Origin: Candidatus Kerfeldbacteria bacterium
Lineage (GTDB): Bacteria; Patescibacteriota; Patescibacteriia; UBA9570
Assembly: GCA_016182495.1 (NCBI GenBank)
Contig: JACPGK010000019.1
Location: 1 to 63,545, forward strand
DNA length: 63,545 nucleotides
Direction: 5' to 3'
Shown: piece by piece, positions 1 to 63,545 of the stretch
Layout: the number at the start of each line of letters is the position of its first letter
Position numbering within the stretch: position 1 is the stretch's first letter
Notes under the pieces: generated by a model
What the model was told of the DNA's origin: nothing
Database searches by the model: none
What the model saw: the letters and a program-made list of their open reading frames with translations, nothing else
Made by a program: the position numbers and the translations under genes

Positions 1-1
1 C

Positions 2-244
2 ACTAACTTAATTGAACTCTTCAATTCACATTTTAATGCACGATTACGGACACTGAAAGGATTTAAAACCGAACAGCATGCACTACTGTGGTTAAACGGT
101 TTAATTCTAAGACGACGAAGTAAAAATTTTACCGACTGCAGCCCAAAGTTTAAATATCTTAATGGGAAATGTTCATTACAGGTCAGCTTAAAACCAGGTC
201 TTCAATTCCCTGAAATCTTAGGTGTACAAGCACCCAATATTTAA
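2..244 (+). CDS. DDE transposase, C-terminal part (5'-partial; continuation of the ORF that runs off the window at 63545)
   Basis: Open frame from nt 2 to TAA 242-244 (..TNLIELFNSHFNARLRTLKGFKTEQHALLWLNGLILRRRSKNF..). The first 52 nt are identical to the window end, so the frame joins the 62.7-63.5 kb ORF. Confidence 0.8.
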   Translation, partial: TNLIELFNSHFNARLRTLKGFKTEQHALLWLNGLILRRRSKNFTDCSPKFKYLNGKCSLQVSLKPGLQFPEILGVQAPNI

Positions 245-249
245 CGGTA
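228..249. repeat. IS right terminal inverted repeat (IRR)
   Basis: aagcacccaatatttaacggta; its reverse complement taccgttaaatattgggtgctt matches 62596-62617 (taccgttaaattttgggtgctt) at 21/22. The transposase stop codon lies inside it. Confidence 0.75.
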
Positions 250-385
250 ACGTCCTGCTCTACCAGGACTCTGCTTTCAATGAAGTCGGTGCGTTGTCGC
301 TCACGCCGCATGAGAGACGTCGCGCCACCTTCAACAGTGAACACGTGCCAGGGTTCCCCGCGACCGCTGGGGACACCTGGCCGGG

Positions 386-760
386 GTGGCGAGAAGCGAG
401 GAACTTCTCGTGAAGAAGAAGCCGCTCGACATGGAGATCAGTATCGAGATCACGGTCGCCAAGGACCGAGAATCGGATGTCCCCGAGACCGAAAGATCGT
501 ACGTCCTGCTGCCCTCGTACCCGCAGAGATGGTGGGATGTGATCAGGGACGGCCTGAACGAGGAGGGTTGTTTCAACCTGCAGGTGACGACCTTCGTTCC
601 CGATATCGGGGAAGTGGTCGGCATCAAGGTGATGCCCGACAACAGGTCGTTCGAGGACAACCCGATGCTGTGCCTGCGCCTGGAAGAACTGGACACCCTG
701 ATCGAGGCTCTCGGCCTGGCGCGGGAGCAACTCTGGCGCCACCGCCAGGCCAGGGAGTAG
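386..760 (+). CDS. hypothetical protein encoded in a high-GC foreign patch
   Basis: It is the only frame in the ~63% GC segment with consistent G/C at third codon positions (atc gag atc acg gtc gcc aag gac ...). 124 aa with no recognisable family. The alternative start ATG 431 (MEISIEITV..) is plausible. Confidence 0.5.
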   Translation: MARSEELLVKKKPLDMEISIEITVAKDRESDVPETERSYVLLPSYPQRWWDVIRDGLNEEGCFNLQVTTFVPDIGEVVGIKVMPDNRSFEDNPMLCLRLEELDTLIEALGLAREQLWRHRQARE

Positions 761-1135
761 GTACCCCCCCGCCAAGTCGAGGCATTCCTCGCGAAACAAG
801 CCGTATCCACACAACGACTGGAGGTCATCGTGGGTACGGCTTTTCGCATTGATGACGACGCGTCCGAGCTTGTCAGTGCCGAGAGTGGTTGATAGCCTGT
901 GCCTGTGTTCGACGAGAACGGGTGACCGAATTGCCTGCCTCCGATAACAGACGCTACCTCAAAATAGGCTACGAAATCGAAGGACTCATTGTCTACTCGG
1001 CGACTGGGCGTAAACAAAAGACCTTGGGAATGAAACAGCGGCGCCTATTCAACTACTTGTGGGAGCACGACGGGAGAGACATCCGGCCATGGACCCTTTG
1101 GATGGAGGTATAAAGCAATCACGGGATTTTCACCC

Positions 1136-1336
1136 ATGCCTTTGGAACCGCTTCGGTGCAAAACGATCACAGTTGTCAGCGAAAATGATCCTTACGTGAG
1201 TATGGATCGAGCCAAATACTTTTCCCAATGCTGGAAAGCCCAACTGGTCAATATTGGCCCTCATGGGCATATTAACGTTGATGCAGGATTTGGAGAGTGG
1301 CCGGAAGGAGAAAAGTTTTTGTGGGGATTAATGTAA
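1136..1336 (+). pseudogene. C-terminal fragment of an RBBP9/YdeN-family alpha/beta serine hydrolase
   Basis: 66 aa ..TVVSENDPYVSMDRAKYFSQCWKAQLVNIGPHGHINVDAGFGEWPEGEKFL. This matches the S-x-N-D-P ... GH-I-N ... G-x-W-P-E-G C-terminal region of ~180-aa Ser_hydrolase (PF06821-type) proteins. The nucleophile half is absent. Confidence 0.6.
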
Positions 1337-1505
1337 TAAATAAGACATCAGCTCACAGCGCGTAAGCGCAAATTGCTCATTTCGCGTTGCGGTGGTAAAC
1401 TACCGCTTACAGTTTACTACTGCGTCGGTTCGCTAACTGCTGCCTACGCGCGGACGTTATACGAAATAAATTTGTGCCCTAGAATAAAACCAAACTCGAA
1501 AAAAT

Positions 1506-1772
1506 ATGATTACTATTGAAGAACTCAAAAAAGAACTGGACGAAATCAAGGCTCGCAATAAACGTGTCGAGGCTGATAAAGCATGGGAAACGAGTTGGAC
1601 GCGCAAACTTCTCGTTTTAATGCTCACTTATTTTGTAATCGTCATATTTTTCCTTGTTGCAAAATTGTCTGATCCGTTTACGAATGCCGTTGTGCCATCA
1701 GTAGCATTTGTGCTCTCAACTTTAACTGTGCCACTTTTTAAAAAGTGGTGGCTCAATAATATTCGTAAATGA
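1506..1772 (+). CDS. small membrane protein (hypothetical)
   Basis: 88 aa with a charged N-terminal helix (EELKKELDEIKARNKRVEADKAWE) followed by two hydrophobic helices. Confidence 0.55.
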   Translation: MITIEELKKELDEIKARNKRVEADKAWETSWTRKLLVLMLTYFVIVIFFLVAKLSDPFTNAVVPSVAFVLSTLTVPLFKKWWLNNIRK

Positions 1773-1830
1773 GCGGGCGCAAATTTACATCGTAATATGA
1801 AAATTTTCATTACAGTGTGTATGCGGCTAT

Positions 1831-2319
1831 GTGCCAACGGTAGCTGAAATAAATAAATTTATGCGTCAAAAATTCATTCTGTCCATAGTAAACATTTTAA
1901 CACTTTCTGTCGTTATTGCCGCTGTGAGCCTGTTTTTTGTTAATAATACTCAATGGATAGGCTTCGTTTTAATTATTCTTGCTCTGTTTTGTATAGTTTC
2001 TCTTATCCCATTCAAGATAAAATTAAAATCTGTTCAGCCAGATATTGTTTTCGGCTTAATAGATAATGGCATTTTGGCCGTCCTTGCTATTTTTGGTGGC
2101 CATTTTGCTGGTGTAGCTGGAGCCATTTTAGGCGGCGTTATTGGCAATGCCATAACAGACGGTATCGCTGGAATTTTTGAAGGATATTCTGCTGAAAAAT
2201 TAAGACTACAATTAGTACCGGAGGAGAGAACAATGCTCAAATCGGCTGTTGGGAAAATGGCTGGTTGTCTTTTGGGAGCAGGCGTTGTTTTGGTTATTGC
2301 CAACTTTATAAATTTTTAA
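1831..2319 (+). CDS. polytopic membrane protein (hypothetical)
   Basis: 162 aa with several hydrophobic helices and a Gly-rich segment, GGVIGNAITDGIAGIFEG. The track uses GTG 1831; ATG 1861 is an alternative start. Confidence 0.6.
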   Translation: MPTVAEINKFMRQKFILSIVNILTLSVVIAAVSLFFVNNTQWIGFVLIILALFCIVSLIPFKIKLKSVQPDIVFGLIDNGILAVLAIFGGHFAGVAGAILGGVIGNAITDGIAGIFEGYSAEKLRLQLVPEERTMLKSAVGKMAGCLLGAGVVLVIANFINF

Positions 2320-2343
2320 GAATATATCGTCGAAAAAGAGCAT

Positions 2344-3273
2344 ATGATTCAAGTGTTAGCGGTAATCGCACCATTATTTCTCATAATTTTTGCCAGCGCA
2401 TTGCTGCAGAAATTTAAACACATTGGAGGCAACTGGTCTACCGTTTTAAATGAATTTGCTCTAAAAATAGGATTTCCGGTATTAATTTTTTCTGCACTCT
2501 CCAAAGTTCCATTTTCATTTTCTACGGAGGCCGGACTAATAATTTCCAACTCACTGTTTATAGTAGTCAGCTTATTATTGGCTTTTATCGTAGGAAAAAT
2601 TTTGCGCCTCGAAAAACAAATGTTTCGAACAGTATTCATTTGTTTTATTTTTGGCAATTTTGCATATCTGGGTATCCCCATATTGATCCAAATCTCGGGA
2701 GATAAAATACTTCCAACGGCCACTTTAATTGTCGCAATTTATTTGTTTTGGATATTCACCCTTGGGATTGGCTATTTAGATTACTCTATGCAAAAGAATA
2801 AAAGAAATGTCGCTAAAAATATCATAAAAAATTTGCTTACAAATCCTCTTTTGATTTCGGTTATCCTTGGAATAATAATAGGAAGTTTTAAAATTACTCT
2901 ACCTGCCATTTTGTCGAAATCATTGGACATGATTACCGCATCAGTCACCCCAACAGTACTGATTGTTATAGGGCTTTTTATTGGAAAGTCCAGTTTCGGA
3001 AAATTATCAGATTGGCTTTCCATTGTGTTGTTTTCAATTTTAAAACTTATAATATTACCGACGGTTTTTTATTTTAGTGTAAAATTTTTAGGAGTCTCAT
3101 TATCGCAATTGCCAAGTTCAATAATTCAGGCAGCAATGCCAATCGCTATAACCCCGTTTGCATTGGCAGATAAATATAGTTTGGATAAAGATTTTATTGC
3201 GCGCTCAATCGTTCTAAGTACAATTCTTTCAATAGTGTCATTGCCATTTTGGATTTCTATTTTGAACAGTTAA
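2344..3273 (+). CDS. auxin-efflux-carrier (AEC) family permease
   Basis: 309 aa, ~10 TM. The N-terminus MIQVLAVIAPLFLIIFASALL.. and the two-halves layout are typical of Mem_trans/AEC transporters. Confidence 0.75.
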   Translation: MIQVLAVIAPLFLIIFASALLQKFKHIGGNWSTVLNEFALKIGFPVLIFSALSKVPFSFSTEAGLIISNSLFIVVSLLLAFIVGKILRLEKQMFRTVFICFIFGNFAYLGIPILIQISGDKILPTATLIVAIYLFWIFTLGIGYLDYSMQKNKRNVAKNIIKNLLTNPLLISVILGIIIGSFKITLPAILSKSLDMITASVTPTVLIVIGLFIGKSSFGKLSDWLSIVLFSILKLIILPTVFYFSVKFLGVSLSQLPSSIIQAAMPIAITPFALADKYSLDKDFIARSIVLSTILSIVSLPFWISILNS

Positions 3274-3293
3274 AATGCAACACTTAATCAAGT

Positions 3294-3518
3294 ATGGACA
3301 TATATAAAATCATTGGAGCCGCTGGACTTTTACTCATTTCAATCGGGATAGTAACTAAAAACAGAAAAATACAAGATGTTCTTTATATCATTGGCGGCCT
3401 TTGTTTAGAAGCGTATAGCATTTATCTTGGTGATGTAATTTTCATCATTCTCCAAATTATTTTCACGCTGGCCGCCATTTATGATGTCGTTAAAATTCAG
3501 CTCAAGAAGACGGTTTGA
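3294..3518 (+). CDS. small 3-TM membrane protein (hypothetical)
   Basis: 74 aa, almost entirely hydrophobic; lies 20 nt downstream of the permease gene. Confidence 0.5.
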   Translation: MDIYKIIGAAGLLLISIGIVTKNRKIQDVLYIIGGLCLEAYSIYLGDVIFIILQIIFTLAAIYDVVKIQLKKTV

Positions 3519-3626
3519 CAGTAAATTGCCGTTTGCTACACTGATTGATATGTCAGATGATTTTTTTGTTCCAATTGAGATTATTGACCCAACCGCTTAA
3601 TCTGGCTAAGGATATGGTAGTATAAT

Positions 3627-5267
3627 ATGTCTTCATGTAAACAGTGTGGAGTAAATTTTCAGATTACTACGGCTGATCAAGCTTTTTACCAAAGCTGGTT
3701 AGTACCGTCACCACAATTGTGCCCACAATGTCGCCAACAAAGCCGCTTCGCTTGGCGCAATGAACGCAGTTTGTATCATAGTAACTGTGCCGTATGTCAA
3801 CGTTCGATCGTAACTATTTATGCACCAGAAAAAAATTATTTAGTGTACTGTTCAGAGTGTTGGTGGGGCGAAAAATACGATGCTGCATCAACTGGCCAAG
3901 CCTTTGATTTTAGTAAAACGGTGGCTGAACAAGTACAGCAGTTATATCAACGAATGCCACATGTGGCTTTGTATACCACCAATTGCACCAATAGTGAATT
4001 CAATAACTTTGGTTTGAATTTAAATAACTGTTATTTACTGTTTGGTGCTTCTAATGATGAAAATTGCTTATACGGTAAATTTGTCATCAGTTCTATTGAT
4101 ACAGTTGATGCTTTATCGGTGTTTTCAACAGAGTTGTGTTACGAGGCGGTGGCTTCGGAACGGTGTTATCATTGTCGCTACCTCACCAATAGTCGGGATT
4201 GTCACGATTGCTTAATGATTGAAGATTGTCAGGCCTGCAGTGATTGTATCGGTTGTTTTGGTTTGCACAGCAAGCAGTACTACGTATTTAATCAGCCGGT
4301 GAGTCGAACTGAATATGAAAAATTAAAACAGTCCTATAGTGTATTGACCACTGAAAAAATAAACGAATTGCAATCCAAATTCACTACCCTGAAAAAAACT
4401 TTACCACATCGGGCTGGCCACGTGTATGCTAGCGAACACTGCACCGGTGATTTAATTTTAAACAGCGTCAATTGTCAGCACTGCTTTGATATTAAAGAAA
4501 GTGAAAATTGTCATTATGTGTACAATGCGCCAAAAGCTAAGGATAGCCAAGATTGTGTGTTTGCCTCGCCCTATGGGTTAGAACATTGTTATAATTGTTG
4601 TTCAACTACCGGAGCACGCGATACTATTAGTTCTTTTATGGTTTGGAATTCCTACAATGTTGGGTATTCGTTAGAGTGTCATCAGAGTCATGATCTGTTG
4701 GCGTGCGTTGGCTTACAAAAGAAATCGTTCTGTATTTTAAACACCGCCTATAGTCCAGCTGATTATCAAGTGTTAAAAACTAAAATTATAGAACACATGA
4801 AAACCACTGGTGAGTGGGGTGAATTTTTATCTCCAACTATATCACCATTTGGCTATAACGAAACCATTGCTCAAGAATATTATCCTTTGCCTAAAGCTGC
4901 AGCAGTTAAGCTAGGGTATAGCTGGTATGATGAGCCAAACAAACAATACCAGCCACAAACCTATCAGGTACCGTCACACATTACCGAGGTAGGGGATGAT
5001 ATTTTGCAGCAAATATTAGCCTGTCAAGGTTGTCAAAAAAATTATAAAATTATTCCGCAAGAACTCGATTTTTATCGCCGGTTAGGTTTGCCCATTCCGC
5101 ATGATTGTCCAGATTGTCGTCGTACTGAACGGATTATTCGTCGCGGGCCTACCCAATTATGGTCACGGCCATGCAGTTTGTGTCAAAAACTAATTACCAC
5201 TTATTATTCGGCCGATCGCGCTGCCATAGTGTACTGTGAGGATTGTTATCGGAAAAAGATGTATTAA
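3627..5267 (+). CDS. Cys-rich protein with N- and C-terminal zinc-ribbon modules flanking a Cys-repeat core (paralog 1)
   Basis: 546 aa. The N-terminal module is CKQCGVNFQI..FYQ..P.P.LCPQCRQQSR.AWRNERSLY...CAVCQRSI...Y.P....VYCSECWW. It is repeated near the C-terminus as CQGCQKNYKI..FYRR..LP.P.DCPDCRR..R......LW.R.CSLCQK......Y......VYCEDCYRK. Confidence 0.85.
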   Translation: MSSCKQCGVNFQITTADQAFYQSWLVPSPQLCPQCRQQSRFAWRNERSLYHSNCAVCQRSIVTIYAPEKNYLVYCSECWWGEKYDAASTGQAFDFSKTVAEQVQQLYQRMPHVALYTTNCTNSEFNNFGLNLNNCYLLFGASNDENCLYGKFVISSIDTVDALSVFSTELCYEAVASERCYHCRYLTNSRDCHDCLMIEDCQACSDCIGCFGLHSKQYYVFNQPVSRTEYEKLKQSYSVLTTEKINELQSKFTTLKKTLPHRAGHVYASEHCTGDLILNSVNCQHCFDIKESENCHYVYNAPKAKDSQDCVFASPYGLEHCYNCCSTTGARDTISSFMVWNSYNVGYSLECHQSHDLLACVGLQKKSFCILNTAYSPADYQVLKTKIIEHMKTTGEWGEFLSPTISPFGYNETIAQEYYPLPKAAAVKLGYSWYDEPNKQYQPQTYQVPSHITEVGDDILQQILACQGCQKNYKIIPQELDFYRRLGLPIPHDCPDCRRTERIIRRGPTQLWSRPCSLCQKLITTYYSADRAAIVYCEDCYRKKMY

Positions 5268-5268
5268 T

Positions 5269-6888
5269 ATGATCAAGCAATGTGCCCAATGCAATAAAAC
5301 GTTTCACATTGATAGTAATGATCAGGATTTTTATAAGCGCAGGGCAGTACCTGATCCACAGTTATGCCCAGCCTGTCGCAGCCAACGCCGCTTAGCCCAT
5401 CGCAATGAAACAATGTTATATAGTGACGAATGTGATTTGTGTCATCGGTCAATTATTAGTCAATATAGTCCAGATAAACAATTCACAGTGTACTGTCGTG
5501 ATTGTTGGTGGAGTGATCGCTGGAATCCCTTTGACTATGCTCGGAATTATAATCCCAACAGTCATTTTTTCGAACAGTGGGCTGACTTCATTCGGTCAGT
5601 GCCATTGATCAATTTGTTGGATATGAAGAGTGATAATAGTGAATACACCAATTGCGTATCTAATAATAAAAATTGTTATTTAATATTTACATCTGATTAT
5701 AATGAGAATTGTCTATATTCAAATTGGTTAGAACATTGTCGCGATTGCGTTGATAGTTTTAAATTAAATAACTCCGAACAAGCTTACCAATGCTTTTTTG
5801 GAGATCGTATTTATAACAGTCAGTATTTGATTAAATGTTTTTCAGCCACCGAGAGTTTCTATTGCTACGATTGTAGAAATATACAAAATTGCACCTTGTC
5901 ATGGAATTTACGCAATAAGCAATATTACATTTTGAATCAACCCTATAGTCAAATTGATTATTATAAAAAGTTAGCCGAATTCGAATTAACTACCAGGGTT
6001 GGTCGGGAACGAATCCGGCTGCAGTTTCAACAGCTCATGCAACAATCAGCCAAACACCATTATCGTAATCAACTTGGCCGCATTGAAAATTCCACCGGCG
6101 ATTATGTACGCGATATCCATAACTGCTGGCAATGCTTTGATATAGAAGAGGCGGATCATTGTCGTTATGTCAACAATATGATCGGCGTTAAGGATAGCAT
6201 GGATTGTGAGTACGGTGGTATGGGCGAGGATGGTTATCAGAATGTTGAAACCTTTCCTATGCCACGTCATAGTATGGTGACCTATGGTTGTTATGGTGGC
6301 AATGATATTTATTATTCACATTCGGTAATGAACAGTAAAAATGTGTTTGGCAGTAGCGGTCTTAAAAAAGCGCAATATGTGATTATGAATAAACAGTATT
6401 CTGAAGCAGACTATCGAACAGTATTTAATGCCATTAGAACTAGCCTAATAGAGGCTGGCCAGTGGGGGCAGTTTTTTCCAATCGAAACTAGTTTGTTTGC
6501 CTATAATGAAACTAACGCGCAACACTGGTATCCATTAACGCGCCAACAGGTTGAGCAACGCGGTTGGCAATATTTGGAAACAGATAATCCAGCACCGAGT
6601 TCTGCCCAGCGTTGTACCAATTGTCAACGCCCTTTCAAGTATGTAGCTGCTGAAACCAGTTTTTATGAACAACATCATATGCCCGCTCCACAGCAGTGTT
6701 ATCAATGCCGCTATGCCACTCGTCGAGCTTGGCATAATCCACAACGGTTATGGCAGCGGCAGTGTCTGTGTCAACAAACTGATCACGGTCATGCCGAACG
6801 CTGTGCCGAGCAGTGTGATACCAGCTACGCACCTGATCGTCCCGAAGTTATTTATTGCAATGATTGCTATCAAAAAACCGTTTATTAA
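5269..6888 (+). CDS. Cys-rich protein with N- and C-terminal zinc-ribbon modules (paralog 2)
   Basis: 539 aa from ATG 5269 (MIKQCAQCNKTFHI..), 1 nt after the paralog-1 stop. Same architecture and collinear similarity to 3627-5267. The track start 5236 overlaps the upstream gene and is unlikely. Confidence 0.85.
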   Translation: MIKQCAQCNKTFHIDSNDQDFYKRRAVPDPQLCPACRSQRRLAHRNETMLYSDECDLCHRSIISQYSPDKQFTVYCRDCWWSDRWNPFDYARNYNPNSHFFEQWADFIRSVPLINLLDMKSDNSEYTNCVSNNKNCYLIFTSDYNENCLYSNWLEHCRDCVDSFKLNNSEQAYQCFFGDRIYNSQYLIKCFSATESFYCYDCRNIQNCTLSWNLRNKQYYILNQPYSQIDYYKKLAEFELTTRVGRERIRLQFQQLMQQSAKHHYRNQLGRIENSTGDYVRDIHNCWQCFDIEEADHCRYVNNMIGVKDSMDCEYGGMGEDGYQNVETFPMPRHSMVTYGCYGGNDIYYSHSVMNSKNVFGSSGLKKAQYVIMNKQYSEADYRTVFNAIRTSLIEAGQWGQFFPIETSLFAYNETNAQHWYPLTRQQVEQRGWQYLETDNPAPSSAQRCTNCQRPFKYVAAETSFYEQHHMPAPQQCYQCRYATRRAWHNPQRLWQRQCLCQQTDHGHAERCAEQCDTSYAPDRPEVIYCNDCYQKTVY

Positions 6889-6904
6889 TATAGGATATTT
6901 GTTA

Positions 6905-6933
6905 TTGACCAAAAGCAAATTTGTTAGTATATA
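6905..6933 (+). promoter_or_regulatory. candidate sigma70-type promoter (TTGACC-17 nt-TATATA)
   Basis: ttgacc at 6905-6910, a 17-nt spacer, then tatata at 6928-6933, only ~8 nt before ATG 6942. This suggests a leaderless or near-leaderless transcript. Confidence 0.35.
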
Positions 6934-6941
6934 TAATTGAT

Positions 6942-7175
6942 ATGAACCCAATCGAAGCCAGTCAGGTACGTCGTCGGCCAATTTCTCAACCAGATCAGCG
7001 ACCACATGCGCCATCACCAATACACCCGGAGGATGATCAGTTTGATCCAGAAAAGGATAAAATTTGGAGAGAACAGCGTGGTTTACCAAAACGGAATTAT
7101 GGCGACGATAATCCCAATCAGCCCCCGCGTGGAGCTGAAGAAGTGGATTATTCTTTTGGAAAAAACGTCGATTAA
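6942..7175 (+). CDS. small Pro/Asp/Gln-rich, probably disordered protein (hypothetical)
   Basis: 77 aa from ATG 6942 (MNPIEASQVRRRPISQPDQRPHAPSPIHPEDDQFDPEKD..). No SD sequence; low-complexity composition. Confidence 0.4.
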   Translation: MNPIEASQVRRRPISQPDQRPHAPSPIHPEDDQFDPEKDKIWREQRGLPKRNYGDDNPNQPPRGAEEVDYSFGKNVD

Positions 7176-7182
7176 ATTAAAC

Positions 7183-9384
7183 TTAAACAATCGGCGCTTC
7201 AAAGGTTTCTTCTTTACCGCCAACCTGATTAGTATTCTCTTCATCGCTATACAGTTGAGCCATTAACGTATCAATTTCAGCCAATGAGATAGCATACTGT
7301 TGACGATTATAATCGATAATATTTTGAGCGAAGTTTGGTTCCGGAATCGACGGAACATCTACGGTGATAGCCGAAAACGGCTGGGTAGTTTGACCTTCCA
7401 CACTCATTTTGATTAACATTTCGCGCACGCCAAGATTAATAAAATCTTCGGTGCTAAAAATAGGGGTAAATTCATTCGATAAATAGGTACCATCATCAGC
7501 CCCAACACGCATAGCAATAATTGAACCGATATTACCAAACACCGTGCCTTTAATGCGGGCAGGTACTTGAGCTAAATATTGGTGTGAAATAGTCAGTAAC
7601 AAACGATATTTACGCGACTCGGATAAAATATTTTCAAAGGTTTCAGTGGCAAAGTTTTGGAATTCATCAATGTACAGGTAAAAATCTTTCCGTTGTTTCT
7701 CGGGTAATTTAGCCCGTTCCATAGCTGTTTGATAAATTTTAGTAATCATCATAGCTCCCAGTAAAGCGGCGTTTTCTTCACCCAAGCGGCCTTTGGATAA
7801 TTCAATCAACACCACTTTTTGATTATTCATGATATCATCAAAGCTGAATTTATTTTTCGGTTGCGCCACAATATTGCGAATTAAGTGGTTCGATAAAAAC
7901 TGACCTAGTTTATTAACCAACGGCAGAATAGCTTCATTATCAAATTTTTCGGACCAGCTGGAAAATTCATTGGCCCAAAAATGTTTTACCACGGAATCTT
8001 TAATTTCCGGGATCACTTTTTGTCGAAATTTACGATTCGTTAACATTTTCATCATGCCGACAATGGTTGATTCTGGATAATCTAACATAGCCAGAGTAGT
8101 GTATCGAAACACATGTTCAATTTTTGGCGACCAGTCACCACCGAAGAATTTTTCAAATACCTCAATCAGGCCTTGAGTGACTTGTTGCTTCATATCCAGC
8201 GATACGTTTTCTAGAGGATTAAAAGCCATTGGCCACTCAAAATCGGCTACATTAAAATACACGATATCTTTCATCTTACGTTCTGGTATGTACTTGATGA
8301 TATCTTGAATCAAGTCACCGTGCGGATCCATCACGCAGACGCCTTTATCTTTAATAATATCGTCGATAATAAAAGTTTCCAATAATTTTGATTTACCAGA
8401 ACCAGATTTACCCACTACATACAAATGGCGCCGGCGGTCATCACGCCGAATACCAAATTTTGTTTTAATTCCGCGAAAATTAGTATAACCAAAAAAAGTG
8501 GCTGCATCAGCTGGTGTGTTATTGGGCGTAGGCAAATTAAAAGGAGGTTGGGCTCGTTTCGATAGCACCCAGTTAATGGCCGGTAACTTTAAGCGAGGAT
8601 CAGGAATATGAAACAGTGAGGCGATTTCTTCTTGGGTCAAGACAATCCGTTTTTCTAAATGACGCTGGACAAAATCTTTAATAAACTTTTGCGTTTCTGG
8701 TATAGCGGTAAATTTAATTCTATTTTTTTCCGCTGAAAATTCATGAGTAGACCGTTGAATTTCATCAATTCGCTGTTTAGCTTTAACGCTATCGGCTTCT
8801 GGAAAGAAATAAATAAAGCGCATAGCGGCATCGAATTTTGGTAATTCTTGCGATTCACCGCTGCGTTTACTTTCGCCATAGAATAAACCACTCGATTCAC
8901 TGTCGAGTTCTTCATTTAATGGTTGCAACACCAGCTGGAACCACACCGCATGACGAGCCGGAATAGAAGAAATAATATTGATAAAAGAACTCAATGGATC
9001 ACTCGGAGCCGTGGTTTTATAGGTACGCAGTGAGTACTGTTCATTTTGAGCTAAATCCATGTAATAGGCCAAGGCATGATCTGGCACATGTTCCAGATCA
9101 TTAAACCGTTCGATCAGTTCAATTTCAGTATCTGGAAACACCGAAAAGATCATATTCTTCATGGTGTTAGCGTTGCTTTTGGCAGTGGTAATGTAGAAAT
9201 TTAATTTATTATGGATTGAAATTACTTCGCAGGCCAGTAGAGCATTTTGGCCGGTTTCATTTTTCAGTAAATAGTAAAAATTATGAAACAAACGTTCAAA
9301 TTTGCCGATATGATCATCAATCGGCGATAGCGGAAAACGCATTAATAGCGTAGCACGATTATCCATCAATTTATATTTTAACAA
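7183..9384 (-). CDS. FtsK/HerA/TraD-superfamily P-loop ATPase, type IV secretion coupling-protein-like
   Basis: 733 aa with Walker A LYVVGKSGSGKSKLL followed by VCVMDPHGDL, Walker B-like DFYLYIDEFQNF, and a C-terminal ..LLLTISHQYLAQV.. motif as in TrwB/VirD4-type ATPases. Confidence 0.75.
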   Translation of the reverse strand: MLKYKLMDNRATLLMRFPLSPIDDHIGKFERLFHNFYYLLKNETGQNALLACEVISIHNKLNFYITTAKSNANTMKNMIFSVFPDTEIELIERFNDLEHVPDHALAYYMDLAQNEQYSLRTYKTTAPSDPLSSFINIISSIPARHAVWFQLVLQPLNEELDSESSGLFYGESKRSGESQELPKFDAAMRFIYFFPEADSVKAKQRIDEIQRSTHEFSAEKNRIKFTAIPETQKFIKDFVQRHLEKRIVLTQEEIASLFHIPDPRLKLPAINWVLSKRAQPPFNLPTPNNTPADAATFFGYTNFRGIKTKFGIRRDDRRRHLYVVGKSGSGKSKLLETFIIDDIIKDKGVCVMDPHGDLIQDIIKYIPERKMKDIVYFNVADFEWPMAFNPLENVSLDMKQQVTQGLIEVFEKFFGGDWSPKIEHVFRYTTLAMLDYPESTIVGMMKMLTNRKFRQKVIPEIKDSVVKHFWANEFSSWSEKFDNEAILPLVNKLGQFLSNHLIRNIVAQPKNKFSFDDIMNNQKVVLIELSKGRLGEENAALLGAMMITKIYQTAMERAKLPEKQRKDFYLYIDEFQNFATETFENILSESRKYRLLLTISHQYLAQVPARIKGTVFGNIGSIIAMRVGADDGTYLSNEFTPIFSTEDFINLGVREMLIKMSVEGQTTQPFSAITVDVPSIPEPNFAQNIIDYNRQQYAISLAEIDTLMAQLYSDEENTNQVGGKEETFEAPIV

Positions 9385-9415
9385 AAAAAATCGTTTCTGT
9401 CAAATTTTTATGCTG

Positions 9416-10225
9416 CTAGCTGGAAGTTCGACAGACAATCACTCGATCAAGTCCAGCTAAATCTTTACTGACAACCACGCTAGCTTTTGGAAAATAATGT
9501 CGACATAATCGGTTGACTCGCATAGCTTGACGATAACCAATTTCAAATATAATACTGCCGCTAGGCTTAAGATAATAGTGAGCTTGTTGCAGAATGCGCT
9601 CAATAATTTTGGTAGAGTTTCGGCCGGCAGTTAAAGCCAAGCGTGGCTCAAACTGTAGTTGGCGATGGTTAGCTTCTGTGCCAGTCAGGTAGGGCGGATT
9701 TGACACAATCATATCAAGCTGATGCTTGAAGTACTGTGGCAAGGCGGCTAAAGCATTGCCACAATAGCTGGGAATAGTCACCTGGTGTGTACGGGCATTG
9801 CGTCGCAGCACACGTAAAGCCGCTGGCGAAATATCTGTGGCTAGTACACGCGTAGTTGGTAATAATTTTTTTAAGACAATGGCAATATTACCACTACCGG
9901 TACCAATATCAGCTATAGTGTGAATTGGTTGATTGACATTACCACAGTATTGTACAACGGTATCAACCAGTAGTTCAGTATCAGGCCGTGGTATTAAAAC
10001 ATCACGATTCACGATAAAATTTAATCCGTAAAATTCTTTATGGCCGGTAATATAGGCTACCGGTTCGTTTTGCTCACGACGGTGCAGATAGTTGAGCAAT
10101 TTTTTCGCTTGCCGAGTGGTCAAAGTATACTCTGGATGAGCATATAAAAATTCTCGTGGCTGCTTGATAACGGAGGCTAATAACACATCAACATCTAATC
10201 GCCGCCCAGTATCACCAATGGTCAT
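9416..10225 (-). CDS. prmC: release-factor glutamine N5-methyltransferase
   Basis: 269 aa with the SAM motif [13 protein letters not shown] and catalytic IVSNPPYL. Its start overlaps the prfA stop (ATGA). Confidence 0.9.
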
Positions 10226-11295
10226 AAATTCTGCAACAGCATTTTGTAATCTTCTTCGCGCAAGGCTGTTAGTAGTGGCTGGAGGTTGCCTTCGAGAATC
10301 GGATCAATATTATTCCAACTTTGTTTAATGCGATGATCGGTAATACGATCTTGGGGAAAATTATAGGTGCGAATTTTTTCTGAACGATCACCCGTGCCTA
10401 TTTGCGATCGTCGAGCGGCTGAATTTTTTTTCAAATCGGCCTCGCGTTGCATTTCAAACAAACGTGATTGTAATACTTTAAGGGCCTTAGCTTTATTTTT
10501 GTGTTGCGATTTTTCATCCTGACAGGTTACAATCATACCACTGGGTAAATGAGTAATACGCACAGCTGAATCGGTGGTATTAACACTTTGACCACCATGA
10601 CCCCCCGATCGAAACACATCGATGCGTATATCATTCGGATCAATGGTAATATCTATTGCGTCGGCTTCAGGCAGTACCGCTACGGTAACAGTTGAAGTAT
10701 GAATGCGACCAGATTTTTCGGTGGTCGGTACTCGCTGTACTCGGTGAACGCCCGATTCATATTTCATACAGGAGTAAACATTATTTCCGGTAATTTCGAA
10801 AATGATTTCTTTAAAACCGTCTAAATCGCTATGATTGGCGCTTAATAAACTGGTGCGCCAACCTTGGGTTTCAGCATAGCGACTATACATGCGGAACAAC
10901 TCGGCAGCAAATAAGGCGGCTTCATCACCACCGGCGCCGGCCCGAATTTCTACAATGATATCTTTACGATCAAGCGGATCTTTTGGCAGCAGCGTAATTT
11001 CAATGGCTCGAACACAAGCAGCTTGATCAGTATGCAGACGATCTAATTCAGTTTGAGCCAGTTGCTGTAATTCAACATCGCTGTCATCATGAGCAGTACG
11101 CTCGGCTTCGGTTAAGGCGCGTTCAATAGTGAGCAAGCGATCAAATAGCACTATTTTTTCTTTGAGTTCATCGTACTCTTGGGCATATTTTTTAAAGCGC
11201 GTTTGATCTTGAATCAAAGTTGGTTGCTGTAGTTCCTGCTCAAGCTGGGCAAAACGCTGGCGCAGTTGTTCAATTTTGAGACGGATAGAATCCAT
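10222..11295 (-). CDS. prfA: peptide chain release factor 1
   Basis: GGQ motif ([13 protein letters not shown]) and the RF1-type tripeptide region [17 protein letters not shown]. The likely start is [11 protein letters not shown] at 11295; the track start 11355 adds an implausible leader. Confidence 0.93.
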
Positions 11296-11361
11296 AAATA
11301 ATATAGTGTGAACATAAAACTCCTGCTCAATGCAACAGGAGTACGTGATGATCAAACCTAG

Positions 11362-11673
11362 TTACGCTTCTTTAAGAGCCGATTTTAAAGCCGCTTTGGC
11401 TAATTTTTTAGTATCTTTATCACGCCGTTTACTTTTTTTGGAGGTAGCCGGACGAGCTGCTTTAATTGAAGCGACTTTTTTGGTACGTTCTTGGAATTTT
11501 TCTACGCGACGAGCCGTATCGACAAATTTTTGTTTACCAGTAAAAAATGGATGGCAGTTTGAACACACTTCAATTTGAATAACCTCTAAAGTTGAACCAC
11601 TAGAAAAACTGTTACCGCAGGCGCAGGTAATAGTAGCAGTTTGATAGTATGGTGGATGAATTTCTTTTTTCAT
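11362..11673 (-). CDS. rpmE: 50S ribosomal protein L31 with Lys-rich C-terminal extension
   Basis: [23 protein letters not shown]...[27 protein letters not shown] followed by a ~35-aa basic tail ([25 protein letters not shown]). Confidence 0.9.
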
Positions 11674-11706
11674 ACCGCCGTACAATACCACAGCACTCAA
11701 TAGGCG

Positions 11707-14700
11707 TCAAGCGGCCAGGGCTTGTTGTAATGAAGTAAAGCCAGCTTGCTCGGCTAACCGATTATAGGCGTGCACATTACGGGTAAGTAGAGAAATATGC
11801 AATGGCAAGCGTACCCCGTGCTGCCGCAAATCAACTAAGGCATGATTCACCGCTGCCGCATTACCAGCCAGTAATTCGTTACCAAGGTTGCTTATAGTAG
11901 CAGTGATCGTTGGTGGCATGGCATTAATTTCTTGAACCGGCATAAATTTGCTCAAATAACCCAATAAGGCCATGGGATCAACTACGCCGCGGACCAATCC
12001 GCTAAATAAATTTCGTTCTTGTTCATCTAAGTGAATATAGAAAGTGCGATCAAGTATAGCCACTTGCTTATTTGGCGTTACTCGATAATTACCAATATGC
12101 ACATCACCATGCAATTGGCCAGCTGCAATTTGGTGAGCAAAACTTTTACAAATAACACTCACTACTGCTCGCATGTCATGGCCTTCAGTCACCAAGGCTT
12201 GCCAATCTGTTAGATTACGCCCAGGTACTTTTTCTTCAATTTGAAAATAGTTACTAATCGGCGGTTCAGATTTTGGCACCAGTATACTGTAATCTAACCC
12301 CTCGGTTTTACCAAAGCCATGCTGTTGATGATAGAAGGTTTGATCATGTTCTAAAAATTGATCAAACTGTAACTCCTGATCAATCCACTCCGCCACTAAT
12401 TCTACCCCAATGCGTAAACGTTGATGCGTAGCTGCATCGAGTGTACCTTGTTGCAGCATCACATCAAGCGCATTGTCAAATAACGCCCGGGTAGCCTGCA
12501 AATGAAAGGTAATATTAGGGTTACGCACTCGAATTACTTTGTCGGCTTCGGCGGTAGGAGATTGCCGGGTGTGAATTTCATACACCGTCATCAACGAACC
12601 ACCACCTAATCGTTTGCCAAATTGATCAATCGTATCCCACATGGTACCTTGATCGGTCGGCCATTCGCGCTCCACCACACCAATTGAGGTTAATTTTGAT
12701 TGACCGCGCAATGAATCATACAAGGTATTGAATTGTTCCTGATATCGCCCTGGAATATCAACGAATTGCGGTAGTAATTGTAAAAAACGAACGGCTAACG
12801 AACCTAACCGTGGCGCTAGCTCGGTGACTAGTTCTAGAGGGCTTTGCCGTTTGGCGACAGTATCAGTTTCCATTACCCCACGTTTTTTTAACCAAGCTCG
12901 AATACGCCGAGTTCCTAATAACCCATAATTTTCTTCATATTGCCAAGGAGTGGTGGCGGCAGCTTGAGGGAGAATAGTGAGTTTGGTTGCTGAAAATGGA
13001 GTAGCATCTTCAATGCCCACATCAATCAGAGCTTCTAACACACTATCTACTTGAGTCCAGGGAGTTGCTTTGGTTGCTGGTACCAGTAAATGTTCAGCCA
13101 GGGTTGGCCCCATGGTGAGAAATAACAATTTCCAATCATCGGCGACGGCTAGAGCATCTCCCACCTGACGAATGGTAGCGCGCAAATCGGTTTCATTGGC
13201 AGCGGTATCTAACGTTTCATCAAGCAAAGCATGTAATAATTTACCACGATCAGTTGGTTGCTGCATCAAGCCAGAATCGAGGACTAATTTTTTAACCACA
13301 GCCAGCTTGGCGCCACTATTTAAACTGAACAGCATACTGATGATTTGATCAAGGTCTGCTAACATACGGCGAGCATTCAAGATAGTTTCTTCCAAAGTGT
13401 CCGCATCACTCAAATACGACAATGCTTCTTTAGCTAAAATATCCCGTAATTCATTATCACTATGCCGAGTGCCTAATAGTAATGTTATTGTTTTAAAAGC
13501 GGTGTATCCTTTAATTTTTAAAACCCGATCAATTTCAGCTAATATTCCTACCTGAACACTACCTTCATCAAAAAATAAATCTAAATACCGGCGCATTTGA
13601 GAGTGCACCGCTTGGTACTGTTCCACGGTGATCATACACTCTTCAATTAAGCGATCCTTTAATTCTACATCATATCGACTAGTTCCATGAGCAAAGGCTA
13701 CGGCCAACTGCCTATCAAAATCAGTGGCTTCAGCCCATTGCTGTTCGGCTAAGTATTGTTTTAATTGCAGGCGCAGGTGTGGATCGGTACAGCATTCACT
13801 GATGATATATAATAAGCCAAAACGATCAGGTCCGGCCGTAACAGTATCAATCTGTTTCATGGTATCGGCCACCAATGGAGCAGCAATGTTTTTATGATCA
13901 CGCAATATGTTACCTATCGGTACCCCAGCCTGTTCAAAAGTTTGGATAGTAGCCCAGCGTTTTTTGATTGGTACTGTTATGATATGTGCTACGATAAAAC
14001 GAGTACCAACATCAATATCTGGTTGAGTGCTTGTAACTTCTGCATCTAAACCAAATTGTTCACCACCTTGAATGAATAGTTGACTAAGTCGAATAGCTAA
14101 AGCTGGATTTTTAGTACTTTGTTCTAAGCATTGTTTGAGTAGAGTAGTGTACGGTACGGTAAAAATAGTACCACCATAATCCACGGACATATTGGCTAGC
14201 CGAGATATTTCTTCACTTCTGTAGAAGTATTTTGCCACGGCTCGTTCAGATGATTCAATATCAGCGCACCGAGGATCGTTCGTTAAAAAGGCGGTATGCC
14301 ATTTTTCTAAGCTATCTAGCACCCGCAGTATTTGACTGCCTCGACCTTCACTGGATTCACCGACAATTAAATTAGTAAATACTTGCGCACTGACACTGCG
14401 CAACAGCCAACCAACCGCCCGCACTGTTAAATGGCTTGATTGTTCTTGCAGCACAGCAACACTAGCATTGATCACTTCACGAAAATTAGTTGGTCGTTGA
14501 TCGGCTAAAGTCATCAGCTGTTTTCCATTTTCTGATTCAGTCCAATCGAACATCACCTGCAAACGATCGTGAGATATATCTGACGCACGGGTAAGGCCAA
14601 AATCTTGCACCAAGCGATGCCCTGAAACCGACTGATGTAATTTTTTTTCGCTGGCCGAAGCTTTGCGTTCTGTGAGAATACCACTAGCCTGCACAACACC

Positions 14701-16119
14701 ATCATGGAACAACTGGGCAGCATCGGGTTGCACAATACATTTTTTGTGCGCGAAATCAGCTAACGCTAGGCTCCAAGCTTCAAGTTCAGCTACAAAATCA
14801 GCGGCGGCAAAGGTATCAGCCCGGCTACTATCACCAAACCAGCCAACTTCTAACGACCGTTTTATTAATAAACGCAAACAAGCCCGTGGATCACCCAGGG
14901 CATACGGCATATCATGTTCAGCCACCACCGCTAGTTGTGTCCGTAAGTAGCGAGCGTCATCCAAGGTAGTCAACTCGGTCCAGGCGGCATCGCGCGCTGA
15001 TCGGTGGAGAGTTGTGTAGGGGTGTTCAAGGTTATATTTATTTTTAAAACCGTCAGCCGGTACATCTAAATTTAATCCCAAGTTCAGTTGGTAGTGCAAA
15101 AAACGCCGTAAGCTGACATCACGTGGATTATCGCCCAGTTGATCAGTATCGGCCTCTAGCAGTTGCTGCACTTCAGCAAAAAATGGTTTGGCCTGTTTCA
15201 TATCAATGCCCGGAATCAGCAACCGCGACCAGTGTTGCACTAAACTAGTGATAGTCACAGCTCGTTTCACGGGTGATTGTTCACGAAGAATTTCAATCCA
15301 CCGTTCGCGTTTTTCACCCATTTTAAATTTATCAAAGGTTGTATACGGTTCAAATAAGCTGGTTGAGGCAATAGCTTCAGCCGCTGGTTCAACCTGCCAA
15401 GCAGTGCGCTCGGCTTGGGTGACCAGCCTTAATTGTTGAGATAAATGCGCCATATCGATATAGCGCAAACCAATTCGCCCCAGTAAGGCTCGATCTAGAC
15501 TTGAACCATGACTAGCACTGCGCTCACCGGTAGATCGGGCATCGAGTCGTTCTAATTCAAGAATGTACCCAAGGGGATTAGTGCCAGCCTCATCTAAGTC
15601 GAGCAAGGCGCCATGAATATCGGCTCGATGTTCAGCTAGGCGAGTAATACTGGTTTGGCGCAATTGTTCTTGCACAATATCACCTGGAGCACTACTGGCT
15701 GGTAAGCCACCGACATCGCGCAAAGTATCTTGTTCTTCGAGATGTTTTAATTCATGACCAAAAATACCAGCCAGGCCTTGATGCGAATAACACTGCAATA
15801 ATAACGGTAAGCCCATCACAATAATGTGGCGACCAATAGCCATGGCATTTTCTTCTAGCCGGGGACAAACAAGCAATTGAATATCGGGTGGCAGATTTTT
15901 ACGACAGGCGCGCAAGGCTGCGGCGGCTTGAATATAGGCGGGATGGTCGGCCGGTACACTGCCATAACGTAATGCCAAATCGTGCTTGGCCCAGGTTTCT
16001 AGTCGGTCAACATCAAGCCGAACATGAGTATCAAGGGCCTCAAACCGGCCAGAATCATCACCCTCGGGGCCAGCTTCTACTCTGTTCCCCCAGGATAGCG
16101 GCGGTTCTACTCGGCGCAT
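11707..16119 (-). CDS. 1470-aa multidomain protein: N-terminal M48-like Zn-metalloprotease motif, long helical middle, C-terminal ABC1/UbiB-like atypical kinase domain
   Basis: The N-terminus ENAMAIGRHIIVMGLPLL...LAGIFGHELKHLEEQD follows the M48 pattern nAfa.G..i.v..gLl...HExxH. The C-terminus ..GGGSLMTVYEIHT...KVIRVRNPNI.. and QLHGDVHIGNYRV....AILDRTFY follow the ABC1/APH-type catalytic loop H-x-D-x-H-x-G-N. Confidence 0.8.
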   Translation of the reverse strand: MRRVEPPLSWGNRVEAGPEGDDSGRFEALDTHVRLDVDRLETWAKHDLALRYGSVPADHPAYIQAAAALRACRKNLPPDIQLLVCPRLEENAMAIGRHIIVMGLPLLLQCYSHQGLAGIFGHELKHLEEQDTLRDVGGLPASSAPGDIVQEQLRQTSITRLAEHRADIHGALLDLDEAGTNPLGYILELERLDARSTGERSASHGSSLDRALLGRIGLRYIDMAHLSQQLRLVTQAERTAWQVEPAAEAIASTSLFEPYTTFDKFKMGEKRERWIEILREQSPVKRAVTITSLVQHWSRLLIPGIDMKQAKPFFAEVQQLLEADTDQLGDNPRDVSLRRFLHYQLNLGLNLDVPADGFKNKYNLEHPYTTLHRSARDAAWTELTTLDDARYLRTQLAVVAEHDMPYALGDPRACLRLLIKRSLEVGWFGDSSRADTFAAADFVAELEAWSLALADFAHKKCIVQPDAAQLFHDGVVQASGILTERKASASEKKLHQSVSGHRLVQDFGLTRASDISHDRLQVMFDWTESENGKQLMTLADQRPTNFREVINASVAVLQEQSSHLTVRAVGWLLRSVSAQVFTNLIVGESSEGRGSQILRVLDSLEKWHTAFLTNDPRCADIESSERAVAKYFYRSEEISRLANMSVDYGGTIFTVPYTTLLKQCLEQSTKNPALAIRLSQLFIQGGEQFGLDAEVTSTQPDIDVGTRFIVAHIITVPIKKRWATIQTFEQAGVPIGNILRDHKNIAAPLVADTMKQIDTVTAGPDRFGLLYIISECCTDPHLRLQLKQYLAEQQWAEATDFDRQLAVAFAHGTSRYDVELKDRLIEECMITVEQYQAVHSQMRRYLDLFFDEGSVQVGILAEIDRVLKIKGYTAFKTITLLLGTRHSDNELRDILAKEALSYLSDADTLEETILNARRMLADLDQIISMLFSLNSGAKLAVVKKLVLDSGLMQQPTDRGKLLHALLDETLDTAANETDLRATIRQVGDALAVADDWKLLFLTMGPTLAEHLLVPATKATPWTQVDSVLEALIDVGIEDATPFSATKLTILPQAAATTPWQYEENYGLLGTRRIRAWLKKRGVMETDTVAKRQSPLELVTELAPRLGSLAVRFLQLLPQFVDIPGRYQEQFNTLYDSLRGQSKLTSIGVVEREWPTDQGTMWDTIDQFGKRLGGGSLMTVYEIHTRQSPTAEADKVIRVRNPNITFHLQATRALFDNALDVMLQQGTLDAATHQRLRIGVELVAEWIDQELQFDQFLEHDQTFYHQQHGFGKTEGLDYSILVPKSEPPISNYFQIEEKVPGRNLTDWQALVTEGHDMRAVVSVICKSFAHQIAAGQLHGDVHIGNYRVTPNKQVAILDRTFYIHLDEQERNLFSGLVRGVVDPMALLGYLSKFMPVQEINAMPPTITATISNLGNELLAGNAAAVNHALVDLRQHGVRLPLHISLLTRNVHAYNRLAEQAGFTSLQQALAA

Positions 16120-16121
16120 GT

Positions 16122-16934
16122 TTAGAAACCTTTATATTGGTTGCAGCCGTGCTCTACCAAATTAGCAGCCACATCATAGTGGAACTGATCTGACCATAAT
16201 TGAATGCGTTCAGCTAAAATATCATTACCCACGTTGACATCGTAAGCTCCAGCGATTTCCGCCAAAAAATAAGCATTGCGTTGTTCAGCCGACATCACCT
16301 TGTCACCGAAATTAAAGCCAACAAATTCAACGGCAGCTACATTGACTGATACATTCACTAAATCTTGTAAGTTACCAGGCAAACCGTCACTCAAATTAAA
16401 TTTATAGGTGGCAAAAGTGGTTAATTTATCAGCCCGTTGTTGATCGCCAAAAATAGTAACGCGGGTTGGCTTAATGCCTTCGTTGGCTAATAATTCTTGA
16501 CTGTAGGCAATGTTTTGCCACGATACAATAGCACAGCTTTCTTGGTACACATGCACCCCGCGTTGTTGCAGATCAGTTGTATCAACCACACTGTTAAAGT
16601 AACTATTCATGGCTTCGGCTTCAGATAAATCGGGTTGCGTTGTGTAACTGCCGGTGAATACCACCGAATGAACAGCATTATCCGCCTCGCTGACAAATTC
16701 AGCCACTTGATCAATATACTGTTGATAAGTTGGGTTGCCAGCTACTGGTGCGCCATAGCCTGGCACAATCACGGTATGATGATCGGTTTGTTGACTAATG
16801 GTTTGGTTAATATTTTCGAAGGTTTGTTTGGCTTCTTGGTATTTTTGCAGGCCGGTATTATATTGATCAATTACACCGCAGCCCGTACACAATACGGTAA
16901 GCAGTAGTAATCCTCCTAATAGTGTGTTTGGCAT
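16122..16934 (-). CDS. DUF218 (YdcF/ElyC-like) lipoprotein
   Basis: From ATG 16934: MPNTLLGGLLLLTVLCTGCG (lipobox), then HHTVIVPGYGAPVAGNPT...VVFTGSYT...SEAEAMNSYF, typical of DUF218. Confidence 0.65.
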   Translation of the reverse strand: MPNTLLGGLLLLTVLCTGCGVIDQYNTGLQKYQEAKQTFENINQTISQQTDHHTVIVPGYGAPVAGNPTYQQYIDQVAEFVSEADNAVHSVVFTGSYTTQPDLSEAEAMNSYFNSVVDTTDLQQRGVHVYQESCAIVSWQNIAYSQELLANEGIKPTRVTIFGDQQRADKLTTFATYKFNLSDGLPGNLQDLVNVSVNVAAVEFVGFNFGDKVMSAEQRNAYFLAEIAGAYDVNVGNDILAERIQLWSDQFHYDVAANLVEHGCNQYKGF

Positions 16935-16969
16935 GCCGCCAGTATAGCATAGTTTTAATGCTAGTTTAA

Positions 16970-17572
16970 TTATTGATACCATGGTCCCAATTTGGCGCTC
17001 ATTTGGGCAATCACCACAATTAATAACACTAACCATATTACTACAATATCAAGGGCCGCTTTACTTTCGGGAGTAGTAGCTTTCACTTGTTGATGCACGG
17101 CATACAAACCTTGACCAATCAAATACAAACCAAACAACAGGCTCACGGCAATCATGCCACCATTCATCAAGCGCAATATCAGATGACCCGGCGAAGTATC
17201 GGTCCAGGTGAAAAACCAACTAATTGGAGCCAGCGCCAATACCACAATACCGCTGGTGGCTAGGCCGCCAATTAATAGGTACACTAATTGTGGCAGAGTG
17301 ATACGTGATCCGCGAATGGCGCTAAACACAAACAAGGCTGGCGTACACAACGCCACCGAACCCCACAGCAGCACAATCATTTTCCAACTTAAACCCAATG
17401 GCCACCGCCAATGTGGTATATATGAACCCATCACCAGACCAAAACTAGCTAACCCAAGCAGGCTTACAGCCATAAGCTCGGCCGCTAGGCGATTCCAGCG
17501 ATTTGGTTGAAAAATGGTTTGGTAGAATTGTTTTTTGTTTTTGAGGAGAAGAGCCGTAGCGGATTGTTTCAT
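16970..17572 (-). CDS. polytopic membrane protein (hypothetical)
   Basis: ~200 aa from MKQSATALLLKNKK..; five hydrophobic helices. The track start 17668 adds an AT-rich leader. Confidence 0.6.
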   Translation of the reverse strand: MKQSATALLLKNKKQFYQTIFQPNRWNRLAAELMAVSLLGLASFGLVMGSYIPHWRWPLGLSWKMIVLLWGSVALCTPALFVFSAIRGSRITLPQLVYLLIGGLATSGIVVLALAPISWFFTWTDTSPGHLILRLMNGGMIAVSLLFGLYLIGQGLYAVHQQVKATTPESKAALDIVVIWLVLLIVVIAQMSAKLGPWYQ

Positions 17573-17667
17573 ATTTGTATGAATTATGAATACTCGATAC
17601 CGAATGCATGATTCTATATTCTTAATTCTCGTTTGAATAGTGTAATCATTGTTTGATATATCAATCA

Positions 17668-18825
17668 TTAATTATTTGATCGTTCGATAGTATTAACCAA
17701 TTCCACAAACACATTACCGCTGTAAGGCCGAGCAAAGGGGAGATTGTGTTGTACGGAATCAAGCACGCCTACCCATGGACGCAACAACCAACCCAGTTGC
17801 AGAAAGACGCTGCCATATACCACAAACCAAACAGTTAGAATAAGCGGTATCGTCAGCACGGCACAGCGACTACGCAACCACAGATATAATCGAATCAGCG
17901 CCAGTCCGCCGCCGGCTCCAAAGAAAACTACCGCAGCCAATAAGACAGCGTCATGGTTTAATGGATAGATAATATAAAATAACAGCACCGGTGTTAAAGC
18001 AGCTAAGCCTAACGCTGTAATGGCTACCAAGGTAACCGCCTGATGCAGAATAGCGTTCGTTTTGGCTCGCACTCCCAACAACTGCGACAAGATTAATAAT
18101 GTCGTCGTTGAAATAATTAAAGCGCCCAGTAATACGAAGGGTAGTTTAATCAGCACATACATAATCTGAATACCACCAATATAATAACCCAAGGCTATGC
18201 CAAAAATACCAGACCAGATAATGGTGAGGGTGGCCAACATGACGATTGGTAAATGTTCACCGCGCACCAGTTGTTTGGTGGCTAACCAACTGCGCCGTAA
18301 TGATAAACCATTGTGCCACAGGCCGAATAATACACTGCCGTACACTATAATAATAATGCCCAACATAATAACTAAGCGTCGGTTCGGACTGGTGTGATAA
18401 CGAATATATAACGGCGCTTGATAGGATAAATCTGCGGCGCTGTCTGGTTTAAAAATAATTAAACGAATACTGGGATAGAGTGAAGCATCAATCGAGTCAA
18501 GCGCAATAGTTGATTGTAACAGTCGTTGTGCTAAGAAACCTGGTACCGGACGATTACTACTATCCCAAATTTCAAAATAATAATCTCCGTTAGCCCAAGC
18601 AGTTGGTATGGTTAACTCTTGCCAGACATCATTTTGCATAGGATCTAATCCCAAGGTGACATGGTTAGTAGGGTAGACGGTATGATGATCGAGCGTATCA
18701 GGAATAATCCGTGTCAAAACAATGTTCGTATTCGTACGCTTACCAGTAGTATCACTACTAACATACCAACATCCCACCATAACAGTGAGGATAAAATTAC
18801 TATATACTATTATGCGAGGTATCAT
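17668..18825 (-). CDS. membrane protein with N-terminal extracytoplasmic domain and ~6 C-terminal TM helices (hypothetical)
   Basis: 385 aa with an N-terminal TM, a ~150-aa soluble segment, then a polytopic region. Confidence 0.65.
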   Translation of the reverse strand: MIPRIIVYSNFILTVMVGCWYVSSDTTGKRTNTNIVLTRIIPDTLDHHTVYPTNHVTLGLDPMQNDVWQELTIPTAWANGDYYFEIWDSSNRPVPGFLAQRLLQSTIALDSIDASLYPSIRLIIFKPDSAADLSYQAPLYIRYHTSPNRRLVIMLGIIIIVYGSVLFGLWHNGLSLRRSWLATKQLVRGEHLPIVMLATLTIIWSGIFGIALGYYIGGIQIMYVLIKLPFVLLGALIISTTTLLILSQLLGVRAKTNAILHQAVTLVAITALGLAALTPVLLFYIIYPLNHDAVLLAAVVFFGAGGGLALIRLYLWLRSRCAVLTIPLILTVWFVVYGSVFLQLGWLLRPWVGVLDSVQHNLPFARPYSGNVFVELVNTIERSNN

Positions 18826-18854
18826 AAGTATAGAATCTTGCCAAGACTGAATGA

Positions 18855-20009
18855 TTATTCAAGACCTTGAATGTCTTGGGTAATTTCTTTAATAGTTAGT
18901 ACACTATCACTGTATCGTTGTAATTCTTCGATTGTCGGGTTACGCTGCAAAATATTTTGAAACAACAAGGTAATCTTCAGGCGCCGTTCAGTTGAATCGT
19001 ACAGCACCGCACGCACTGTTGACATGTGCTGATACGATCGAGTAGCCGCGTAAAATTCGTAATCTTTTTGTTCTGGTCGACGCCCTAAAATATCAACATA
19101 GGCGCTGTAAATATTTCGTTTCCACACTACCACATCGAGCGCTCCGGCACTGTTGACGCCAAAAAAGAATAATGGCAAGATCGGTAGTAGCACTACGCTA
19201 GCAGTGGTAACAATTTTTCGATACAGATACGCTCCATTATTCCATAAACGCACGATAGAGCGCACCATAACAATAAGTGCTGCTGTAACCAAAAGATACA
19301 TCAACACCAAAGCCGGTGTAAACCATGATACTTGAGTGCAACTAGCATTAGGCGCAGCCTCTGGGTGAGTATCAATCAAGTATAAGCAGTGCGGAAAGAA
19401 CCACTGTTCTAAAGCCCCTTGTTCACGCCAGGCAAACAGTACCAATGCTGCGGCTAGAGTTATTACCAAAACATATTTATAGCGCAGGCCTAACTTTGGC
19501 CACACCAGTTGTAGTACTACCATTGCTACTATCGACCACCCGCCATTGTATATAATAGTTTCAAAATTATTGATATCCAAAATAAGAGTTACACTAATAG
19601 CAATCAAAAACGCCAGGCTGAAACTGGTAATAATACTGAATCGTTGGGTGAGGGGAGTAAGCCGAATTTGCCAGGTTAATAGTACTATAGTCACAGTCAT
19701 AATCGCACCACCCCACCACCATACAATCATTTGTTCGCTGATTACACCCAGTAGCGTGGCAGCGGCTAGATAGTTGATGCCGTACAAGGGCACAATGCTG
19801 AACAAAATAATACCAAACACAATCCAATCAGCCCACAGCCCCAACCACGGATGAATAGCAGCTAACTGTTGAGCCATGTTGGCTTGGTTGCCAAATCGAC
19901 GCTGGGCTTCAGTGCGAGCAGCCGCTTGAGTATAGCCCAAGGCTAACAGTTCATCGACGCAATCTTGAATATGACTATCAAATTCTTCGCGCCAACTGCG
20001 CCGTATCAT
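18855..20009 (-). CDS. PadR-associated membrane protein with C-terminal DUF4214-like repeat
   Basis: 384 aa, immediately downstream of PadR. Has an N-terminal helical prefix (SWREEFDSHIQDCVDELLALGY), ~8 TM, and a C-terminal YVDILGRRPEQKDYEFYAA...LQRNPTIEELQRY. Confidence 0.65.
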   Translation of the reverse strand: MIRRSWREEFDSHIQDCVDELLALGYTQAAARTEAQRRFGNQANMAQQLAAIHPWLGLWADWIVFGIILFSIVPLYGINYLAAATLLGVISEQMIVWWWGGAIMTVTIVLLTWQIRLTPLTQRFSIITSFSLAFLIAISVTLILDINNFETIIYNGGWSIVAMVVLQLVWPKLGLRYKYVLVITLAAALVLFAWREQGALEQWFFPHCLYLIDTHPEAAPNASCTQVSWFTPALVLMYLLVTAALIVMVRSIVRLWNNGAYLYRKIVTTASVVLLPILPLFFFGVNSAGALDVVVWKRNIYSAYVDILGRRPEQKDYEFYAATRSYQHMSTVRAVLYDSTERRLKITLLFQNILQRNPTIEELQRYSDSVLTIKEITQDIQGLE

Positions 20010-20017
20010 AGCAATGA

Positions 20018-20341
20018 TTAACTAATAACAGCCTGCATGGCTTTAGCAAATTGTTGCCACTCGACTGTTTTACTGTGCAGCACAGTTTTACCAGCCGTGG
20101 TTAAGCCATAATATTTACGTTTACGACCAGCCACTTCTTGCCAAAATGATTCTAACCAACCTTGTTGTTCTAATTTATGTAATATCGGATACAACGTGCC
20201 CTCACCTAAAGCAAACACTTCTCGGCTAGTTTTTTTTAAACGTTTAGCAATTTCGTAACCATACAGTGGCTCGGCTTCAAGAGCAGCCAGAATCATTAAA
20301 TCACAGGCGCCTTTCAGTAATTCTTTATTAATTTTAGTCAT
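20018..20341 (-). CDS. PadR family transcriptional regulator
   Basis: LKGACDLMILAALEAEPLYGYEIAKRLKK...GTLYPILHKLEQQGWLES...GRKRKYYGLTTAGK; start taken at MTKINKE (20341). Confidence 0.9.
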   Translation of the reverse strand: MTKINKELLKGACDLMILAALEAEPLYGYEIAKRLKKTSREVFALGEGTLYPILHKLEQQGWLESFWQEVAGRKRKYYGLTTAGKTVLHSKTVEWQQFAKAMQAVIS

Positions 20342-20547
20342 CAAGCAGCACTGTAGCATACCTCGTTATTCGATGCAAGTGATCTATCCACAAGCCCTAT
20401 TGCCTTGCGCTTTCAACAATGATTTGCTAGAATTGGCAGGCATTTTATCAATCATGCTGTTTACAATCTACATCACTGGCTCTTGGCCTGCCTTACCGGC
20501 AGGCTCCCGGTGGTGGTAATAGCAGTAGTTAAAGATCAACCTATTTC

Positions 20548-21297
20548 ATGATTATGGCTCAAACCAAAGATATTTCCGTGCTTGAAATGCTTCAAGCTGG
20601 TGTTCATTTTGGACACAAAACTTCAAAAAAGCATCCCAAGATGAATCCGTTCGTGTTTGGTGCTCGCAACGGCATTTCCATTATTGATTTAGAAAAAACC
20701 AAACAACAGTTAACCAAAGTATTGCCGATTTTAGAAGATTTAGCTGCTCAAAATAAAGTGATCTTATTGGTTGGTTCGAAACGCCAGGCTCAAACTACCG
20801 TAAAAGCGTTAGCCGAAGAGTTGCACATGCCCTATTTGGTTGATCGCTGGATTGGTGGCTTGCTCACCAATTTTACCAGCGTTAGTCGCTTAATGCGTAA
20901 ATTAACGCAACTCAAAGAGGAACGCGATCAAGGTACTTGGGAAAAGCGCTATACCAAAAAAGAACAATTAGTGTTGACTCGTGAAATTGAACGTTTAGAA
21001 CATTTAGTTGGTGGTATCGAAACCATGGCCAAGCTGCCAGATGCCATTGTTGTGGCCGATTGCAATAAAGATAAAACCGCTGTGATTGAAGCAGCCCGTT
21101 TAAAAATTCCAGTATTTGCCATTACCGATACTAATGTTAATCCCGATTTAGTGAACTATCCTATTCCAGCGAATGATGATGGCATTAAATCTATTCAATA
21201 TATTTTTGCAATTTTACGCGAAGCTTTATTAGCCGGACAAGTCCGCGCTGCCGCCGCCGCCGTTCAACCAGCAGCCCCAGCTAATATAACTGCTTAA
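20548..21297 (+). CDS. rpsB: 30S ribosomal protein S2
   Basis: ..MLQAGVHFGHKTSKKHPKMNPFVFGARNGISIIDLEKT.. with an Ala-rich C-terminal tail. Confidence 0.95.
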   Translation: MIMAQTKDISVLEMLQAGVHFGHKTSKKHPKMNPFVFGARNGISIIDLEKTKQQLTKVLPILEDLAAQNKVILLVGSKRQAQTTVKALAEELHMPYLVDRWIGGLLTNFTSVSRLMRKLTQLKEERDQGTWEKRYTKKEQLVLTREIERLEHLVGGIETMAKLPDAIVVADCNKDKTAVIEAARLKIPVFAITDTNVNPDLVNYPIPANDDGIKSIQYIFAILREALLAGQVRAAAAAVQPAAPANITA

Positions 21298-21302
21298 CTG
21301 TT

Positions 21303-21890
21303 ATGGCTATTGCAACCGAAACAATTCAACGTTTACGCGAACAAACCGGAGCCGGTATTTTAGATGCCAAAAAGGCACTCGAAGAAGCCGGTGGTAATTT
21401 TGATCAGGCGGTTGATGTATTACGCAAACGCGGTCAAAAAGTGGCTGCCAAAAAACAAGATCGCCAAGCTTCCGAAGGAGTGGTAGAAGCCTATATTCAT
21501 GGCCAAGGGCGTGTTGGCGTGTTGTTAAAGCTTAACTGCGAAACCGATTTTGTGGCCCGCACCGATCAATTTAAAGAATTGGCTCATCAGTTAGCCATGC
21601 ACGTGGCAGCTTTTAATCCTAGTTACTTAAGTAAAGCCGATGTACCAGCTGAAGTGGTCACTCGTGAACAAGCGGTGCACCGCGAGCTGCTGACTAAAGA
21701 AGGTAAACCAGCGGCCGTATTTGATAAAATTATTGCTGGCAAGCTGCAAAAATTTTATAGTGAAGTGTGTTTGTTAGAGCAGAATTTTTTGATGGATGAA
21801 ACCAAAACAGTGCAAGCTTTAATTACCGAGCGTATTGCTGAACTGGGTGAAAATATCGTGCTAGCTGAATTTAAACGAATGAGTTTATAA
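21303..21890 (+). CDS. tsf: translation elongation factor Ts (short form)
   Basis: ..IQRLREQTGAGILDAKKALEEAGGNFDQAVDVLRKRG... then NCETDFVART; 195 aa, directly after rpsB. Confidence 0.95.
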   Translation: MAIATETIQRLREQTGAGILDAKKALEEAGGNFDQAVDVLRKRGQKVAAKKQDRQASEGVVEAYIHGQGRVGVLLKLNCETDFVARTDQFKELAHQLAMHVAAFNPSYLSKADVPAEVVTREQAVHRELLTKEGKPAAVFDKIIAGKLQKFYSEVCLLEQNFLMDETKTVQALITERIAELGENIVLAEFKRMSL

Positions 21891-22684
21891 TGATCATTGC
21901 TGTATACAGTATTTTAGGTTTGTTTACATTAGTCAGTTTGGCGACTATTGGAGTAGTGTATGGTCGTAAATTATCGTTAGCGGCCTCGCTGGATTTAGAA
22001 GCGATGCGTGAATATCGCGAGCGTATGCGTAAAGCGGCTTTGATTGAAGATCGGCTGGCTCGTAAATTACTAACAGCCAAAAAAAATATCTCGACTTGGA
22101 TTACACCACTGGGTCGCTGGTTGATACAATTTGCCCAGAACTTTTTTCGGTGGTTAAAATCATTGGAAGAACAGTATCGACGCACAGCTCGACGCCCAGT
22201 TGCACCCAGTGATGCTGTCACCCAGCAACAATCATTGAGCAGTGTGTTGCAGCAAGCCGCAGTGTTTGTGACTGAAGAAAATTATGTGGAAGCCGAAAAA
22301 AAATATATCGCCGCTATTGCATTTGATCATAGTTCGATTGCCGCCTATCGTGGTTTAGCGACGTTGTATATAACGATGAAGAATTATCAACACGCGGTAG
22401 AAACTTTACGCTTTTTAGAACAGCTTGATCCAACCGATGAAGCTGTATGGCAAGATTTAGGCATGTTGTATCAAGTCCAGCAGCAACTAGAAGATGCTTT
22501 AGAGGCCTACGAGCAAGCGCTGATATTGGGGCCAAATAATCCTAAAAATTTGGACGCTTGTATTGAATTAGCCATTGCCAATAAATTAAAATACAAAGCC
22601 CAAAATTATTATGACAAACTAAAAGCAGTTAATCCCGAAAACAAAAAGTTACTGCAATATCAAGAACAAATCGCCCAGTTATAA
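21890..22684 (+). CDS. membrane-anchored TPR-repeat protein
   Basis: 264 aa with an N-terminal TM helix. The C-terminal half has TPR-like repeats (AYRGLATLYITMKNYQHAVETLRFLEQLDPTDEAVWQDLGMLY..ALEAYEQALILGPNNP). Its start overlaps the tsf stop. Confidence 0.8.
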   Translation: MIIAVYSILGLFTLVSLATIGVVYGRKLSLAASLDLEAMREYRERMRKAALIEDRLARKLLTAKKNISTWITPLGRWLIQFAQNFFRWLKSLEEQYRRTARRPVAPSDAVTQQQSLSSVLQQAAVFVTEENYVEAEKKYIAAIAFDHSSIAAYRGLATLYITMKNYQHAVETLRFLEQLDPTDEAVWQDLGMLYQVQQQLEDALEAYEQALILGPNNPKNLDACIELAIANKLKYKAQNYYDKLKAVNPENKKLLQYQEQIAQL

Positions 22685-22703
22685 TTTTCCGCACGATACT
22701 TAT

Positions 22704-22779
22704 GCCAAGATAGCTCAGTTGGTAGAGCACCCCCATGGTAAGGGGGAGGTCTCGGGTTCGAACCCCGATCTTGGCTCCA
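22704..22779 (+). tRNA. tRNA-Thr (anticodon GGT), CCA encoded
   Basis: The cloverleaf folds by hand: acceptor gccaaga/tcttggc, D arm gctc-agttggta-gagc, anticodon stem ccccc/ggggg with loop atGGTaa, T arm tcggg-ttcgaac-cccga, then t-cca. Confidence 0.92.
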
Positions 22780-22928
22780 CTAGCTACTATATTGGTCATA
22801 GATTGATTACAAAAAAATAAGTTATTAAGGCCCATATTTATTGCCTTTTAGAGGTAAGATATTTTTTTGTATAACAGACTATACAAAAGATTTAATTACC
22901 TGTATAATAGATAGTACAAGTATAAAAT

Positions 22929-24365
22929 ATGAATCAAATACTCACACAATACATTCAAAATCAGTTAGTGCGTGCCAGTCAAAGGCTCCACGCTAATACG
23001 ATTGACGTACAAGGAAAAAAATACCCGCAGCGCCATATCTACATCAAAGTAAAAAAGTATATTGATGATTTTATAGAATCAAAATCACTCAATCGGTGGG
23101 TAGTTACTCCCGGTTTAAGAGGGGTTGGAAAAACAACAGCAGTATCTCAAATTTACTTCTATCTCACGCAAGATAAGAAGATAAAAAGCAACAATATACT
23201 GTATGTTTCACTTGATGAAGTTGTTGATCTTAGTGGAAACTTACGAGAAGTACTAAGTACATTTGAAAAAATACTAGGACAGAGCTATGAGCAACAAAGT
23301 GACTTCATTTTTATCTTGCTAGATGAAGTGCAAGTAGATCCTAAATGGGCGTCAGTTCTCAAGATTCTACATGAAAAATCTAAGAAGGTATTTATTATCT
23401 GTACAGGATCATCGGCTGTAGAATTACAATCGAACGCCGATGCTGAACGTAGAGCTATTTTCGAACGTCTTTTTCCAATGAGTTTTTTAGAGTTTCAAAT
23501 GATTCGCAACAATACTTATCCGATCAAGGGACTCAAATACAGCTTGCAGCAAGCTGTTTATCAGGCACCAAATTTGCACTTAGCCTTTCAGCAACTACAG
23601 GCCTTAAACCAGCAAGTACTAACATACTGGTCGAAGGTTGATGAATTATCCATCGCTGAATTTCTCAAGCTAGGAACCTTGCCTTTCGCCATGAGTTACG
23701 CTGATGAGTATCAAGTGTATCAAGCGATTAACCGTTTGCTAGAACAGGTGATTGATAAAGATATCCGCGCTCTGGGCAGCTTTAATAGTGAGACTCTAAG
23801 TAAAATTAAACCGTTACTTTTTTTACTGGCAGATAGTAATGGAACGCTGGCCTTTTCAACGATTGCTAAAGCTTTGAATATCCAGCGGCCAACTCTGAAT
23901 AGTGTATTTGAAGCTCTTGAAAAAACTGAACTACTGATTAGAGCTTTGCCACAGGGATCAAGTAATAAGCGCGTGACCAAACCATCAAAATTTTTATTTA
24001 TGAGTCCGGCTTTACGTTTGGCACTATTGAGCATTTCCGGACTCAAACAAACCTACGCTACGCAACAAGGAGCACTGTTAGAGGATGTAGTAGCATTGCA
24101 TTACTATCGTGAGTTTGTGACGAAACATAAGGCATCGCTCATGTATGATGCCGCCGAAGGGGGAGCAGATTTCATAGTGAACTTTATTCAACACCGCAGA
24201 GTGGTTGTTGAAGTGGGGATGGGAGCTAAAGACTCAAAACAAGTTGTCAGAACTATGGATAAAGTGAATAGTGACTACGGCATAGTCATTAGTTCTAATG
24301 AATTGAAAGTCGACGAAGAAAATAAAATCATCTGCTTGCCTATAAAGTACTTTTTATTGATGTAA
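22929..24365 (+). CDS. AAA_14/DUF4143-family ATPase
   Basis: 478 aa with Walker A TPGLRGVGKTTAV and Walker B FILLDEVQVDPKWASVLK followed by IICTGSSAVEL, as in the AAA_14 + DUF4143 family. Confidence 0.8.
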   Translation: MNQILTQYIQNQLVRASQRLHANTIDVQGKKYPQRHIYIKVKKYIDDFIESKSLNRWVVTPGLRGVGKTTAVSQIYFYLTQDKKIKSNNILYVSLDEVVDLSGNLREVLSTFEKILGQSYEQQSDFIFILLDEVQVDPKWASVLKILHEKSKKVFIICTGSSAVELQSNADAERRAIFERLFPMSFLEFQMIRNNTYPIKGLKYSLQQAVYQAPNLHLAFQQLQALNQQVLTYWSKVDELSIAEFLKLGTLPFAMSYADEYQVYQAINRLLEQVIDKDIRALGSFNSETLSKIKPLLFLLADSNGTLAFSTIAKALNIQRPTLNSVFEALEKTELLIRALPQGSSNKRVTKPSKFLFMSPALRLALLSISGLKQTYATQQGALLEDVVALHYYREFVTKHKASLMYDAAEGGADFIVNFIQHRRVVVEVGMGAKDSKQVVRTMDKVNSDYGIVISSNELKVDEENKIICLPIKYFLLM

Positions 24366-24367
24366 CT

Positions 24368-25783
24368 TTAATGTCGAATCAATTTTTCCAAATCCAATCG
24401 TTGGGTGACATTTATTTGGTTGAAAAAATTTTGGTCGTGACACACTAATACAATCGCTCCAGCAAAATTATTTAAAGCTTCGGCGATAATGGGTAAATGA
24501 CGAAAATTAATATGATTAGTTGGTTCATCTAAAATTAACAAACCTGGTTGTTGCACCATAAACCGGGCATAACACAATAAACCCTTTTGTCCTTCGGATA
24601 GCGAGCCAATCGGATGTTGCAGCAGGTTACTCGTCAGCAAAAAATGAGCGGCTGCCTGATAAATAGCTTGGGCGCCACCCGCTCCAACTTGAACGGCTTG
24701 TACGGCAGCAAACGGCGTGCTGTTAAAATCTAAACCGGAAAAATCTTGCCGATAATACCCTATCCGCACGTTAGCTACTTGCTGGACCAGAGCTTCTAAC
24801 AAGGTAGTTTTACCAATACCGTTGGGACCAATAATGTGCAGAATATCTTTTTTGCGCAAGGTGATATCGATATTTTTTTCCGATGATACTACTCGAGCCA
24901 CTGGATTACCGATATCCTGGGCTGGAATAATAAATGGTCGGATAGTTTTATCTTCCCGGCGCACATTAACCATAGCGGCCTCGCTAGTTTCAATTTGATC
25001 ACGTAATTTGCTAGCCAGTTTGCGCATCTTACCACCTTTATGAGCGAAGAAATTTACTTTATCTTTACGATCCTGGATATTTTTTTCCAGTTGAGCGTTT
25101 TTACGTTGTTCACGCTCAATTTGTGCTGTAATTTCTTCCACCACATCAAAATAGTTACCAACATATTGCTGGACAGTGTGACTAAACAGATCCAGATGCA
25201 ATACGCCATCGGTAAAGGTATTTAAAAAATCAGCATCATGAGAAATAACAATGACGGTTTTATCGTAACCGAGCAAGAAACCAACCAAGTGTTCAATGCC
25301 AGCGGCATCAAGATTATTAGTCGGTTCATCTAATAGTAAAATATCCGGTTGTTGAATCAAGGCTTGAGCTAATAACAGCCGTGCTTGTTGACCGCCTGAT
25401 AATTGCTTAACTAGGGTATTCAACGGTACAGTCAGATTAACCACATCGTACACTTGTTCAATTCGGCGATCTAAATTATAGATAGTTTCTGTAAAGGCTC
25501 GCTCAAAAAAAGCCCGCACAGTAAGACCCATCCAGTCACGTGGCATCACTTGTTGGGCTAGGGCAATACTGGCGCCAGGTTGAATATGGATTGTACCGAT
25601 CTGCGGTTGAACAGCGTCAGTTAATAATTTAAACAAGGTACTTTTGCCAGCCCCATTTTGACCCATAACAGTAATTTTGCTATTAGCTCGTACCGAAAAA
25701 GTCGCTTCCTGCAAAATGACCTTTGTTTCAGAATAACTATAAGAAACGGTATTAAAGCGAATCGCTACAGTAGTATCAGACAT
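24368..25783 (-). CDS. ABC-F family ATPase (two ABC domains, no TM domain)
   Basis: Domain 1: GQNGAGKSTLFKLL, LSGGQQARLLLAQAL, LLLDEPTNNLD. Domain 2: IIGPNGIGKTTLLE, LSEGQKGLLCYARF, LILDEPTNHIN. A charged linker (EREQRKNAQLEKNIQDRKDKV) joins them. Confidence 0.85.
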   Translation of the reverse strand: MSDTTVAIRFNTVSYSYSETKVILQEATFSVRANSKITVMGQNGAGKSTLFKLLTDAVQPQIGTIHIQPGASIALAQQVMPRDWMGLTVRAFFERAFTETIYNLDRRIEQVYDVVNLTVPLNTLVKQLSGGQQARLLLAQALIQQPDILLLDEPTNNLDAAGIEHLVGFLLGYDKTVIVISHDADFLNTFTDGVLHLDLFSHTVQQYVGNYFDVVEEITAQIEREQRKNAQLEKNIQDRKDKVNFFAHKGGKMRKLASKLRDQIETSEAAMVNVRREDKTIRPFIIPAQDIGNPVARVVSSEKNIDITLRKKDILHIIGPNGIGKTTLLEALVQQVANVRIGYYRQDFSGLDFNSTPFAAVQAVQVGAGGAQAIYQAAAHFLLTSNLLQHPIGSLSEGQKGLLCYARFMVQQPGLLILDEPTNHINFRHLPIIAEALNNFAGAIVLVCHDQNFFNQINVTQRLDLEKLIRH

Positions 25784-25903
25784 ACAGTTGTGCACACTAA
25801 TGGATTGCAGCAGTCACGTCAAGCTTGGCGATTAGGCTATCATTATCACCATTAAAACACTGGCGGATAGAACGATAGTATAGCAAGTAGTTGCGGTAGT
25901 AGC

Positions 25904-26155
25904 CTAACCGTGATTTTGCCAGCGCTTTAACTTTGGCATATCTTTAGTGAACCATTTGGCCATAAATTTTGGAAAGTGCATCTCTTTCATTTTTTCCATC
26001 ACTTTGACTTGCATTTGTTCAAGGCTAATGTTCGGTTCAGTAAAACCACCGGGCTGATAACATTTGCTGCAATAGTCTGATTGCTCGCGCTGACCAGTAT
26101 CTTTATTCAGTGGCATGCCGCAACTTTGGCAAAACGGTCCTTTTGGTCCAAACAT
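25904..26155 (-). CDS. zinc-ribbon domain protein (Zn_ribbon_2-like)
   Basis: 83 aa: FCQSCGMPLNKDTG..SDYCSKCYQPGGFTEPNISLEQM. Confidence 0.65.
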   Translation of the reverse strand: MFGPKGPFCQSCGMPLNKDTGQREQSDYCSKCYQPGGFTEPNISLEQMQVKVMEKMKEMHFPKFMAKWFTKDMPKLKRWQNHG

Positions 26156-26209
26156 ACGTATAGATAATAATAGTAATAAGCATCATTAGTTAATCATTGT
26201 ATAGCGTTT

Positions 26210-26223
26210 TGGGCAATAGTAAT
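26210..26223. repeat. 14-bp direct repeat, left copy (tgggcaatagtaat) flanking the hicBA cassette
   Basis: Identical 14-mer at 26747-26760. Confidence 0.8.
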
Positions 26224-26289
26224 AGTGACTGTATGATAAGACTATACCTGAACCTGACCAACGGCTTTAGGCCAGCTATAATACAATAT

Positions 26290-26586
26290 ATGAAGCATAA
26301 ACTAGCCAGTGTTCAATATAAGGTCCCGGTGACTTTTTTTAAAGAAAATGATATTTTTGTTGCATATTCTGCAGTGTTAGATTTATCAACTTCTGGAAAA
26401 ACATTTGAGCAAGCGCAATCAAGATTTGAAGAAGCTGCTGAAATTTTTTTTGAAGAAACAATAGAACATGGAACACTTGACGAAGTTCTCTCAAATTTAG
26501 GTTGGACTAAAGTTAGGCAACAATGGATGCCTCCAGTAGAAGTGGCGCATAGTTCACAACTCGTCAGTATTCCACAAATAGCATGA
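26290..26586 (+). CDS. hicB: HicB-family antitoxin
   Basis: From MKHKLASVQYKVPVTFFKENDIFVAYSAVLDLSTSGKTFEQAQSRFEEAAEIFFEE: UPF0150/HicB N-terminal fold pattern. Immediately followed by a HicA-like ORF. Confidence 0.7.
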   Translation: MKHKLASVQYKVPVTFFKENDIFVAYSAVLDLSTSGKTFEQAQSRFEEAAEIFFEETIEHGTLDEVLSNLGWTKVRQQWMPPVEVAHSSQLVSIPQIA

Positions 26587-26589
26587 CCT

Positions 26590-26718
26590 ATGCCAAAAAT
26601 AACAGTGATTCATTGGAAGAAATTTGATAAGTTTCTTTTAGAGGTCGGCTGTACATTTATTCGTGAAAAAGGAGACCACCGTATTTATTGGAGAAAAGAT
26701 TTATTACGACCTATATAG
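26590..26718 (+). CDS. hicA: HicA-like mRNA interferase toxin, unusually short (42 aa; probably truncated)
   Basis: Not in the ORF track (under 60 aa): MPKITVIHWKKFDKFLLEVGCTFIREKGDHRIYWRKDLLRPI*. It matches the HicA N-terminal half (..G....r.kGsH....) but stops where family members continue with the viP.H... segment. Confidence 0.6.
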   Translation: MPKITVIHWKKFDKFLLEVGCTFIREKGDHRIYWRKDLLRPI

Positions 26719-26746
26719 TTTTTAAAAATCATACTTAAATACAGTC

Positions 26747-26760
26747 TGGGCAATAGTAAT
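26747..26760. repeat. 14-bp direct repeat, right copy (tgggcaatagtaat)
   Basis: Identical to 26210-26223; abuts the stop codon of the GreA-like gene. Confidence 0.8.
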
Positions 26761-27261
26761 TTAGTCTATCTTAAGAATGGTATACTGCACTTGGCGATGA
26801 CCCAGCTGTACAGTGACAATATCATTCAGTTGGTGCCCCAGCAGGGCAGCGCCAACGGGTGACTGATAAGAAATAATGCCGGCGGCTGGCTTGGCTTCGG
26901 TTGAACCGAGGATTTTAAATTGAGTAGTCTGGCCATTACTTGCTACGGTAACCGTGTGGCCAATGTGTACGGCACCAACATCAGTTGGTGGTTGAATAAT
27001 CACGGCATGGTTAATTTGATAATGTAATTCATCAATCGTGCGCAATAAGCCACGCAAGTGGCCTTTGGCAATTTGATATTCGGCATTTTCGGAATAATCA
27101 CCATGTTCACCGTAGCGTTGGGTATCTTTGATGGCTTGAGGTAAACTGATCTGTTTAATATGATTTAGTTTACGTTGCAATAACTGCAACTGTTCGTCGG
27201 TAATGTTTGGATCAAAGGTGGGAAAAGTGTACTTACCAGGTTTTCGATTCGGTAATCGCAT
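26761..27261 (-). CDS. greA: GreA/GreB-family transcript cleavage factor
   Basis: From MRLPNRKPGKYTF..: ..GEHGDYSENAEYQIAKGHLRGLLRTIDELHYQI.. plus a C-terminal FKBP-like domain (..GSTEAKPAAGIISYQSPVGAALLGHQLNDIV). Confidence 0.85.
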   Translation of the reverse strand: MRLPNRKPGKYTFPTFDPNITDEQLQLLQRKLNHIKQISLPQAIKDTQRYGEHGDYSENAEYQIAKGHLRGLLRTIDELHYQINHAVIIQPPTDVGAVHIGHTVTVASNGQTTQFKILGSTEAKPAAGIISYQSPVGAALLGHQLNDIVTVQLGHRQVQYTILKID

Positions 27262-27342
27262 CACGCTATCATAGCATAGAAAATAACCAGAGTTTATAGT
27301 ACAATGATAATTAAGCACTTATCTAATCATTCATTATGATGT

Positions 27343-29646
27343 ATGCGATTATTTTTTATCATCAGTATCGCTCTAGCAAGTTTATTAAATATTTGGCCAG
27401 CGACCAAGGTCCAAGCTGCCAGCAATGTTGATACTCAAGATACAGCCGTGGCTACAAACTTAGGCTTATTTGGCGGTTTACCACTAGATATCGCCGTGGA
27501 CCCCAATGCCGATGGACAGTATGTGTATGTCACTACCTATACGCCCAATGGTTTGTTTAGTTCCGATGATACCGGAGTTAGCTGGACTGGATTATCAGCA
27601 GCCGTAGATTATGGTGCAGGTAAAGCCATCACTATTGATCCAGCGACTGGCGATGTGTATGCCGCCATTGGCGATGATCTTTTGAAGACAACCGATCATG
27701 GTAATACTTGGACCAGCCTAACTGATCATTTGGTAGGCGAGTTTCCGCTGGTGGGATCAGAGTTAGCTTGGTTGGATGGTATCTTAGTAGTGGCCGTTGA
27801 TAATGGGGCTGTACAAGTGAGCGCAGATGATGGTGTTACTTTTACCAGTGTAACGCTCCAGGCCGGCACCCGTCAGAACGTCATTAGTATAGCGGGTGAT
27901 AACACCGGCCAGGTGTACGCTGTATTAATTGATTATAATACCGATACTACTCAAGTATTTAAATCGATAGACCATGGCGTCACTTGGAGCGTACTTGATG
28001 TTGCAGCTGGTGGGGTAGCAGCTGGCAGTGTGTTTTATAGTGTGGCGGTAGATCCATTAGATGCTGACCACGTGATACTAGGTTCATATCATCCCGACTA
28101 TAACAGTTACCATAGTTTTGATGGTGGTAACAGTTGGTCGGCCCTACTGAATGGTAGTAATCGTATTGGTGGTGAGCAGACCGTGTTTGATGGGATTGGT
28201 GGGTTATATATCGGCATCTATTTTACTAACGATGCCAGTGTGGCAGCGCCAGTGTGGTCAGCTATTAACACTGATACGCCACTGTCTAGTGTACGTGGTG
28301 ATATTTATGCTGTGGATGCTGTTCATCCAACCACCATCTATTCGAATACCAGCATGGGTGTGGCTAAAAGTGAAGATCAAGGAGCCACTTGGGTAGATTC
28401 GGTTGATGGGATTACCGCTGTAAAAACGTACGCCATTACTCAAGCGGAAAATAAAGATAATGTCTGGCTCGGAGCCAACGGTGGCTTAGCTAAAACTGCT
28501 AATTTCACAGCCGAGCAGCCTGATTGGGAATACCCGATTTTACCGGAAGCTAATGGCGGTTCTATTTATGCTGTCTGGGTCAAGCCAGGCAATGGAGAGT
28601 ATGTTGTTACTGGTTCAAGTAATTTTTTCTATTATACAGAAGATGGTGGCACGAGTTGGACGCAAGCCGAAGCACCAGATTTTTTTGGCACAGTGGAAGC
28701 GATTGTACCCTCTGCCGTGAACAATCAAGTGCTGTATGCTTTGTACACGAATACGAGTTTAACAGAAGATGCGTACAACGGTGGGGTGATGACTAGCGCT
28801 GATGCTGGAAAAAATTGGGAGGAATTAAATTTTCCTATCACTTTATCCACTGGGGCGTTGGCCGTGGCCGAGCGTAATAATAAGGATGTGTTGTATGTTG
28901 GTATCGGAGCTGGCGGCAGTGAAACTGGTGTATACACTTTGCGTGAAGGAATCTGGACAAAGCTCGATGAAGATTTTAACGGTTTGTATGTTAATTCAAT
29001 TTTTGTTCACCCGGAAGATAACGCTACTCTCTTTGTTAGTGTAGAGGCCGATTCAACGGTGGGGAGTTTGTATAAATCTAACGATCGTGGTAACAGCTGG
29101 ACGTTAATTGAAGCAGGCCTAGAGGGTGCTAATCACTTAGATGCTATGACAACTCAACCCGGTGCAAATGCCCCAATGTATTTGACTGGTCAAGCGTTTG
29201 GTGGTGAAGGGGTGGTGTATAAATCAACTGATCAAGGTGATAGTTGGAGCGAATACTATATTGGCTTGAAGCAAGAGTTTTTTTATGCTTTACTGTTTGA
29301 TGGTTTAATTACCGGCAATGATCGCGGCCTATTTAGTTTGCAATCATTGGGTAAAATCAAGCTGACCAATACCAACCTAAATAATCATCGTCATCGACTA
29401 ACTATCACCTTACGTGATGCTGCTACCTTGACAGTGCTGGGTAAGCGTCAACTGACTGTGTATCGTAAAAAATCAGGTAAAGCTTGGCAAGCGATTGATA
29501 CCATCAAAACCAAGGCTAATGGTAAAGTGCATATTACTGTTCGAGCTGGCAGTGGTGCCAAGTTGAAAATAGTTTGGAAACCAAATAAGCAGGATCGTGC
29601 GGAATATAATAAAACCACCTCGCGGGTTTTGACTATGACGCAGTGA
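27343..29646 (+). CDS. secreted BNR/Asp-box repeat protein (sialidase/sortilin-like beta-propeller) with basic C-terminal beta-module
   Basis: 767 aa with a signal peptide and about 10 S-x-D-x-G-x-T/S-W boxes (SDDTGVSWT, TTDHGNTWT, SIDHGVTWS, SFDGGNSWS, SEDQGATWV, TEDGGTSWT, SADAGKNWE, SNDRGNSWT, STDQGDSWS). Confidence 0.85.
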   Translation: MRLFFIISIALASLLNIWPATKVQAASNVDTQDTAVATNLGLFGGLPLDIAVDPNADGQYVYVTTYTPNGLFSSDDTGVSWTGLSAAVDYGAGKAITIDPATGDVYAAIGDDLLKTTDHGNTWTSLTDHLVGEFPLVGSELAWLDGILVVAVDNGAVQVSADDGVTFTSVTLQAGTRQNVISIAGDNTGQVYAVLIDYNTDTTQVFKSIDHGVTWSVLDVAAGGVAAGSVFYSVAVDPLDADHVILGSYHPDYNSYHSFDGGNSWSALLNGSNRIGGEQTVFDGIGGLYIGIYFTNDASVAAPVWSAINTDTPLSSVRGDIYAVDAVHPTTIYSNTSMGVAKSEDQGATWVDSVDGITAVKTYAITQAENKDNVWLGANGGLAKTANFTAEQPDWEYPILPEANGGSIYAVWVKPGNGEYVVTGSSNFFYYTEDGGTSWTQAEAPDFFGTVEAIVPSAVNNQVLYALYTNTSLTEDAYNGGVMTSADAGKNWEELNFPITLSTGALAVAERNNKDVLYVGIGAGGSETGVYTLREGIWTKLDEDFNGLYVNSIFVHPEDNATLFVSVEADSTVGSLYKSNDRGNSWTLIEAGLEGANHLDAMTTQPGANAPMYLTGQAFGGEGVVYKSTDQGDSWSEYYIGLKQEFFYALLFDGLITGNDRGLFSLQSLGKIKLTNTNLNNHRHRLTITLRDAATLTVLGKRQLTVYRKKSGKAWQAIDTIKTKANGKVHITVRAGSGAKLKIVWKPNKQDRAEYNKTTSRVLTMTQ

Positions 29647-29842
29647 TAATTTCCAACACTAATCCGCTAACAATTGCTAGTAAGCCAAGCATACCTAATA
29701 CTTGCTCTTGTTTCATTTCTCGAAACACAGCTTTATCAATTTTATGTTCTTGCCACACTCGGTGATGTACTCGTAAGGCAGTATATCCCACCATTACTTC
29801 ACCAACGGTTTGAATAATACGGCCTAGTAAAAATAACGACAT
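29633..29842 (-). CDS. small 2-TM membrane protein (hypothetical)
   Basis: 69 aa with hydrophobic ends and a basic middle; convergent with the BNR gene and overlapping it by 14 nt. Confidence 0.4.
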   Translation of the reverse strand: MSLFLLGRIIQTVGEVMVGYTALRVHHRVWQEHKIDKAVFREMKQEQVLGMLGLLAIVSGLVLEIITAS

Positions 29843-29958
29843 AAATTTATAGTGGTGTCCCTATTGTATCAAATTAGAACCTATTTTCAAAACAAAGTGA
29901 ATAGTTACTTTGGGCGTCATTATGTTCGCAGTAGCACTCGCGCGCCCAACAACGCCAG

Positions 29959-30135
29959 TCATCCGTCGTAGTCGATGCCCTTGTGGGGACTGTCCGAATA
30001 CGTGTAGATCCATCCCTGCTGCAACTTGACTTCTAGATCATCAAATGGATAGAACAGAAAACCATCCGATGCGAGCGCCGTGTGGGCATCGTAGAAAAGG
30101 ATCGCAAGACCGGCGAACGCCAGAGTCAGCCGCAT
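29959..30135 (-). pseudogene. possible N-terminal fragment of an M23-type peptidase (58 aa)
   Basis: Not in the track. Has a strong SD (aggaggataggtg ATG). MRLTLAFAGLAILFYDAHTALASDGFLFYPFDDLEVKLQQGWIYTYSDSPHKGIDYDG*: signal-like N-terminus ending just after an H-x-G-I-D motif (M23 HxxxD). ~60% GC. Confidence 0.35.
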
Positions 30136-30195
30136 CACCTATCCTCCTAGACGAAGGCCGCAGCGTTTCCTTAGATGAAGGTGGTTGTTAATCGT

Positions 30196-30870
30196 CTAGC
30201 TAAATTCGAGCGTCGATAGCATTGAGTAGTAGATGCCTGCACTTGAAGGAAAGTCGTTGTGCCGCGCAAGTTCAAAGATTATTTTATCTACTGGTATTGC
30301 AGTAACTGTGTTCTCCACTGCGCCAGGCACACTGTTGAATAAAACAGATTGGATAGAATCGACGACCACGTCATCTGGAGTGCCGACAAGAAAGTAGTTG
30401 GGAACATCTGCAAGCGCATCGTCAGAAAGCCCTTCGTAGTACTCATGCAACGTTAGTTCTGCGGAATTATCCCTCGCCGAGAGATATATCTCACTAAAAT
30501 CTGGATCGGCTACTCGTAGCTCTTGCTCTCGAAAGCCGACGATGACGTCGTTACTCTTGCTGTGTACAGGCATCCAATTTGCGGGATATTTAATAGTGAA
30601 ATCATATTCATCACTCTCGTACGTCAACCAATCTGACGTGTCGATTTGTTCGACTGTGTTTGCATCACTGGTGTTCGAGATCTCAACCACATCGTCCGAC
30701 CTGTTCTCCGGGTTCGTTTTGTCATCTATTACGCCGCCATCGACATCGGGCGCCTGCTCCCGAAGCTCGTTCACCGTTGTCCCACCCGGTACGTTGCCAG
30801 TCAAGGGCCATGCGCATCCAGAGAACAAGATGGTGATGACCACGAGGCCACCAAGGAATTTCCTCTCCAT
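30196..30870 (-). CDS. lipoprotein (hypothetical), compositionally foreign
   Basis: 224 aa with the lipobox ILFSGC and an acidic low-complexity linker. G+C is clearly higher than in flanking host genes. Confidence 0.7.
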   Translation of the reverse strand: MERKFLGGLVVITILFSGCAWPLTGNVPGGTTVNELREQAPDVDGGVIDDKTNPENRSDDVVEISNTSDANTVEQIDTSDWLTYESDEYDFTIKYPANWMPVHSKSNDVIVGFREQELRVADPDFSEIYLSARDNSAELTLHEYYEGLSDDALADVPNYFLVGTPDDVVVDSIQSVLFNSVPGAVENTVTAIPVDKIIFELARHNDFPSSAGIYYSMLSTLEFS

Positions 30871-31078
30871 ATAGTAAGTAGGTTATCAATCAGTTAGTAA
30901 TGTCACCATCATATTACACAATTACTGCGAACACAACACCACCCAAGCGCACGATATGGCGCAGTGATACTGACCCATGACCAGTGCAACGATAGTAAAC
31001 TAGGTCAAATTTTTTCTAACTTACTTCGAGGATGCCGGATTGCTTGAATGCGGTATCCAAACCTACCTAGCTGTCTAG

Positions 31079-31300
31079 ACAGTAGGGGTCACTTTAGTCT
31101 TGTTGTCTGAAAAGAAGTCGCTGGACGAGAAAATGGCGCGGATTGAACAAAAGCAGAATGATTGGCTCGAACCGATGAAAGAATGGATAAAAGTCGCTTC
31201 AAACCTCGTCAAAATCGCAAGGGATAGCAACCTTTTGGAGAAAAAGGTTGCCGCCAAAGAAATCTTTGGCTCGAACCTGCGCTTGGCGAGCCGCGCCGTG
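31079..31300 (+). pseudogene. 3'-terminal remnant of a large serine recombinase gene
   Basis: ..LSEKKSLDEKMARIEQKQNDWLEPMKEWIKVASNLVKIARDSNLLEKKVAAKEIFGSNLRLASR.. is collinear with the C-terminus of the intact recombinase at 55664-57220 (..WLELSLQLISDANLAKK....NFIKKIGSNLLLRER..). The frame opens right after a stop at ~31076 and has no catalytic domain. Confidence 0.55.
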
Positions 31301-31382
31301 CGCGGCGAGCCAGTGTTTCCCTATTCAGCCGCGCGAAGCGCGGCCAATCTCGTCGGGCAAATTCCCGAAAGTCAAATTCTGA

Positions 31383-31466
31383 TGGGCAGAGAGGGATTCG
31401 AACCCCCGAAGACCAAAGGTCGCTTGGTTTACAGCCAAGTGCGATTGACCGCTCCGCCATCTGCCC
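31383..31466 (-). tRNA. tRNA-Tyr (anticodon GTA), type II long variable arm, no encoded CCA
   Basis: Minus strand gggcagatggcggagcggtcaatcgcacttggctGTAaaccaagcgacctttggtcttcgggggttcgaatccctctctgccca: acceptor gggcaga/tctgccc, anticodon stem cttgg/ccaag, loop ctGTAaa. Confidence 0.9.
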
Positions 31467-31596
31467 ATAATAGCAACTACGCCCCTTACATATACAGGAA
31501 CTAAAAAGAAATGTAAAGTAAACAACAGCATGCCTTCAACCGAACGTCTGGCCATAATGATTATTGCTAGTAAAGTGTTTTATCGTCACAACTCAA

Positions 31597-31857
31597 TTAT
31601 CGTTTCTGTACATTCTCCGTCAGTATTACCTTAATTAGTGATTGGTAAGGTACATCTTTTTTGTTGGCTAAAATTTTAATTTCGTCTAGTAAACTAATCG
31701 GCAAGCGTAAGGAAATAGTAGTGGCCGATGGTTTAAGATGAGGCAAACGAACAGATTGAGCTTGTAACCAATCTATATAAACACTAGAATCATGAGTTTG
31801 CCAAAATTTTGCTTCAGCTTGTTCATTTTTAAATTTTGGTAGTTTACGTTTTTTCAT
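31597..31857 (-). CDS. brnA: BrnA-type antitoxin (CopG/RHH-like)
   Basis: 86 aa: ..EQAEAKFWQTHDSSVYIDW.....TISLRLPISLLDEIKILANKKDVPYQSLIKVIL. Overlaps the upstream BrnT gene by 14 nt. Confidence 0.8.
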   Translation of the reverse strand: MKKRKLPKFKNEQAEAKFWQTHDSSVYIDWLQAQSVRLPHLKPSATTISLRLPISLLDEIKILANKKDVPYQSLIKVILTENVQKR

Positions 31858-32152
31858 AGTAGGTTTGATAATAGTATCTCTCTTGTTTATTCATTGGCCT
31901 GGCTGAAATTATGCGTATACGCTGATTGTCTCGAATAGTGAATACTATAAATAATGGACGTTCTTGATCAGTTTGGCCTAAAGCATAGAAACGCTCCTCA
32001 ACAACTGAATGTTCAGTATCTGGATAAATTACCAATGGTTCATTAAAGAACACTTGTTCACACTCTGCTATTGATACTGCATGTTTTGACCAGTTTTTTG
32101 TTTGATTGCCTTCATCCCAGTCAAAACTTTCCCAGCCGTAGATTATGCGCAT
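31844..32152 (-). CDS. brnT: BrnT-type ribonuclease toxin (DUF497)
   Basis: 102 aa: FDWDEGNQTKNWSKHAVSIAECEQVFFNEP...EERFYALGQT...RIRIISARPMNKQERYYY, the canonical DUF497 pattern. Confidence 0.85.
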   Translation of the reverse strand: MRIIYGWESFDWDEGNQTKNWSKHAVSIAECEQVFFNEPLVIYPDTEHSVVEERFYALGQTDQERPLFIVFTIRDNQRIRIISARPMNKQERYYYQTYYEKT

Positions 32153-32230
32153 ACAGATTTTATGTATATTGTTATAATATACAAAAAGTTAAAAATCGTC
32201 AAGAGATAGTATTTTGTTTGTATTTTGTTA

Positions 32231-33892
32231 TCAAGCCGTAATCATTACACACGGTTTTATTTTTTTATCTAAACCGGTCAGTTGTGATACCTGTTCAGTA
32301 GTAATGGCAGCTAATTCCGGTAAACGATTAGCCTCGGGGTACACAAACCGATAAAATTCTGGCAATGATGGATTCAAGGCCTCGGCCAAGGTAATATTTT
32401 TAGCCTCGGTCATAATTTGTTCCCAAGTGTTCGGCTGACCATATAAAATTAAATCCAACCCAGCCGCTGGTACAATATCGCCATTGGGGGCACCAGCAAA
32501 AGCCAATAAAAATCCATCATTCATTTCTTTGGTTTGAGCGCGAGCACATACCTCAATACTTTTGTAGTTACCGCGATCAGTCATCATTTTGATATAGGCA
32601 TTTTTCATCTGGGTAAGATAATTCACTTGATTGAAACCACCTAAACATTTTAAACCATAGTAAAAACACAACACGGTAAATACCGTCAGTAAACTAGGAA
32701 TGATAGTTTTATTAGCTAAGACAGTGGCTAACCCGGCTGGCGTTAAAGCGAAACTCACGCTGCCATCGGCTGATACCAACCGATCACCGTGCTTCCATAA
32801 ACGCACCCGATAATTTTTATCGGAAGAAATGCCCCAAAATAAATAAGTGCCAACACCATCAACCTTACTAAAAGCTCCCATAATGCCATCAAAATAACTG
32901 TCCAACAGCAGATCATAATCATGATCAAATAACCAATGATGAATGGTAGTATCTTCAAACAAGTGGTACTGGACTAATAATTTTGCCACTATTTCTTCTT
33001 GAGCTAAATAAATCAGGTGAGTTGGCTTGGTACCACTACTACTAAAGAATTGATTCCATAACTGAAAATTGGTTTGAACAATTTGATCAGCATAGGTGGA
33101 GCAGTCAAATAGTTCAGGCTGGTTATAAATGTCATCAAGTAGCTGGATAATTTTTTCAGCGGCTGACTTGGTTACCAACTGCTGACGTTGTTTTTCGGCC
33201 AACAATTTTTTCATTTTTTCAATTTCAACTGGTTGATATGATCGAAAATTATACACCGCACTAGCATGGGCATTGCTCGGTAGAAATGATAACCGTTGTA
33301 ATTGAATTTTATCTTGACTGAAAGTGTTAAATATCAAGCCGCGGGGAAAAGTAATATTATTCAGTGATACATTGGCGCAGGCTAGTACAATCACATACTG
33401 TAACAGCGGATCATGTTGTTCAAGATACGGCGTACTGACCATCAAATTGGCATTAACAAACGATTGATTACAAATTGGCCCGTGATGATCGGTGGTGGAT
33501 ACAAAATAATATTTGCGCAGTTGTTCAGCCACGCCTTGGGCTACAGCACTGCCGAGGCGTTGTTCAACTTCAATTCGGATAGTTTCAATGCACTCATCTT
33601 GCCGACGCTGAATGGGCGGATTCAAATAAACGCTAATATACTCTTGAGCATATTCGTACAGTTTTTTATGACCACGTTTTTTGATAATTTCCCGTAAGAT
33701 CGGGCGTTTACTCAACACCGCTTCTTGCAATTGAGCAAAGCGACTAGGTAGGCTACTGGCAGGGTCATCACCACTGTCGACCGCAGGCGTTGAGCTAGGA
33801 AGCATAGTATGATAACATTGTTTTGCAGCCAATCTATCATAACTTTTTTCTTTATGCAATACGGTCAAATTATTCAACAAGCTTGGGAACAT
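32231..33892 (-). CDS. hypothetical protein (~525-553 aa), no recognisable domain
   Basis: Long uninterrupted ORF. The alternative start MLPSSTPAVD at 33805 avoids overlap with the divergent gene. Confidence 0.7.
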   Translation of the reverse strand: MFPSLLNNLTVLHKEKSYDRLAAKQCYHTMLPSSTPAVDSGDDPASSLPSRFAQLQEAVLSKRPILREIIKKRGHKKLYEYAQEYISVYLNPPIQRRQDECIETIRIEVEQRLGSAVAQGVAEQLRKYYFVSTTDHHGPICNQSFVNANLMVSTPYLEQHDPLLQYVIVLACANVSLNNITFPRGLIFNTFSQDKIQLQRLSFLPSNAHASAVYNFRSYQPVEIEKMKKLLAEKQRQQLVTKSAAEKIIQLLDDIYNQPELFDCSTYADQIVQTNFQLWNQFFSSSGTKPTHLIYLAQEEIVAKLLVQYHLFEDTTIHHWLFDHDYDLLLDSYFDGIMGAFSKVDGVGTYLFWGISSDKNYRVRLWKHGDRLVSADGSVSFALTPAGLATVLANKTIIPSLLTVFTVLCFYYGLKCLGGFNQVNYLTQMKNAYIKMMTDRGNYKSIEVCARAQTKEMNDGFLLAFAGAPNGDIVPAAGLDLILYGQPNTWEQIMTEAKNITLAEALNPSLPEFYRFVYPEANRLPELAAITTEQVSQLTGLDKKIKPCVMITA

Positions 33893-34744
33893 ACTAAACG
33901 CTATAAAGCCATGTGGCTGATTGGTATGTTGGTACTATCCAGCAGTGGTGGCGGTAGTGGCTGTAACATTCCTACTGGCCCAATGGATTCAGGCAATGAT
34001 TATAGCAGTAATTGGAGTAGTAGCGTTGGCCAGTGGTTTGAACAGTATTGGTGGATAGTAGTAATTGCTGGGCTGGTAATTTTGGCCCTAGCTGTAGTGG
34101 CAATCGTGTTACATTATATTGCCGTTGGTGGGTTATTTATTGGTGCCCAGCAGGCTCGCCAAGGCCACCGACCAAAATTTGGTGACATGTTTTTAGCCGG
34201 CCTACAGCAGGCGCATCGCACCTTTGCCGTGGAGTTTTTACTCGGGTTAATCACACTGGGGTTAATGATTGGTGGATTGCTATCAATTGTGTTGCTGGCC
34301 TGCAGTATTATTGGTTTAGTGTTAGTGCCGTTTGCTTTACTAGCTTGGCTGGCTGGTTGTGTAGCTGTCGTATTAATCATCAGTGTAGTGCGTTTGTATA
34401 GCCTGCAATATTTAGTGTTACAACGCCAAGGCGTGTGGGCCAGTATTCAGCATGGCTGGCAATTACTGCGGCAGCAACTAGCTCATAGCGCGGTAATATA
34501 CGGGCTAGATTTACTGGTAACGGTAGCGGTTGGCATTGGTTTATTGATTTTGATGTTATTAGTCATTTTACCATTTGGCATTGTTGGGTTTATAGCTTAC
34601 GCAGCAGCTAGTTGGATCGGCCTAACCGTTAGTATTAGCCTGGGAGTGCTGCTGCTGATTGGGTTGATATTGATTGTTAAAGGTATTCGTAATGCCTTCA
34701 GTTATAATCTATGGCATTTAACCTTTACGGAATTGAACAAATAA
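33857..34744 (+). CDS. polytopic membrane protein (hypothetical)
   Basis: From MQYGQIIQQAWEHTKRYKAMWLIGML..; Gly/Ser-rich loop, then ~6 TM helices. The track start 33809 is less likely. Confidence 0.65.
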   Translation, partial: QYGQIIQQAWEHTKRYKAMWLIGMLVLSSSGGGSGCNIPTGPMDSGNDYSSNWSSSVGQWFEQYWWIVVIAGLVILALAVVAIVLHYIAVGGLFIGAQQARQGHRPKFGDMFLAGLQQAHRTFAVEFLLGLITLGLMIGGLLSIVLLACSIIGLVLVPFALLAWLAGCVAVVLIISVVRLYSLQYLVLQRQGVWASIQHGWQLLRQQLAHSAVIYGLDLLVTVAVGIGLLILMLLVILPFGIVGFIAYAAASWIGLTVSISLGVLLLIGLILIVKGIRNAFSYNLWHLTFTELNK

Positions 34745-34753
34745 ACTGATGTG

Positions 34754-34825
34754 AGCCACCTCACGGATTTGAACCGTGGACCCACAGTTTACAAAACTGT
34801 TGCTCTACCGCTGAGCTAAGGTGGC
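34754..34825 (-). tRNA. tRNA-Thr (anticodon TGT), no encoded CCA
   Basis: Minus strand gccaccttagctcagcggtagagcaacagtttTGTaaactgtgggtccacggttcaaatccgtgaggtggct: acceptor gccacct/aggtggc, anticodon stem acagt/actgt, loop ttTGTaa. Confidence 0.9.
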
Positions 34826-34880
34826 AAGGTGTTGACACTAACTTGCCTAATTTTAATGAATACGTTACTATCTGTCTACT

Positions 34881-35042
34881 ATGTCTCAAGAACGTCTTAC
34901 TAAACTCGAGTGCACCGAATGTAAAACCATCAATTATTATACGCAGAAGAATAAAAAAAAGCTGCATCAAGCTGGTAAACTCGAACTATCAAAGTACTGC
35001 CCACAGTGCGGTAAACATACTCCCCACAAAGAAGTGAAATAA
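34881..35042 (+). CDS. rpmG: 50S ribosomal protein L33
   Basis: Not in the track (53 aa): [53 protein letters not shown], the typical L33 CxxC...CxxC zinc ribbon. Confidence 0.9.
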
Positions 35043-35053
35043 TCGTCTCGAGA

Positions 35054-35644
35054 TTATTCATTACGCGCCCGGAATTTTTCTAAAAGTGGCTTAATTTTTT
35101 TTCTGAATAAATCACCAATGGCCGCACCTGTCACATGATAGGCTTGGCCAATTTCATCCATGGTTTGATCTAAATAATAATAACGATATAATTTATCCCA
35201 TTCTTGATCGTTCAAACGTGCTCGTAAAAAATCACGTGCCTTGGTGATTTCATCACGATTAAGCACTTCATCTTCTGGTGATGATTGATGAGCTAATACA
35301 TCTTCTTCAATTCCGCCAGTCATGATGTCATCATCATAGCTTAGTTCAGGCATCTGCTTCATACGTCCGTAATGTGCTATCACAACATCTTTCAACCGAT
35401 TAATCACTAAACCATAGGCATAGGTTGTTAAAGTAGCACCGCGATCAGGCCGATAATTTTTAATAGCTTGAGTGACGCCTAAATTCGCCGCACTCACTAA
35501 TTCGTGTAAATCAATATCTAAATATTGACGGCGAAATTTTTTAGTTAAACTTTTAGCCAGACGCATAAGCTCGGGTAATGCTTCAGCATGTTGCGTCACT
35601 GTAGGCCGTCTAAAATCTCCAACTGGTTGTCTTATTTCACTCAT
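35054..35644 (-). CDS. sigma-70 family RNA polymerase sigma factor (regions 2 and 4)
   Basis: 196 aa. Region 2: DLHELVSAANLGVTQAIKNYRPDRGATLTTYAYGLVINRLKD. Region 4 HTH: LDQTMDEIGQAYHVTGAAIGDLFRK. Confidence 0.85.
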   Translation of the reverse strand: MSEIRQPVGDFRRPTVTQHAEALPELMRLAKSLTKKFRRQYLDIDLHELVSAANLGVTQAIKNYRPDRGATLTTYAYGLVINRLKDVVIAHYGRMKQMPELSYDDDIMTGGIEEDVLAHQSSPEDEVLNRDEITKARDFLRARLNDQEWDKLYRYYYLDQTMDEIGQAYHVTGAAIGDLFRKKIKPLLEKFRARNE

Positions 35645-35693
35645 AAATAATAGTGTAACATAAATGATCTAGCTATGTTATACTATAATTAGT

Positions 35694-36215
35694 ATGAATA
35701 GGGAACAGGCAACATTTGCCGGCGGTTGTTTTTGGTGCCTCCAAGGTCCATTTGATGCTGAACCAGGTGTCACAAATGTTGAGGTAGGGTATGTGGGAGG
35801 CAGCCAGGCGGATGCTGTCTATGCTACCGTAGCCAGTGGCACAACTAATCACCGGGAAGGTATCCACATGACGTATGACCCGAACACGGTAACGTATCAA
35901 CGTTTATTGGATATTTTTTGGAAACAAATCGACCCAACCGATGTCGGTGGACAATTTGCTGATCGTGGTCACCAGTATACTACGGCCATTTATTATCATA
36001 CCGAGGAGCAATACCAATGGGCTGAAGTCTCTAAACAGCAATTAGAACAATCCGGTAAATTCAAAGTGCCGATTGCTACCGTAATCGTACCATTTATCTC
36101 TTTTTTTCCAGCTGAAGCCGATCACCAAGCCTACTACAAAAAACGCCCACTACAATATCAAATGTATAAACGTGGTTCCGGCCGAGCAGATTTTATTAAA
36201 AAGAATTGGACATGA
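35694..36215 (+). CDS. msrA: peptide-methionine (S)-S-oxide reductase
   Basis: ATFAGGCFWCLQGPFD...GYVGG......Y..V.SG.T.H.E......DP..V.Y..LL..FW..DPT: the canonical MsrA GCFWC active site. Confidence 0.95.
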   Translation: MNREQATFAGGCFWCLQGPFDAEPGVTNVEVGYVGGSQADAVYATVASGTTNHREGIHMTYDPNTVTYQRLLDIFWKQIDPTDVGGQFADRGHQYTTAIYYHTEEQYQWAEVSKQQLEQSGKFKVPIATVIVPFISFFPAEADHQAYYKKRPLQYQMYKRGSGRADFIKKNWT

Positions 36216-37156
36216 GGCCAATTGTTGAACGGGCACGTTTGCATCAGCCTGAAATTAAGCAACTACTGCAACGAGCTGAAACAACGCCAGCCGTCGAGCA
36301 TAGGTTATTTAGTCCTGAAATAGCAGCCTATTTGATGTATTGGAAAAAAATTCTGAATCCTAACTCAAAACCATATACCACCATTTATCCTGGAATGGGG
36401 CCAGATGTAGCCACCGCCTTATTGACCCAAAACACTACGAATTTTCATGGATTAGATCGTCACCCAGTGCTGGCTGAACGATTACAATACTACAAGAATC
36501 GCTGGGATGATTTAGGAGTGATAGAGAAAGTGTATTGTGATGAGCCGCGTAGAAGTACAGAAAGTATAGATCAATGGCAAGAAGAATTTGAAGCAGATTT
36601 ACAATATCATGAAGAAAATGGTTATTATGGCGCGACTCGATTACCAGTATGGAGTCTTGAACGGTTATTATTACTTGAATTGCAAAAACTTGATGTGACC
36701 AAAGATTCAATTGTAATAAATCAATTAGCAGGTAAAACGACAGTATCATTTACTTGGGCTTATCCCAATGAAGCCTCGCAGCCCCGTATTATTACTTTTC
36801 ATACTGCTGATATTAGTACACTAGCTAGTTTTCAAAGGGGATTACCTCGGGCTGATTGTATTATGCAGAAAGCACACATGGACGAAGGAATTGTGAAACG
36901 GTCTGCTATATTAGCAGAAGCGCGTGATCACTTATTATTGCCTAATGGACGCTTACTAATTACACCGTCTTCCAATGAATCGTCAAGAGCAACTCAAAAA
37001 ATTGATCGCAAGCATTTTTTAGATATGCTACGCTTAGATTTTAATTTAGTTCGACCGCCATTATCATTACAAAAATTACTAACCGATGAAGATGGTAAAT
37101 TACGAGATCCCTATGGTTGGTATTTTATCTGTGCTCAAAAACGTGCACAATTATAA
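36206..37156 (+). CDS. hypothetical protein (316 aa)
   Basis: Overlaps the msrA stop by 10 nt. The weak motif TIYPGMGPDVATALL resembles SAM-MTase motif I, but this is not conclusive. Confidence 0.65.
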   Translation: MDMRPIVERARLHQPEIKQLLQRAETTPAVEHRLFSPEIAAYLMYWKKILNPNSKPYTTIYPGMGPDVATALLTQNTTNFHGLDRHPVLAERLQYYKNRWDDLGVIEKVYCDEPRRSTESIDQWQEEFEADLQYHEENGYYGATRLPVWSLERLLLLELQKLDVTKDSIVINQLAGKTTVSFTWAYPNEASQPRIITFHTADISTLASFQRGLPRADCIMQKAHMDEGIVKRSAILAEARDHLLLPNGRLLITPSSNESSRATQKIDRKHFLDMLRLDFNLVRPPLSLQKLLTDEDGKLRDPYGWYFICAQKRAQL

Positions 37157-37248
37157 ATTAACCATATACCCATACTATCTTTATATAGTCGATTAGTGTA
37201 TACTGGCTGCAGTAAAAATTAAACAAATTTATTATAATAAATTTATAT

Positions 37249-39555
37249 ATGATGAAACGATTTGCTTTTAGCAGCTGGCTGGCTGCTGTAACAGTTATTT
37301 TTTTGCCAGTCACAGTTCAAGCAGTAACCGCCATAACTGATACCACCCTCATTCAACTCACTGGCCAAACGGCCGATCAAGCCGGTCGATCAGTAGCCAC
37401 CGGTGATTTGAATGGTGATGGTTTTGATGATTTGATTATTGGGGCGATTGATGCAACTAATCCTGGTAGTGTGTATATTATCTATGGCTCAACTGCCGTG
37501 CTCACAACCCAAACTTTATCAGCCACTGCCCCAGTAGTTGAATTAACTGGCGCTTCAGCCACGGATGAGTTGGGTATTTCCTTAGCTACCGGCGATATTA
37601 ACGGTGATGGTTATGACGATGTACTAGTAGGCGCCGATTTAGATGATGGTGCTGCCATTAATGCTGGTACTTTTTATTTAATTTATGGTAGTACTACGCA
37701 ATTAACTTCTGGCACCATTGCTGCGGTCAGCGCTAAATTCACCGGTGAAACCACGGTTAGTGGTAACGTTGGCATATCAGTAGCCGCTGGCGATGTAAAT
37801 AATGATGGCTATGATGATATGGTGATTGGGGCGAACAAAAATAACGATACTGGCGCAATTGCTGGCGCAGTGTTATTGATTTATGGCCAATCAACTCAAT
37901 TTACTTCGGCTACTTTAACGGCGGCAACTGTTGTACAATTTAGTGGCAAAGCAAGTTCAGATTTAACTGGAACCATCGTGCGCACTGGTGATGTTAATAA
38001 CGATGATTTTGCTGATATTCTGATAAGCGCACCACAAAATGTTGATTGTGCTGTTGGGGGAAGTAGTAAATGTGGCACAGTATTTTTAATGTATGGCCAA
38101 TCTGCTGCTTTAACTAGTACAACAATATCAAGTTCAACCATTGCGTTCCGGGGAGAGGCCGCCAACGATACGTTTGGCAGCATTGCTACCGGCGATATTA
38201 ACGGCGATGGCTATGACGATGTAATGATGGGTGCCAGCGCTAATGATGATGGCGGCAGTGATGCTGGCGCTGCTTATATTACCTATGGTCAATCAGCCAC
38301 TCTGGCAACTACCAGTGCCTCTACGTTAACTGAATCAACTGGCATAGCAGCTGGCGATAATGCCGGTGGCCCTGGTTTAATGATGGCCGATTTGAGCAAC
38401 GATGGTTATGCTGATTTATTGGTGGGAGCGCACAAGAGCGATGATGGTTCAACTGATGGTGGGGCATTATTTGTCACCTATGGCTCTGCTAGCACCTTTA
38501 CTGGTACTGCTTCATTAGGTGTGGCTTCAGCCTTTGAAATTACCGGAACTAGTGCTAGTGAAAATTTAGGTCGAGCTGCCACCACTGGTGATTTGAATGG
38601 CGATGGTTTGTTGGAATTAATTATCGGTGCGCCAGCCTATTCATCTGGAGTTGGTGCAGTGTATGTTGGTTATGTTAGTATGGATGCCGATAACGATGGT
38701 GAATTAGCCTCAACTGGGTTAGTGTTTACCGGCACCGACTGTAACGACGCCGATGCCACCGTGACAGCCAACCAAACCTACTATGCCGATAGTGATGCCG
38801 ATACTCTGGGTGACCCAGTCGTTACCACTATGGTGTGCAGCAGCACCGCCCCAGCTGGCTACGTCGCCAATGCCACCGATACCAACGATACCATCCCAAA
38901 TAATGGGGTAGAAATAGGCAACGATAGCATTGATAACGATGGTGATGGTAGTATTGATGAAGCCAATACCACTACGGAAAATGGAGCTCACCCCTACTAC
39001 AGTACTCTGGATAGTACCGATACCGCAGTTGTTGCTACGGCAATCACTGCTATTACCGCTACCACGGATGGATTAGTGCAAGTAACCTATGCCGATAACT
39101 CGGTGTACACCTTTAGCGCCTTTACCGGAGGAGATGACGCTCTAGCAGTGGCCCAGTACCAAGACACTGGCTATGTGTTGGCGTTGCAGTCAACCGGTAA
39201 AAACCTAGCCTTATTAAATGTTCTCACTGGCGTGGTTGATACAACGGTAACGCTATCCAAAACCAAACGCTATAGTGTCAATTCCCTCAAACTGCTCGAT
39301 GTCCGTAACGATGGTGCCGTGGAAGCCGTTATCACCTCACGCAGTAAAGCCAAAGTCTTACTCTCCATTGTCAAAGTGAATCTGGCTGGCACCACCCTAA
39401 AAAAATACGATAGTGTTACTGCCACCAATAAAAGTGTCACCCCCTCAAAAACCACTGTCAAGAAGAAAACTCTGTTATTAAAGTCGAAGAAGGGTAAAGC
39501 GTTATTGACCTACAACGTCACCAAGCAGTACGCTTTGAAATTAGTGAGTAAATAG
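37249..39555 (+). CDS. secreted FG-GAP (integrin-alpha-like) repeat protein with basic C-terminal beta-module
   Basis: 768 aa with a signal peptide and at least 7 repeats of ..GD(L/I/V)NGDG(F/Y)DD(L/V)(I/L/V/M)(I/V/M)GA.. followed by G..Y(I/L)IYG. Confidence 0.85.
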   Translation: MMKRFAFSSWLAAVTVIFLPVTVQAVTAITDTTLIQLTGQTADQAGRSVATGDLNGDGFDDLIIGAIDATNPGSVYIIYGSTAVLTTQTLSATAPVVELTGASATDELGISLATGDINGDGYDDVLVGADLDDGAAINAGTFYLIYGSTTQLTSGTIAAVSAKFTGETTVSGNVGISVAAGDVNNDGYDDMVIGANKNNDTGAIAGAVLLIYGQSTQFTSATLTAATVVQFSGKASSDLTGTIVRTGDVNNDDFADILISAPQNVDCAVGGSSKCGTVFLMYGQSAALTSTTISSSTIAFRGEAANDTFGSIATGDINGDGYDDVMMGASANDDGGSDAGAAYITYGQSATLATTSASTLTESTGIAAGDNAGGPGLMMADLSNDGYADLLVGAHKSDDGSTDGGALFVTYGSASTFTGTASLGVASAFEITGTSASENLGRAATTGDLNGDGLLELIIGAPAYSSGVGAVYVGYVSMDADNDGELASTGLVFTGTDCNDADATVTANQTYYADSDADTLGDPVVTTMVCSSTAPAGYVANATDTNDTIPNNGVEIGNDSIDNDGDGSIDEANTTTENGAHPYYSTLDSTDTAVVATAITAITATTDGLVQVTYADNSVYTFSAFTGGDDALAVAQYQDTGYVLALQSTGKNLALLNVLTGVVDTTVTLSKTKRYSVNSLKLLDVRNDGAVEAVITSRSKAKVLLSIVKVNLAGTTLKKYDSVTATNKSVTPSKTTVKKKTLLLKSKKGKALLTYNVTKQYALKLVSK

Positions 39556-39556
39556 G

Positions 39557-40576
39557 TTATAGGCCACTAACTGTCATCAAGCGCTCGGCGTTTTTATAAG
39601 CAAATTTTTCTTGTACAGCCGGATCCAGCCGAGCAATAAAAGCCCGACCATAATTGGCTAATGTATAGCCGACGTTTCTATCAAAAGTCCACACTGCATC
39701 ACCTCGATCGGTACTCCACAGAAAGCGATTGGGGTGGGCTTCAATCAGTGGTTTCCAGGTAGCTAGGTCGATGGCCATAATAGTTTCAAAATCTGTAAAG
39801 CCATCCAAAAAAGCTTGTTTAGTGCCGTCGGCCCGCAGTAAATATTGATCGCCATACAACATATCAACCGAATAGTAGATATTCGAATACTGATCCATTA
39901 AGTTACTAATATCATTTTGAATTTGATCGCCGTGCACTAAAAAATTAATATCAGGATTATCCGCTAAAGTTTCTTCAAAATTATCAACTTGATTATCACC
40001 CGGATGAAAATAAACCATCAACTTATGCTGTCGCACCACTGGATAAATTTTTTGAAAAATAGTGGCATCGGGCGCATAATCATCGGCCCTGCGATTCGGC
40101 AGATCATATAAACCAATTTCACCATAGCCCTGAAACAAGCCACGATTATGCTTGAGCATTTTTTTTAATTTGGTCGCACCCATGGTTGGTGGTACATCAT
40201 CCTTACCCGGTGGCATAATAAAGGGGACAAACCGTTTGGGATACCTAGCCTCGGCTTTATGGGTCCAATCAATAAAATTTTGATAAGAGAAACTGGTAAA
40301 TACTGGAAAGAAAGCAAAAATATTGCTAGTGCCTTCAGATTTTAGTGTGCAATCAATATCGGCTAGAGTGACATTATTTCCTAACACTGGACGAGGTGGT
40401 TCAATATCGAGTGGGGATGGAATATGGAAATGTGAATCAATTAATCGGCCATCATAGTATGGTTTCCAGCTTGCATCGCGATGATTACGGCTAGGCGAAC
40501 ACTCCGAAGCCTTGGCTGGTAAGATAGAACTTACCACGAGCACCATCCCTAATACACTCACAATCAAAAGACGCAT
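39557..40576 (-). CDS. secreted metal-dependent (amidohydrolase-fold) hydrolase, putative
   Basis: 339 aa with a signal peptide, an H-x-H motif (LIDSHFHIPSP), and later FHPGD / LVHGD / WSTDRGD motifs compatible with a TIM-barrel amidohydrolase_2 fold. Confidence 0.6.
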   Translation of the reverse strand: MRLLIVSVLGMVLVVSSILPAKASECSPSRNHRDASWKPYYDGRLIDSHFHIPSPLDIEPPRPVLGNNVTLADIDCTLKSEGTSNIFAFFPVFTSFSYQNFIDWTHKAEARYPKRFVPFIMPPGKDDVPPTMGATKLKKMLKHNRGLFQGYGEIGLYDLPNRRADDYAPDATIFQKIYPVVRQHKLMVYFHPGDNQVDNFEETLADNPDINFLVHGDQIQNDISNLMDQYSNIYYSVDMLYGDQYLLRADGTKQAFLDGFTDFETIMAIDLATWKPLIEAHPNRFLWSTDRGDAVWTFDRNVGYTLANYGRAFIARLDPAVQEKFAYKNAERLMTVSGL

Positions 40577-41439
40577 AGAATACGCTTAAGAGCTTTAACT
40601 GTTTTGTTTGAGAATGAAAAATCAAGCGACGTTTCAACACCAGCCGCTGGAGCAATTTTGGTACATTCTTCTATGGTTTTCTTTTTGACGCAAAGTTTAA
40701 CCGTGTCGTTATCAGTTAAGGTTTGCAAAATGATAAAACTGGACGCACGGCCTTTTGTATTGGTAGTAACCTTTGTTACCGTGGCATTCGTTTTTAAATT
40801 CAGCAGGTCTACTTTTTCCTTATTGACTTTAATATACACTTTAGCATCGTTCACCGGTTTATTTTTAGCACTTAAGGCCCGCACCTTCACCGTGGCAAAA
40901 CTATCGGTAGCCGCAGCAAATACAAAGTTATCAATCCGATTAAAACCAGTCACATTGGAAATATACAGTTTGACGGTTTTACCTTGAGCAGTGACCGGAA
41001 CGCCGATGGATCCATCTTCCCAGTTATCAGCTTGATCAGAAAAGGTTTGTTGGGCATACACCTCACCGCTATCAACATCTGTTAGCGTGATGGTAAAAAC
41101 GCCATCATACACCTCATCGCCAGTGTCATCCTCGGTATTGTAATAGCCAAAGCTTAAGGTATCAACAGCACTGGGCACGGTAACATTTTGATACAATCCA
41201 GCTTCATGGAAAATGTAAAGATAGCGAATGCCATCCGGTGGTTGCCTGGTTTTATCGCTGGTATACACTTGATAATCAAACGCATTACCGGCCGTGCATT
41301 TTTCATCACACTGCCAGGTGGTGTCATCGAAGTCTTCAAAGGAATGGTTGGGAATAGCAGCACTGGCCAAAGCTGGTGTTGGAGTATACATAGCCAATAG
41401 ACTGAATATGATCAAGGTAGAATAATATAGTTTGTTCAT
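40564..41439 (-). CDS. secreted protein with basic C-terminal beta-module (hypothetical)
   Basis: From MNKLYYSTLIIFSLLAMYTPTPALA (signal peptide); overlaps the downstream hydrolase gene by 13 nt. Confidence 0.7.
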   Translation of the reverse strand: MNKLYYSTLIIFSLLAMYTPTPALASAAIPNHSFEDFDDTTWQCDEKCTAGNAFDYQVYTSDKTRQPPDGIRYLYIFHEAGLYQNVTVPSAVDTLSFGYYNTEDDTGDEVYDGVFTITLTDVDSGEVYAQQTFSDQADNWEDGSIGVPVTAQGKTVKLYISNVTGFNRIDNFVFAAATDSFATVKVRALSAKNKPVNDAKVYIKVNKEKVDLLNLKTNATVTKVTTNTKGRASSFIILQTLTDNDTVKLCVKKKTIEECTKIAPAAGVETSLDFSFSNKTVKALKRILCVF

Positions 41440-41577
41440 AGTAGGCATAGTAAGCAAATGGTGTTAAATATACTATATATAATATACTACATTGCCGGGT
41501 AACGCCAAACTACTATGAAAATTGAATATACATAGCGTAGTTGCCAAAAGGGGACAGATCAGCGATAATAGTAGTAT

Positions 41578-42381
41578 ATGAATAAAGTTTGGCTAGTAGG
41601 GTTATTGCTGTTATCTGGTTGTTCGCTGTGGGATACTCCTAAAATCGAAAATACAGCACTAACTTGCGGCGGCATTGCAGGCATAACCTGCCCAGATGGA
41701 TATGTGTGTTACTACCCAGAGCAGGCTACTTATCCTGATGCCGCGGGTCAGTGTATTCCCAAATATGTCGATCGTGGTAGTGTCGGGGTAGGTTGTCCGG
41801 TAACGGGTCCTTTTGAAGTGGGTTTTGATTCGAGTGAACGGGAATGTGCCTGTCCGGCAGGCTATACTAAAAACAGCGACATCATTGGATATGAAAACTG
41901 TTACGATGGTGCTGAATGTCCCATTTTAGAAGTAGAGTGTGTCAAAGCAGCTGATGCACCGATTGAGGTGGGACCAAGTGATGATGATCTAGTGAATCTT
42001 GTCGATCAAGGCCAGCTGTACAACGCAGACTATGATTTTATCATTACAGTCGGAGTCGATCACGCAGCCAACCTTACTGAAGTGGCTATTGTTCCGTTTG
42101 AGGGAGTAACCGCTACCTACATTTATTGTTACGATACAACTGAAGCTGATTACGCTTCAACGAACTGCCCGGAAACCGCTGTAGAAGCCTTTCGGATTAA
42201 CATTTATACCACGGAACAGTATCAGGCAATAGCCGATGCACCTGGTAGTGGTACTATGATTACTGCAGTGGTTGGGTATGTTTACGAACTGAATCACCCC
42301 AATGGATTACTGCCAGCCGATGTTCCAGCTGATGATACGTTCTACGATACTATTATCAATAGCTTTCATTTTGCTGGTTAA
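41578..42381 (+). CDS. Cys-rich lipoprotein (hypothetical)
   Basis: 267 aa with the lipobox LLLSGC and multiple Cys pairs (CGGIAGITCPDGYVCYYP..GQC). Confidence 0.7.
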   Translation: MNKVWLVGLLLLSGCSLWDTPKIENTALTCGGIAGITCPDGYVCYYPEQATYPDAAGQCIPKYVDRGSVGVGCPVTGPFEVGFDSSERECACPAGYTKNSDIIGYENCYDGAECPILEVECVKAADAPIEVGPSDDDLVNLVDQGQLYNADYDFIITVGVDHAANLTEVAIVPFEGVTATYIYCYDTTEADYASTNCPETAVEAFRINIYTTEQYQAIADAPGSGTMITAVVGYVYELNHPNGLLPADVPADDTFYDTIINSFHFAG

Positions 42382-42392
42382 CTATCCGCAGA

Positions 42393-42518
42393 CTAAGATT
42401 TTTTGTCTTTTTTAGCTGCCAGCATGGCCGCCTTAATGGCTAGACGTTTTTTTGTCTTGTGGGGATGTTTTTTGTTTCTGGTTTTGATGCTGCTAAGGGA
42501 ATGACGTCGTTTGGCCAT
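42393..42518 (-). CDS. candidate small highly basic protein (41 aa)
   Basis: Not in the track: MAKRRHSLSSIKTRNKKHPHKTKKRLAIKAAMLAAKKDKKS*. Ribosomal-protein-like composition in an otherwise empty 200-bp gap; no family recognised. Confidence 0.35.
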   Translation of the reverse strand: MAKRRHSLSSIKTRNKKHPHKTKKRLAIKAAMLAAKKDKKS

Positions 42519-42586
42519 AAAAATGTGTGTGAGTAATTATTGTGGTTATCATACACTACATTTGCTGTTTAGCTCAATACTATATC

Positions 42587-42904
42587 TCATGGAGATAACT
42601 CATAAATATCAATTACAACTTCTTCATACGGATGGACGCGTCGAATGGCTGCTACTATGGTTGTTACTTGCTCACGTGAGCAGGCTACTTCAATGCGTTC
42701 TTCCGCAACCTCATTTATTGTATCCACTTCCCCAATAGCAGGAGTAGCCTTCGTATTTGGCTTAAAGCGACCAGTACCTGTTACAGAAAAACTGCAAAAA
42801 GTATAATTGCCAATCTGGCCAGCCCCGGCTTCACCCATGGCTTGGCGCACTTGATCGGCGTGTGTGGTGGGAACGAATACAACCAAACGAACCAGGTTAG
42901 ACAT
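42587..42904 (-). CDS. YqfO C-terminal-domain-like PII-fold protein (COG3323)
   Basis: 105 aa: LVVFVPTTHADQVRQAMGEAGAGQIGNYTFCSFSVTGTGRFKP...PAIGEV......E.RIEV........V.AIRRVHPYEEVVIDIYEL, a close pattern match to the Nif3/YqfO insert domain. Confidence 0.7.
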   Translation of the reverse strand: MSNLVRLVVFVPTTHADQVRQAMGEAGAGQIGNYTFCSFSVTGTGRFKPNTKATPAIGEVDTINEVAEERIEVACSREQVTTIVAAIRRVHPYEEVVIDIYELSP

Positions 42905-42987
42905 ATCAACAGTATACTATATACTGCAGTAGATATGAAGATTACTAGCCGAAATAAAATTTTTGCAGTTCAGTCGTAGTGTTTGAC

Positions 42988-44238
42988 TTAAAATTGTTCA
43001 AATTGTACGGTCGTGCCACCGCTACAGCCGTTTGTTCCGGTAACAGCCAAGGTGCCGATCATTAATGAATCGGACAATGCTGTGACGGTCCAGCTACCGA
43101 ACAGATTATACGCACCAAGCGACGGGTCAGAGACTGTCCCTAACCAGAGCAGCGGCCATGACGTGTATAGGTTGCTCTCTACTGACGTTTGTGTAAGAAA
43201 AAGATCACCCGGTGAACCATCAAAGTTCAGTTGCATTTGCGCGGGACCGCCGCCAGTAATTGAGAGTGTACTAAAATTAAAGGGAAGGTCAGCTACATTG
43301 GCCGGATTGACTACACTAGAACCGCAGGCCAGTGGAGCATATTGCACATTCCAACTGCCTTGATGCGGTACATATATCGGTGGACCTGACGGCGCTTGTA
43401 AAGTCATTTCAATTGGAAAATCACCACTACAAACATCACCTTGGAGATGCAGAGTTCCCTTCATGATTTCTTGATCAAGCACATCAAGCTCATACGATAC
43501 TGTGCCGTAATCACTGGCTTCTGGAATCGGGAAGTTGTAGGGGAGTGTTTCATAGTGCGGACTGGCATACCCTTGACGAGTAAAGTGAATAGCCGCAGAT
43601 GCTGTACTTAAACTGGCGGTGAAACCGTAGTTACTGGTAGCGAACTGCACCGGACCTTCAGCGGTAAAGCCACCAGTCGCTACGGCGCAATCTAAATTAG
43701 CCGAGCTCTGGGTAGCTTTGTAATTCCACTGACCAGATGTGGGATAAAGCGTAGTGGGGTTATCGGGCAGGGTAAACATAAGATGGTAGAAATTTGACCC
43801 ATCGGTTTCAATTGGTGGTTCTAATCCACCACTATTTACATCGTCAACAGTGATTCCAATATAATTCAGTGTACTAATATCCTCACCTACGATACAGCTA
43901 GCATCATCAATTGTACTGTCTAAAATTCGTTTCTGACCAGTTGCATTAAAGGTGTGCAGCTCGATATTTCCGGGTTCACGATCTATCCATGTCACCGCAC
44001 AGTTTCCATTTGGCGCTATGATTAATTTTAATTTGTTGGTGACATAAACCCAACTGTTACTAATATCAGTTTGTTCGATTTTTTCCTGGCCGTTGATGCC
44101 GGTGGCTTCTTCAATCGTAGCCGAGTTATTTTGGGTAAGTCTCCAACCGATTGCTAACGTTAATAAAAGCCCAATACCAATAATAATCGCCAGAGTAGTT
44201 TTGTGACTTTTTAGGGGATTAGTATTACACACCACCAA
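42988..44238 (-). CDS. membrane-anchored/secreted protein (hypothetical)
   Basis: 416 aa with an N-terminal TM/signal anchor; third gene of a tightly packed three-gene secreted-protein operon. Confidence 0.7.
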   Translation of the reverse strand: MVVCNTNPLKSHKTTLAIIIGIGLLLTLAIGWRLTQNNSATIEEATGINGQEKIEQTDISNSWVYVTNKLKLIIAPNGNCAVTWIDREPGNIELHTFNATGQKRILDSTIDDASCIVGEDISTLNYIGITVDDVNSGGLEPPIETDGSNFYHLMFTLPDNPTTLYPTSGQWNYKATQSSANLDCAVATGGFTAEGPVQFATSNYGFTASLSTASAAIHFTRQGYASPHYETLPYNFPIPEASDYGTVSYELDVLDQEIMKGTLHLQGDVCSGDFPIEMTLQAPSGPPIYVPHQGSWNVQYAPLACGSSVVNPANVADLPFNFSTLSITGGGPAQMQLNFDGSPGDLFLTQTSVESNLYTSWPLLWLGTVSDPSLGAYNLFGSWTVTALSDSLMIGTLAVTGTNGCSGGTTVQFEQF

Positions 44239-45922
44239 TCACTAAATACATAAAATAAAATGTATCAGTACTATACACTTCATTAGTTTCGGCATCGTAC
44301 AACTCTACTTGTCCCAACCCAAATAATGCATAACTGGCATCTCCAGCTGATACTTGCGCACTGGCATCTTCCGTCATGGCAGAATTCACTTTATTATTTA
44401 ACAAAGTTTTCATCGGATCGGCGTAATCTCCCATGAGCGTGTCAAAGAAATCATCCAAACCGATTAATTCTAAAAAGTCTCCAATCCAGTCAGGCATAAT
44501 CATATCTGGTACTAATACAGCAGTAGTCACAGTTTTAGAATTATGGGCCGATACTGCCACCGAACGGGTATCGATCACTTCATACCCTGGTAACGTGGCA
44601 TTGGCATACTCTAATAGTTTGCTTCGTATTCCTTTTGGATCACCATCAACCTCGGCACCTACATCAGCTAACACCGACACTTGAGGCAAACTTAATGACG
44701 TTCTGATTTTTAGATTAGCTTGTTCGCCTGGATTACTCACAAAGTAACGCAAACCTACATTGCGTCCAGCGAAGTATACTGGAATGGTATCTTGATTATC
44801 CACTAAAATACCTGGCTTTACTTCCTGCACCACAAAATCTTCATCAGCATAGGCTACGGTGCTACCGTCGGCGCTTACGCCCACCGCTCCAGGAAAAGTT
44901 GGTCGATCAATTTGTACAGCCCGATGCTTGTTTTTAGGATAATCCCAGTCAAAAAAATAGGTATAATAAAGACCTTCGGCTACAGTAACAAATTTACCAT
45001 TGCTTGACATCTGCATATCCGTTTCTTGTCCGGCTGGTGAAAAAGTCCACTCCACCTTACCGGTTCTGTTTAAACCAAAGTATTCGTCGTTGGTTGTGAG
45101 CATAATACGCTCACCGGAATTTGATATTTGAACACGTGGTGTGTTATACGACGAAAATCGTTTACGCCAAGTTACATTTCCTCCGGCTAATCCCACTCCA
45201 CGCAAAAAATAAATATCAGTACCGAGTTTACCATCATCTAATACCACATACGCGCGCCGTCCATTATTACTAAGACCAGCCGTATACACTTCAACGTCAG
45301 TCACCTTTTCCCAAGTAAAATTATCACTCACTATATCCATTAAGCCGTAGCTATAGCTGGTAGCGGCGATGGCTTGTTTGCCATCTTCAGTCATATCAAC
45401 CACATTTACAAAACCGCCATCGGCAAATGTCCAATAGCGAACAATTTCACTGCTCGATCGATCCCAGGACGCTACCCCAGATTGACGATTTCCAGCCAGC
45501 ACTGTGTTGCCATCTTCAGAAATATCGCAGGTATCCCACACTCGGTAATCATCGTCAAACGCCCACAGCAATGCTTCATTTTCGATATCCAGCAACCACA
45601 CTCCTCCACCACACACCACAGCCGTGGTGCCATCGCCAGACAGATCGAGATCAAAAATGTTGCTATCGCCAATATCGTCAAACGTCCACACCGGTTCGGT
45701 AGTATTTAAACCAAACACTACTACTTCATCACTGGCTACAACACTGGTACCACCAACTGCGGCAATAACCGTACCATCGTTTGATACTGATGTATTGGTG
45801 AGATGGTAATTATCTTTACTGTGGCTGTACGTGTACGAGACATAATCAGCCTGGCTAACCAGCGGTACGGCTAAGACCGTTGTTGAGATAAGTAGTTGAA
45901 AGACAAAACTTATTTTTTTCAT
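44225..45922 (-). CDS. secreted repeat protein, probably beta-propeller
   Basis: 565 aa with a signal peptide and recurring strand motifs (VWTFDD, LLWAFDD, RYWTFADGG, FTWEKV, VTWRKRF, VEWTFSP), suggesting PQQ/WD-like blades. Confidence 0.7.
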   Translation of the reverse strand: MKKISFVFQLLISTTVLAVPLVSQADYVSYTYSHSKDNYHLTNTSVSNDGTVIAAVGGTSVVASDEVVVFGLNTTEPVWTFDDIGDSNIFDLDLSGDGTTAVVCGGGVWLLDIENEALLWAFDDDYRVWDTCDISEDGNTVLAGNRQSGVASWDRSSSEIVRYWTFADGGFVNVVDMTEDGKQAIAATSYSYGLMDIVSDNFTWEKVTDVEVYTAGLSNNGRRAYVVLDDGKLGTDIYFLRGVGLAGGNVTWRKRFSSYNTPRVQISNSGERIMLTTNDEYFGLNRTGKVEWTFSPAGQETDMQMSSNGKFVTVAEGLYYTYFFDWDYPKNKHRAVQIDRPTFPGAVGVSADGSTVAYADEDFVVQEVKPGILVDNQDTIPVYFAGRNVGLRYFVSNPGEQANLKIRTSLSLPQVSVLADVGAEVDGDPKGIRSKLLEYANATLPGYEVIDTRSVAVSAHNSKTVTTAVLVPDMIMPDWIGDFLELIGLDDFFDTLMGDYADPMKTLLNNKVNSAMTEDASAQVSAGDASYALFGLGQVELYDAETNEVYSTDTFYFMYLVIGGV

Positions 45923-45923
45923 A

Positions 45924-46991
45924 TTATTTTATCGTAATCATAGTGACTGCACTCTCGATCATTTTACCATTGCGGCGATATTTTACTTTATAGCTAGCGG
46001 TTTTACGTGCTGTATAGGCTTGATCAAAATAGCCATCATGTTCCGTGGTTACCGTATTTACTTTGGTATACGTTTTTTCGCCAGTTTGTTTGCGCCAGAT
46101 AGCGATCGTTTGGTTCCGTTGACCGTTTTTTAGCCAGCCATACAAGCGAAATTGTTTACCGTGTTTGAGTTTAGTTTTATTGGCTGCCAAACTAATAGGT
46201 AACTGCTTTTGCACAGTGAGTGTTTTGGTAACCGTCTTGCTGCTGGCAGTTGGTGTAGTTGTCACCGTTTCAGTGAATACAACCGACAGTTCAAATAAAG
46301 CTCCGCCATCGGTTTCGGTAATATCTAGTGAAGCTTGATTATCCCCATCAAACACCGCCATGTCGGCCCATTCCAAATCTTGGCTACTATATTCACTTAA
46401 TAAATCTTTAATACCATCGGGCATAAACACCGTCATACTCCCAGTTTCATCAATCGGGCCTGTCAGCGAAAACCCAAAGGCCGGCGTTGTTTGATTAGGT
46501 GACGGTGGAATCAATGCCCACTCTTGCACATCAGTAGATAACCAAAAACCCCTCATCTCTTCCGGCGGTCCGTCTTCACCGGCTGCAGTATCCGCTACAC
46601 CAACCAATGCCACCATAGCCACATTTTCTGGGCTATCACTGCCCGTGGGTTGTTTCATACCGGTTGGAACAAATTGTACTGTATAGGTATTGGCCACTTC
46701 ATCCCACACCGGAGGTGTATCTAAGGATAACGTAGCTCCGGGAGTGATAACCCCAGCCGGTACTTCGTCAGCTGTAAACACGGCGGTGTATTCTACGCCA
46801 TTCTCAATATCGGTTTCATCAAGAATCCAGCCAGCGATGGCTACTCGGTCTGGTAGATCACCCATCATGTCGCTAATATCCAGTTGCGGTTCAGGACTAA
46901 TACTTTGTAGCTCGGCGGTAAATGCCCAACCAGATACGGGCAACGCCAAAGCAACACTTAGTGCGAGTGCATATTTGAAGGCTTGAAACAT
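45924..46991 (-). CDS. secreted protein with basic C-terminal beta-module (hypothetical)
   Basis: 355 aa with a signal peptide (ALSVALALPVSGWA) and an acidic N-terminal half. The C-terminus ..KQFRLYGWLKNGQRNQTIAIWRKQTGEKTYTKVNTVTTEHDGYF..ASYKVKYRRNG. Confidence 0.7.
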   Translation of the reverse strand: MFQAFKYALALSVALALPVSGWAFTAELQSISPEPQLDISDMMGDLPDRVAIAGWILDETDIENGVEYTAVFTADEVPAGVITPGATLSLDTPPVWDEVANTYTVQFVPTGMKQPTGSDSPENVAMVALVGVADTAAGEDGPPEEMRGFWLSTDVQEWALIPPSPNQTTPAFGFSLTGPIDETGSMTVFMPDGIKDLLSEYSSQDLEWADMAVFDGDNQASLDITETDGGALFELSVVFTETVTTTPTASSKTVTKTLTVQKQLPISLAANKTKLKHGKQFRLYGWLKNGQRNQTIAIWRKQTGEKTYTKVNTVTTEHDGYFDQAYTARKTASYKVKYRRNGKMIESAVTMITIK

Positions 46992-47161
46992 AGACTTTAT
47001 TTTAATATTTATCAGGCTTCACGAGCCTTAATACAACTAGATACAGTATACGCTAGTTTAAGCGGTTTGGACAAGACGATGACTACACTTTCTTCAATTT
47101 TTATGCTATGCTTTGTTGCAGAAGCACATGAGGCTCGCACCTCAATTATTAAAAACAGTAT

Positions 47162-47611
47162 ATGATTAATGTGTTAGTTGGCACGCATGCCGCGCTTGGG
47201 GAAGTTGGGGCTGTAGCCTTGATATGGGCTATTGTTGAACTGCTCCGAACCACTGATCAAAATAAACGTCGGGCCACCATTGCCGCAGGAATCGCCGCCG
47301 CCGCGTTAATAGCATCCTGGGTATTTGGCGGATGGTACTATGTAAACGAATATGGATCGACAATAAAACCGATCATCAAAGCCGGCCCGTTGCCGTGGAC
47401 GCATTCCATCGTCATGGAAGTCAAAGAACATCTCTTTCTATTTTTGCCGTTCTTGGCGGTGTTAGTTGCCGCCAGCATACGCCGCGTGCAATCGTATCGG
47501 CCGGTACTGTTGCTGGCTGCTTTAGTTGTTCTCGCCATTTTTAGCATCGCCGGCATGGGATTTGTTATTTCCTCTGGCTATCGTGAAGCCTTAGAAGTTA
47601 TCGTTCAATAA
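47162..47611 (+). CDS. 4-TM membrane protein (hypothetical)
   Basis: 149 aa; hydrophobic helices. Confidence 0.6.
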   Translation: MINVLVGTHAALGEVGAVALIWAIVELLRTTDQNKRRATIAAGIAAAALIASWVFGGWYYVNEYGSTIKPIIKAGPLPWTHSIVMEVKEHLFLFLPFLAVLVAASIRRVQSYRPVLLLAALVVLAIFSIAGMGFVISSGYREALEVIVQ

Positions 47612-47612
47612 T

Positions 47613-47921
47613 ATGAATACCACTTTGAACATTCGTGCACTCTCGCACGCTACCAGCGCAACCATGGTGAGCATTACGGCGCTTACCATCTCGGCCGAGG
47701 AATATGCCGGACTGAAAAATGCATTAACAAGTGTGGGCAGCCATCATTGGATTGGTAAAGGCATCGTTGCCGTTGCCGTGTTCGTTGTTGTGACTGCAGT
47801 ATTGCAATTTGTATTGAAAAAAGAAGTGTCCGAACAAAAATCGTTATACGGTACCCTCGTTACCGCTATCGTCTGTATGCTTATTTTGCCGATTTTTTTT
47901 ATTTTTGAATATTTTAAGTAG
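47613..47921 (+). CDS. membrane protein (hypothetical)
   Basis: 102 aa; starts 1 nt after the upstream stop; 2-3 TM. Confidence 0.55.
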   Translation: MNTTLNIRALSHATSATMVSITALTISAEEYAGLKNALTSVGSHHWIGKGIVAVAVFVVVTAVLQFVLKKEVSEQKSLYGTLVTAIVCMLILPIFFIFEYFK

Positions 47922-47941
47922 ATTCGATTATTGATCGACAC

Positions 47942-48304
47942 ATGAAGCTATCACGAAAGAAAATCATTATTATTATAATTATCGGCGGTCTCCTTGTTGG
48001 CATTGGTATTGCCATAAAATTTGTGATGACCTATCTGCTGCTGCCAGAAGAAAAACAACATTTGGCTTTTTATCAACAATGTTATACTTCTGGTGGAACA
48101 GTAAAAAGTAAAAGTGGTTCACAGTGTGGCGGCAATACCTGTTGGGACCAACTACAACTGGGAGTTCAAATATGCGGATATGGTACATACTTGTACGCCG
48201 ATTGTTTTTGTGGCGAAGGACAGTGTTGGGATGATGCCGTCGGCAGATGTGTTTCAAAGGAGCAGTACGCCGAGCAATATGACGAGACGGTTTGGCAACT
48301 ATAG
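47942..48304 (+). CDS. TM-anchored Cys-rich protein (hypothetical)
   Basis: 120 aa with a poly-Ile TM anchor (KKIIIIIIIGGLLVGIGIAI) and 10 Cys in the C-terminal domain. Confidence 0.55.
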   Translation: MKLSRKKIIIIIIIGGLLVGIGIAIKFVMTYLLLPEEKQHLAFYQQCYTSGGTVKSKSGSQCGGNTCWDQLQLGVQICGYGTYLYADCFCGEGQCWDDAVGRCVSKEQYAEQYDETVWQL

Positions 48305-48316
48305 CCGTACTGTTTT

Positions 48317-49450
48317 ATGGAAAAATATAGTCGAGCAAAACAATTTATAGATGTTCAACGGGAACTGAAAGGAATAGATATTGGAGGAGTCCAGCGCAAA
48401 CCGCCTACAGAATCAGAGTCAATTCGACCTATTTCCTCTGTTGCCGCGCTGCAAGAAAAAATCCGCAAAACCAATGAGGGGTTAAAAAGAATCAATGGGC
48501 ATTCAGCCGAATATGTTGCTGCCAGCTTGGAACGGTCAGTTGAAGAAGTATTCCCGTCGGATGGTCGAACGGTATATGTTGGTGATCCATGGCAAAAATT
48601 GGATCGCAAAGGCGTGGTGATTGTTGATTATGAATTTGGTCCGGTGGTGGAATTTCAAGCGGATCGTGATGTGTATCTTGAGGTGCTCGGGTCACGCTTA
48701 CGTAGTATTGCCTGGCGAGTGTCGGAGCAAGCTGATTCACCGGCACAAATTTTTTTAAAACGCGAGTTTGCGGTTGCTGAGCAGCTGTATGAAACTGCAC
48801 GCACTCAACAACTCACAGAATATGAACGCATCAGCAATCAATTTCTTGAGTTGAAGCAGCGTATTGAACAAGAAATTGAGCGCGAGACCGACGGAAAAGA
48901 ACATGACCCATTGCATGCGCTTAATGCGACAGTGCGTGATTTGTGGTATGTAGCCGTGCAAGGAGCGCGTGCAGTAGATGTGCTGGATTGGGCAACAGAA
49001 CTGGATGAACCCTATCGCCAGTTTGCCGAGAACCTTCCGAAAAGATTATCCGAAAAAGATCGAGAAAAGAAATTGCAGGAAAAACGACGGCAACTTATTG
49101 AAAGCATTCGTTTTGAAAAAACAGCCAAGGAAGCAGAAGTAGTCCAAGCTATGTTCCCGTTTTTACCGTTTGACGACGCAACCTTCGATCGTTTTGTCGC
49201 CTTTTGGTCAATTTCGACGTATGTGTTTGAACATTTAGAAAGTGGTGAGCTCACTCGCTATTGGGAAGAAATCTATCGTCTTTTGAAACCAGGCGGCAAA
49301 GCCTATATTGCACCACTGTTTCAGAGCAATGAGTATGAACTTGATGCAACGTTGAGACAATTTGCTAAACAGCATTCTGATTTTTCGTTTTTCTATAATG
49401 ATGATGAACAGCCAAATATTCTAACACTCACAAAAGCGTATGTAGAATAG
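48317..49450 (+). CDS. hypothetical protein with methyltransferase-like C-terminal segment
   Basis: 377 aa. The C-terminus FVAFWSISTYVFEHLESGELTRYWEEIYRLLKPGGKAYIAPLF resembles the post-motif-II region of class I SAM-MTases; no clear motif I. Confidence 0.65.
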   Translation: MEKYSRAKQFIDVQRELKGIDIGGVQRKPPTESESIRPISSVAALQEKIRKTNEGLKRINGHSAEYVAASLERSVEEVFPSDGRTVYVGDPWQKLDRKGVVIVDYEFGPVVEFQADRDVYLEVLGSRLRSIAWRVSEQADSPAQIFLKREFAVAEQLYETARTQQLTEYERISNQFLELKQRIEQEIERETDGKEHDPLHALNATVRDLWYVAVQGARAVDVLDWATELDEPYRQFAENLPKRLSEKDREKKLQEKRRQLIESIRFEKTAKEAEVVQAMFPFLPFDDATFDRFVAFWSISTYVFEHLESGELTRYWEEIYRLLKPGGKAYIAPLFQSNEYELDATLRQFAKQHSDFSFFYNDDEQPNILTLTKAYVE

Positions 49451-49564
49451 AAGTTTGTGTTTGGCATTTTTTGTTTTTTATTTTGGTGTTGGAATGAGTT
49501 CAAAGTTCGCGTTCCACCAAACGTAAATTGATGAGCACAGAAAGGTATTTATTGGTGATTATTT

Positions 49565-50383
49565 TTAAGCGTCGTATTCACCAGTAATACTATATTGTTC
49601 TAAGACGTGTGTAGATAATTCCGTTAATGCTTCACTCACGGTAGAGCTGGTTAGCGTGGCGACATCTAACGCATATAAAGTAAATTGATACGTATGGGCT
49701 CCATCTTCTAGCGGGGGACAGGGACCTTCATAGTAGGTGTTACCCCATGCATTAGGCAAATTGGTTCCGCCCTCTGGATCTGTGTTTTGCAGTGCTTCAG
49801 TGGTGGTTGATGGAATATTTTTTACACTCCAATGTACAAAATCACTGGCATCGATGTCGATCATCAGCAAAAAGAAACTTTGTGTATCACTGGGGGCACT
49901 CACCCAATTTAATTCCGGTGAAACACCACCACCTGGCCCATCACAAGTAAACGTTACCGGGATATCGCCACCGTCGTTAAATGATGGGCTGGAAATAGTC
50001 ATACTCTCTTTTTCTTCACTATCAGCGGTTGCCGTTGTAAATTGCTTCAGTTGAGACCACTTTCCATTCTGCGTACCCCGTTTGGCGCGCACTTTCACAT
50101 AATAAGAAGTACTACTTTGTAAACCGGTTACTTTCTTTTTGGTCTTTGTCGTACTAAATTGATTGAGTACTGTCTTATTGTTATTCAATATCCATACTTG
50201 ATATTTTTTAGCTGATGTTACTTTGTTCCATTGTACAGTCACATCCTCGCTGTCAATATTCACCACTTGAACTTTTTTTACAGCTGGCAAACTGATTTTG
50301 GCGGAAATAGGCGTGGCAGCACTTATACACACTCCCACCGTCACCAACAAAATTAATAGCAGTTCCCTTTGTATTTTATTCAT
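49565..50383 (-). CDS. secreted FN3-domain + PEBP (YbhB/YbcL Raf-kinase-inhibitor-like) fusion protein
   Basis: 272 aa with a signal peptide and an FN3-like module (VQVVNIDSEDVTVQWNKVTSAKKYQVWIL...YYVKVRAKR). The PEBP core is FFLLMIDIDASDFVHWSVKNIP...YYEGPCPPLEDGAHTYQFTLYALD. Confidence 0.85.
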   Translation of the reverse strand: MNKIQRELLLILLVTVGVCISAATPISAKISLPAVKKVQVVNIDSEDVTVQWNKVTSAKKYQVWILNNNKTVLNQFSTTKTKKKVTGLQSSTSYYVKVRAKRGTQNGKWSQLKQFTTATADSEEKESMTISSPSFNDGGDIPVTFTCDGPGGGVSPELNWVSAPSDTQSFFLLMIDIDASDFVHWSVKNIPSTTTEALQNTDPEGGTNLPNAWGNTYYEGPCPPLEDGAHTYQFTLYALDVATLTSSTVSEALTELSTHVLEQYSITGEYDA

Positions 50384-50445
50384 ACAAGGTATTATACGAC
50401 GAATGTCTTAGATTGCCTAGTTTATTATTTGACGTAATTTCTGTT

Positions 50446-50467
50446 GGACGAAATTCGAGGATTTTTT
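50446..50467. repeat. 22-bp junction motif ggacgaaattcgaggatttttt, copy 1
   Basis: Identical 22-mer at 52057-52078. The 13-bp core ggacgaaattcga is also present inverted at 55441-55453. Confidence 0.85.
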
Positions 50468-50475
50468 ACAGAGCG

Positions 50476-50915
50476 TTAGCGCGCTTGCGTGACGAGAGGC
50501 GCGTCTACCCATGTAACCAAAGACTCGTCGTGAAGCAGTTCAACTGTTAGAGAAGAGGGTGGTGTGAAGTCTGTCGTGTTGAAGAAAATATTGAAGAGAC
50601 TTTTCGTTGTGGTTTGCAAAGTTTCCGTACCGGTGCAGCGGCCGGCAGACACACGGTCAAAAAGGTTGTACTGAAAATAGAGTCGGTCTTTTGACTTGCT
50701 GACGTTTGCGTTAAGATCCAGAGCGAGCTGATCATTGTCAAGTTCTACCTCGGATTGAGCTGTTGTCGTTGTGCGCAGGGCGCCAGCCGCGTTTGATAGA
50801 TTTCCGGGTTGCTGTTTTTGGAGCAACGTTGAAATAGCGAAAGCTCCAATGATAGCCGCAACTGGAGGATAATAATGAGCTCAATGATATTTTGATTGGC
50901 AGAAAGCGTTGCCTA
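50476..50915 (-). pseudogene. degraded type IV pilin/pseudopilin-like gene (frameshifted N-terminus)
   Basis: One frame reads ..NIIELIIIL.. (50867-50893). The adjacent frame continues VAAIIGAFAISTLLQKQQPGN.. into the 116-aa ORF, which together form a class III signal/hydrophobic helix split by a frameshift. No Met start. G+C is higher than the flanks. Confidence 0.35.
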
Positions 50916-50969
50916 TGCCAGAATTAGTAATTAAACATGTTAATGAGTTATGTAGTTTAGTATAACAAA

Positions 50970-51950
50970 CTATTTTTTCAACAATTGTAACACTAACCGC
51001 ACCATGCGTTGTTTATTTTTCGGATCACTTTCAGCAATCAGCAATGTTAGAACCGTTAACGCTGCTGGGGTTATTTTAGATGTATTGAGTAACCGAGCTT
51101 TTTTCAAAAACCAAATAAACGCATACGCCCCACTACGCTTATTACCATCCACAAACGGATGATTTTTGATCATAAAATATAACAGATGAGCTGCTTTTTC
51201 TTCAATCGTTGGATAAACCGCTTTACCACCAAACGATTGCATTACATTTCCAATAATACCTTCAATACTGCCTGTATTTTTTTCTAAAGCAAAAATATCC
51301 GTAGTCTCGCCTTTGCGGATTAACTCCTGTTTTAACAACGCTAAAGCAGTGATGAACTCGTTGGCATTCAGTTTTACAGATTTTTTGCTGGCACCAACAT
51401 CAGCTAATGCGTCTCTATCATAAGCATCCAATGAAAGCCAAGTATCAGCAAAAGTTGAAATTAATTCTAAAACGTCCCCATGAGAAATATTAGATTCCAC
51501 TGGCAATAACTGCTTGATGTTTTCTATAGCTTTTTGAAATTCTGTGTAGTTATGTTTAATGCTTGTTTTGTTGATTGTAAATCCTTTCGTGATGTGCTCA
51601 CGCAAAACTTTAGTTGCCCATTTACGAAATTCTATGGCGCGTTTAGAATTTGTACGATAGCCAAGCGCAAGAATAATATCTAAATTATAAAATTGTACTT
51701 GATAAATTTTTCCATCATTTCCAGTATGTGCAAAATTTGCACATACTGAACGTTCATCTAGTTCCTTATCTTTTAAGATATTTCTAATATGCTTAGTGAC
51801 TACCGAACGCTCAATATTAAAAATATCCGCAATCTGTGTCTGGTTTGCCCAAATCGTATCTTTCTGAACATCACCCTTCAGCTTAATCGCACCAGTTTTA
51901 GTTTGATAAATCACTACCTGATTGTTTGGGAATTTCTTTGGCTTCATATC
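50970..51950 (-). CDS. RhuM-like N-terminal domain fused to Fic/DOC domain
   Basis: From MKPKKFPNNQVVIYQTKTGAIKLKGDVQKDTIWANQTQIADIF..YNLDIILALGYRTNSKRAIEFRKWATKVL (RhuM pattern). The C-terminal Fic motif is HPFVDGNKRSG. Confidence 0.85.
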   Translation of the reverse strand, partial: DMKPKKFPNNQVVIYQTKTGAIKLKGDVQKDTIWANQTQIADIFNIERSVVTKHIRNILKDKELDERSVCANFAHTGNDGKIYQVQFYNLDIILALGYRTNSKRAIEFRKWATKVLREHITKGFTINKTSIKHNYTEFQKAIENIKQLLPVESNISHGDVLELISTFADTWLSLDAYDRDALADVGASKKSVKLNANEFITALALLKQELIRKGETTDIFALEKNTGSIEGIIGNVMQSFGGKAVYPTIEEKAAHLLYFMIKNHPFVDGNKRSGAYAFIWFLKKARLLNTSKITPAALTVLTLLIAESDPKNKQRMVRLVLQLLKK

Positions 51951-52056
51951 GATACATTGTACTCTAAAAATAGTGGCTTGACTACGATATAACTGCATCG
52001 CAAAATGCTACTAAGACTAAATTAGTTCGAAAGTCGTTTACTTGGCAGTCCTTGTC

Positions 52057-52078
52057 GGACGAAATTCGAGGATTTTTT
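52057..52078. repeat. 22-bp junction motif ggacgaaattcgaggatttttt, copy 2
   Basis: Identical to 50446-50467. Confidence 0.85.
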
Positions 52079-52099
52079 GAGAAAAATCCAGAAGGGTAA

Positions 52100-52140
52100 G
52101 CCCGGCGGAAGGAGGGGTGTGGGGAGGAATTCCGCCGGGC
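52100..52140. other. 11-bp-stem hairpin (gcccggcggaa ... ttccgccgggc) inside the left IR arm
   Basis: Perfect 11-bp stem. Its counterpart at 55362-55405 has gcgcggcggaa/ttccgccgcgc, a compensatory C:G to G:C swap. Confidence 0.6.
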
Positions 52141-52370
52141 TAGAATGCGTTTAATCTGCTTGAATCAAATATCCATCTTGCCAGGAATAGGCAAAGGGTG
52201 AATACAAAAACTGATGTGGCTGGGTTAGTGAATGCGTCGGCAATTTTAATTCTTTCACAATCGGGTGAAGTTCTTCACGATTGGAGAGAATGGTTCACTT
52301 ATGGTCTTGTAATTATAGCTATTTTATGGTAAATTTCTTCTAATGAATCTAGAAAAATATACTTATCATT

Positions 52371-55352
52371 ATGCCTCGTAGTCCGGATATTGTTGGTTTT
52401 GGTCGCGGAAGAAGTGTGGATCAACGCGGACGACTACGTCAAGAAATTGATGAGTCTGGGCATGAGAAATTGGAAGATGATCAAGAGCATGGAGAAAAAG
52501 AAATCTTGTTTGCGCGTGGCTTAGAATTATTCGGCCGAGGTTTAGATAGAGATGATTTTCAGACGGGAGATAATTTTGCGTCGGCCTATAATCATATTAT
52601 CGAGGTGCTAGACCCCAAATTATTGGCTGAGCTTGATTTTTGGGAACGCATTTTTGCTCAATATGAAAAATGTATTAGCGCGGTAGGAGTCTTTGCAGCA
52701 TTGCCTCACCATATTCAGGATAATCCAGATATTCAAGCATACTTTTTTTCTAGGCCACATTTTAACACTCCTTATCTGCCACGCACGGTTATGGAGAGAG
52801 TAGATGCGGACTTAGTGGTACCGAAATGGTTAGAGCTGGGAGTTAGTGAGCATACTTTTTCTCAAGCACCCTGGAAACATTTTGATCAAGATCAAAAACG
52901 TCAATACGTTACAACAGCACTCGAAGCCAGTATTCCTATACGAGTGCTCGATGGCACACGCCGTGAATTTATTGATGCCATACCGAAAGATGAATGGAAC
53001 GGCATTGCACGAGAACGTTACCAAGCCGATCCAGATGCGATAGCTGTGTTGGTTAAAGACGATTTTGATCGCGCTACCGAACTTTTTTCAATGGAAGATT
53101 TAAGAACTTCTTTAGAGCGCCCGGTTGAACGATGGGGAGCTGTTGGCATCGCTGCACCGCCACAATTTGCAGGATTGTCCCTACCCTTACTGCGTCGTCT
53201 TGGTTTTGAGGAAGACAAAATAGATACCTGGAAGAGCATAGTCGCACAACCAAATAGCAACCTTGATAGTGGTTTTCATGATTTTGAAAAGATGACATCA
53301 GCCGACCGTGATTGGATTCTAGGACAGTTAGAAACCCGCGCTCAAGTACTGGATGCGGGCTATCAAGCATTTGTCGGCGAGACATTACCAAAATTATTAC
53401 GTAAATTAGCGCCAGCGGCCGTAGAGAAAACGCTTGAGACCCTGCAGCCTCTTTTACGTGAGTGGAATTTACCGACTAGAGATGTTGCAGATGGTATTTT
53501 GAAGCCTACCATAGAGAGTCAAGGAGCGTCGGCTTTTCGCACCTATGAGATACTCGCAGAAAGAGTAGATTGTTTTGATGCTGGAGATATTACTTTGCTG
53601 AATCTATTATGTCCAAACAAAGAGTCAGCCAAGGTTTTAAGAAACCTCATGTCAAAAACTGGAGCTCGTTTTCAAGATTTCATGGCTTTTTATTTGGATA
53701 CTCGGTTTGGTAGAGACCGCGCCGGTGTATTAAAAGGCGCGGGCGTCCCTTTGTCAGATGAAAAGAATATCGTCATTTATATTGACTCACGTTTACCCTG
53801 GACACCCCCATATTTTAGAGAGTTTGAAACTCGTATTGCGTCTGGCAAGAATTCCAGGGTGGTTGCCGAGGAGTTAGGTCGAGAAGTTCAGACACAGATT
53901 CAGCAAATTCAAGCTGGCAAGTGGCCAGAAGACGGATTAGATGACAATAAACTAGGATTGCTATCACACGTTTTTCCTCCAGCACTCGGGGTATCGCGTA
54001 ATGAATATGCCCGTCTGGTTAGGCGCCGCGAAGATAGGCAAGATGATATTCCAGTAGAGTGGGACGCGTTGCAAGGTAAAATAATCTCGTTTCCAGTTGG
54101 CAAGTGGGAATTACAAGCTGACGCACAATTTGAAACGGCACCATGGAGTCGACTAAGTGAAGTAGTAGCAGATGTAAATGGCAGAAAAATTATTCCTGAG
54201 GATAGAGAAACGCAGCAAACCAATGAACTTGTACTCGGTCCTAATCGCATTATTGAGATCGGTCGTGAATTTGCGCGAATACTCACTGATAATAGCGCTA
54301 GCGCCACAAAGAATGCTTTACGCAACGGCTATGCTGTCTTTTTATTGAGGGGGGGGTCCAAGCTGCCTGAGTTTGTATCTGGCCGTGAGGAGGCTGTCCG
54401 CGTATTTGAATGGTCCAAAGATGCACTGCGGGATACCGTGGACCACGCCTTGCGCATGTATCGCGAAGCCAATGCAGCCTCATTTGATGATGATATAGCC
54501 CAGGCAACCAAGCGAGAAGTACCGCCTCGGGCTAAACGTGGCATTGTGAAGGGAATTTTGGGTATTCTAAAACACGAGACTATGGCCAGAGAGGAGAAAT
54601 CACAACGTATCAGGACGATCCTGGCTACTGCTGGCGTAGCGCTTGAGGGTGATATTGTGGGACAGCTACAACCAACTGGTGATCAGTCAGTATTGACGGA
54701 AGAAGGGATTACATTATCGTTAGATCAGTTATTGGCCGGAGCACAGACTAAAACTGCCGAAGCTGGAAAGTTATCTTCTATTATCGTGCAAAAATTACTT
54801 GGCGCAGAGGCTGAGACAATGGAAAAAGAACTTGACAAATGGACCTTTGTGGAAGGAGCTGAAGGAGGAGAGCAACGCACTATCCGATTTGAAATTACAA
54901 AACGTAAACTCCATGCAGTTGCTGGATTAAATAGTGGGGTCTGTGTGGCAGTTGACGACCAGTTATGGAATAAACCTGACTTTGCAAACGTGGTCATGTT
55001 TGCAGATGATGATATTGCCCATGGTGGTATGCATTTTGAGATTGTTCAAGATGGTGGCAAAAAGTATCTTTCTTTACCAGGAATAAACCCAAGTCTCACC
55101 TTATTACGCGAAGTTGACCCGCAACGTGTAATTCAAATGATGTTGGAGTATGCCAAAGCTTGTGCGAAAGCGATTGGTGCAATTGGAGTGCTGATTCCAA
55201 CCAATACAATTATTCTCTCCAACCGTGAAGAACTTCACCCGATTGTAAAAGAATTAAAATTACCGACGCATTCACTAACCCAGCCACATCAGTTTTCGTA
55301 TTCACCGTTTGCCTATTCCTGGCAAGATGGATATTTCGTGAAGGCAGCCTAG
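52371..55352 (+). CDS. 993-aa orphan protein, no recognisable domain
   Basis: Single long ORF. G+C is visibly higher than the neighbours. Its last ~47 codons lie inside the right IR arm. Confidence 0.8.
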   Translation: MPRSPDIVGFGRGRSVDQRGRLRQEIDESGHEKLEDDQEHGEKEILFARGLELFGRGLDRDDFQTGDNFASAYNHIIEVLDPKLLAELDFWERIFAQYEKCISAVGVFAALPHHIQDNPDIQAYFFSRPHFNTPYLPRTVMERVDADLVVPKWLELGVSEHTFSQAPWKHFDQDQKRQYVTTALEASIPIRVLDGTRREFIDAIPKDEWNGIARERYQADPDAIAVLVKDDFDRATELFSMEDLRTSLERPVERWGAVGIAAPPQFAGLSLPLLRRLGFEEDKIDTWKSIVAQPNSNLDSGFHDFEKMTSADRDWILGQLETRAQVLDAGYQAFVGETLPKLLRKLAPAAVEKTLETLQPLLREWNLPTRDVADGILKPTIESQGASAFRTYEILAERVDCFDAGDITLLNLLCPNKESAKVLRNLMSKTGARFQDFMAFYLDTRFGRDRAGVLKGAGVPLSDEKNIVIYIDSRLPWTPPYFREFETRIASGKNSRVVAEELGREVQTQIQQIQAGKWPEDGLDDNKLGLLSHVFPPALGVSRNEYARLVRRREDRQDDIPVEWDALQGKIISFPVGKWELQADAQFETAPWSRLSEVVADVNGRKIIPEDRETQQTNELVLGPNRIIEIGREFARILTDNSASATKNALRNGYAVFLLRGGSKLPEFVSGREEAVRVFEWSKDALRDTVDHALRMYREANAASFDDDIAQATKREVPPRAKRGIVKGILGILKHETMAREEKSQRIRTILATAGVALEGDIVGQLQPTGDQSVLTEEGITLSLDQLLAGAQTKTAEAGKLSSIIVQKLLGAEAETMEKELDKWTFVEGAEGGEQRTIRFEITKRKLHAVAGLNSGVCVAVDDQLWNKPDFANVVMFADDDIAHGGMHFEIVQDGGKKYLSLPGINPSLTLLREVDPQRVIQMMLEYAKACAKAIGAIGVLIPTNTIILSNREELHPIVKELKLPTHSLTQPHQFSYSPFAYSWQDGYFVKAA

Positions 55353-55465
55353 CGCATTCTAGCGCGGCGGAATTCCTCCCCCTAACCCCCCTCCTTCCGC
55401 CGCGCTATTCCGCTGTGTTTGAATTTTGGATATAATATATTCGAATTTCGTCCGCTAAGGACTGC
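55212..55465. repeat. right arm of ~250-bp imperfect inverted repeat
   Basis: See 52045-52291. It ends with tcgaatttcgtccgctaaggactgc, the reverse complement of the left-arm outer terminus apart from 2 mismatches. Confidence 0.85.
55362..55405. other. 11-bp-stem hairpin (gcgcggcggaa ... ttccgccgcgc) 10 nt after the ORF993 stop; possible terminator or recombination structure
   Basis: Perfect stem, C-rich 22-nt loop, no downstream T-tract. Confidence 0.5.
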
Positions 55466-55614
55466 ATAGAAGTACATTGTGAAAATTGGTGACCTCCCGC
55501 GCCGCAGCCGCACGCGCGTTTGGCCAATAGCTCCCAGGCATTTTGCCAAACGAGCCCCACCTTCCGCTCGCGCAAAAGGAGGTTCGGCGCCGGAACGGCG
55601 CAAACAAACCTCAA
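55405..55614 (-). pseudogene. inverted 3'-terminal remnant of a serine recombinase gene
   Basis: The minus-strand frame reads ..NLLLRERKVGLVWQNAWELLAKRACGCGAGGH.., versus ..NLLLRERKVGLAWQNAWELLAKRACGCGARGH.. at the end of the intact gene. There is no upstream catalytic region. Confidence 0.65.
55498..55586. repeat. GC-rich 89-bp inverted repeat, left copy
   Basis: Its reverse complement equals 57006-57094 except for 2 adjacent substitutions (tt vs cc). Confidence 0.9.
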
Positions 55615-55663
55615 TATTTCAAAAAGTGTTTAAGCCAATCTTTTTAAACCCAAAAGCGATATT

Positions 55664-57220
55664 ATGAAATATTTCATCTACGCTAGAAAATCCACAGACG
55701 AGGCCAACCGGCAATTACTGTCTATTGAGGCACAAATTGCTGAACTACAAGAATTGGCAACTAAAGAAAGGTTACAAGTAATAGAAATTCTTACTGAATC
55801 CCGAACAGCCAAAGAACCCGGTCGGCCGATCTTTAACGATCTCTTGCGGCGTATTGAAAACGGTGAAGCTGCCGGAATACTGTCGTGGCATCCTGATAGA
55901 CTGGCGCGTAATTCTGTTGACGGCGGGAAGATTATTTATTTGGTGGATACCGGCAAGCTTCAAGCACTTAAATTTTCGACATTCTGGTTTGAGAATACGC
56001 CGCAAGGCAAGTTTATGTTAAATATCGCTTTTGGGCAGTCAAAGTATTACGTTGATAATCTTTCAGAAAACGTGAAGCGAGGTTTGCGTCAGAAAGTGCG
56101 CCGTGGAATATTGCCCGGTCGTGCGCCGCTTGGGTACCTAAATGACAAAGCCAATCATACTGTTATTCCGGATCAGCAAAAATTCAAACTTGTGCAAAAA
56201 CTTTTTGAACTGTACGCAACTGGCGACTATTCACTGCAAGCTGTTAGTCATGCTATTGCCGAGTTAGGTCTAGTTAGCCCAAGCGGCAAACCGCTGGCTA
56301 TTTCCAACACCCAGACTATTTTGCAAAATCCATTTTATTACGGCGCACTAAGGTTCAACAGCGAATTGTACGAAGGCAAACACGAGCCAGCGATTACCAA
56401 GCAAATGTATGACCAAGTGCAAGCGGTCATGCAACAAAAGGCTAAACCAATGAAGAAGCATTCGTACTTTGCTTTTCGAGGATTATTATTGTGCGGTGAG
56501 TGCGGGGGAAGCATTACATCTGAACGCCAAAAAAGACACGCCTATTATCGCTGCACAAAGAAACTGGGTAAATGTATGCAACCGTATATTCGCGAGGAAC
56601 TTTTGGCTGACCAGCTCAAAGCTTTTGTGCAGCAAGTGTCGATAGATGACCAACTGGCTAGTAAAATGTCCGCCTACCTCAAAGAACAGGCAAATAAAGA
56701 TAACTCCTCCGCACTCACCGTTACCGAAAAACTCGAAAAGCAAATAACTGAAAGTAAAACCAAGCTTGACCGCTTGCTAGACGCTCATCTGGAAGGCGCG
56801 ATTGATAAAGAAACGTATACTACCAAAAAGAATCAACTGTTGAATCAAAAGATTGAGTGTGAACAAAAATTACAAACTTTCAAGCAAACATGTAATCGCT
56901 GGCTCGAACTTTCGTTGCAATTAATTTCTGACGCAAACCTAGCCAAAAAAATACCTTTGACTGGAAATTTCGAAGAACTTCGTAATTTCATTAAAAAGAT
57001 TGGCTCGAACCTCCTTTTGCGCGAGCGGAAGGTGGGGCTCGCCTGGCAAAATGCCTGGGAGCTATTGGCCAAACGCGCGTGCGGCTGCGGCGCGCGCGGG
57101 CACGAATTGGACACTTGTCTTGGATGGCAGTCGTGGCGTGACGTTATTAGAACTATAGTAGATAACTACTTAGAATTCAAGTTTGCTGCAAGCTATATTC
57201 AGACTTACTTTACTTCGTAG
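55664..57220 (+). CDS. large serine recombinase (resolvase catalytic domain + recombinase domain + zinc ribbon + coiled coil)
   Basis: 518 aa. The N-terminus MKYFIYARKSTDEANRQLLSIEAQ.. carries the catalytic Ser. Also ..SWHPDRLARN.., the zinc ribbon LLCGECGGSITSERQKRHAYYRCTK, and a long C-terminal coiled coil. Confidence 0.92.
   Translation: MKYFIYARKSTDEANRQLLSIEAQIAELQELATKERLQVIEILTESRTAKEPGRPIFNDLLRRIENGEAAGILSWHPDRLARNSVDGGKIIYLVDTGKLQALKFSTFWFENTPQGKFMLNIAFGQSKYYVDNLSENVKRGLRQKVRRGILPGRAPLGYLNDKANHTVIPDQQKFKLVQKLFELYATGDYSLQAVSHAIAELGLVSPSGKPLAISNTQTILQNPFYYGALRFNSELYEGKHEPAITKQMYDQVQAVMQQKAKPMKKHSYFAFRGLLLCGECGGSITSERQKRHAYYRCTKKLGKCMQPYIREELLADQLKAFVQQVSIDDQLASKMSAYLKEQANKDNSSALTVTEKLEKQITESKTKLDRLLDAHLEGAIDKETYTTKKNQLLNQKIECEQKLQTFKQTCNRWLELSLQLISDANLAKKIPLTGNFEELRNFIKKIGSNLLLRERKVGLAWQNAWELLAKRACGCGARGHELDTCLGWQSWRDVIRTIVDNYLEFKFAASYIQTYFTS
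57006..57094. repeat. GC-rich 89-bp inverted repeat, right copy (inside the 3' end of the recombinase gene)
   Basis: See 55498-55586. Confidence 0.9.
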
Positions 57221-57891
57221 ACAGCATACAGATTTTCAGCATCTGTATCAGTTACTATTTTATAGTTTTTTTGATCAATGGTTACTTCAACAATAAACTG
57301 TCTGTTTTGTGAATCTTCTTTAGCGTATGCAAAATTAATACGAGGAAATATTTTGAAACCGTCATTCTCTTTTGCCAAATTTATAGCCTTTCTTACGCGA
57401 TCCTTTTTATTTTCTTCCCATTTTTTACGATCCGAGAAATCAATAGTATATGTTGTAATAATAAATATTGTTAAAACAAAGGCTAGAATATAGAAAACAG
57501 CCTGAATAAAACCAAGATTATCAGAAGTGCTATTATTACTGTTTGATCCTATCCAAATAAATCCTAGTGCCGCTGCAAATACGAATATAACCATTATATT
57601 TGCAATTGTTCTCAAGGGTATCATTTTTTTTATTCTGTGAATTTCACCATCACTATATTTTCTTTTTTTAAACGTAGGGATCATTACACTGTGGTAACTG
57701 ATGCTGATAAATATAGCAAAAACACTTAATAAAAATGTCGTTACCGTTGTAAAGAAAATAACGTTTTGGTCAATAAATATTCCACTTATTTGTTCAGGGA
57801 ACCATTTAAACCCGAACTGTAAAAGCGGAACTACCGTAACAATGAATGCGCCGAGGCTTTTTAATACATTGAGGATTGATTCCTTATTCAT
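57205..57891 (-). CDS. 4-TM membrane protein with C-terminal soluble domain (candidate effector of a defence-like operon)
   Basis: 228 aa with four hydrophobic helices, then ..DRKKWEENKKDRVRKAINLAKENDGFKIFPRINFAYAKEDSQNRQFIVEVTIDQ... Its 3' end overlaps the recombinase 3' end by 16 nt (convergent). Confidence 0.7.
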   Translation of the reverse strand: MNKESILNVLKSLGAFIVTVVPLLQFGFKWFPEQISGIFIDQNVIFFTTVTTFLLSVFAIFISISYHSVMIPTFKKRKYSDGEIHRIKKMIPLRTIANIMVIFVFAAALGFIWIGSNSNNSTSDNLGFIQAVFYILAFVLTIFIITTYTIDFSDRKKWEENKKDRVRKAINLAKENDGFKIFPRINFAYAKEDSQNRQFIVEVTIDQKNYKIVTDTDAENLYAVYEVK

Positions 57892-57922
57892 ATTGGTATT
57901 TTATAGAATAGGTATAAGAAAA

Positions 57923-58855
57923 TTATTTTATTCTAGCCTTAATGACATCCATAACGATCTCTTTTAATTCCGCAGCATTATTATAGCTGTAGCATTGGTA
58001 GTGCTTAGTATAAAAATCTAGAGGAGATTTATCTGCATTTACTTCTTTATTGTAAACATAAATCGTATCTATACCAAGTGCTTGTGCAAAACCAGCTTCA
58101 TAGAATACACTTGCCCTTCCATTCGTTAAGTCAACAACCACAAATCTGCTATTTCGTATTTCACCTAAAGCTTTATCAATAATTTTTTCAGAAAAATGGT
58201 CACCCCATAAGCATGTTGGAATATAATCGGATTCTTGGATAGCATTTTTTATTGCATTTATTGAAGAATCCATTACGTCATCAAACCATGCAGCAATGAA
58301 AGCATTATTGCTAGCTTTAGAGTTATGCTGGTTTAAATTCCAGGCCGAAGCTGTTAAGCTAATAGAATAAGGCGTGTCGTCAAGTGTAAGTACGCTGCCT
58401 ATATTTATTAGGCCGCTCTCTTTTAAAAAAAATATTAAAGCCCTAAATTCTTCGCTATTATGAGCATAGGCTAGTGAATAGTCGTGATTGAATGATGGTT
58501 TTAAAGTCTTACCAAAATATGTAGATTTTTCTTTTAACCTTATCAAAAGTTTATTTGCTTTTGCTTCAATATTTGATAAATCAGGCACTAAGTAATGTTT
58601 TAAATAATCATCAATATTCTCAGTAACAAACCTTGGAGGCTTTTCACCCAGTTCTTTTAGTTCACGTGCCACACCAGACAAAATATAGCCTACACTATCA
58701 ATTTTGTTTAAAGTATCCTTATCTGCCGTGCAGTTACCTGATATTTCAAAATCTCCACAACATGGGCAGATTACATAGTAACCATACCATTTTGTTTCAG
58801 ATCGGATTTCTATTTTCTCGTTTTTACACAGAGGGCATTGATTTATTGTATCCAT
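57923..58855 (-). CDS. Zn-ribbon + central (wHTH-like) + C-terminal nucleoside 2-deoxyribosyltransferase/TIR-like Rossmann domain protein
   Basis: 310 aa. N-terminus: CPLCKNEKIE...ICPCCGDFEIS. C-terminus: NAFIAAWFDD....I..AI.......C........KIIDKALGEIRNSRFVVVDLTNGRASVFYEAGFAQALGIDTIYVY, which follows the FIA.-F ... D-x-T ... V-x-Y-E-x-G-x-A pattern of the NDT-like/TIR-like flavodoxin-fold family. Confidence 0.7.
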   Translation of the reverse strand: MDTINQCPLCKNEKIEIRSETKWYGYYVICPCCGDFEISGNCTADKDTLNKIDSVGYILSGVARELKELGEKPPRFVTENIDDYLKHYLVPDLSNIEAKANKLLIRLKEKSTYFGKTLKPSFNHDYSLAYAHNSEEFRALIFFLKESGLINIGSVLTLDDTPYSISLTASAWNLNQHNSKASNNAFIAAWFDDVMDSSINAIKNAIQESDYIPTCLWGDHFSEKIIDKALGEIRNSRFVVVDLTNGRASVFYEAGFAQALGIDTIYVYNKEVNADKSPLDFYTKHYQCYSYNNAAELKEIVMDVIKARIK

Positions 58856-58872
58856 AGCATCGTTGATATATT

Positions 58873-59439
58873 TTAATCAGATTCAACACCAAGAAGTTTT
58901 CTAAATTCATTTTCAAGTTTTTCTTTTGCTTTTGGTACATCGCTACTTATCTTATTCCATGCTTGATCCCAAAAATCTAATACCTCGTTACTACTTTTGT
59001 CTGGTTCATGATCTTTGCGTTTAAAAAGTTTGAATGACTCCTTGAGTGAAAGCGTGATAGTGTCTAATAGAACGCACAGTTCTTTTTGAAAGAAAATTTT
59101 ATTTTGATCGTAATACTCAATAAAATCGTTAGCCTCTTCAACTGCTTTATTCATTTTATCTTCAATCTTTTGTCCATCAAATTGAACGGGGCTAATCAAA
59201 GACTGCATAGATGTTATGGATTTTGATAGTTTACCATACAAATTTTTGATTACTTCGGCTCGTTCTGAATGTAGCCTATCAAATTTTATTTTATGCTCTT
59301 CAGCCAATTTTAATACCTCAAGTTTATATTTTTCAAAATCCTTGTTAAGCCAGTGTTTAATAATAGACCTAATTAAAAACGCTAGTATACCTGAGCCTAT
59401 GAAAAAATATAAAATATTTTTGATTACTTCTAAAGTCAT
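58873..59439 (-). CDS. N-terminally TM-anchored coiled-coil protein (hypothetical)
   Basis: 188 aa with one TM helix (ILYFFIGSGILAFLIRSII), then a helical, charged sequence. Its start overlaps the upstream stop (ATGA). Confidence 0.65.
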   Translation of the reverse strand: MTLEVIKNILYFFIGSGILAFLIRSIIKHWLNKDFEKYKLEVLKLAEEHKIKFDRLHSERAEVIKNLYGKLSKSITSMQSLISPVQFDGQKIEDKMNKAVEEANDFIEYYDQNKIFFQKELCVLLDTITLSLKESFKLFKRKDHEPDKSSNEVLDFWDQAWNKISSDVPKAKEKLENEFRKLLGVESD

Positions 59440-60413
59440 ATATTTGTTGTAATACGCTTGATACCATCTGGGAATAAAGATACGAGAGAACTGACTTTTA
59501 TGCCTCCTTTTTTTCTTTGCATTTCGTCAGCTGATATTTTCCAATCAACTATGTTGCCCTCAGGCTTGCCCAGCAAATCTATATTGATTTTAATTTTAAT
59601 GTCAGTAATTTTTTGCCTTGTCTCAGGGTGTATAACACCTAGATCATTTGTGTATTGTCTGGCTTGAAGAAAGGCATACAAATCATCAATGTTGTCTAAT
59701 CGTTGTTCTTGCGCTATTTCAATCAAGTTTTTTGGTGGAAAGAATATAAGTAGCTGTACATATTTTGCTATTTTTTTACCTCTATTTCGTATAAATAATC
59801 TTAGGTCAATTTCTTCACTCCATCCATTTTCTGAAATTATTAATTCTTTACTCCGATTCAGTGGTTCAACCTCAAGACTTAAAACTGGGGAAAGTCTTTT
59901 TCCGAAAAATAATTCCAATACAAAGTGTTCCATTGGCTTTGATTCTGTTCCTATTCGTCTATAGTATCTAAAATCCTGAAGATTTTGGTGAGGAGCAGAC
60001 TCACTTTTGGGTATATAAAGTATCAAATACTTTTTTGTTCCTGACTCAACGATGTGTTTACTAATACCATTAATATTTGGTTGAATTCCAGAGGCGATTA
60101 CTCTATCAATAGTTTCAATATTTAATGGATCAATTGATTCTAGTTGATTAGGCTTAGTTTTATCACTAGGGTCAGTTGCGATCCCATAGATGATTACACC
60201 ACCTCCTGAGTTGGCCATTGCGCTAATATCCTTCTTGATTTCTTTTTTGTCAGAGTCGGTGAAGTTACGAGAAGCTGTTTTATATTCTAAAATCTCTGAT
60301 TCACGGATGCTACTATCAATAAGACCTTGCAAGGCAGCAATGCCACCACTAGTAACTTGTCTAAACAAATTTTGTACTTGCTCCATAATTTGCTTATTAT
60401 CCCTAAAAATCAC
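59436..60413 (-). CDS. AlbA_2 (Schlafen-like) DNA/RNA-binding domain protein
   Basis: 325 aa: ..SIRESEILEYKTASRNFTDSDKKEIKKDISAMANSGGGVIIYGIATD.....YLILYIPKSESAPHQ....FRYYRRIGTESKPM matches the AlbA_2 pattern E..lEfK...i.k.i.AfaN..GG.l.iGv ... yiR.gs. Confidence 0.75.
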   Translation of the reverse strand: MIFRDNKQIMEQVQNLFRQVTSGGIAALQGLIDSSIRESEILEYKTASRNFTDSDKKEIKKDISAMANSGGGVIIYGIATDPSDKTKPNQLESIDPLNIETIDRVIASGIQPNINGISKHIVESGTKKYLILYIPKSESAPHQNLQDFRYYRRIGTESKPMEHFVLELFFGKRLSPVLSLEVEPLNRSKELIISENGWSEEIDLRLFIRNRGKKIAKYVQLLIFFPPKNLIEIAQEQRLDNIDDLYAFLQARQYTNDLGVIHPETRQKITDIKIKINIDLLGKPEGNIVDWKISADEMQRKKGGIKVSSLVSLFPDGIKRITTNI

Positions 60414-60496
60414 TAAATAGTAAAGGCATAGAAATTGACATCATTAGAGATCAGTAATACAACTAAGCAATAAGATAGATATAAGAAACTAGTAGT

Positions 60497-61444
60497 ATGA
60501 TGGAGAAAACATCATTGGCTGATGCTTGCAATTTAAAGGAAGGCTACCTGAAAAATGTATACTTTGAAGCAAAAGATAAAGAGGTGTTTGTCGTGAGTCC
60601 AAATGAATTTGTGTATGGCATGGTTTTAAAAAACTATGAGCAGAATCAGGTACTTAGGAAAAAAATTAGAGATTTTTCAGGAGAAAGAAAAATTAAATTC
60701 ATTTCACTAGAGAAGATAAATTCTAACTATGCATCACCGGATTATATAGTGGGCATGTGCATTGCAGCATTTGACCATTACCCTCAGGATATGGTCGGTA
60801 TTAGAATACAATCATTGTTTGAAACCATGACTAATCCTACTTTTTGGGATGAAGTAGAAGTAGTAAGAAAAAAGTGGGGTATACCACCGAAACCGAAATA
60901 TGATGACCATCAGAAAATTGATCGCATCATTCGCAATAAGAGTTACGAATCACATCTTCTCTACCCATATCGTCAATGGTTAAGTAATCGTAAACGGTGG
61001 TATGGCAATAGGAAAATTGAAGAAGAGAAAATTGTAATCACTGCCTTATATCAGGCTTACGAAAAACTGTTGGATAAAATCTCTTTATCATCTGAAGATG
61101 TTGAAGACCCACTAGACCCATGGCAGGAAGAAATTACAGAACTGGCACGACGGTATAATTTGCGTGGAGCTAATTTTGATACAATCCTTGATTACATTGT
61201 TAGATACCATACCTTACCAGAAGGCATGGTAAATAATTTTCCGGATGATGAATTTACCACACCAACAAAGAAGCATGTACTCAGGGATGCTATTATACGT
61301 TATTTATTGCTATTTAAGGCTGTAAAAGACCCAAACAAAATTAAATCTGCACTGAGACAATACGCAAAAATGAATGTTACAGTGGGAAATATTAAAGTTA
61401 TTTGCACACGGATTAGAAAAGGGTATCGTCTGAAGAGTAAATAA
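60497..61444 (+). CDS. hypothetical protein (315 aa), mobile-element backbone
   Basis: Long ORF divergent from the defence-like operon; very AT-rich; no recognised domain. Confidence 0.65.
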   Translation: MMEKTSLADACNLKEGYLKNVYFEAKDKEVFVVSPNEFVYGMVLKNYEQNQVLRKKIRDFSGERKIKFISLEKINSNYASPDYIVGMCIAAFDHYPQDMVGIRIQSLFETMTNPTFWDEVEVVRKKWGIPPKPKYDDHQKIDRIIRNKSYESHLLYPYRQWLSNRKRWYGNRKIEEEKIVITALYQAYEKLLDKISLSSEDVEDPLDPWQEEITELARRYNLRGANFDTILDYIVRYHTLPEGMVNNFPDDEFTTPTKKHVLRDAIIRYLLLFKAVKDPNKIKSALRQYAKMNVTVGNIKVICTRIRKGYRLKSK

Positions 61445-61510
61445 TTACACGAGATAACCTATTCGCTGTAATTTTTTTTGATACCTAAAATGTAGGTACA
61501 TATTTTTATT

Positions 61511-61627
61511 ATGCCTACAGATATTAATAAGCATTATCCAGCAAGAGAAGAAACAGATGTCATTGAGCAGTTCACTGCTGAGTTAGCCGATATTTTATAC
61601 GAACAGATAATAAACATTACTGAATAA
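61511..61627 (+). CDS. candidate small acidic protein (38 aa)
   Basis: Not in the track: MPTDINKHYPAREETDVIEQFTAELADILYEQIINITE*. Its stop lies 1 nt before the next ATG, which suggests real, coupled coding. Confidence 0.4.
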   Translation: MPTDINKHYPAREETDVIEQFTAELADILYEQIINITE

Positions 61628-61628
61628 T

Positions 61629-61871
61629 ATGCCCAAACAAAACGAATTGCCAATTGATTTTATGGAGCTAGCAGCCGTGCTAATGACCCTAGACTACAAA
61701 TTAATACGCGTTGATAAAACTAACCAAAAACATTGCATCTTTTATTTGGAGGAGCATGAAGATTCATATCAACTTATTACGCGATATTTTAATTCTGAAC
61801 TGACCGTTGACCCTAAGCGATTATTTATTAACCTACGGACGCTTAAGTATATGATACACAGTCAATACTAA
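61629..61871 (+). CDS. small protein, possibly DUF5659-like
   Basis: 80 aa: ..LPIDFMELAAVLMTLDYKLIRVDKTNQKHCIFYLEE.... The family assignment is from memory of the pattern only. Confidence 0.5.
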   Translation: MPKQNELPIDFMELAAVLMTLDYKLIRVDKTNQKHCIFYLEEHEDSYQLITRYFNSELTVDPKRLFINLRTLKYMIHSQY

Positions 61872-61890
61872 GGTACAAAAAAATAAGAAG

Positions 61891-62589
61891 ATGAACGAAA
61901 TAAGAAACACAGAGAATGGTAAACCGTTTTGTTGGCAATCAAAGCCAATCTTACGTCTTATTAGGGAAACCTACACTCGTAAACGATTATGTACAGCTAT
62001 CGCTATTTATACCGTGCTAACAGAACTATCTAGTAACCAAAACACACAGGCTTATTGCCAAGCTTATTATATTGATATTGCAAATCATATGGGCAAATCA
62101 TCATCAACAGCCAAACGATATTTAAATGAATTTGTTATTATGGGCATTGTAAGAAAGCAACACCGATATCAAAAAAATAATCCAAAGATGCTCGCTCGTA
62201 CCAAATGGTTTTTATTAAGCTTACCAGTTCAACATAAAACACCTACCTCAGTGCATAATAATAACAAGCCCCCTAGTCAAAATAATGAGCCAGTAATAGA
62301 AGAACATACTAAGAATAATCTTTATAAGAAGGGAGAGTCATCAATTAAAGAAAAGACAATACAAGAGCTCGTAAACTGGTTTAGTAACGCACGACGCGTT
62401 GATATCGCTACCCGCGAGTATGCCCAAAATCTTATAGGAAAATACGGTATTGAGAAAGTTAAACGTTCTATGGATATTCACGGTAGCCAGGGCTACGGCA
62501 ATGAAATAGATGCATTTCACAAACATCTAAAGGATGACTTGATTGGCTGTGGCTGTAATGTACCTCTCTCTGCATTTTATCCAAGGTAG
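61891..62589 (+). CDS. winged-helix DNA-binding protein (replication/regulatory type), hypothetical
   Basis: 232 aa: ..IAIYTVLTELSSNQ......IDIANHMGKSSSTAKRYLNEFVIMGIVRKQ. (wHTH-like), followed by an Asn/Lys-rich linker and a C-terminal helical domain. Confidence 0.6.
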   Translation: MNEIRNTENGKPFCWQSKPILRLIRETYTRKRLCTAIAIYTVLTELSSNQNTQAYCQAYYIDIANHMGKSSSTAKRYLNEFVIMGIVRKQHRYQKNNPKMLARTKWFLLSLPVQHKTPTSVHNNNKPPSQNNEPVIEEHTKNNLYKKGESSIKEKTIQELVNWFSNARRVDIATREYAQNLIGKYGIEKVKRSMDIHGSQGYGNEIDAFHKHLKDDLIGCGCNVPLSAFYPR

Positions 62590-62595
62590 TAAGGA

Positions 62596-62617
62596 TACCG
62601 TTAAATTTTGGGTGCTT
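62596..62617. repeat. IS left terminal inverted repeat (IRL) taccgttaaattttgggtgctt
   Basis: 21/22 match to the reverse complement of 228-249; begins 7 nt after the stop of the preceding gene. Confidence 0.75.
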
Positions 62618-62682
62618 AAAACATTGTCTTCTTGGCTAAGGTCTGCTAGATTGAACCACTTTAACTGGTTAAACGATCTCAA

Positions 62683-63545
62683 TATGTTAAAAAAAACATC
62701 CTCACTGTCCGACCTGTAACAGTGCGTTCACAATAAAACGCGGTAGTCGCCGTGGAATAAATAGATATTTATGTAAGAGCTGTCATGGCTCTTTTTCAGT
62801 TGACCATGGCCGCAAAGACGAACTGTTGTGGATCCCACACATCGATGGTATCCCGTTTCGCAAACTCGGCGATGAACATGGCCTGTCTGGTGTACAAGCC
62901 TACAACCGTGTCTTTGCTGAATTAGCGCAGCTACCAAAAGTCATCGACATCACCAAACAGTATTGCCGATACACCTCTGGTATCCTCATCATCGATGGAA
63001 AATATATTAAAGTGAAAGGGTTCAAACACAAAATACCGTGGCTCTATGCCGTCGATTACGAAACCCACGACATCCTGTTTGGCATGGTTGCTGAAGCGGA
63101 AGATATACAAACCTTTGAAGCGTTCTTTACCATTCTCAAAGGATTGAATTACCCTTTACGTGTTGTCGTGGCCGACGACCGTTCTAGCTTGCCCCTAGGG
63201 CTTAAACGCATCTATCCGGAGATACCGGTGCAACTGTGCCAGAATCACTACTTAGAAAATATTCGACAACAACTCCATATCCGTACTGATGCCCTGCACC
63301 AGCATTTTTTTAATTCCCTGAAACTCCATGTGTTTGCTGAGTATGAAAACGATACCAAACTCAATAATGCTTTGTATCATGTCTTCACAGAACGGTGTGA
63401 AGGGTTGGTAGTTCGTCAAAAAATTGTCCTCGAGATTTCCAAACGACGCCACGAACTGTTTGCCTACACAACGATTCCAAACTGTCCAAACAACACTAAC
63501 TTAATTGAACTCTTCAATTCACATTTTAATGCACGATTACGGACA
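62683..63545 (+). CDS. DDE transposase (N-terminal Zn ribbon + MULE-like catalytic domain), 3'-partial at the window edge; start separated from the main frame by a +1 shift in an A8 run
   Basis: The main frame from 62690 reads KKHPHCPTCNSAFTIKRGSRRGINRYLCKSCHGSF...LIIDGKYIKVKG...VVVADDRSSLPLGLKRIYPEIPVQLCQNHYLENI...NNTNLIELFNSHFNARLRT. It has no start codon in that frame. ATG 62683 (MLKK) is in the +1-shifted frame across aaaaaaaa at 62688-62695. Confidence 0.8.

What the first reader, a model, noticed from the sequence alone, without database searches (positions are those of the whole stretch)
52045..55465. 3.4-kb unit: a 993-aa orphan ORF bracketed by ~250-bp inverted repeats made from its own 3' end
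The reverse complement of 52167-52291 equals 55212-55336 at 120/125. Beyond that, both arms share gcattcta, an 11-bp-stem hairpin, and an identical-type terminus (gcagtcctt..cggacgaaattcga), and both end precisely at that terminus. The gene's last ~47 codons plus its 3' flank are therefore duplicated in inverted orientation upstream of its own start. I see three readings:
- long terminal inverted repeats of a novel mobile unit whose single ORF would be its mobility protein
- an invertible segment acted on by the adjacent serine recombinase
- the scar of two head-to-head copies, one of them deleted

No target-site duplication is visible outside the termini (cgtttacttg vs atagaagtac).
Basis: seen in the sequence. 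Interest (0 to 1): 0.7.

Follow-up and report, generated by a model that had tools for sequence, protein, structure and literature searches.

The report
Recombinase-linked invertible gene cassette
The repeats around the 993-aa gene are not transposon ends: they are one of two adjoining repeat pairs of a serine-recombinase gene cassette that is widespread in ultra-small (CPR) bacteria, usually sits at tRNA genes, and usually carries anti-phage genes.

Summary
The inverted repeat is real (120/125; arms 52045-52291 and 55212-55465). Only the inner 141 nt is the 3' end of ORF993. The outer ~106 nt is a conserved GC hairpin plus the last 17-19 codons of a large serine recombinase (LSR) gene on the opposite strand. 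The "precise terminus" GCAGTCC is the point where LSR C-termini diverge across the family, so it is probably the recombination core.

A second repeat pair (55484-55586 / 57006-57108) lies 18 nt from the first pair and brackets the LSR gene in the same way. This two-pair, three-core layout recurs across the family:
- 67 of 80 metagenomic LSR loci have the LSR pair.
- At least 20 also have an abutting cargo pair.
- The layout normally sits at a tRNA 3' end, and the cargo examined is mostly restriction-modification, helicase-nuclease or TIR genes.

Different loci show the LSR body and the cargo in either orientation.

ORF993 is cargo: a mostly helical protein with a C-terminal GNAT-like fold, not a mobility enzyme. 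Its relatives elsewhere have no such repeats and no adjacent LSR. The window copy looks old: its arms are 93-94% identical against a family median of 99%, and it has no tRNA. Whether it still inverts cannot be tested without reads.

The parts
52045..52291 (.). Left arm of the cargo repeat pair (A_L). Three pieces: an LSR C-terminal tail remnant on + (52046-52098, QSLSDEIRGFFEKNPEG*), a GC hairpin (52100-52140), and a remnant of the last 47 codons of an ORF993 copy on - (52151-52291).
52043..52050 (+). Core copy s2 (TGGCAGTC), at the outer end of A_L. Non-element DNA (X) lies to its left. It has the form of an attL-type junction X|T2.
52371..55352 (+). ORF993, the cargo gene. Mostly helical, with a C-terminal GNAT-like domain (about the last 175 aa). 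The last 47 codons lie inside the right arm.
55212..55465 (.). Right arm of the cargo repeat pair (A_R). Contains the ORF993 3' end (55212-55352), a GC hairpin (55362-55405), and an LSR tail remnant on - (QSLADEIRIYYIQNSNTAE*, stop at 55405-55407).
55405..55623 (-). 3' remnant of a second LSR gene. It aligns to LSR residues 436-496 at 66% identity (E 5e-19). It forms the central junction s1 (G1|core|T1), an intact inverted attP-type site.
55484..55586 (.). Upstream arm of the recombinase repeat pair (B_L): an inverted copy of LSR codons ~448-482.
55664..57220 (+). Intact large serine recombinase (518 aa) with resolvase, recombinase and zinc-ribbon domains. All family-invariant residues are present, including Ser10.
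57006..57153 (.). Downstream arm of the recombinase repeat pair (B_R), inside the LSR coding region. 57006-57108 is 94% identical to B_L; similarity is weaker up to 57153. Core copy s3 (TGGCAGTC) lies at 57125-57132.
50442..50467 (+). Orphan 26-nt copy of the LSR tail (reads LDEIRGFF in frame; 25/26 identical to the left arm). Probably a relic of an older cassette end. It lies to the left of the RhuM/Fic-Doc gene.
50970..51998 (-). RhuM / Fic-Doc protein, matching the PADLOC candidate defence family PDC-S23. It lies between the orphan tail copy and the left arm and may be cargo of an older cassette.

Best explanation
The 3.4-kb unit is the cargo segment of a large-serine-recombinase (LSR) cassette belonging to a family that is abundant in CPR/Patescibacteria.

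Shown:
- Each arm of the repeat is a convergent gene junction: the ORF993 3' end, then a conserved GC hairpin, then the last 17-19 codons of an LSR ORF on the other strand.
- Each arm ends at a short core (TGGCAGTC / ATGCAGTC). This is the position where LSR C-termini diverge across the family.
- 18 nt from the right arm begins a second repeat pair, made of the LSR's own 3' coding region. It brackets the 5' 447 codons and promoter of the LSR.
- The window therefore has the family's canonical layout: X | A_L - cargo - A_R | B_L - LSR body - B_R | Y, with three core copies: s2 (+), s1 (-) and s3 (+).
- In clean loci, s1 equals the left half of s3 joined to the right half of s2.

Inferred:
- s2 and s3 are the attL-type and attR-type ends of an integrated element. 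Normally Y is a tRNA read antisense.
- s1 is an internal, inverted, intact attP-type copy.
- Recombination between s1 and s2 flips the cargo. Recombination between s1 and s3 flips the LSR body. Either way both genes keep a complete 3' end and a terminator hairpin.
- Recombination between s2 and s3 would excise a 5.1-kb circle in which the LSR regains its conserved C-terminal tail.
- I cannot decide whether the flipping is done by the LSR at the cores or by homologous recombination along the arms.

ORF993 is a passenger, not a mobility protein. It ends in a GNAT-like acyltransferase fold. The window copy looks old and possibly inactive.
For: The LSR fragment matches at E 5e-19 and the ORF993 fragment is 91% identical.

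C-termini of family LSRs diverge exactly at the terminus position.

The LSR repeat pair is conserved:
- It is seen in L012, L013 and L014.
- It is seen in 67 of 80 metagenome loci, and in 37 of the 41 loci with enough flank on both sides.
- Arms are 32-167 nt with median identity 99% and lie 1375-1680 nt apart; the window spacing is 1419.
- The outer end overlaps the 3' end of an antisense tRNA by about 6 nt.

The unused upstream arm is followed, in frame, by a conserved tail LLDKIRTFFxENPDADF*, whatever the tRNA. The window's left-arm tail LSDEIRGFFEKNPEG* fits it.

An abutting second pair is found in at least 20 loci, overlapping the LSR pair by 3-14 nt. The same hairpin with loop GGAAGGAGGGGTTGGGGGAGGAATTCC occurs in those arms. 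Between the window's two arms the stem carries a compensatory C-G to G-C change.

Both orientations exist in nature. The LSR body points towards tRNA-Gln in L012 and away from it in L014. L092 and L066 carry homologous MTase and GmrSD/HNH cargo that is inverted relative to the LSR.

The element is mobile. Clusters at 90% identity hold members whose first 440 residues are identical, carrying either the conserved tail or one of several different tRNA-type tails, from different CPR lineages.

Of the 10 cargo genes from 6 loci that I scanned, 8 match restriction-modification, helicase-nuclease or TIR families.

ORF993 is cargo: its model (pLDDT 85.6) matches GNAT folds, and about 25 loci of relatives have no repeats and no adjacent LSR.
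Against: - No reads are available, so there is no direct evidence that the window segment inverts now.
- The window departs from the canonical layout. There is no tRNA at s3. The arms are 93-94% identical or less, against a median of 99%. The cargo arms run 141 nt into the cargo gene, whereas in 21 other loci they stop within about 50 nt of the cargo stop codon.
- Characterised serine integrases recombine only attP with attB (PMC3783163). LSR-catalysed s1 x s2 or s1 x s3 inversion would therefore be non-canonical.
- Only about half of the loci with at least 5 kb upstream show an s2 copy.
- No circular contig was found.
- No pair of near-identical contigs with opposite orientation was found.
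- ORF993 is not seen as cargo in any of about 87 other LSR loci.
Confidence: 0.68

Rival explanations
1. The arms are substrates for homologous (RecA-type) flip-flop recombination and gene conversion. The LSR acts only at s2/s3 for integration and excision, and the internal copy s1 is never cut by it.
For: Arms are long (75-296 nt) and usually 97-100% identical, far more than the 40-50 bp a serine integrase site needs. That pattern is the signature of concerted evolution. If crossover were only at the cores, the arms would lie inside the flipped segments and would not be needed. Known serine integrases do not recombine attP with attL or attR (PMC3783163).
Against: The three sites share a sharply bounded core, and s1 is an exact hybrid of s3-left and s2-right. 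That is a site-specific pattern. In the window the 25-nt core region is 23/25 conserved while the next 21 nt is only 12/21 (Fisher p = 0.013). I cannot tell this rival apart from LSR-driven inversion with sequence alone.
Confidence: 0.3
2. Deletion scar. A second, inverted copy of an [ORF993 - hairpin - LSR] module once lay head-to-head with the present one. All but its central 247 bp has been lost, and the repeat has no function.
For: The left-arm ORF993 piece is a dead fragment: it has no start and is preceded by a stop. It carries S976L at a family-invariant residue. Within the 42 conserved codons the differences are 4 synonymous to 1 non-synonymous, as if the fragment had diverged while it was part of a working gene. 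The arms are more diverged than is usual for the family. No other locus has arms that run into the cargo gene.
Against: The outer 106 nt and the position of the arm ends follow a layout repeated in at least 20 unrelated loci with unrelated cargo and near-identical arms. Random scars would not do this. The recombinase next door has the same kind of repeat pair, as do 67 of 80 relatives. The numbers behind the synonymous/non-synonymous argument are tiny. This rival could still explain how the arms came to extend 141 nt into ORF993; expansion of the repeat by gene conversion is the alternative.
Confidence: 0.15
3. Long terminal inverted repeats of a new transposon whose single ORF (ORF993) is the transposase.
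For: Sharp, similar outer ends and a single large orphan ORF between them.
Against: The ends are recombinase coding sequence. There is no target-site duplication and no second copy in the window. ORF993 has no match in Pfam, NCBIfam, PHROGs or PADLOC and has a GNAT-like C-terminal fold. Its family sits in housekeeping contexts without repeats, for example next to a Mur ligase gene in L011.
Confidence: 0.02
4. Assembly artefact: a fold-back chimera or a mis-join at a repeat.
For: Many contigs of this LSR family break at or near the arms.
Against: The arms are 76-93% identical, not 100%, and differ by indels in the hairpin loop. A fold-back artefact would give perfect copies. The same layout is seen in dozens of independent assemblies.
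Confidence: 0.02

Closest known systems
Large serine recombinase (serine integrase) integrative elements and prophages (phiC31, Bxb1, TP901-1, SPbeta type; TnpX/TndX, CcrAB)
   Same: The enzyme architecture matches: resolvase, recombinase and zinc-ribbon domains, about 500 aa. Junctions that look like attL and attR lie in direct orientation at the two ends, and the target is usually a tRNA gene. Small cargo islands are carried.
   Different: The attP-type site lies inside the recombinase ORF, so integration swaps the last ~17 codons. An extra intact attP-type copy sits inside the element in inverted orientation, giving two adjoining long repeat pairs. No candidate directionality factor was looked for. 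Known integrases use only attP x attB (PMC3783163).
Hin/Gin/Cin/Pin DNA invertase switches
   Same: A serine recombinase is associated with a segment bounded by inverted sites. In the Hin system the recombinase gene lies inside its own invertible segment (my own knowledge). PinQ-type inversions near defence genes are described in PMC12529663.
   Different: Those enzymes are small (~190 aa) invertases with 26-bp sites and a Fis-dependent enhancer. Here the enzyme is a 518-aa LSR, the arms are ~100-300 nt, and the recombinase gene straddles the site, so its C-terminus changes with orientation.
Yeast 2-micron plasmid (FLP/FRT inside 599-bp inverted repeats) and plastid inverted repeats
   Same: If s2 and s3 are joined, the predicted circle has one pair of long inverted repeats, each with a recombination site inside, dividing it into two unique arcs that can take either relative orientation. 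The repeats are kept near-identical (knowledge of 2-micron is my own).
   Different: FLP is a tyrosine recombinase, and 2-micron is a replicating eukaryotic plasmid. No circular form of this element and no replication gene has been seen here.
Integration-dependent immunity of mycobacteriophage BPs and relatives
   Same: attP lies inside a coding gene, so integration changes the C-terminus of the protein and hence its activity (PMC4557955).
   Different: There the gene is the repressor, the integrase is a tyrosine recombinase, and there is no internal inverted copy.
R64-type shufflons and phase-variable hsdS loci
   Same: Several recombination sites in mixed orientation lie next to one recombinase, and alternative 3' ends are joined to a constant 5' part (my own knowledge).
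   Different: In those systems inversion changes the protein product substantially. Here both arms supply nearly the same 3' end (5 of the last 6 residues plus S976L differ), so ORF993 hardly changes. Shufflons use the tyrosine recombinase Rci.

Membership tests
CPR LSR three-core cassette (defined here) | The LSR gene is bracketed by inverted repeats made of its own 3' coding region, about 1.4-1.5 kb apart | tested here: met
   Window pair 55484-55586 / 57006-57108, 1419 nt apart. In the family, 67 of 80 loci have it, at 1375-1680 nt.
CPR LSR three-core cassette (defined here) | The upstream arm is followed in frame by the conserved tail (LLDxIRTFFxxNP...*) and a GC hairpin with a GGAAGGAGGGG..GGAATTCC loop | tested here: met
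   T1 is QSLADEIRIYYIQNSNTAE* and T2 is QSLSDEIRGFFEKNPEG*, each followed by the hairpin.
CPR LSR three-core cassette (defined here) | A second repeat pair abuts the LSR pair and encloses the cargo; three copies of a short core, with s1 = left of s3 + right of s2 | tested here: met
   Cores lie at 52043, 55458-55465 (-) and 57125. The right half of s3 (K) is only about 60% like T.
CPR LSR three-core cassette (defined here) | The outer end of the downstream arm overlaps the 3' end of an antisense tRNA gene | tested here: not met
   There is no tRNA near 57150; the window's tRNAs are at 22.7, 31.4 and 34.8 kb.
CPR LSR three-core cassette (defined here) | Arms near-identical (median 99%), with cargo arms stopping at the cargo stop codon | tested here: not met
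   The window arms are 93-94% identical in their best blocks and 76-83% elsewhere. The cargo arms include 47 codons of ORF993.
Serine-integrase integrative element | LSR with a catalytic serine and recombinase/zinc-ribbon domains | tested here: met
   Pfam Resolvase, Recombinase and Zn_ribbon_recom match; phrog_95 integrase matches at 3e-78; Ser10 and all family-invariant residues are present.
Serine-integrase integrative element | An empty target site (attB) in relatives and a circular junction (attP) | not testable with these tools
   There are no close relatives of this genome in the collections (ORF993 at most 58% identity) and no reads. No circular contig was found.
Hin/Gin-type invertase switch | Small serine invertase with a C-terminal HTH, 26-bp sites and an enhancer | tested here: not met
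   The enzyme is a 518-aa LSR and the arms are 100-250 nt.
Hin/Gin-type invertase switch | Both orientations present in one population | not testable with these tools
   No reads are available. Both orientations are seen only between different loci or species.
IS / transposon with terminal inverted repeats | A transposase between the repeats, target-site duplication and multiple copies | tested here: not met
   ORF993 has a GNAT-like fold. There is no duplication and only a single copy in the window.
GNAT acyltransferase superfamily (ORF993 C-terminal domain) | GNAT fold | tested here: inconclusive
   Foldseek probability is 1.0 and target TM-score about 0.5 to NatD, GCN5 and AtaT, but E is only 2e-3 and there is no Pfam hit. 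Acyl-CoA binding motifs were not examined.

The most novel reading that the evidence does not exclude
These LSR cassettes would be a distinct, undescribed class of mobile element in CPR bacteria. In its free form the element is a small circle with one pair of long inverted repeats. Each repeat holds an attP inside the recombinase's own 3' coding end, which is a 2-micron-like two-isomer design. Integration at a tRNA splits one repeat copy into the two element ends and clips the recombinase's conserved C-terminal tail. The intact internal copy then lets the recombinase body flip and regain that tail. The result would be a self-contained toggle of recombinase form, and perhaps of directionality, without a separate directionality factor. 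The 3.4-kb ORF993 unit would be the cargo arc of one such element.
Probability: 0.35. Interest if true: 0.85.

Novelty: new variant of a known kind. Interest (0 to 1): 0.72.

Why it matters
The finding leads to a recurrent and apparently undescribed design of serine-recombinase elements. The attachment site lies inside the recombinase gene. A second inverted copy is kept inside the element. Recombinase and cargo each sit between long, near-identical inverted repeats.

These elements are very common in CPR bacteria: 7,827 relatives at E < 1e-20 among the 8,000 candidates scored. Members with identical first 440 residues are found across lineages. They insert at many tRNA genes and carry restriction-modification, helicase-nuclease and TIR genes.

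If the toggle model holds, three things follow:
- It would be a new way to control serine-integrase activity or directionality.
- It would be a ready source of orthogonal recombinases with defined sites.
- It would explain why assemblies of these genomes break at tRNA-linked islands.

It also flags ORF993, a large GNAT-tailed protein family with no annotation, as possible island cargo.

Tried and rejected
- **ORF993 in profile libraries.** Pfam, NCBIfam, PADLOC and PHROGs gave no hit. PDB sequence searches found nothing with the 4-sequence profile and only chance-level matches (best E 0.009) with the 32-sequence profile.
- **First structure model.** The AlphaFold model from 4 sequences was too poor to use (pLDDT 55). 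Its Foldseek hits were noise apart from weak GNAT hints.
- **Repeats around ORF993 relatives.** I searched 8 contig loci and 18 genome loci and found none. This removed the idea that the repeat belongs to the ORF993 family.
- **Rfam on the window.** Only 3 tRNAs were found, and no known RNA in the arms.
- **Circular contigs.** I looked for contigs with terminal overlaps among all LSR loci and found none.
- **Opposite orientations in near-identical contigs.** None were found; shared identity stops at the ~1.7-kb LSR unit.
- **Viral collection.** It held only four relatives at 46% identity or more (L113-L116), three of them truncated at contig ends, and I did not analyse them further.
- **Linear protein-primed replicon with terminal repeats.** I considered and dropped this: there are no polymerase motifs, and the family occurs without repeats.
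- **Diversity-generating retroelement.** I considered and dropped this: there is no reverse transcriptase, and the copy is inverted.
- **Literature.** Seven searches were run. The five aimed at this architecture found no description of it.


Full report
**Observation.** The inverted repeat exists as described.
- The repeat finder returns three collinear blocks: 52156-52291 / 55212-55347 (136 nt, 93%), 52103-52149 / 55353-55399 (47 nt, 83%) and 52045-52090 / 55420-55465 (46 nt, 76%).
- The 25-nt terminus motif occurs only at the two outer ends; shuffles give none.
- ORF993 (52371-55352, +) runs 47 codons into the right arm.

**What the arms are made of.** Translating the strand opposite to ORF993 shows that the outer part of each arm is coding sequence of a large serine recombinase (LSR).
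- On the minus strand, 55405-55614 reads ...NLLLRERKVGLVWQNAWELLAKRACGCGAGGHQFSQCTSMQSLADEIRIYYIQNSNTAE*.
- The intact neighbouring LSR (55664-57220) ends ...NLLLRERKVGLAWQNAWELLAKRACGCGARGHELDTCLGWQSWRDVIRTIVDNY...*. tblastn aligns the fragment to LSR residues 436-496 at E 5e-19.
- The left arm starts with QSLSDEIRGFFEKNPEG* on the plus strand.

Each arm is a convergent junction of three pieces: the ORF993 3' end (141 nt), a GC-rich hairpin with a 12-13 bp stem (z = -5.5 and -4.9 on the ORF993 sense strand), and the LSR tail. The two hairpin copies differ by a compensatory C-G to G-C change in the stem.

**A second repeat pair.** 55484-55586 is the inverted copy of 57006-57108 (103 nt, 94%), with weaker similarity continuing to 57153. 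The LSR gene therefore also has an inverted copy of part of its own 3' end upstream of its own start. That copy begins 18 nt from the right arm of the ORF993 repeat. The first 30 codons of this block differ at one codon only. Identity then drops abruptly.

**The recombinase family.** The LSR has 7,827 relatives at E < 1e-20 among the 8,000 candidates scored. Nearly all that carry a name come from Patescibacteria/CPR, and many sit on contigs barely longer than the gene.

Aligned C-termini diverge exactly after a conserved W(L/Q)x, which is the position of the terminus. Three kinds of ending are seen:
- RDSNP / LDSNQ..SYH
- LLDxIRTFFxxNP
- an immediate stop

In L012 the first kind is the antisense reading of tRNA-Gln, whose 3' end overlaps the LSR stop.

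The LSR repeat pair is a family trait.
- L012 has 124 nt at 100% identity with 1417 nt between the arms. L014 has 85 nt at 95% with 1496 nt. L013 has a weaker pair.
- In 80 metagenome loci the pair is present in 67. It is present in 37 of the 41 loci with at least 250 nt on both sides.
- Arms are 32-167 nt, median identity is 99%, and spacing is 1375-1680 nt.
- The outer end of the downstream arm overlaps the 3' end of an antisense tRNA (Gln, Asn, Ser, Gly, Ala or Trp) by about 6 nt in about 40 loci.
- Read in the LSR frame, the upstream arm runs into a conserved tail LLDKIRTFFxENPDADF* in most loci, whatever the tRNA.

A tail that is conserved as protein but detached from the gene body implies that the body is joined to it at some stage.

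**The cargo pair is also a family trait.**
- In at least 20 loci a second repeat pair is present: 100-296 nt, median identity 99%, arms 1.0-5.8 kb apart. Its LSR-proximal arm overlaps the upstream LSR arm by 3-14 nt.
- Aligning the three junctions in 11 clean loci gives s2 = X|core-T, s1 = G|core-T and s3 = G|core-tRNA. For tRNA-Ser, for example, the core is TGGCGG.
- s1 is the left half of s3 joined to the right half of s2. That is the attR / attP / attL relationship, with the attP-type copy internal and inverted.
- The window fits this pattern. TGGCAGTC occurs only at 52043 and 57125, and ATGCAGTC on the minus strand lies at the central junction.
- The arms of other loci carry the same hairpin. 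In L072 it is almost identical to the window's. In L081, L075 and L068 the loop is reversed.
- I scanned 10 cargo genes from 6 loci. They include EcoRI-type, N6/N4 and Dam methylases, a GmrSD/HNH nuclease, an N6-methylase with a specificity domain, an SF1 helicase with a DUF559 nuclease, and a ThsB TIR protein.

**Evidence that the segments move.**
- L012 and L014 both lie beside dnaX and tRNA-Gln. In L012 the LSR points into the tRNA. In L014 it points away and carries the conserved tail, while the detached arm abuts the tRNA.
- L092 and L066 share homologous methylase and GmrSD/HNH cargo at about 70% DNA identity in opposite orientation, while their LSRs align in the same orientation.
- Within 90%-identity protein clusters, members identical over the first 440 residues carry either the conserved tail or one of several tRNA-type tails. 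The named members come from different CPR lineages.

Taken together, the unit is mobile and both forms exist.

**ORF993.**
- It has no hit in four profile libraries.
- A full-library profile search finds 284 representatives that share mainly the C-terminal ~540 residues, some inside giant proteins.
- Members that carry an organism name come from CPR, Omnitrophota and Elusimicrobiota, with single hits labelled Actinomycetota, Myxococcaceae and Pseudomonadota.
- With a 20-sequence alignment, AlphaFold gives pLDDT 85.6 for residues 455-993.
- Foldseek matches the last ~175 residues to GNAT acetyltransferases (NatD, GCN5, AtaT; probability 1.0, target TM-score about 0.5, E 2e-3).
- Relatives sit in varied places, including next to a Mur ligase gene or among sugar-metabolism genes. 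None of about 25 loci has flanking repeats or an adjacent LSR; the only LSR seen, in L003, lies about 10 kb away.
- No other sampled LSR locus carries an ORF993 relative.

ORF993 is therefore a passenger, not a mobility enzyme.

**How the window copy differs.**
- No tRNA lies at s3. The sequence there (K) only resembles the conserved tail.
- The arms are in the low tail of the identity distribution.
- Uniquely, the cargo arms extend 141 nt into the cargo gene, whereas in 21 other loci they end within about 50 nt of the cargo stop codon.
- The left-arm ORF993 piece is dead: a stop precedes it and it carries S976L at an invariant residue. In the 42 conserved codons it differs by 4 synonymous and 1 non-synonymous changes.
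- This extension could be repeat expansion by gene conversion or the relic of a second cargo copy. I cannot decide between these.
- The 25-nt core block is better kept (23/25) than the next 21 nt (12/21; p = 0.013). That fits either a constraint on the site or the coding constraint on the tail.
- A 26-nt orphan copy of the tail at 50442-50467, followed by ORF116 and a RhuM/Fic-Doc gene (PDC-S23), looks like the end of an older cassette.
- A decayed LSR 3' remnant also reads into tRNA-Tyr at about 31100-31400.

**Mechanism.**
- *Shown:* the three-core, two-pair layout; its conservation; the alternative tails; the orientation differences between loci.
- *Inferred:* s2 and s3 are the ends of an integrated element. 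s1 is an inverted internal attP-type site. Recombination of s1 with s2 or s3 flips the cargo or the LSR body, leaving both genes whole. Recombination of s2 with s3 excises a 5.1-kb circle in which the LSR regains its conserved tail.
- *Undecided:* whether the flipping is done by the LSR, which would be non-canonical for serine integrases (PMC3783163), or by homologous recombination along the arms, which their length and near-identity would favour.
- An attP inside a coding gene has a precedent in integration-dependent phage immunity (PMC4557955).

**Verdict.** The transposon reading is rejected. The invertible-segment reading is supported by comparison across loci, though not for this copy directly. 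The deletion-scar reading is possible only for the inner 141 nt. Five literature searches aimed at this architecture found no description of it.

Noticed in passing
window 55484-55586 and 57006-57108: A second inverted repeat pair (103 nt, 94%). The serine recombinase gene has an inverted copy of its own 3' coding region upstream of its start. This is conserved in 67 of 80 relatives.
   Followed up: yes
window 31100-31400 (+), next to tRNA-Tyr 31381-31467 (-): A decayed 3' remnant of another LSR gene (...FGSNLRLASRAV...LMGREGFEPP) reads antisense into tRNA-Tyr. It is the family's usual position, so this genome once had a second cassette.
   Followed up: partly
window 50442-50467; 50476-50826 (-); 50970-51998 (-): A 26-nt orphan copy of the LSR tail (25/26 identical to the left arm) lies in direct orientation 1.6 kb to the left. 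It encloses ORF116 and a RhuM/Fic-Doc gene (PADLOC PDC-S23, E 2e-107). This may be an older cassette end with defence cargo.
   Followed up: partly
window 52100-52140 and 55362-55405; L014 4230-4285; L072, L081, L075, L068, L095 arms: A conserved GC hairpin with a 19-25 nt G-rich (or, reversed, C-rich) loop GGAAGGAGGGGTTGGGGGAGGAATTCC follows the LSR tail in distant loci. The loop sequence is kept at the nucleotide level and occurs in both orientations. Its function is unknown: terminator, protein site or RNA.
   Followed up: partly
window 55587-55601: A perfect small hairpin GCGCCGTTCCGGCGC sits exactly at the inner edge of the upstream recombinase arm. Similar short perfect GC hairpins occur in the arms of other loci.
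   Followed up: no
L002, L005, L006-L009: Independent assemblies of ORF993 relatives repeatedly break 170-265 nt upstream of the gene. For P0154, all four places shown begin 170-257 nt upstream of the gene (16 contigs carry it). No repeat was found there, so the cause is unexplained.
   Followed up: partly
proteins P0022, P0028, P0029, P0031, P0056: The ORF993 C-terminal module occurs inside giant proteins of 2,700-6,400 aa, once in three copies (P0056). One of these also has a Peptidase_M48 domain.
   Followed up: partly
L052 5706-5779 / 7458-7531; L076 33-123 / 1851-1940; L108 1393-1527 / 7379-7513: Variant layouts occur. In L052 and L076 whole tRNA genes are duplicated in inverted orientation on both sides of the LSR. 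In L108 a single repeat pair encloses cargo plus LSR.
   Followed up: no
window 57923-60413 (-): Low-GC genes (33%) lie to the right of the recombinase. They include a Schlafen/AlbA_2 protein (59436-60413) and a protein with a weak TIR-effector match (57923-58855). The whole region 50-61 kb looks like a defence island.
   Followed up: no

Follow-up and report, generated by a model that had tools for sequence, protein, structure and literature searches.

Long inverted repeats bracket the recombinase gene in a Patescibacteria family of large serine recombinases associated with tRNA genes

The DNA analysed here (the window, 63,545 nt of a Candidatus Kerfeldbacteria contig) carries at 55664..57220 on the plus strand an intact gene for a large serine recombinase (LSR) of 518 amino acids. 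The protein matched the Pfam families Resolvase (PF00239, E = 2.8e-19, residues 4-148), Recombinase (PF07508, 1e-14) and Zn_ribbon_recom (PF13408, 6e-11), contains the catalytic motif YARKSTDE with Ser10, which is nearly invariant across the family alignment, and has the family invariants; from its sequence, we infer a coiled coil at about residues 325-430. Assignment to the LSRs is based on the serine-nucleophile resolvase domain, the recombinase domain followed by a zinc ribbon, and the 5-bp shift between attP and attB motifs described below. The small serine invertases Hin, Gin and Pin, in contrast, have about 190 amino acids with a helix-turn-helix and recombine inverted sites of about 26 bp with a central crossover and an additional enhancer, whereas the protein found here is 518 amino acids long with LSR domains and is associated with arms of 50-160 nt and a putative core at or beyond their outer end. 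More than 7,800 database homologues were found, the named ones being from Patescibacteria/CPR; an exact look-up of the window protein in a contig index returned no record.

The gene is bracketed by a long inverted repeat. As the first-pass annotation had stated, 57006-57094 is the reverse complement of 55498-55586 apart from a neighbouring pair of substitutions at 55549-55550 (AA versus GG; codon GTT versus GCC, LVW versus LAW), the arms of this unit being 97.8% identical, and the arms are GC-rich in GC-poorer surroundings (67-68% G+C, compared with 42% for the window). The annotation also held that identity collapses right after gcggcgcg; the near-perfect block does end there, but a match of lower identity extends over 103 nt (55484-55586 and 57006-57108, 94%; BLAST within the window, E = 2.8e-39) and recombinase residues 436-496 show weak protein-level similarity to 55623..55441 on the minus strand (65% identity, tblastn, E = 5e-19), and the collapse is therefore not complete. 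The right arm (b', 57006..57108, plus strand, with its near-perfect core at 57006-57094) comprises recombinase codons 448-482 and codes for the family-conserved stretch ..SNxLLRER..W.ILA.., and is therefore native coding sequence and not an insertion. The left arm (b, 55484..55586, minus strand) is an inverted copy of the right arm from which it differs at 55549-55550 and in its outer 14 nt, and lies 78 nt upstream of the recombinase start codon. A GC-rich, MITE-like insert placed twice was ruled out, given that the block encodes residues conserved family-wide and has no further copy in the window. No match to JGI metagenome contigs was obtained with an exact 45-mer of the arm.

The left arm is part of an inverted pseudo-3' end of the recombinase gene (55408..55623, minus strand), in which arm, core and the family-conserved 'natural tail' (..MQSLADEIRIYYIQNSNTAE*) are followed by a stop; it matched the family C-terminal HMM (E = 4e-6), and a like arrangement was found in nearly every relative. 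Directly inside the left arm lies a hairpin, GCGCCG-GAA-CGGCGC (55587..55601), which is kept in position in most of 69 loci with a stem of 5-8 bp and a loop of 3-4 nt, the stem sequences differing. Beyond it, the KKIG(S)N box recurs in inverted orientation, as identified by frame translation (55628..55647, minus strand; inverted repeat I2 with 56991-57010); an insert of 41 nt, the hairpin included, lies between this copy and the left arm. The 89-103 nt of near-perfect complementarity between a segment 78 nt upstream of the start codon and the 3' coding region, together with the conserved hairpin after the left arm, could be taken to suggest a role at the RNA level, in which the left arm of read-through transcripts would pair with the 3' coding arm over approximately 100 nt and block recombinase expression. 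We consider this very improbable: searches of the arms for structured RNA or tRNA yielded nothing with ARAGORN and nothing in Rfam, whether the gathering or the E-value threshold was applied, pairing neither needs 100% identity nor yields gene-conversion tracts, and it would leave unexplained why the arms end at an att core and why cargo cassettes have the same geometry.

Two predicted att sites flank the unit. Alignment with the relative L001 places the core of site 1, TGGCAG, at 57125-57130 on the plus strand, a predicted crossover region within the recombinase ORF that lies 17 nt past the end of the 103-nt repeat and 30 nt past the near-perfect 89-nt block; its counterpart in L001 is ATGCAG, followed by an antisense tRNA-Trp, and no tRNA-Trp junction was found when looked for in the window. 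The tail 3' of site 1 is natural-like, with a degenerate zinc-ribbon-type motif (AGAAC at +25..29). Site 2 (core ATGCAG, 55462-55467, minus strand) is an intact, attP-like inverted copy with CGAAT at +25..29.

The neighbouring ORF993 (52371..55352, plus strand) is the cargo gene of a cassette and gave no match in Pfam and PADLOC searches. That its geometry mirrors that of the recombinase unit, as had been proposed, was borne out by a repeat of 255 nt and 85% identity between 52045-52291 and 55212-55465. The right arm of this cassette (A', 55212..55465) combines the 3' end of ORF993 with a shared GC hairpin at 55360-55407 and the reverse complement of the recombinase tail; its partner (arm A, 52045..52291) is preceded by the core TGGCAG (52043-52048) and by a stretch of some 20 codons from an older recombinase arm (site 3, attP-like; HMM match at 51974-52096 on the plus strand, E = 0.003). 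A reading of the repeat at the ORF993 3' end as a diversity-generating retroelement (DGR), whose template and variable repeats differ at adenines near a reverse transcriptase gene, was ruled out: the mismatches over the 255 nt are of all kinds and accompanied by indels, the repeat runs past the stop into the hairpin, and no reverse transcriptase was present among the scanned neighbours. The recombinase 3' remnant noted earlier at tRNA-Tyr was likewise recovered, with 31079-31501 (plus strand) matching the family C-terminal profile (E = 5e-16); this decayed 3' end of another recombinase of the same family (31100..31346, plus strand) reads toward tRNA-Tyr (31381-31467, minus strand) in a canonical junction. 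The array in the window runs from the ORF993 cassette through the recombinase unit to further cargo, with attP-like sequence on both sides and slightly degenerate site motifs. The window copy is an internal, slightly decayed unit located at no tRNA and, since it has no tRNA neighbour and its site motifs are degenerate, may be inactive. A free circular episome, which would explain the attP-like sequence on both sides, was considered. The window has a 52-bp terminal overlap, which lies inside a transposase-like ORF with a read depth 3-7 times that of the flanks and an alternative left flank, and the window also contains release-factor and methyltransferase genes. These findings do not establish a circle and make it more likely that the window is a piece of chromosome with a multi-copy insertion sequence at its ends.

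Among 46 evaluable relatives from Patescibacteria genomes, 43 have the gene bracketed by an inverted repeat of 50 nt or more (arm lengths of 50-160 nt), and at least 579 relatives were confirmed in species-representative genomes; the geometry was found in 0 of 32 distant phage LSR loci that served as a negative control. The bracketing repeat is therefore a hallmark of the family rather than a local accident. A chance match or an assembly artefact has a negligible probability. It can draw on the general risk that short-read assemblers produce fold-back contigs, and it is opposed by the E-value of the match within the window, by the same graph structure in four independent runs, and by the occurrence of the geometry in loci from many studies, two complete genomes (L032 and L051) among them. 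In line with this, the Logan contigs of four groundwater runs end exactly at the 89-nt arm, at which depth is raised, as a true inverted repeat would give; these contigs were built with k=31, which is too short to span the 89-nt repeat or to link across the arms. The repeat also explains why the recombinase genes are often found on contigs of approximately 1.7 kb or at contig ends.

In 41 loci, a minus-strand tRNA gene abuts the right arm (Gln 21, Ser 11, Asn 7, His 1 and Arg 1), with a modal overlap between arm and tRNA of 6 nt. In almost every locus the in-place gene reads into the antisense tRNA (..RDSNP..), and the upstream inverted copy carries the conserved tail xLLNEIRTFFxENPDAEF*. Within clusters of 90% protein identity, one body and arm occur with either the natural tail or many different tRNA-antisense tails. 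Recombinase bodies that share 90% protein identity or more, and are visibly near-identical in clusters 5 and 7, adjoin many different tRNA sequences, which points to recent transfer between hosts. The family is rare on viral contigs, with only 2 close matches.

The ends of the arms are marked by conserved motifs. At the outer end, the arms of most relatives stop at a core of 4-12 nt that equals the tRNA gene's 3' end and is common to all three site types; the minimal shared core, GC(T/G)G, limits the predicted crossover to 4 nt. LSRs cross over at a central dinucleotide of 2 bp, and their attP x attB reaction runs one way unless a directionality factor is present. The proposal that the recombinase's crossover site lies within the 3' end of its own gene was thus supported by the relatives, and the position given for it, the gcggcgcg edge, was not, the predicted core in the window being TGGCAG at site 1. 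The motif YCGAAC lies at +25..29 in tail arms and at +20..24 in tRNA arms (35 loci), which corresponds to the 5-bp displacement by which the zinc-ribbon motif of LSR sites is closer to the centre in attB than in attP (PMC3783163). At the inner edge of the right arm, the GSN box GGCTCGAAC (57002..57010, plus strand) is invariant across the family at the nucleotide level: the inner boundary of the arms is the invariant GGYTCGAAC, and the arm start falls 0-3 nt into TCGAAC in 37 loci. Its Ser codon is TCG in all 68 genes (background 20%) and its Asn codon AAC in 67 of 68 (background 38%). Approximately 100 nt upstream of it lies a second invariant box, TGGCTCGAAC (56900..56909, plus strand; WLE codons), which is TGGCTCGAAC in 46 of 59 genes and YGGTTCGAAC in the other 13 of the 59, the Leu codon CTC having a background frequency of 19%.

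Several of these features would also be expected if the arms were the two halves of a palindromic att site belonging to an independently mobile, IS-like recombinase module, whose circle with an arm-core-arm junction would insert at any core in either orientation and whose cargo would move via tail-core-tail; serial insertion would then have left the inverted repeats, and there would be no switch. The repeat of every unit ends exactly at the shared core, the core is also what neighbouring arms have in common where they overlap, the window and L001 or L002 cease to be homologous in DNA at the outer end of the arm, and the GC that is invariant in GC(T/G)G forms a palindromic dinucleotide, with which sites would lose their polarity. 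Read depth is consistent with such a module as well: in run X3 it was 14.6 on the recombinase unit, at most 6.4 on the flanks and 0 on ORF993, and in the close-knit L018 subfamily the unit, and not its flank, reached hundreds- to thousands-fold coverage in hot-spring, groundwater and soil metagenomes. We nevertheless regard a separate module as rather unlikely. What adjoins the left arm is in nearly all cases the tail arm and not unrelated flank, so that recombinase unit and tail arm travel together; the core-proximal 25 nt of the arm lack the YCGAAC motif, so that arm-core-arm would make a poor LSR site; and no arm-core-arm circle junction was found, the lone 91->1694 joint in L018 resembling a deletion scar. 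The invariant box at the start of such terminal repeats would also be left unexplained. An ordinary IS or transposon does not fit, the flanks bearing inverted copies of the core without direct duplication and the 41 loci above lying at tRNA 3' ends.

Within an element, the two arms are more similar than arms of different elements: median arm identity is 100% inside one element and 92.9% when the nearest other element is compared, the former being the higher value in 29 of 33 cases, and the G+C content of the arms is higher than that of the gene body in 61 of 69 loci. Over 6,681 nt, the near-isogenic pair L117 and L118 has 11 differences, every one of them within the two repeats, and 6 of the 11 bring the left tail closer in sequence to the right tail that has become its neighbour; the pair also shows presence/absence polymorphism of a cassette at the core. 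The exchange point of L117 falls within the arm and therefore reflects homologous rather than site-specific exchange, which speaks against the IS-like module. The near-identity of the arms had been ascribed to a recent event or ongoing gene conversion; it is in the sense of gene conversion, with homogenised arms and the differences between L117 and L118, that this explanation is supported. Serial or nested integration, which had likewise been put forward, is in keeping with the cassette polymorphism of this pair and with serial arrays containing decayed recombinase units in L051 and L013.

Both orientations relative to the tRNA occur among elements that are 90-95% identical in DNA (L068/L044, L022/L018, L030/L009 and L025/L021), and the ratio of orientations across loci is 41 to 5. 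On this comparison, together with the gene conversion in the repeats, the earlier suggestion that the recombinase gene is itself invertible appears plausible, and we infer that flipping takes place within populations. The skew fits free flip-flop poorly unless one state is favoured, and the flipped loci could equally have arisen by integration via the other attP copy. L115 and L116, which have recombinase units 99.8% identical and the tail arm on opposite sides, were considered as proof of an in-situ flip and downgraded, as the start of the L115 contig falls within the left arm and the two carry different cargo past 340 nt; this pair may instead represent a cassette-insertion variant like L117. 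Flipping could in principle be a programmed, Hin/Gin-like inversion catalysed by the recombinase at the cores or at the GGYTCGAAC boxes, which would toggle between a full-length and a tRNA-fused gene and thus control mobility. Sharp, conserved and motif-marked boundaries at both arms, two alternative 3' ends of which one is conserved, and close relatives in both orientations would fit such a switch, yet reciprocal site-specific exchange would not homogenise arms, which are homogenised here with a conversion tract. Considering also the 41 to 5 skew and that recombination of attP with hybrid sites is not known for LSRs unless a directionality factor is present (PMC3783163), we judge programmed inversion by the recombinase to be decidedly unlikely.

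We therefore favour, as the probable though by no means certain explanation, that the repeat is the defining architecture of Patescibacteria-specific, LSR-driven, tRNA-targeted integrative elements, the arms of which are homogenised by recombination that also flips the gene body. The attachment site of the element would lie inside the recombinase gene, approximately 18-30 codons ahead of the natural stop, and the crossover core would be the last nucleotides of the target tRNA, with the antisense of CCA read as a conserved Trp codon, so that integration would fuse the gene to the antisense tRNA. A spare intact 3' end, extending from the GGYTCGAAC (Gly-Ser-Asn) box through core and conserved tail to the hairpin, lies upstream in inverted orientation; two identical arms thus bracket the gene body, and either 3' end would be available for joining to it. 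The arms would owe their identity to homologous recombination and gene conversion, and recombination between them would also have to flip the gene body at some rate. We know of no canonical LSR that recombines attP with attL or attR, so the catalyst of the flip may be something other than the recombinase itself. The conserved tail may be kept as a DNA half-site rather than as a peptide, and the two protein isoforms could then be functionally alike. Cargo cassettes are bracketed by inverted repeats of their own, made of tail and hairpin, and the arms would provide portable homology for the exchange of neighbouring cassettes. The cassettes observed are small, often single-gene and promoter-poor, are gained or lost at a defined site, and are bounded by inverted repeats of 100-290 nt (tail plus hairpin) that contain an LSR-type half-site. 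Many have defence or accessory functions; defence-gene cassettes with their own inverted repeats adjoin recombinase units, and those of relatives carry GmrSD, a DNA methylase, a MORC-like ATPase, DruA/NurA/HerA, a multicopper oxidase or an enolase.

The elements share with the phiC31, Bxb1, A118/LI, SPbeta SprA and TnpX/TndX integrases the domain architecture, the short crossover core and an outer motif located 5 bp farther out in the element arm. Unlike the LSRs of phages and other elements, the Patescibacteria family has its att site inside the recombinase ORF, targets the extreme 3' ends of tRNA genes, carries cargo in cassettes with their own inverted repeats, and has an inverted intact site and 3' end upstream, so that perfect repeats of 50-160 nt bracket the gene body. 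In SSV1, attP lies within the int gene, which is split on integration into a tRNA gene. The location of the site within the element's own integrase ORF, the tRNA target and the alteration of the ORF on integration (here at a core approximately 18-30 codons before the stop) are similar, whereas the tyrosine recombinase, the split near the 5' end and the long tRNA identity of SSV1 are absent; in the Patescibacteria family exchange affects the last 18-30 codons or so, the core is identical over 4-12 nt, and the element retains a spare 3' end. Archaeal tyrosine recombinases have been reviewed (PMC8371274). Inverted repeats in coding sequence, alternative 3' ends and arrays are also known from the Gin/Cin/Pin tail-fibre switches, the R64 shufflon and hsdS invertons, in which, however, the recombinase (a small serine invertase or the tyrosine recombinase Rci) is separate from the varied gene, the sites are short and the ends are variable. 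Here, the recombinase itself is varied, the arms are long and homogenised, and one end is a conserved tail and the other the integration neighbour. Two long identical arms that separate unique segments and are maintained by recombination, with flip isomers, are found in the 2-micron plasmid (FLP) and in plastid inverted repeats, but FLP is a tyrosine recombinase whose flip amplifies plasmid copy number, while the Patescibacteria structure is seen integrated in chromosomes. Integrons likewise consist of a recombinase gene followed by an array of cassettes, many with defence or accessory functions, that are gained and lost at a defined site; they employ the tyrosine recombinase IntI and folded single-stranded attC, as opposed to a serine enzyme, long inverted-repeat cassette boundaries and homologous exchange within arms.

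No prior description of such an architecture was found in the literature searched, which included one paper on Patescibacteria type IV secretion, and the elements apparently constitute an undescribed, large mobile-element family in Patescibacteria. The features that it combines are an att site within the gene for the recombinase, a spare 3' end in inverted orientation, long arms evolving in concert, and cassettes that each have inverted repeats. In addition, the family supplies many natural LSRs whose attP/attB pairs can be read and are directed to tRNA 3' ends. Patescibacteria (CPR) are a major part of the diversity of bacteria, and the ways in which genes enter their small genomes are poorly understood. 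More tentatively, the elements may constitute an abundant, serine-recombinase-driven, integron-like system in which the integrase gene is a phase-variable invertible cassette. Integration at a tRNA 3' end would swap its C-terminal tail, a RecA-type flip would restore the full length and thereby set the rate of excision or spread, and the arms would allow defence-gene cassettes to pass between elements in different hosts.

The gene at 55664–57220 was intact and encoded a 518-aa protein with Resolvase, Recombinase and Zn_ribbon_recom domains; it is a member of the large serine recombinase (LSR) family, with more than 7,800 homologues in the databases, the named ones from Parcubacteria, Microgenomates and other Patescibacteria. 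The inverted repeat that the first-pass annotation had described around it was borne out, the reverse complement of 55498–55586 being equal to 57006–57094 except at 55549–55550 (AA vs GG, LVW vs LAW at the protein level). Identity did not collapse completely beyond this 89-bp block, as had been claimed, but extended at a lower level over 55484–55586 and 57006–57108 (103 nt, 94%, E = 2.8e-39 in a within-window comparison), and protein-level similarity between the two copies spanned recombinase residues 436–496. The right arm codes for ..SNLLLRERKVGLAWQNAWELLAK.., within a C-terminal region conserved family-wide, and is therefore no inserted element; neither arm matched an Rfam family or gave a hit in a tRNA search. 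The left arm belongs to an inverted pseudo-3' end that on the minus strand reads from the arm into ..GHQFSQCTSMQSLADEIRIYYIQNSNTAE* and then into a GC hairpin, and a small hairpin (GCGCCG-GAA-CGGCGC, 55587–55601) lies directly inside it. The arms had 67–68% G+C in a window of 42%, and in four groundwater runs the 89-nt arm was the exact break point of Logan contigs, with raised depth. Short in-frame insertions (ADLPAELAG or AHTNFSEEKLGGL) were seen in the arm-encoded region of some family members whose proteins are otherwise identical (P0041, P0027 and P0108 clusters), so the arms are also an indel hotspot.

The bracketing inverted repeat is a hallmark of the family. Among 80 loci drawn from species-representative genomes, a repeat of at least 50 nt was present in 43 of the 46 with sufficient flank, one arm preceding the start by about 20–250 nt and the other lying over the 3' end of the gene; this geometry was absent from 32 distant phage-type LSR loci (IMG/VR). 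Arm pairs were 100% identical in 39 of 69 cases. The loci came mostly from short-read MAGs, in which many contigs begin or end inside an arm or contain nothing but the unit, as expected because a repeat longer than the assembler's k gives such breaks; the repeat was also found in two complete genomes (L032 and L051).

In 41 loci the right arm was abutted by a minus-strand tRNA gene (Gln 21, Ser 11, Asn 7, His 1, Arg 1) with an overlap of 2–8 nt (mode 6), the antisense of CCA being TGG, the conserved Trp codon of the recombinase. At these junctions the gene in place runs on through the antisense tRNA (..RGWDSNPR* and similar), whereas the upstream inverted copy runs instead into the conserved natural tail of the protein (xLLNEIRTFFxENPDAEF*) and then a hairpin. 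The element thus carries its att core in the 3' end of the LSR gene, and a spare of this 3' end, intact and inverted, lies upstream. Where the neighbouring cargo unit was fully visible, a core of 4–12 nt, minimally GC(T/G)G and usually TGGC(T/G)G, was common to three types of site: flank-core-tail, an inverted tail'-core'-arm, and arm-core-tRNA. Counted from the T of TGG, YCGAAC lies at +25..29 in the tail arm and at +20..24 in the tRNA arm, where it is the antisense T-loop; CGAAC of the tail arm is fixed as DNA, and the preceding codon varies among Ile and Val codons; the tail may matter as a peptide or solely as a DNA half-site. For LSRs the zinc-ribbon motif is reported to be shifted 5 bp inward from attP to attB (PMC3783163), and since the YCGAAC shift matches this rule, arm-core-tail is attP-like and the tRNA end forms the attB half, with a hybrid junction at arm-core-tRNA. 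The proposal that crossover falls within the gene's own 3' end held insofar as the arms of relatives end there at a tRNA-shared core; the core in the window (57125–57130) lies beyond both the 89-nt block and the 103-nt repeat.

The arms are homogenised, and their boundaries are sharp and motif-marked. At the inner boundary, arms of 37 loci start 0–3 nt into TCGAAC of invariant Gly-Ser-Asn codons, within a GGYTCGAAC box (57002–57010 in the window) whose synonymous positions are fixed family-wide: TCG encodes Ser in 68/68 genes (background 20%), and AAC encodes Asn in 67/68 (background 38%). A second GGYTCGAAC box, in Trp-Leu-Glu codons about 100 nt upstream (56900–56909), is also fixed across the family, and the T variant is similarly frequent at both (13/68 and 13/59 genes, respectively). 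Both boxes are similar to the att half-site motif and to the T-loop of a tRNA read in antisense. Most loci have a hairpin directly inside the left arm (5–8-bp stem, 3–4-nt loop, often GAA) whose pairing is kept and whose stem sequences vary from locus to locus. In a further hairpin, after the tail, GC-rich stems enclose a conserved G-run loop, GGAAGG(A)GGGGG-TT-GGGGGGAAGGAA (55360–55407 and 52101–52140 in the window, 2190–2240 in L059, and in L013, L041, L044 and L005); it was matched by a strict pattern in 7 of 44 loci, with variants recognised by eye in L034, L064, L067 and L115, and could serve as a terminator in both directions or as a binding site. In the KNIGSNFIL subfamily (L034, L064, L040, L065, L067), a 27–30-nt copy of the Gly-Ser-Asn box is found, together with a copy of the recombinase 5' leader, shortly past the putative terminator and before the cargo gene, which seems to reuse this leader.

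The median identity between the two arms of one element was 100%, compared with 92.9% when arms were set against the nearest other element; in 29 of 33 cases the within-element value was the higher. In 61 of 69 loci the arms had a higher G+C content than the gene body (median 0.51 vs 0.41), which is compatible with GC-biased conversion. Two loci from one ENA sample series, L117 and L118, share 6,681 nt of left flank and recombinase with 11 differences, all inside the two repeats: six are grouped in the left tail arm, where they make it more like the tail now adjoining on the right, and five are confined to the distal right arm, placing the exchange point inside the arm. Homologous exchange and conversion therefore act in the arms; of the recent event or ongoing gene conversion to which the first-pass annotation had ascribed the near-identity, it is conversion that these differences and the higher within-element identity support.

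The closest relative of the window's recombinase among the matches listed (L001, 88% aa identity) lies at a tRNA-Trp, its core being ATGCAG; the DNA of the two is homologous as far as 57108, the arm end, and no tRNA-Trp was found in the window. The window's copy has three sites: TGGCAG at 52043–52048, which comes after about 20 codons of an older arm; ATGCAG at 55462–55467 (minus strand); and TGGCAG at 57125–57130, beyond which lies a natural-like tail whose motif is degenerate (AGAAC). Since all three sites are attP-like, the unit is an internal member of an array running from the ORF993 cassette through the recombinase unit to low-G+C cargo on the right. In metagenome run X3 the depth of the recombinase unit was several times that of its flanks, and ORF993 was missing, so the unit also occurs there in another context. 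The mirrored geometry noted earlier for ORF993 was confirmed as a 255-nt inverted repeat (52045–52291 and 55212–55465, 85%), each arm of which comprises the last 45 ORF993 codons, the shared GC hairpin and a reverse-complemented recombinase tail; ORF993 itself (52371–55352) had no match in Pfam or PADLOC. The recombinase remnant reported at tRNA-Tyr was likewise recovered, as a decayed member of the same family at 31079–31501 (plus strand; family profile E = 5e-16) that reads into the tRNA (31381–31467, minus strand). Weak tail-like scars were seen at 29837–29968 and 50438–50476, the latter also a 26-nt direct repeat of 52053–52078. With a RhuM/Fic-domain gene beside the array (50970–51998, minus strand; PADLOC candidate defence family PDC-S23, E = 2e-107) and, at 57.2–60.4 kb (about 30% G+C), genes for a Schlafen AlbA_2 protein and for others weakly similar to TIR and QatB proteins, the neighbourhood looks like a defence island. 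Release factor and adjacent methyltransferase genes (prfA/prmC-like, 9416–11355, minus strand) suggest a chromosomal origin of the window; in their vicinity are a HerA/TrwB-like ATPase (7183–9384) and a protein of 1,470 aa that includes an ABC1 kinase-like domain. The 52 bases at 1–52 and 63494–63545 are identical inside a transposase-like ORF (..TNLIELFNSHFNARLRTLKGF..); 62594–63545 plus 1–243 was 3–7 times as deep as the adjacent sequence, and at 62594 an alternative left flank is attached, so this stretch is a multi-copy insertion sequence, and reading the contig as circular from that overlap is unreliable.

Both orientations and cassette turnover occur among near-identical elements. In five loci a plus-strand tRNA lies directly upstream of the left arm and the gene points away from it; four of these have relatives of 90–95% DNA identity in the usual orientation, and in L067, which is fully assembled, the gene bears the natural tail and hairpin. 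Within protein clusters at 90% identity, one body and arm carried the natural tail in some contigs and many tRNA-antisense tails in others. A block of defence genes is inserted between arm and tRNA-Gln in L117 vs L118, in L051 an intact distal recombinase and a cassette are followed by a frameshifted recombinase beside tRNA-Ser, and L013 has two recombinase 3' ends in tandem; cargo in relatives included GmrSD, N6/N4 methylase, MORC-like ATPase, DruA/NurA/HerA, multicopper oxidase and enolase. The unit of one subfamily (L018, 1–1840) recruited hundreds of short contigs of at least 95% identity in runs X17, X21 and X23; their depths add up to hundreds or even thousands of fold in metagenomes from hot springs, groundwater and soil, and the flank beyond its tRNA had no coverage. 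One X21 contig joins the outer parts of both arms (91->1694), which looks like a gene-body deletion. The main rival explanation, in which every unit moves on its own as a module and its terminal repeats form the halves of a palindromic site, would account for the shared cores and arrays, but leaves the constant left arm–tail arm linkage and the invariant inner boundary unexplained.

The element with an inverted spare 3' end shares its mode of working and recombinase family with LSR integrative elements. It resembles SSV1 in having an att site inside the integrase gene, the shufflon and 2-micron in its pair of recombining inverted repeats, and the integron in its cassette array; recombinase type or site architecture differs in each, placing it outside these families. 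No prior account of an att core in an LSR gene combined with an inverted spare 3' end and cassettes was found in the literature searched. RecA-type recombination would flip the gene between perfect 100–150-nt inverted repeats 1.5 kb apart, so that it would alternate between a tRNA-fused end and its natural tail, and the skew in orientation (41 to 5) suggests that the tRNA-fused state is the stable one.

Follow-up and report, generated by a model that had tools for sequence, protein, structure and literature searches.

Four genes packed end to end beside a large serine recombinase raise the question of whether they form a single anti-phage system or were brought together as separate cargo. The block lies in contig JACPGK010000019.1 of a Candidatus Kerfeldbacteria bacterium, whose 63,545 nucleotides, analysed in full, we call the window. 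The initial annotation had proposed one system, with a sensor, a nucleotide enzyme and a membrane effector. We consider it probable that the locus is instead a small mosaic defence islet on a low-GC mobile element, assembled from independently evolving modules. The relevant features are as follows.

55484..55586: left arm of a 103-nt inverted repeat (repeat search; arms 94% complementary)
55664..57220, plus strand: large serine recombinase ORF, convergent with g4; Resolvase, Recombinase and Zn_ribbon_recom domains
57006..57108: right arm of the inverted repeat, inside the tail of the recombinase ORF, about 100 nt from the g4 stop
57205..57891, minus strand: g4, 228 aa, with predicted transmembrane (TM) helices at about 5-28, 42-72, 89-118 and 124-153 and a soluble tail of about 75 aa (hydropathy)
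57923..58855, minus strand: g3, zinc ribbon, helical middle and C-terminal NDT/DNPH1/TIR-like Rossmann domain (184-310)
58873..59439, minus strand: g2, 188 aa, one N-terminal TM helix (about 5-28, hydropathy) and a helical soluble part
59436..60386, minus strand: g1, likely extent, Schlafen/AlbA_2 nuclease domain (about 29-153) and C-terminal Ig-like beta-sandwich (about 165-310); the longest ORF runs 60413..59436 from a GTG start
60497..61444, plus strand: divergent 315-aa ORF of unknown function
61629..62589, plus strand: replication module, comprising a DUF5659 protein (61629-61871) and a Rep/DnaD-like wHTH protein (61891-62589)

The layout had been described correctly. The four genes are co-directional, with spacings in the ORF listing of -4 nt (an ATGA in which the g2 start overlaps the g1 stop), 17 nt between g2 and g3, and 31 nt between g3 and g4, and the cluster is indeed AT-rich (32.4% G+C vs 42.4% in window positions 1-55663). 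Homologues of each gene exist elsewhere, so we regard all four ORFs as real genes. For g1, the ATG at 60386 (316 aa) is most likely the start rather than the GTG at 60413, because the database gene call has 316 aa and the N-termini of homologues align there. Since no terminator-like sites were detected within the cluster and promoter-like sites showed no excess over shuffled expectation, it is the spacing that makes co-transcription of g1-g4 plausible.

Distribution of the four families

Co-occurrence was assessed with tblastn and profile HMMs over 88 g3-, 80 g2-, 3 g1- and 3 g4-family loci. The initial annotation had itself named co-occurrence across genomes as a check on its proposal, and the proposal fails this check: the quartet is present only in L092 and L093, contigs from sister samples that are both 100% identical to the window in DNA sequence. 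Profile searches of the 88 other g3-family loci found g4 in none, g2 once and only two AlbA_2 genes, which are distant; the 80 g2-family loci yielded g3 once and AlbA_2 twice. At the three g1-family loci with context, no g2 homologue lies downstream. Neighbouring families recur in at most 7 of 82 g3 loci and 4 of 78 g2 loci, and no quartet, triple or consistent pair recurs over the roughly 170 loci anchored on relatives of g1, g2, g3 or g4. There are two rare pairings: in L122 a g3 homologue lies about 0.9 kb upstream of a g2 homologue, and in L158, beside an integrase, the gene for a shorter AlbA_2 protein precedes a g2 homologue by 340 nt. PADLOC models gave no significant match to any of the four genes. 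The four genes appear to be separate pieces of mobile-element cargo that came together by chance.

For the two membrane proteins the predicted topology agrees with the earlier description, with a membrane anchor in g2 and four TM helices with a soluble tail in g4. The g2 family is huge (2093 cluster representatives at E<=1e-3, nearly all about 160-270 aa), with no Pfam model of its own and no Pfam family common to its members. It occurs in operons whose partners change from locus to locus, and neighbours vary among the 80 family members considered. A co-directional upstream gene is present in 48 of 59 loci, within 60 nt in 13 of these, and the tightly coupled partners are unrelated proteins (TPR, trypsin-like protease, HAD phosphatase). 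By comparison, g4 is nearly an orphan: only two homologues were found among 5.8 billion proteins, neither with a g3 homologue upstream and one followed by a DUF4145 gene, and Pfam, PADLOC, PHROG and a further family library gave no match above threshold. Co-occurrence across loci reveals no demonstrable link of g2 or g4 to g1 or g3, and these small membrane proteins may have accessory, exclusion or unrelated roles.

The Schlafen-type and NDT-like proteins

The assignment of g1 to the AlbA_2/Schlafen group is confirmed by Pfam (PF04326, E=7.4e-16), and the Ex4ExK motif (E29-SEIL-E34-Y-K36) is kept in all 10 full-length homologues among the 12 found, which share 37-48% identity. The C-terminal half, previously considered unknown, is predicted to form an Ig-like beta-sandwich (AF2 model, pLDDT 86.9), the best Foldseek matches of the model being integrin ectodomains and the AlbA_2 protein 3lmm. 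This predicted architecture, a Schlafen nuclease joined to an integrin-like Ig sensor, matches the pSlfn5 type, of which RorSlfn5 is a verified single-gene, phage-activated tRNase defence (Perez Taboada et al., Nat Microbiol 2026, PMC13056530); g1 by itself thus corresponds to a catalogued single-gene type. Compared by described architecture and motif rather than by sequence alignment, g1 and RorSlfn5 share the nuclease domain (PF04326 in g1) with its Ex4(E/D)xK motif and the C-terminal sandwich with integrin ectodomains as best structural matches (PMC13056530). The g1 family is also found as a solo gene, in unrelated contexts at the three loci with context. Two differences are that g1 has an additional N-terminal helix of about 24 residues (the RorSlfn5 motif is at residues 15-20) and that it is translationally coupled to a membrane-protein gene, g2. 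By analogy with RorSlfn5, binding of a phage protein to the Ig-like sensor of g1 would activate the N-terminal Ex4ExK RNase, leading to tRNA cleavage and a lower phage yield.

The g3 protein had been read as a zinc ribbon joined to an NDT/TIR-like domain, and family and structure searches agree. The CxxC...CxxC ribbon comprises Cys7, 10, 30 and 33, the helical middle region has weak winged-helix-like matches, and D242, R247 and E253 are conserved in the C-terminal domain. The window protein matches Pfam weakly (Lar_restr_allev, E=0.0018; Nuc_deoxyrib_tr, E=0.024, at 15.2 bits vs a 28.8-bit cut-off), whereas PF05014 is matched by 31 of 33 family members (best E=5e-6); CAP12/Pycsar TIR and DUF4062 match two and one of the 33, all weakly. 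Foldseek searches of the PDB with the AF2 model (pLDDT 85) returned DNPH1/Rcl (TM-target 0.75), NDT, BcmB/MilB and TIR domains (SPARTA TIR, TcpB, PdTIR), and a viral library returned NDT and CMP hydrolase. In hhalign, E253 aligns with the Glu of the DNPH1 YEL motif, E104, which we take to be the nucleophile, and this column holds Glu in 32 of 32 residues of the family alignment. There is also a match to phrog_16139 (E=2e-22). About 30 close homologues and 156 genome matches were found, those from Bacillus mycoides being named 'nucleoside 2-deoxyribosyltransferase' in RefSeq. Close homologues (41-50% identity) lie in the following settings:

L001: type IIG RM gene
L004: DUF2726 and AAA_13
L003: sister element, with different partner genes
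L179: methyltransferase and SNF2 helicase
L180: UvrD-PDDEXK
L181: reverse transcriptase and DUF2726

Members of the wider family adjoin, among others, genes for a type I REase, DrmC, the defence reverse transcriptases DRT UG9 and UG21, and HEC-09. These neighbourhoods support the defence flavour that had been ascribed to the locus, but many neighbours of distant homologues are housekeeping genes, so a defence role is not proven for the whole family. As close homologues stand alone beside defence genes, g3 is a candidate stand-alone nucleotide- or NAD+-cleaving effector. Its zinc-ribbon/helical sensor would be fused to an NDT/DNPH1/TIR-like N-glycosidase that, once triggered, would hydrolyse nucleotide or NAD+ through E253, starving phage or cell.

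Nucleotide or NAD+ depletion is established for NDT-like and TIR-like effectors, as in retron Ec86 (10.1101/2023.08.16.553469) and Swarozyc/DUF4062 (10.64898/2026.05.01.722283). Like the type II retron effector of Ec86/Retron-Eco1, g3 is predicted to couple an NDT-like Rossmann domain with a catalytic-type Glu to a helical or winged-helix module of nucleic-acid-binding type, and nucleotide-pool depletion would be expected by analogy. It differs in that no reverse transcriptase or ncRNA was found in the window, its domains come in the opposite order, the sensor being N-terminal and the NDT domain C-terminal, a zinc ribbon is added and PADLOC retron-effector models do not match. The best folds are those of DNPH1/Rcl and the nucleoside 2-deoxyribosyltransferases (PF05014; clan Nribosyltransf), and the g3 motif VVxDLT...YE(A/L)G aligns with the DNPH1 nucleophile Glu, but g3 carries about 180 additional N-terminal residues (zinc ribbon and helical domain) and its genomic setting is one of mobile elements and defence islands rather than of operons for salvage. 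With the stand-alone TIR-like NADases (Swarozyc/DUF4062) and Thoeris it shares the union, in a single protein, of an accessory domain and a TIR/NDT-superfamily catalytic domain with a conserved Glu, as well as an occurrence in defence islands; the few weak DUF4062 and CAP12 matches set it apart from the former.

Alternative readings of the locus

Some observations count against a mosaic islet: packing is as tight as in a true operon, with the g1/g2 overlap and no internal terminator found, the pairings in L122 and L158 exist, and PADLOC models recognize none of the genes significantly. The same packing, the common low G+C, component types like those of known systems and the isolated pairings would fit one integrated system with g1 as sensor, g3 as an enzyme that produces or degrades a nucleotide, and g2 and g4 as membrane disruptors. 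We find this quite unlikely, given that no quartet, triple or consistent pair recurs over the roughly 170 loci, g1-type proteins are known to act as single genes, and both g4 relatives lack g3. Narrower still, and very unlikely, is a Thoeris-like pair in which g3 makes a nucleotide signal that opens g4. The 31-nt gap, the TIR-like fold matches, the two CAP12/Pycsar TIR matches and the TM effectors reported for new Thoeris types (10.64898/2025.12.03.692087) would favour it. What defines Thoeris types is that TIR gene and effector are repeatedly found side by side, whereas a g4 relative occurs in 0 of 88 g3-family loci and no g4 relative has an upstream g3; g3 lacks a recurrent effector partner and is thus not a Thoeris. 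Its domain also scores as NDT/DNPH1, not TIR, and TIR-like proteins that stand alone normally act by depletion rather than by generating a signal.

A two-gene Schlafen system, with g2 anchoring, restraining or serving as effector partner of the nuclease, draws on the ATGA overlap, the L158 pairing and the frequency of co-directional upstream genes in g2-family loci. It is nonetheless unlikely, as those coupled partners are unrelated, no g2 homologue follows the g1 relatives at their three loci with context, and pSlfn5 acts as a single gene. It is rather improbable that the cargo is not defensive, and serves functions of the element itself (nucleotide metabolism, anti-defence, exclusion or entry) or consists of neutral hitch-hikers. 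Phages carry g3-like domains (phrog_16139, Staphylococcus phages), NDT-family enzymes also serve salvage and DNA hypermodification, distant g3 relatives often neighbour housekeeping genes, and 30% of pSlfn genes have no defence neighbour (PMC13056530). Against this, g1 has kept intact the catalytic motif of a verified defence protein, together with its sensor architecture, and close g3 homologues lie repeatedly among RM genes, defence reverse transcriptases and DUF2726/AAA_13 genes. Under the mosaic islet reading, the genes are most likely so closely spaced because cargo transcribed from one promoter has been compacted, not because they are obligate partners.

The surrounding mobile element

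Family matches, including those to Pfam and PHROG, substantiate the mobile-element setting. The recombinase is CcrB/XisF-like in family searches and matches the phrog_95 integrase (E=3e-78). Its 16-nt convergent overlap with g4 has the coordinates described, but it reflects read-through of the recombinase ORF into the inverted-repeat arm: in alignment with P0208-P0210 the conserved protein stops near residue 448 (about 57007), and close relatives share the protein only up to that residue, after which the repeat is translated in other frames. Contig L093 terminates exactly at the edge of the right arm (57006) and L092 within it (57065). The divergent 315-aa ORF lies in the same low-GC block, is also present on L092, and matched no family in four libraries.

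The four genes lie between the recombinase and the DUF5659/Rep-like replication module (PF18903, E=4.7e-6 in Pfam; PHROG replication-initiation families, E=3e-8). A low-GC block flanked by replication genes at one end and a recombinase at the other resembles the defence cargo hot spots of integrative mobile elements, although here the recombinase gene is, unusually, bracketed by the 103-nt inverted repeats. In the related element L003, a g3 homologue occupies a variable slot together with different companions, and the L003 DUF5659 protein is 48% identical to that of the window.

Four packed genes beside a serine recombinase

Four minus-strand genes, numbered g1 to g4 in transcription order, probably represent a defence islet of mosaic make-up carried by a mobile element, composed of a Schlafen protein, a candidate g3 effector and two membrane proteins. 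ORF calling gives the following layout:

60413..59436, minus strand: g1 as longest ORF, Schlafen/AlbA_2 protein
59439..58873, minus strand: g2, membrane protein
58855..57923, minus strand: g3, zinc ribbon plus nucleoside 2-deoxyribosyltransferase (NDT)-like domain
57891..57205, minus strand: g4, membrane protein
55664..57220, convergent to g4: large serine recombinase

All four ORFs lie where the initial annotation had placed them, and the coordinates bear out the spacing that it described: g1 and g2 overlap by 4 nt (ATGA), gaps of 17 and 31 nt separate g2 from g3 and g3 from g4, and g4 overlaps the recombinase ORF by 16 nt. Because homologues of all four exist elsewhere, these are genuine genes rather than chance ORFs. 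The start of g1 is most likely the ATG at 60386, giving a protein of 316 aa, since the database gene call and the N-termini of homologues agree. G+C content is 32.4% in the four-gene block, 34.9% over the contiguous stretch 57221-63545 and 42.4% in the rest of the window.

On one side of the block is a replication module (DUF5659 and a Rep/DnaD-like wHTH protein), on the other the recombinase. The recombinase has Resolvase (E=2.8e-19), Recombinase (1e-14) and Zn_ribbon_recom (6.3e-11) domains and matches the phrog_95 integrase (E=3e-78). Its gene is flanked by a 103-nt inverted repeat (94%; arms 55484-55586 and 57006-57108), which could be either a site for recombination or MITE-like, and contigs from sister samples terminate at or inside this repeat. 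In three close relatives of the recombinase, the protein is shared as far as residue 448, after which the repeat is read in other frames; because they diverge at this point, the tail of the recombinase ORF and the 16-nt overlap with g4 are incidental. A cyanobacterial origin, considered because the recombinase is XisF-like, was rejected, as the HIP1 motif is wholly absent. The contig begins and ends with the same 52 nt (1-52 and 63494-63545, 100% identical), so it may be a circular molecule of 63,493 bp or a repeat-ended one, although a class-I peptide release factor and three tRNA genes are encoded on it.

The Schlafen protein and the zinc-ribbon/NDT-like protein

The domain calls made from sequence for the cluster genes were confirmed and sharpened by profile, fold and hydropathy evidence. 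For g1, the whole of PF04326 (Schlafen/AlbA_2) is matched at E=7.4e-16, with 59.2 bits vs a 25.3-bit cut-off, and a weak PDB sequence match falls on the C-lobe of SLFN11 and SLFN8. The catalytic motif of prokaryotic Schlafens (pSlfn) has been defined as Ex4(E/D)xK (PMC13056530). Like them, g1 combines the PF04326 domain with a complete motif: RESEILEYK reads as Ex4ExK, and E29, E34 and K36 (316-aa numbering) are all kept in 10/10 homologues covering the site. An AlphaFold model built from 11 family members (pLDDT 86.9) predicts residues ~165-310 to be all-beta. The best Foldseek matches of this model are the ectodomains of integrins alphaV, alphaX and alphaIIb (E down to 6e-7), and the N-terminal half matches the bacterial AlbA_2 protein 3lmm. 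The predicted C-terminal half is thus an Ig-like beta-sandwich resembling integrin ectodomains, as in the sensor of the pSlfn5 class.

Among pSlfn, 55 fusion architectures have been classified, and the Ig-like domain of pSlfn5 senses a T5 tail assembly chaperone, which unleashes tRNA cleavage; about 70% of pSlfn genes have defence genes nearby (PMC13056530). g1 agrees with the pSlfn5 architecture on every sequence and structure criterion that was tested, and it is best filed, by domain, motif and predicted fold, as a new divergent member. The newly described pSlfn5 defence class would thereby gain a divergent, environmental member, and g1 would contribute to the islet a putative Schlafen tRNase of known kind.

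The g3 protein consists of a zinc ribbon (Cys 7, 10, 30 and 33), a helical middle and a C-terminal Rossmann-like domain. Its match to Pfam Nuc_deoxyrib_tr (PF05014) is weak (E=0.024) and, at 15.2 bits vs a 28.8-bit cut-off, does not reach the gathering threshold; 31/33 members of the g3 family match PF05014 at E<=0.05, the best at 5e-6. We place g3 in the superfamily (Pfam clan Nribosyltransf), but not demonstrably in curated PF05014. Searches of the PDB by sequence, using g3 and its family profile, returned nothing meaningful, and fold comparison alone worked. With the AlphaFold model (pLDDT 85), Foldseek finds DNPH1/Rcl (4fyh, TM-target 0.75, rmsd 3.4), the NDT 8qc0, the CMP hydrolases BcmB and MilB, and TIR domains; a viral-library Foldseek search likewise matched NDT and CMP hydrolases.

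For a profile-sequence alignment, we used the human DNPH1 sequence, which matched PDB chains when checked against them. Here, hhalign aligned g3 VVVDLTNGRASVFYEAG to DNPH1 VVAEVTQPSLGVGYELG with a weak statistic (E=0.023), placing E253 on E104, the nucleophile of DNPH1. The title of PDB entry 8qhr refers to a glycosyl-enzyme intermediate. E253 is kept in 32/32 residues at its alignment column, and across the family D242, R247 and E253 vary little or not at all. A collection with one genome per species contains at least 156 occurrences of the family, which extends from Patescibacteria and Proteobacteria to archaea.

The genomic company of g3 relatives is varied and includes genes of a defence type. 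Close homologues (41-50% identity) directly adjoin a type IIG restriction-modification (RM) enzyme (locus L001), a UvrD-PDDEXK helicase-nuclease (L180) or a reverse transcriptase (L181, which also has DUF2726 ~2 kb downstream). Another has UvrB upstream and DUF2726 plus AAA_13 downstream (L004), and one has a methyltransferase and an SNF2 helicase 2.4-5 kb downstream (L179). The wider family has a type I REase, DrmC, DRT UG9, DRT UG21 and HEC-09 among its immediate neighbours, and many housekeeping genes too. The most recurrent neighbour family in neighbour clustering, N6-methyltransferase/type IIG enzymes, is found in at most 7/82 loci. Homologues on Bacillus mycoides megaplasmids, annotated 'nucleoside 2-deoxyribosyltransferase', stand alone, whereas on a Hydrogenimonas plasmid the homologue is followed by genes for an ATPase and an HNH nuclease. 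We also observed that in L181 the homologue and an adjacent RVT_1 gene are divergently oriented, and that DUF2726 accompanies g3 homologues in both L181 and L004, which are unrelated to each other, in L004 together with AAA_13 (features at L181 2181-4689, L004 6949-9887 and L181 6908-7456).

A sister mobile element (L003) carries a g3 homologue, also within the 41-50% identity range, and a DUF5659 gene 48% identical to that of the window, with other companions. No similarity was found between the genes flanking this homologue and g1, g2 or g4. The pairing of the g3 homologue with different genes in this cargo slot therefore points to a mix-and-match cargo hot spot. The element (1-12945, Logan SRR21359985 contig) also encodes a primase Zn-ribbon protein, AAA_25 and two tyrosine integrases, and its g3 homologue fills the equivalent cargo slot between different 169-aa and 240-aa genes.

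Membrane proteins and the question of partnership

The g2 protein has a single N-terminal TM helix and belongs to a family with no Pfam model; at E<=1e-3 there are 2093 cluster representatives, almost all of them ~160-270 aa long. A metagenome scan with the single g2 protein as query gave no match, and was seeded instead with a 10-sequence alignment, a 56-sequence set being too diverse. The family ranges from archaea to cyanobacterial plasmids; in isolates, its members are 'hypothetical proteins' on plasmids of Haloferax (pHM100), Bacillus and Synechococcus. A co-directional gene lies upstream in 48/59 g2 loci, and its family varies. PDB sequence searches identified the tightly coupled partners of three relatives as a TPR protein, an HtrA-like protease and an HAD phosphatase, with no common theme among them. 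g2 represents a very large family, as yet uncharacterised, whose small proteins carry a membrane anchor and ride in variable operons. Across L094-L173, the ~190-aa relatives conserve LHxxRA...NRIFF...EFRxxLGV motifs alongside the TM helix. In the g4 protein, hydropathy shows four hydrophobic segments, and there is a tail of ~75 residues; only two relatives were found among 5.8 billion proteins.

The initial annotation had proposed a single novel four-gene anti-phage system whose families should co-occur elsewhere. We fetched 85 loci around g3 relatives, 80 around g2 and three each around g1 and g4, added two annotated plasmid loci, and searched all of them by tblastn and with family HMMs. Beyond the window, the quartet was found only in two short sister-run contigs, which are not independent because both are 100% identical to the window in DNA. 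Among the 88 non-identical g3 loci, no g4 relative was detected by either method, a g2 relative was found in one (L122, ~0.9 kb apart) and a generic AlbA_2 gene in two, 5-6 kb distant. The 80 g2 loci include AlbA_2 proteins in two cases (adjacent in L158, 2.6 kb distant in L098) and a g3 relative in one, and a rule that g2 always follows a Schlafen or NDT gene was rejected on these counts. In neighbour clustering, no family recurs in more than 4/78 g2 loci. No g3 gene lies upstream of the g4 relatives, and the neighbours of g1 relatives in three loci are unrelated (DnaB and an HAD hydrolase; an efflux pump; a type ISP fragment and a TIR-TPR gene). The expected co-occurrence therefore fails, and as the searched loci show no independent recurrence, we regard the quartet as a one-off juxtaposition. 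The echoes in L122 and L158 far exceed random gene placement for such rare families; we read them as a shared genomic niche (variable islands) with no obligate partnership.

The tight spacing of the genes is what a single anti-phage system would display, but partner families do not recur across the loci of g1-g4 relatives, and we consider this explanation improbable. A g1+g2 pair, which has the ATGA overlap and the adjacent AlbA_2 gene of L158 in its favour and the unrelated neighbours of g1 relatives in three loci against it, is unlikely. A Thoeris-like pairing of g3 with g4 might be suggested by the TIR matches of g3. Thoeris is recognised by the recurrent adjacency of a TIR-domain gene and its cognate effector gene (10.64898/2025.12.03.692087), whereas no neighbour family exceeds 7/82 g3 loci and no g4 relative lies near any g3 relative, which makes such a pair very improbable. 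Cargo with a non-defence role, to which the housekeeping neighbours of g3 relatives could be referred and against which stand the Schlafen motif of g1 and the defence-type neighbours of g3, is also unlikely.

Known effector systems offer further comparisons for g3. In type II retrons, effectors of the NDT-like kind are established: that of Ec86 has NDT-like and wHTH domains and a catalytic E106, and depletes adenine derivatives (10.1101/2023.08.16.553469). In contrast, the window neighbours of g3 include no RT domain and no PADLOC retron match, and no msr/msd RNA was found near it, Rfam detecting only tRNAs; retron and CBASS/Pycsar contexts were rejected for want of RT, cyclase and ncRNA. Absence from catalogued systems, as initially proposed, held in PADLOC-DB v2: g1 and g4 had no match, and g2 and g3 had partial, weak matches to QatB (E=8e-4) and a TIR effector (E=5e-4), respectively. 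No system-level match emerged when the cluster proteins and five neighbouring ones were scanned with PADLOC, NCBIfam and PHROGs.

By the context that defines each of these systems, g3 does not qualify as a retron effector or as a Thoeris ThsB, since RT and ncRNA are absent from its surroundings and no effector partner recurs; these absences and its defence-type neighbours make it a candidate, as yet unproven, for a stand-alone abortive-infection protein. It would cleave a nucleotide or NAD+ through E253 and so abort infection. TIR-like NADases that stand alone (DUF4062/Swarozyc) offer a recent precedent (10.64898/2026.05.01.722283). Within the mosaic islet, g3 would be a candidate stand-alone zinc-ribbon/NDT-like effector, beside the two membrane proteins g2 and g4. 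More tentatively, and with considerable doubt, the g3 family may constitute an undescribed single-gene anti-phage system and the g2 family a generic membrane-anchored partner of many different conflict genes. In this element, their placement next to a Schlafen nuclease and a protein with four TM segments might represent a composite system in the making.

The mosaic reading carries a caution for sequence-only discovery, as operon-like packing of mobile-element cargo can mimic a multi-gene system. It also flags a widespread, unnamed zinc-ribbon/NDT-like family near RM genes, defence reverse transcriptases and DUF2726/AAA_13, which, if confirmed, would show that nucleotide-cleaving effectors of the NDT type are not confined to retrons and also exist in a stand-alone format.

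Other features of the window

Several further features were recorded:

3627-5267 and 5236-6888: two adjacent paralog-like proteins of ~550 aa, with an N-terminal treble-clef zinc finger (zf_Tbcl), otherwise unannotated
10222-11355: class-I peptide release factor
22704, 31381 and 34753: three tRNA genes
37249-39555: FG-GAP repeat protein, with five diverged 63-nt direct repeats in the gene
50970-51998, minus strand: RhuM-family and Fic/DOC domain protein, directly upstream of the repeat-flanked 993-aa gene
52045-52291 and 55212-55465: second inverted repeat, with a 136-nt core at 93% and weaker flanking arms

The second inverted repeat brackets a 993-aa ORF (52371-55352), which has no match in Pfam, NCBIfam, PADLOC or PHROGs; its right arm overlaps the 3' end of this ORF and abuts the recombinase repeat. 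The RhuM/Fic/DOC protein is a further conflict-type gene near the element. At the other end of the window, positions 1-1000 have 53.6% G+C, vs ~42% elsewhere, and contain long overlapping ORFs on both strands, with no Pfam or Rfam match. The 63-nt direct repeats at 37249-39555 are ordinary repeat-domain coding sequence.
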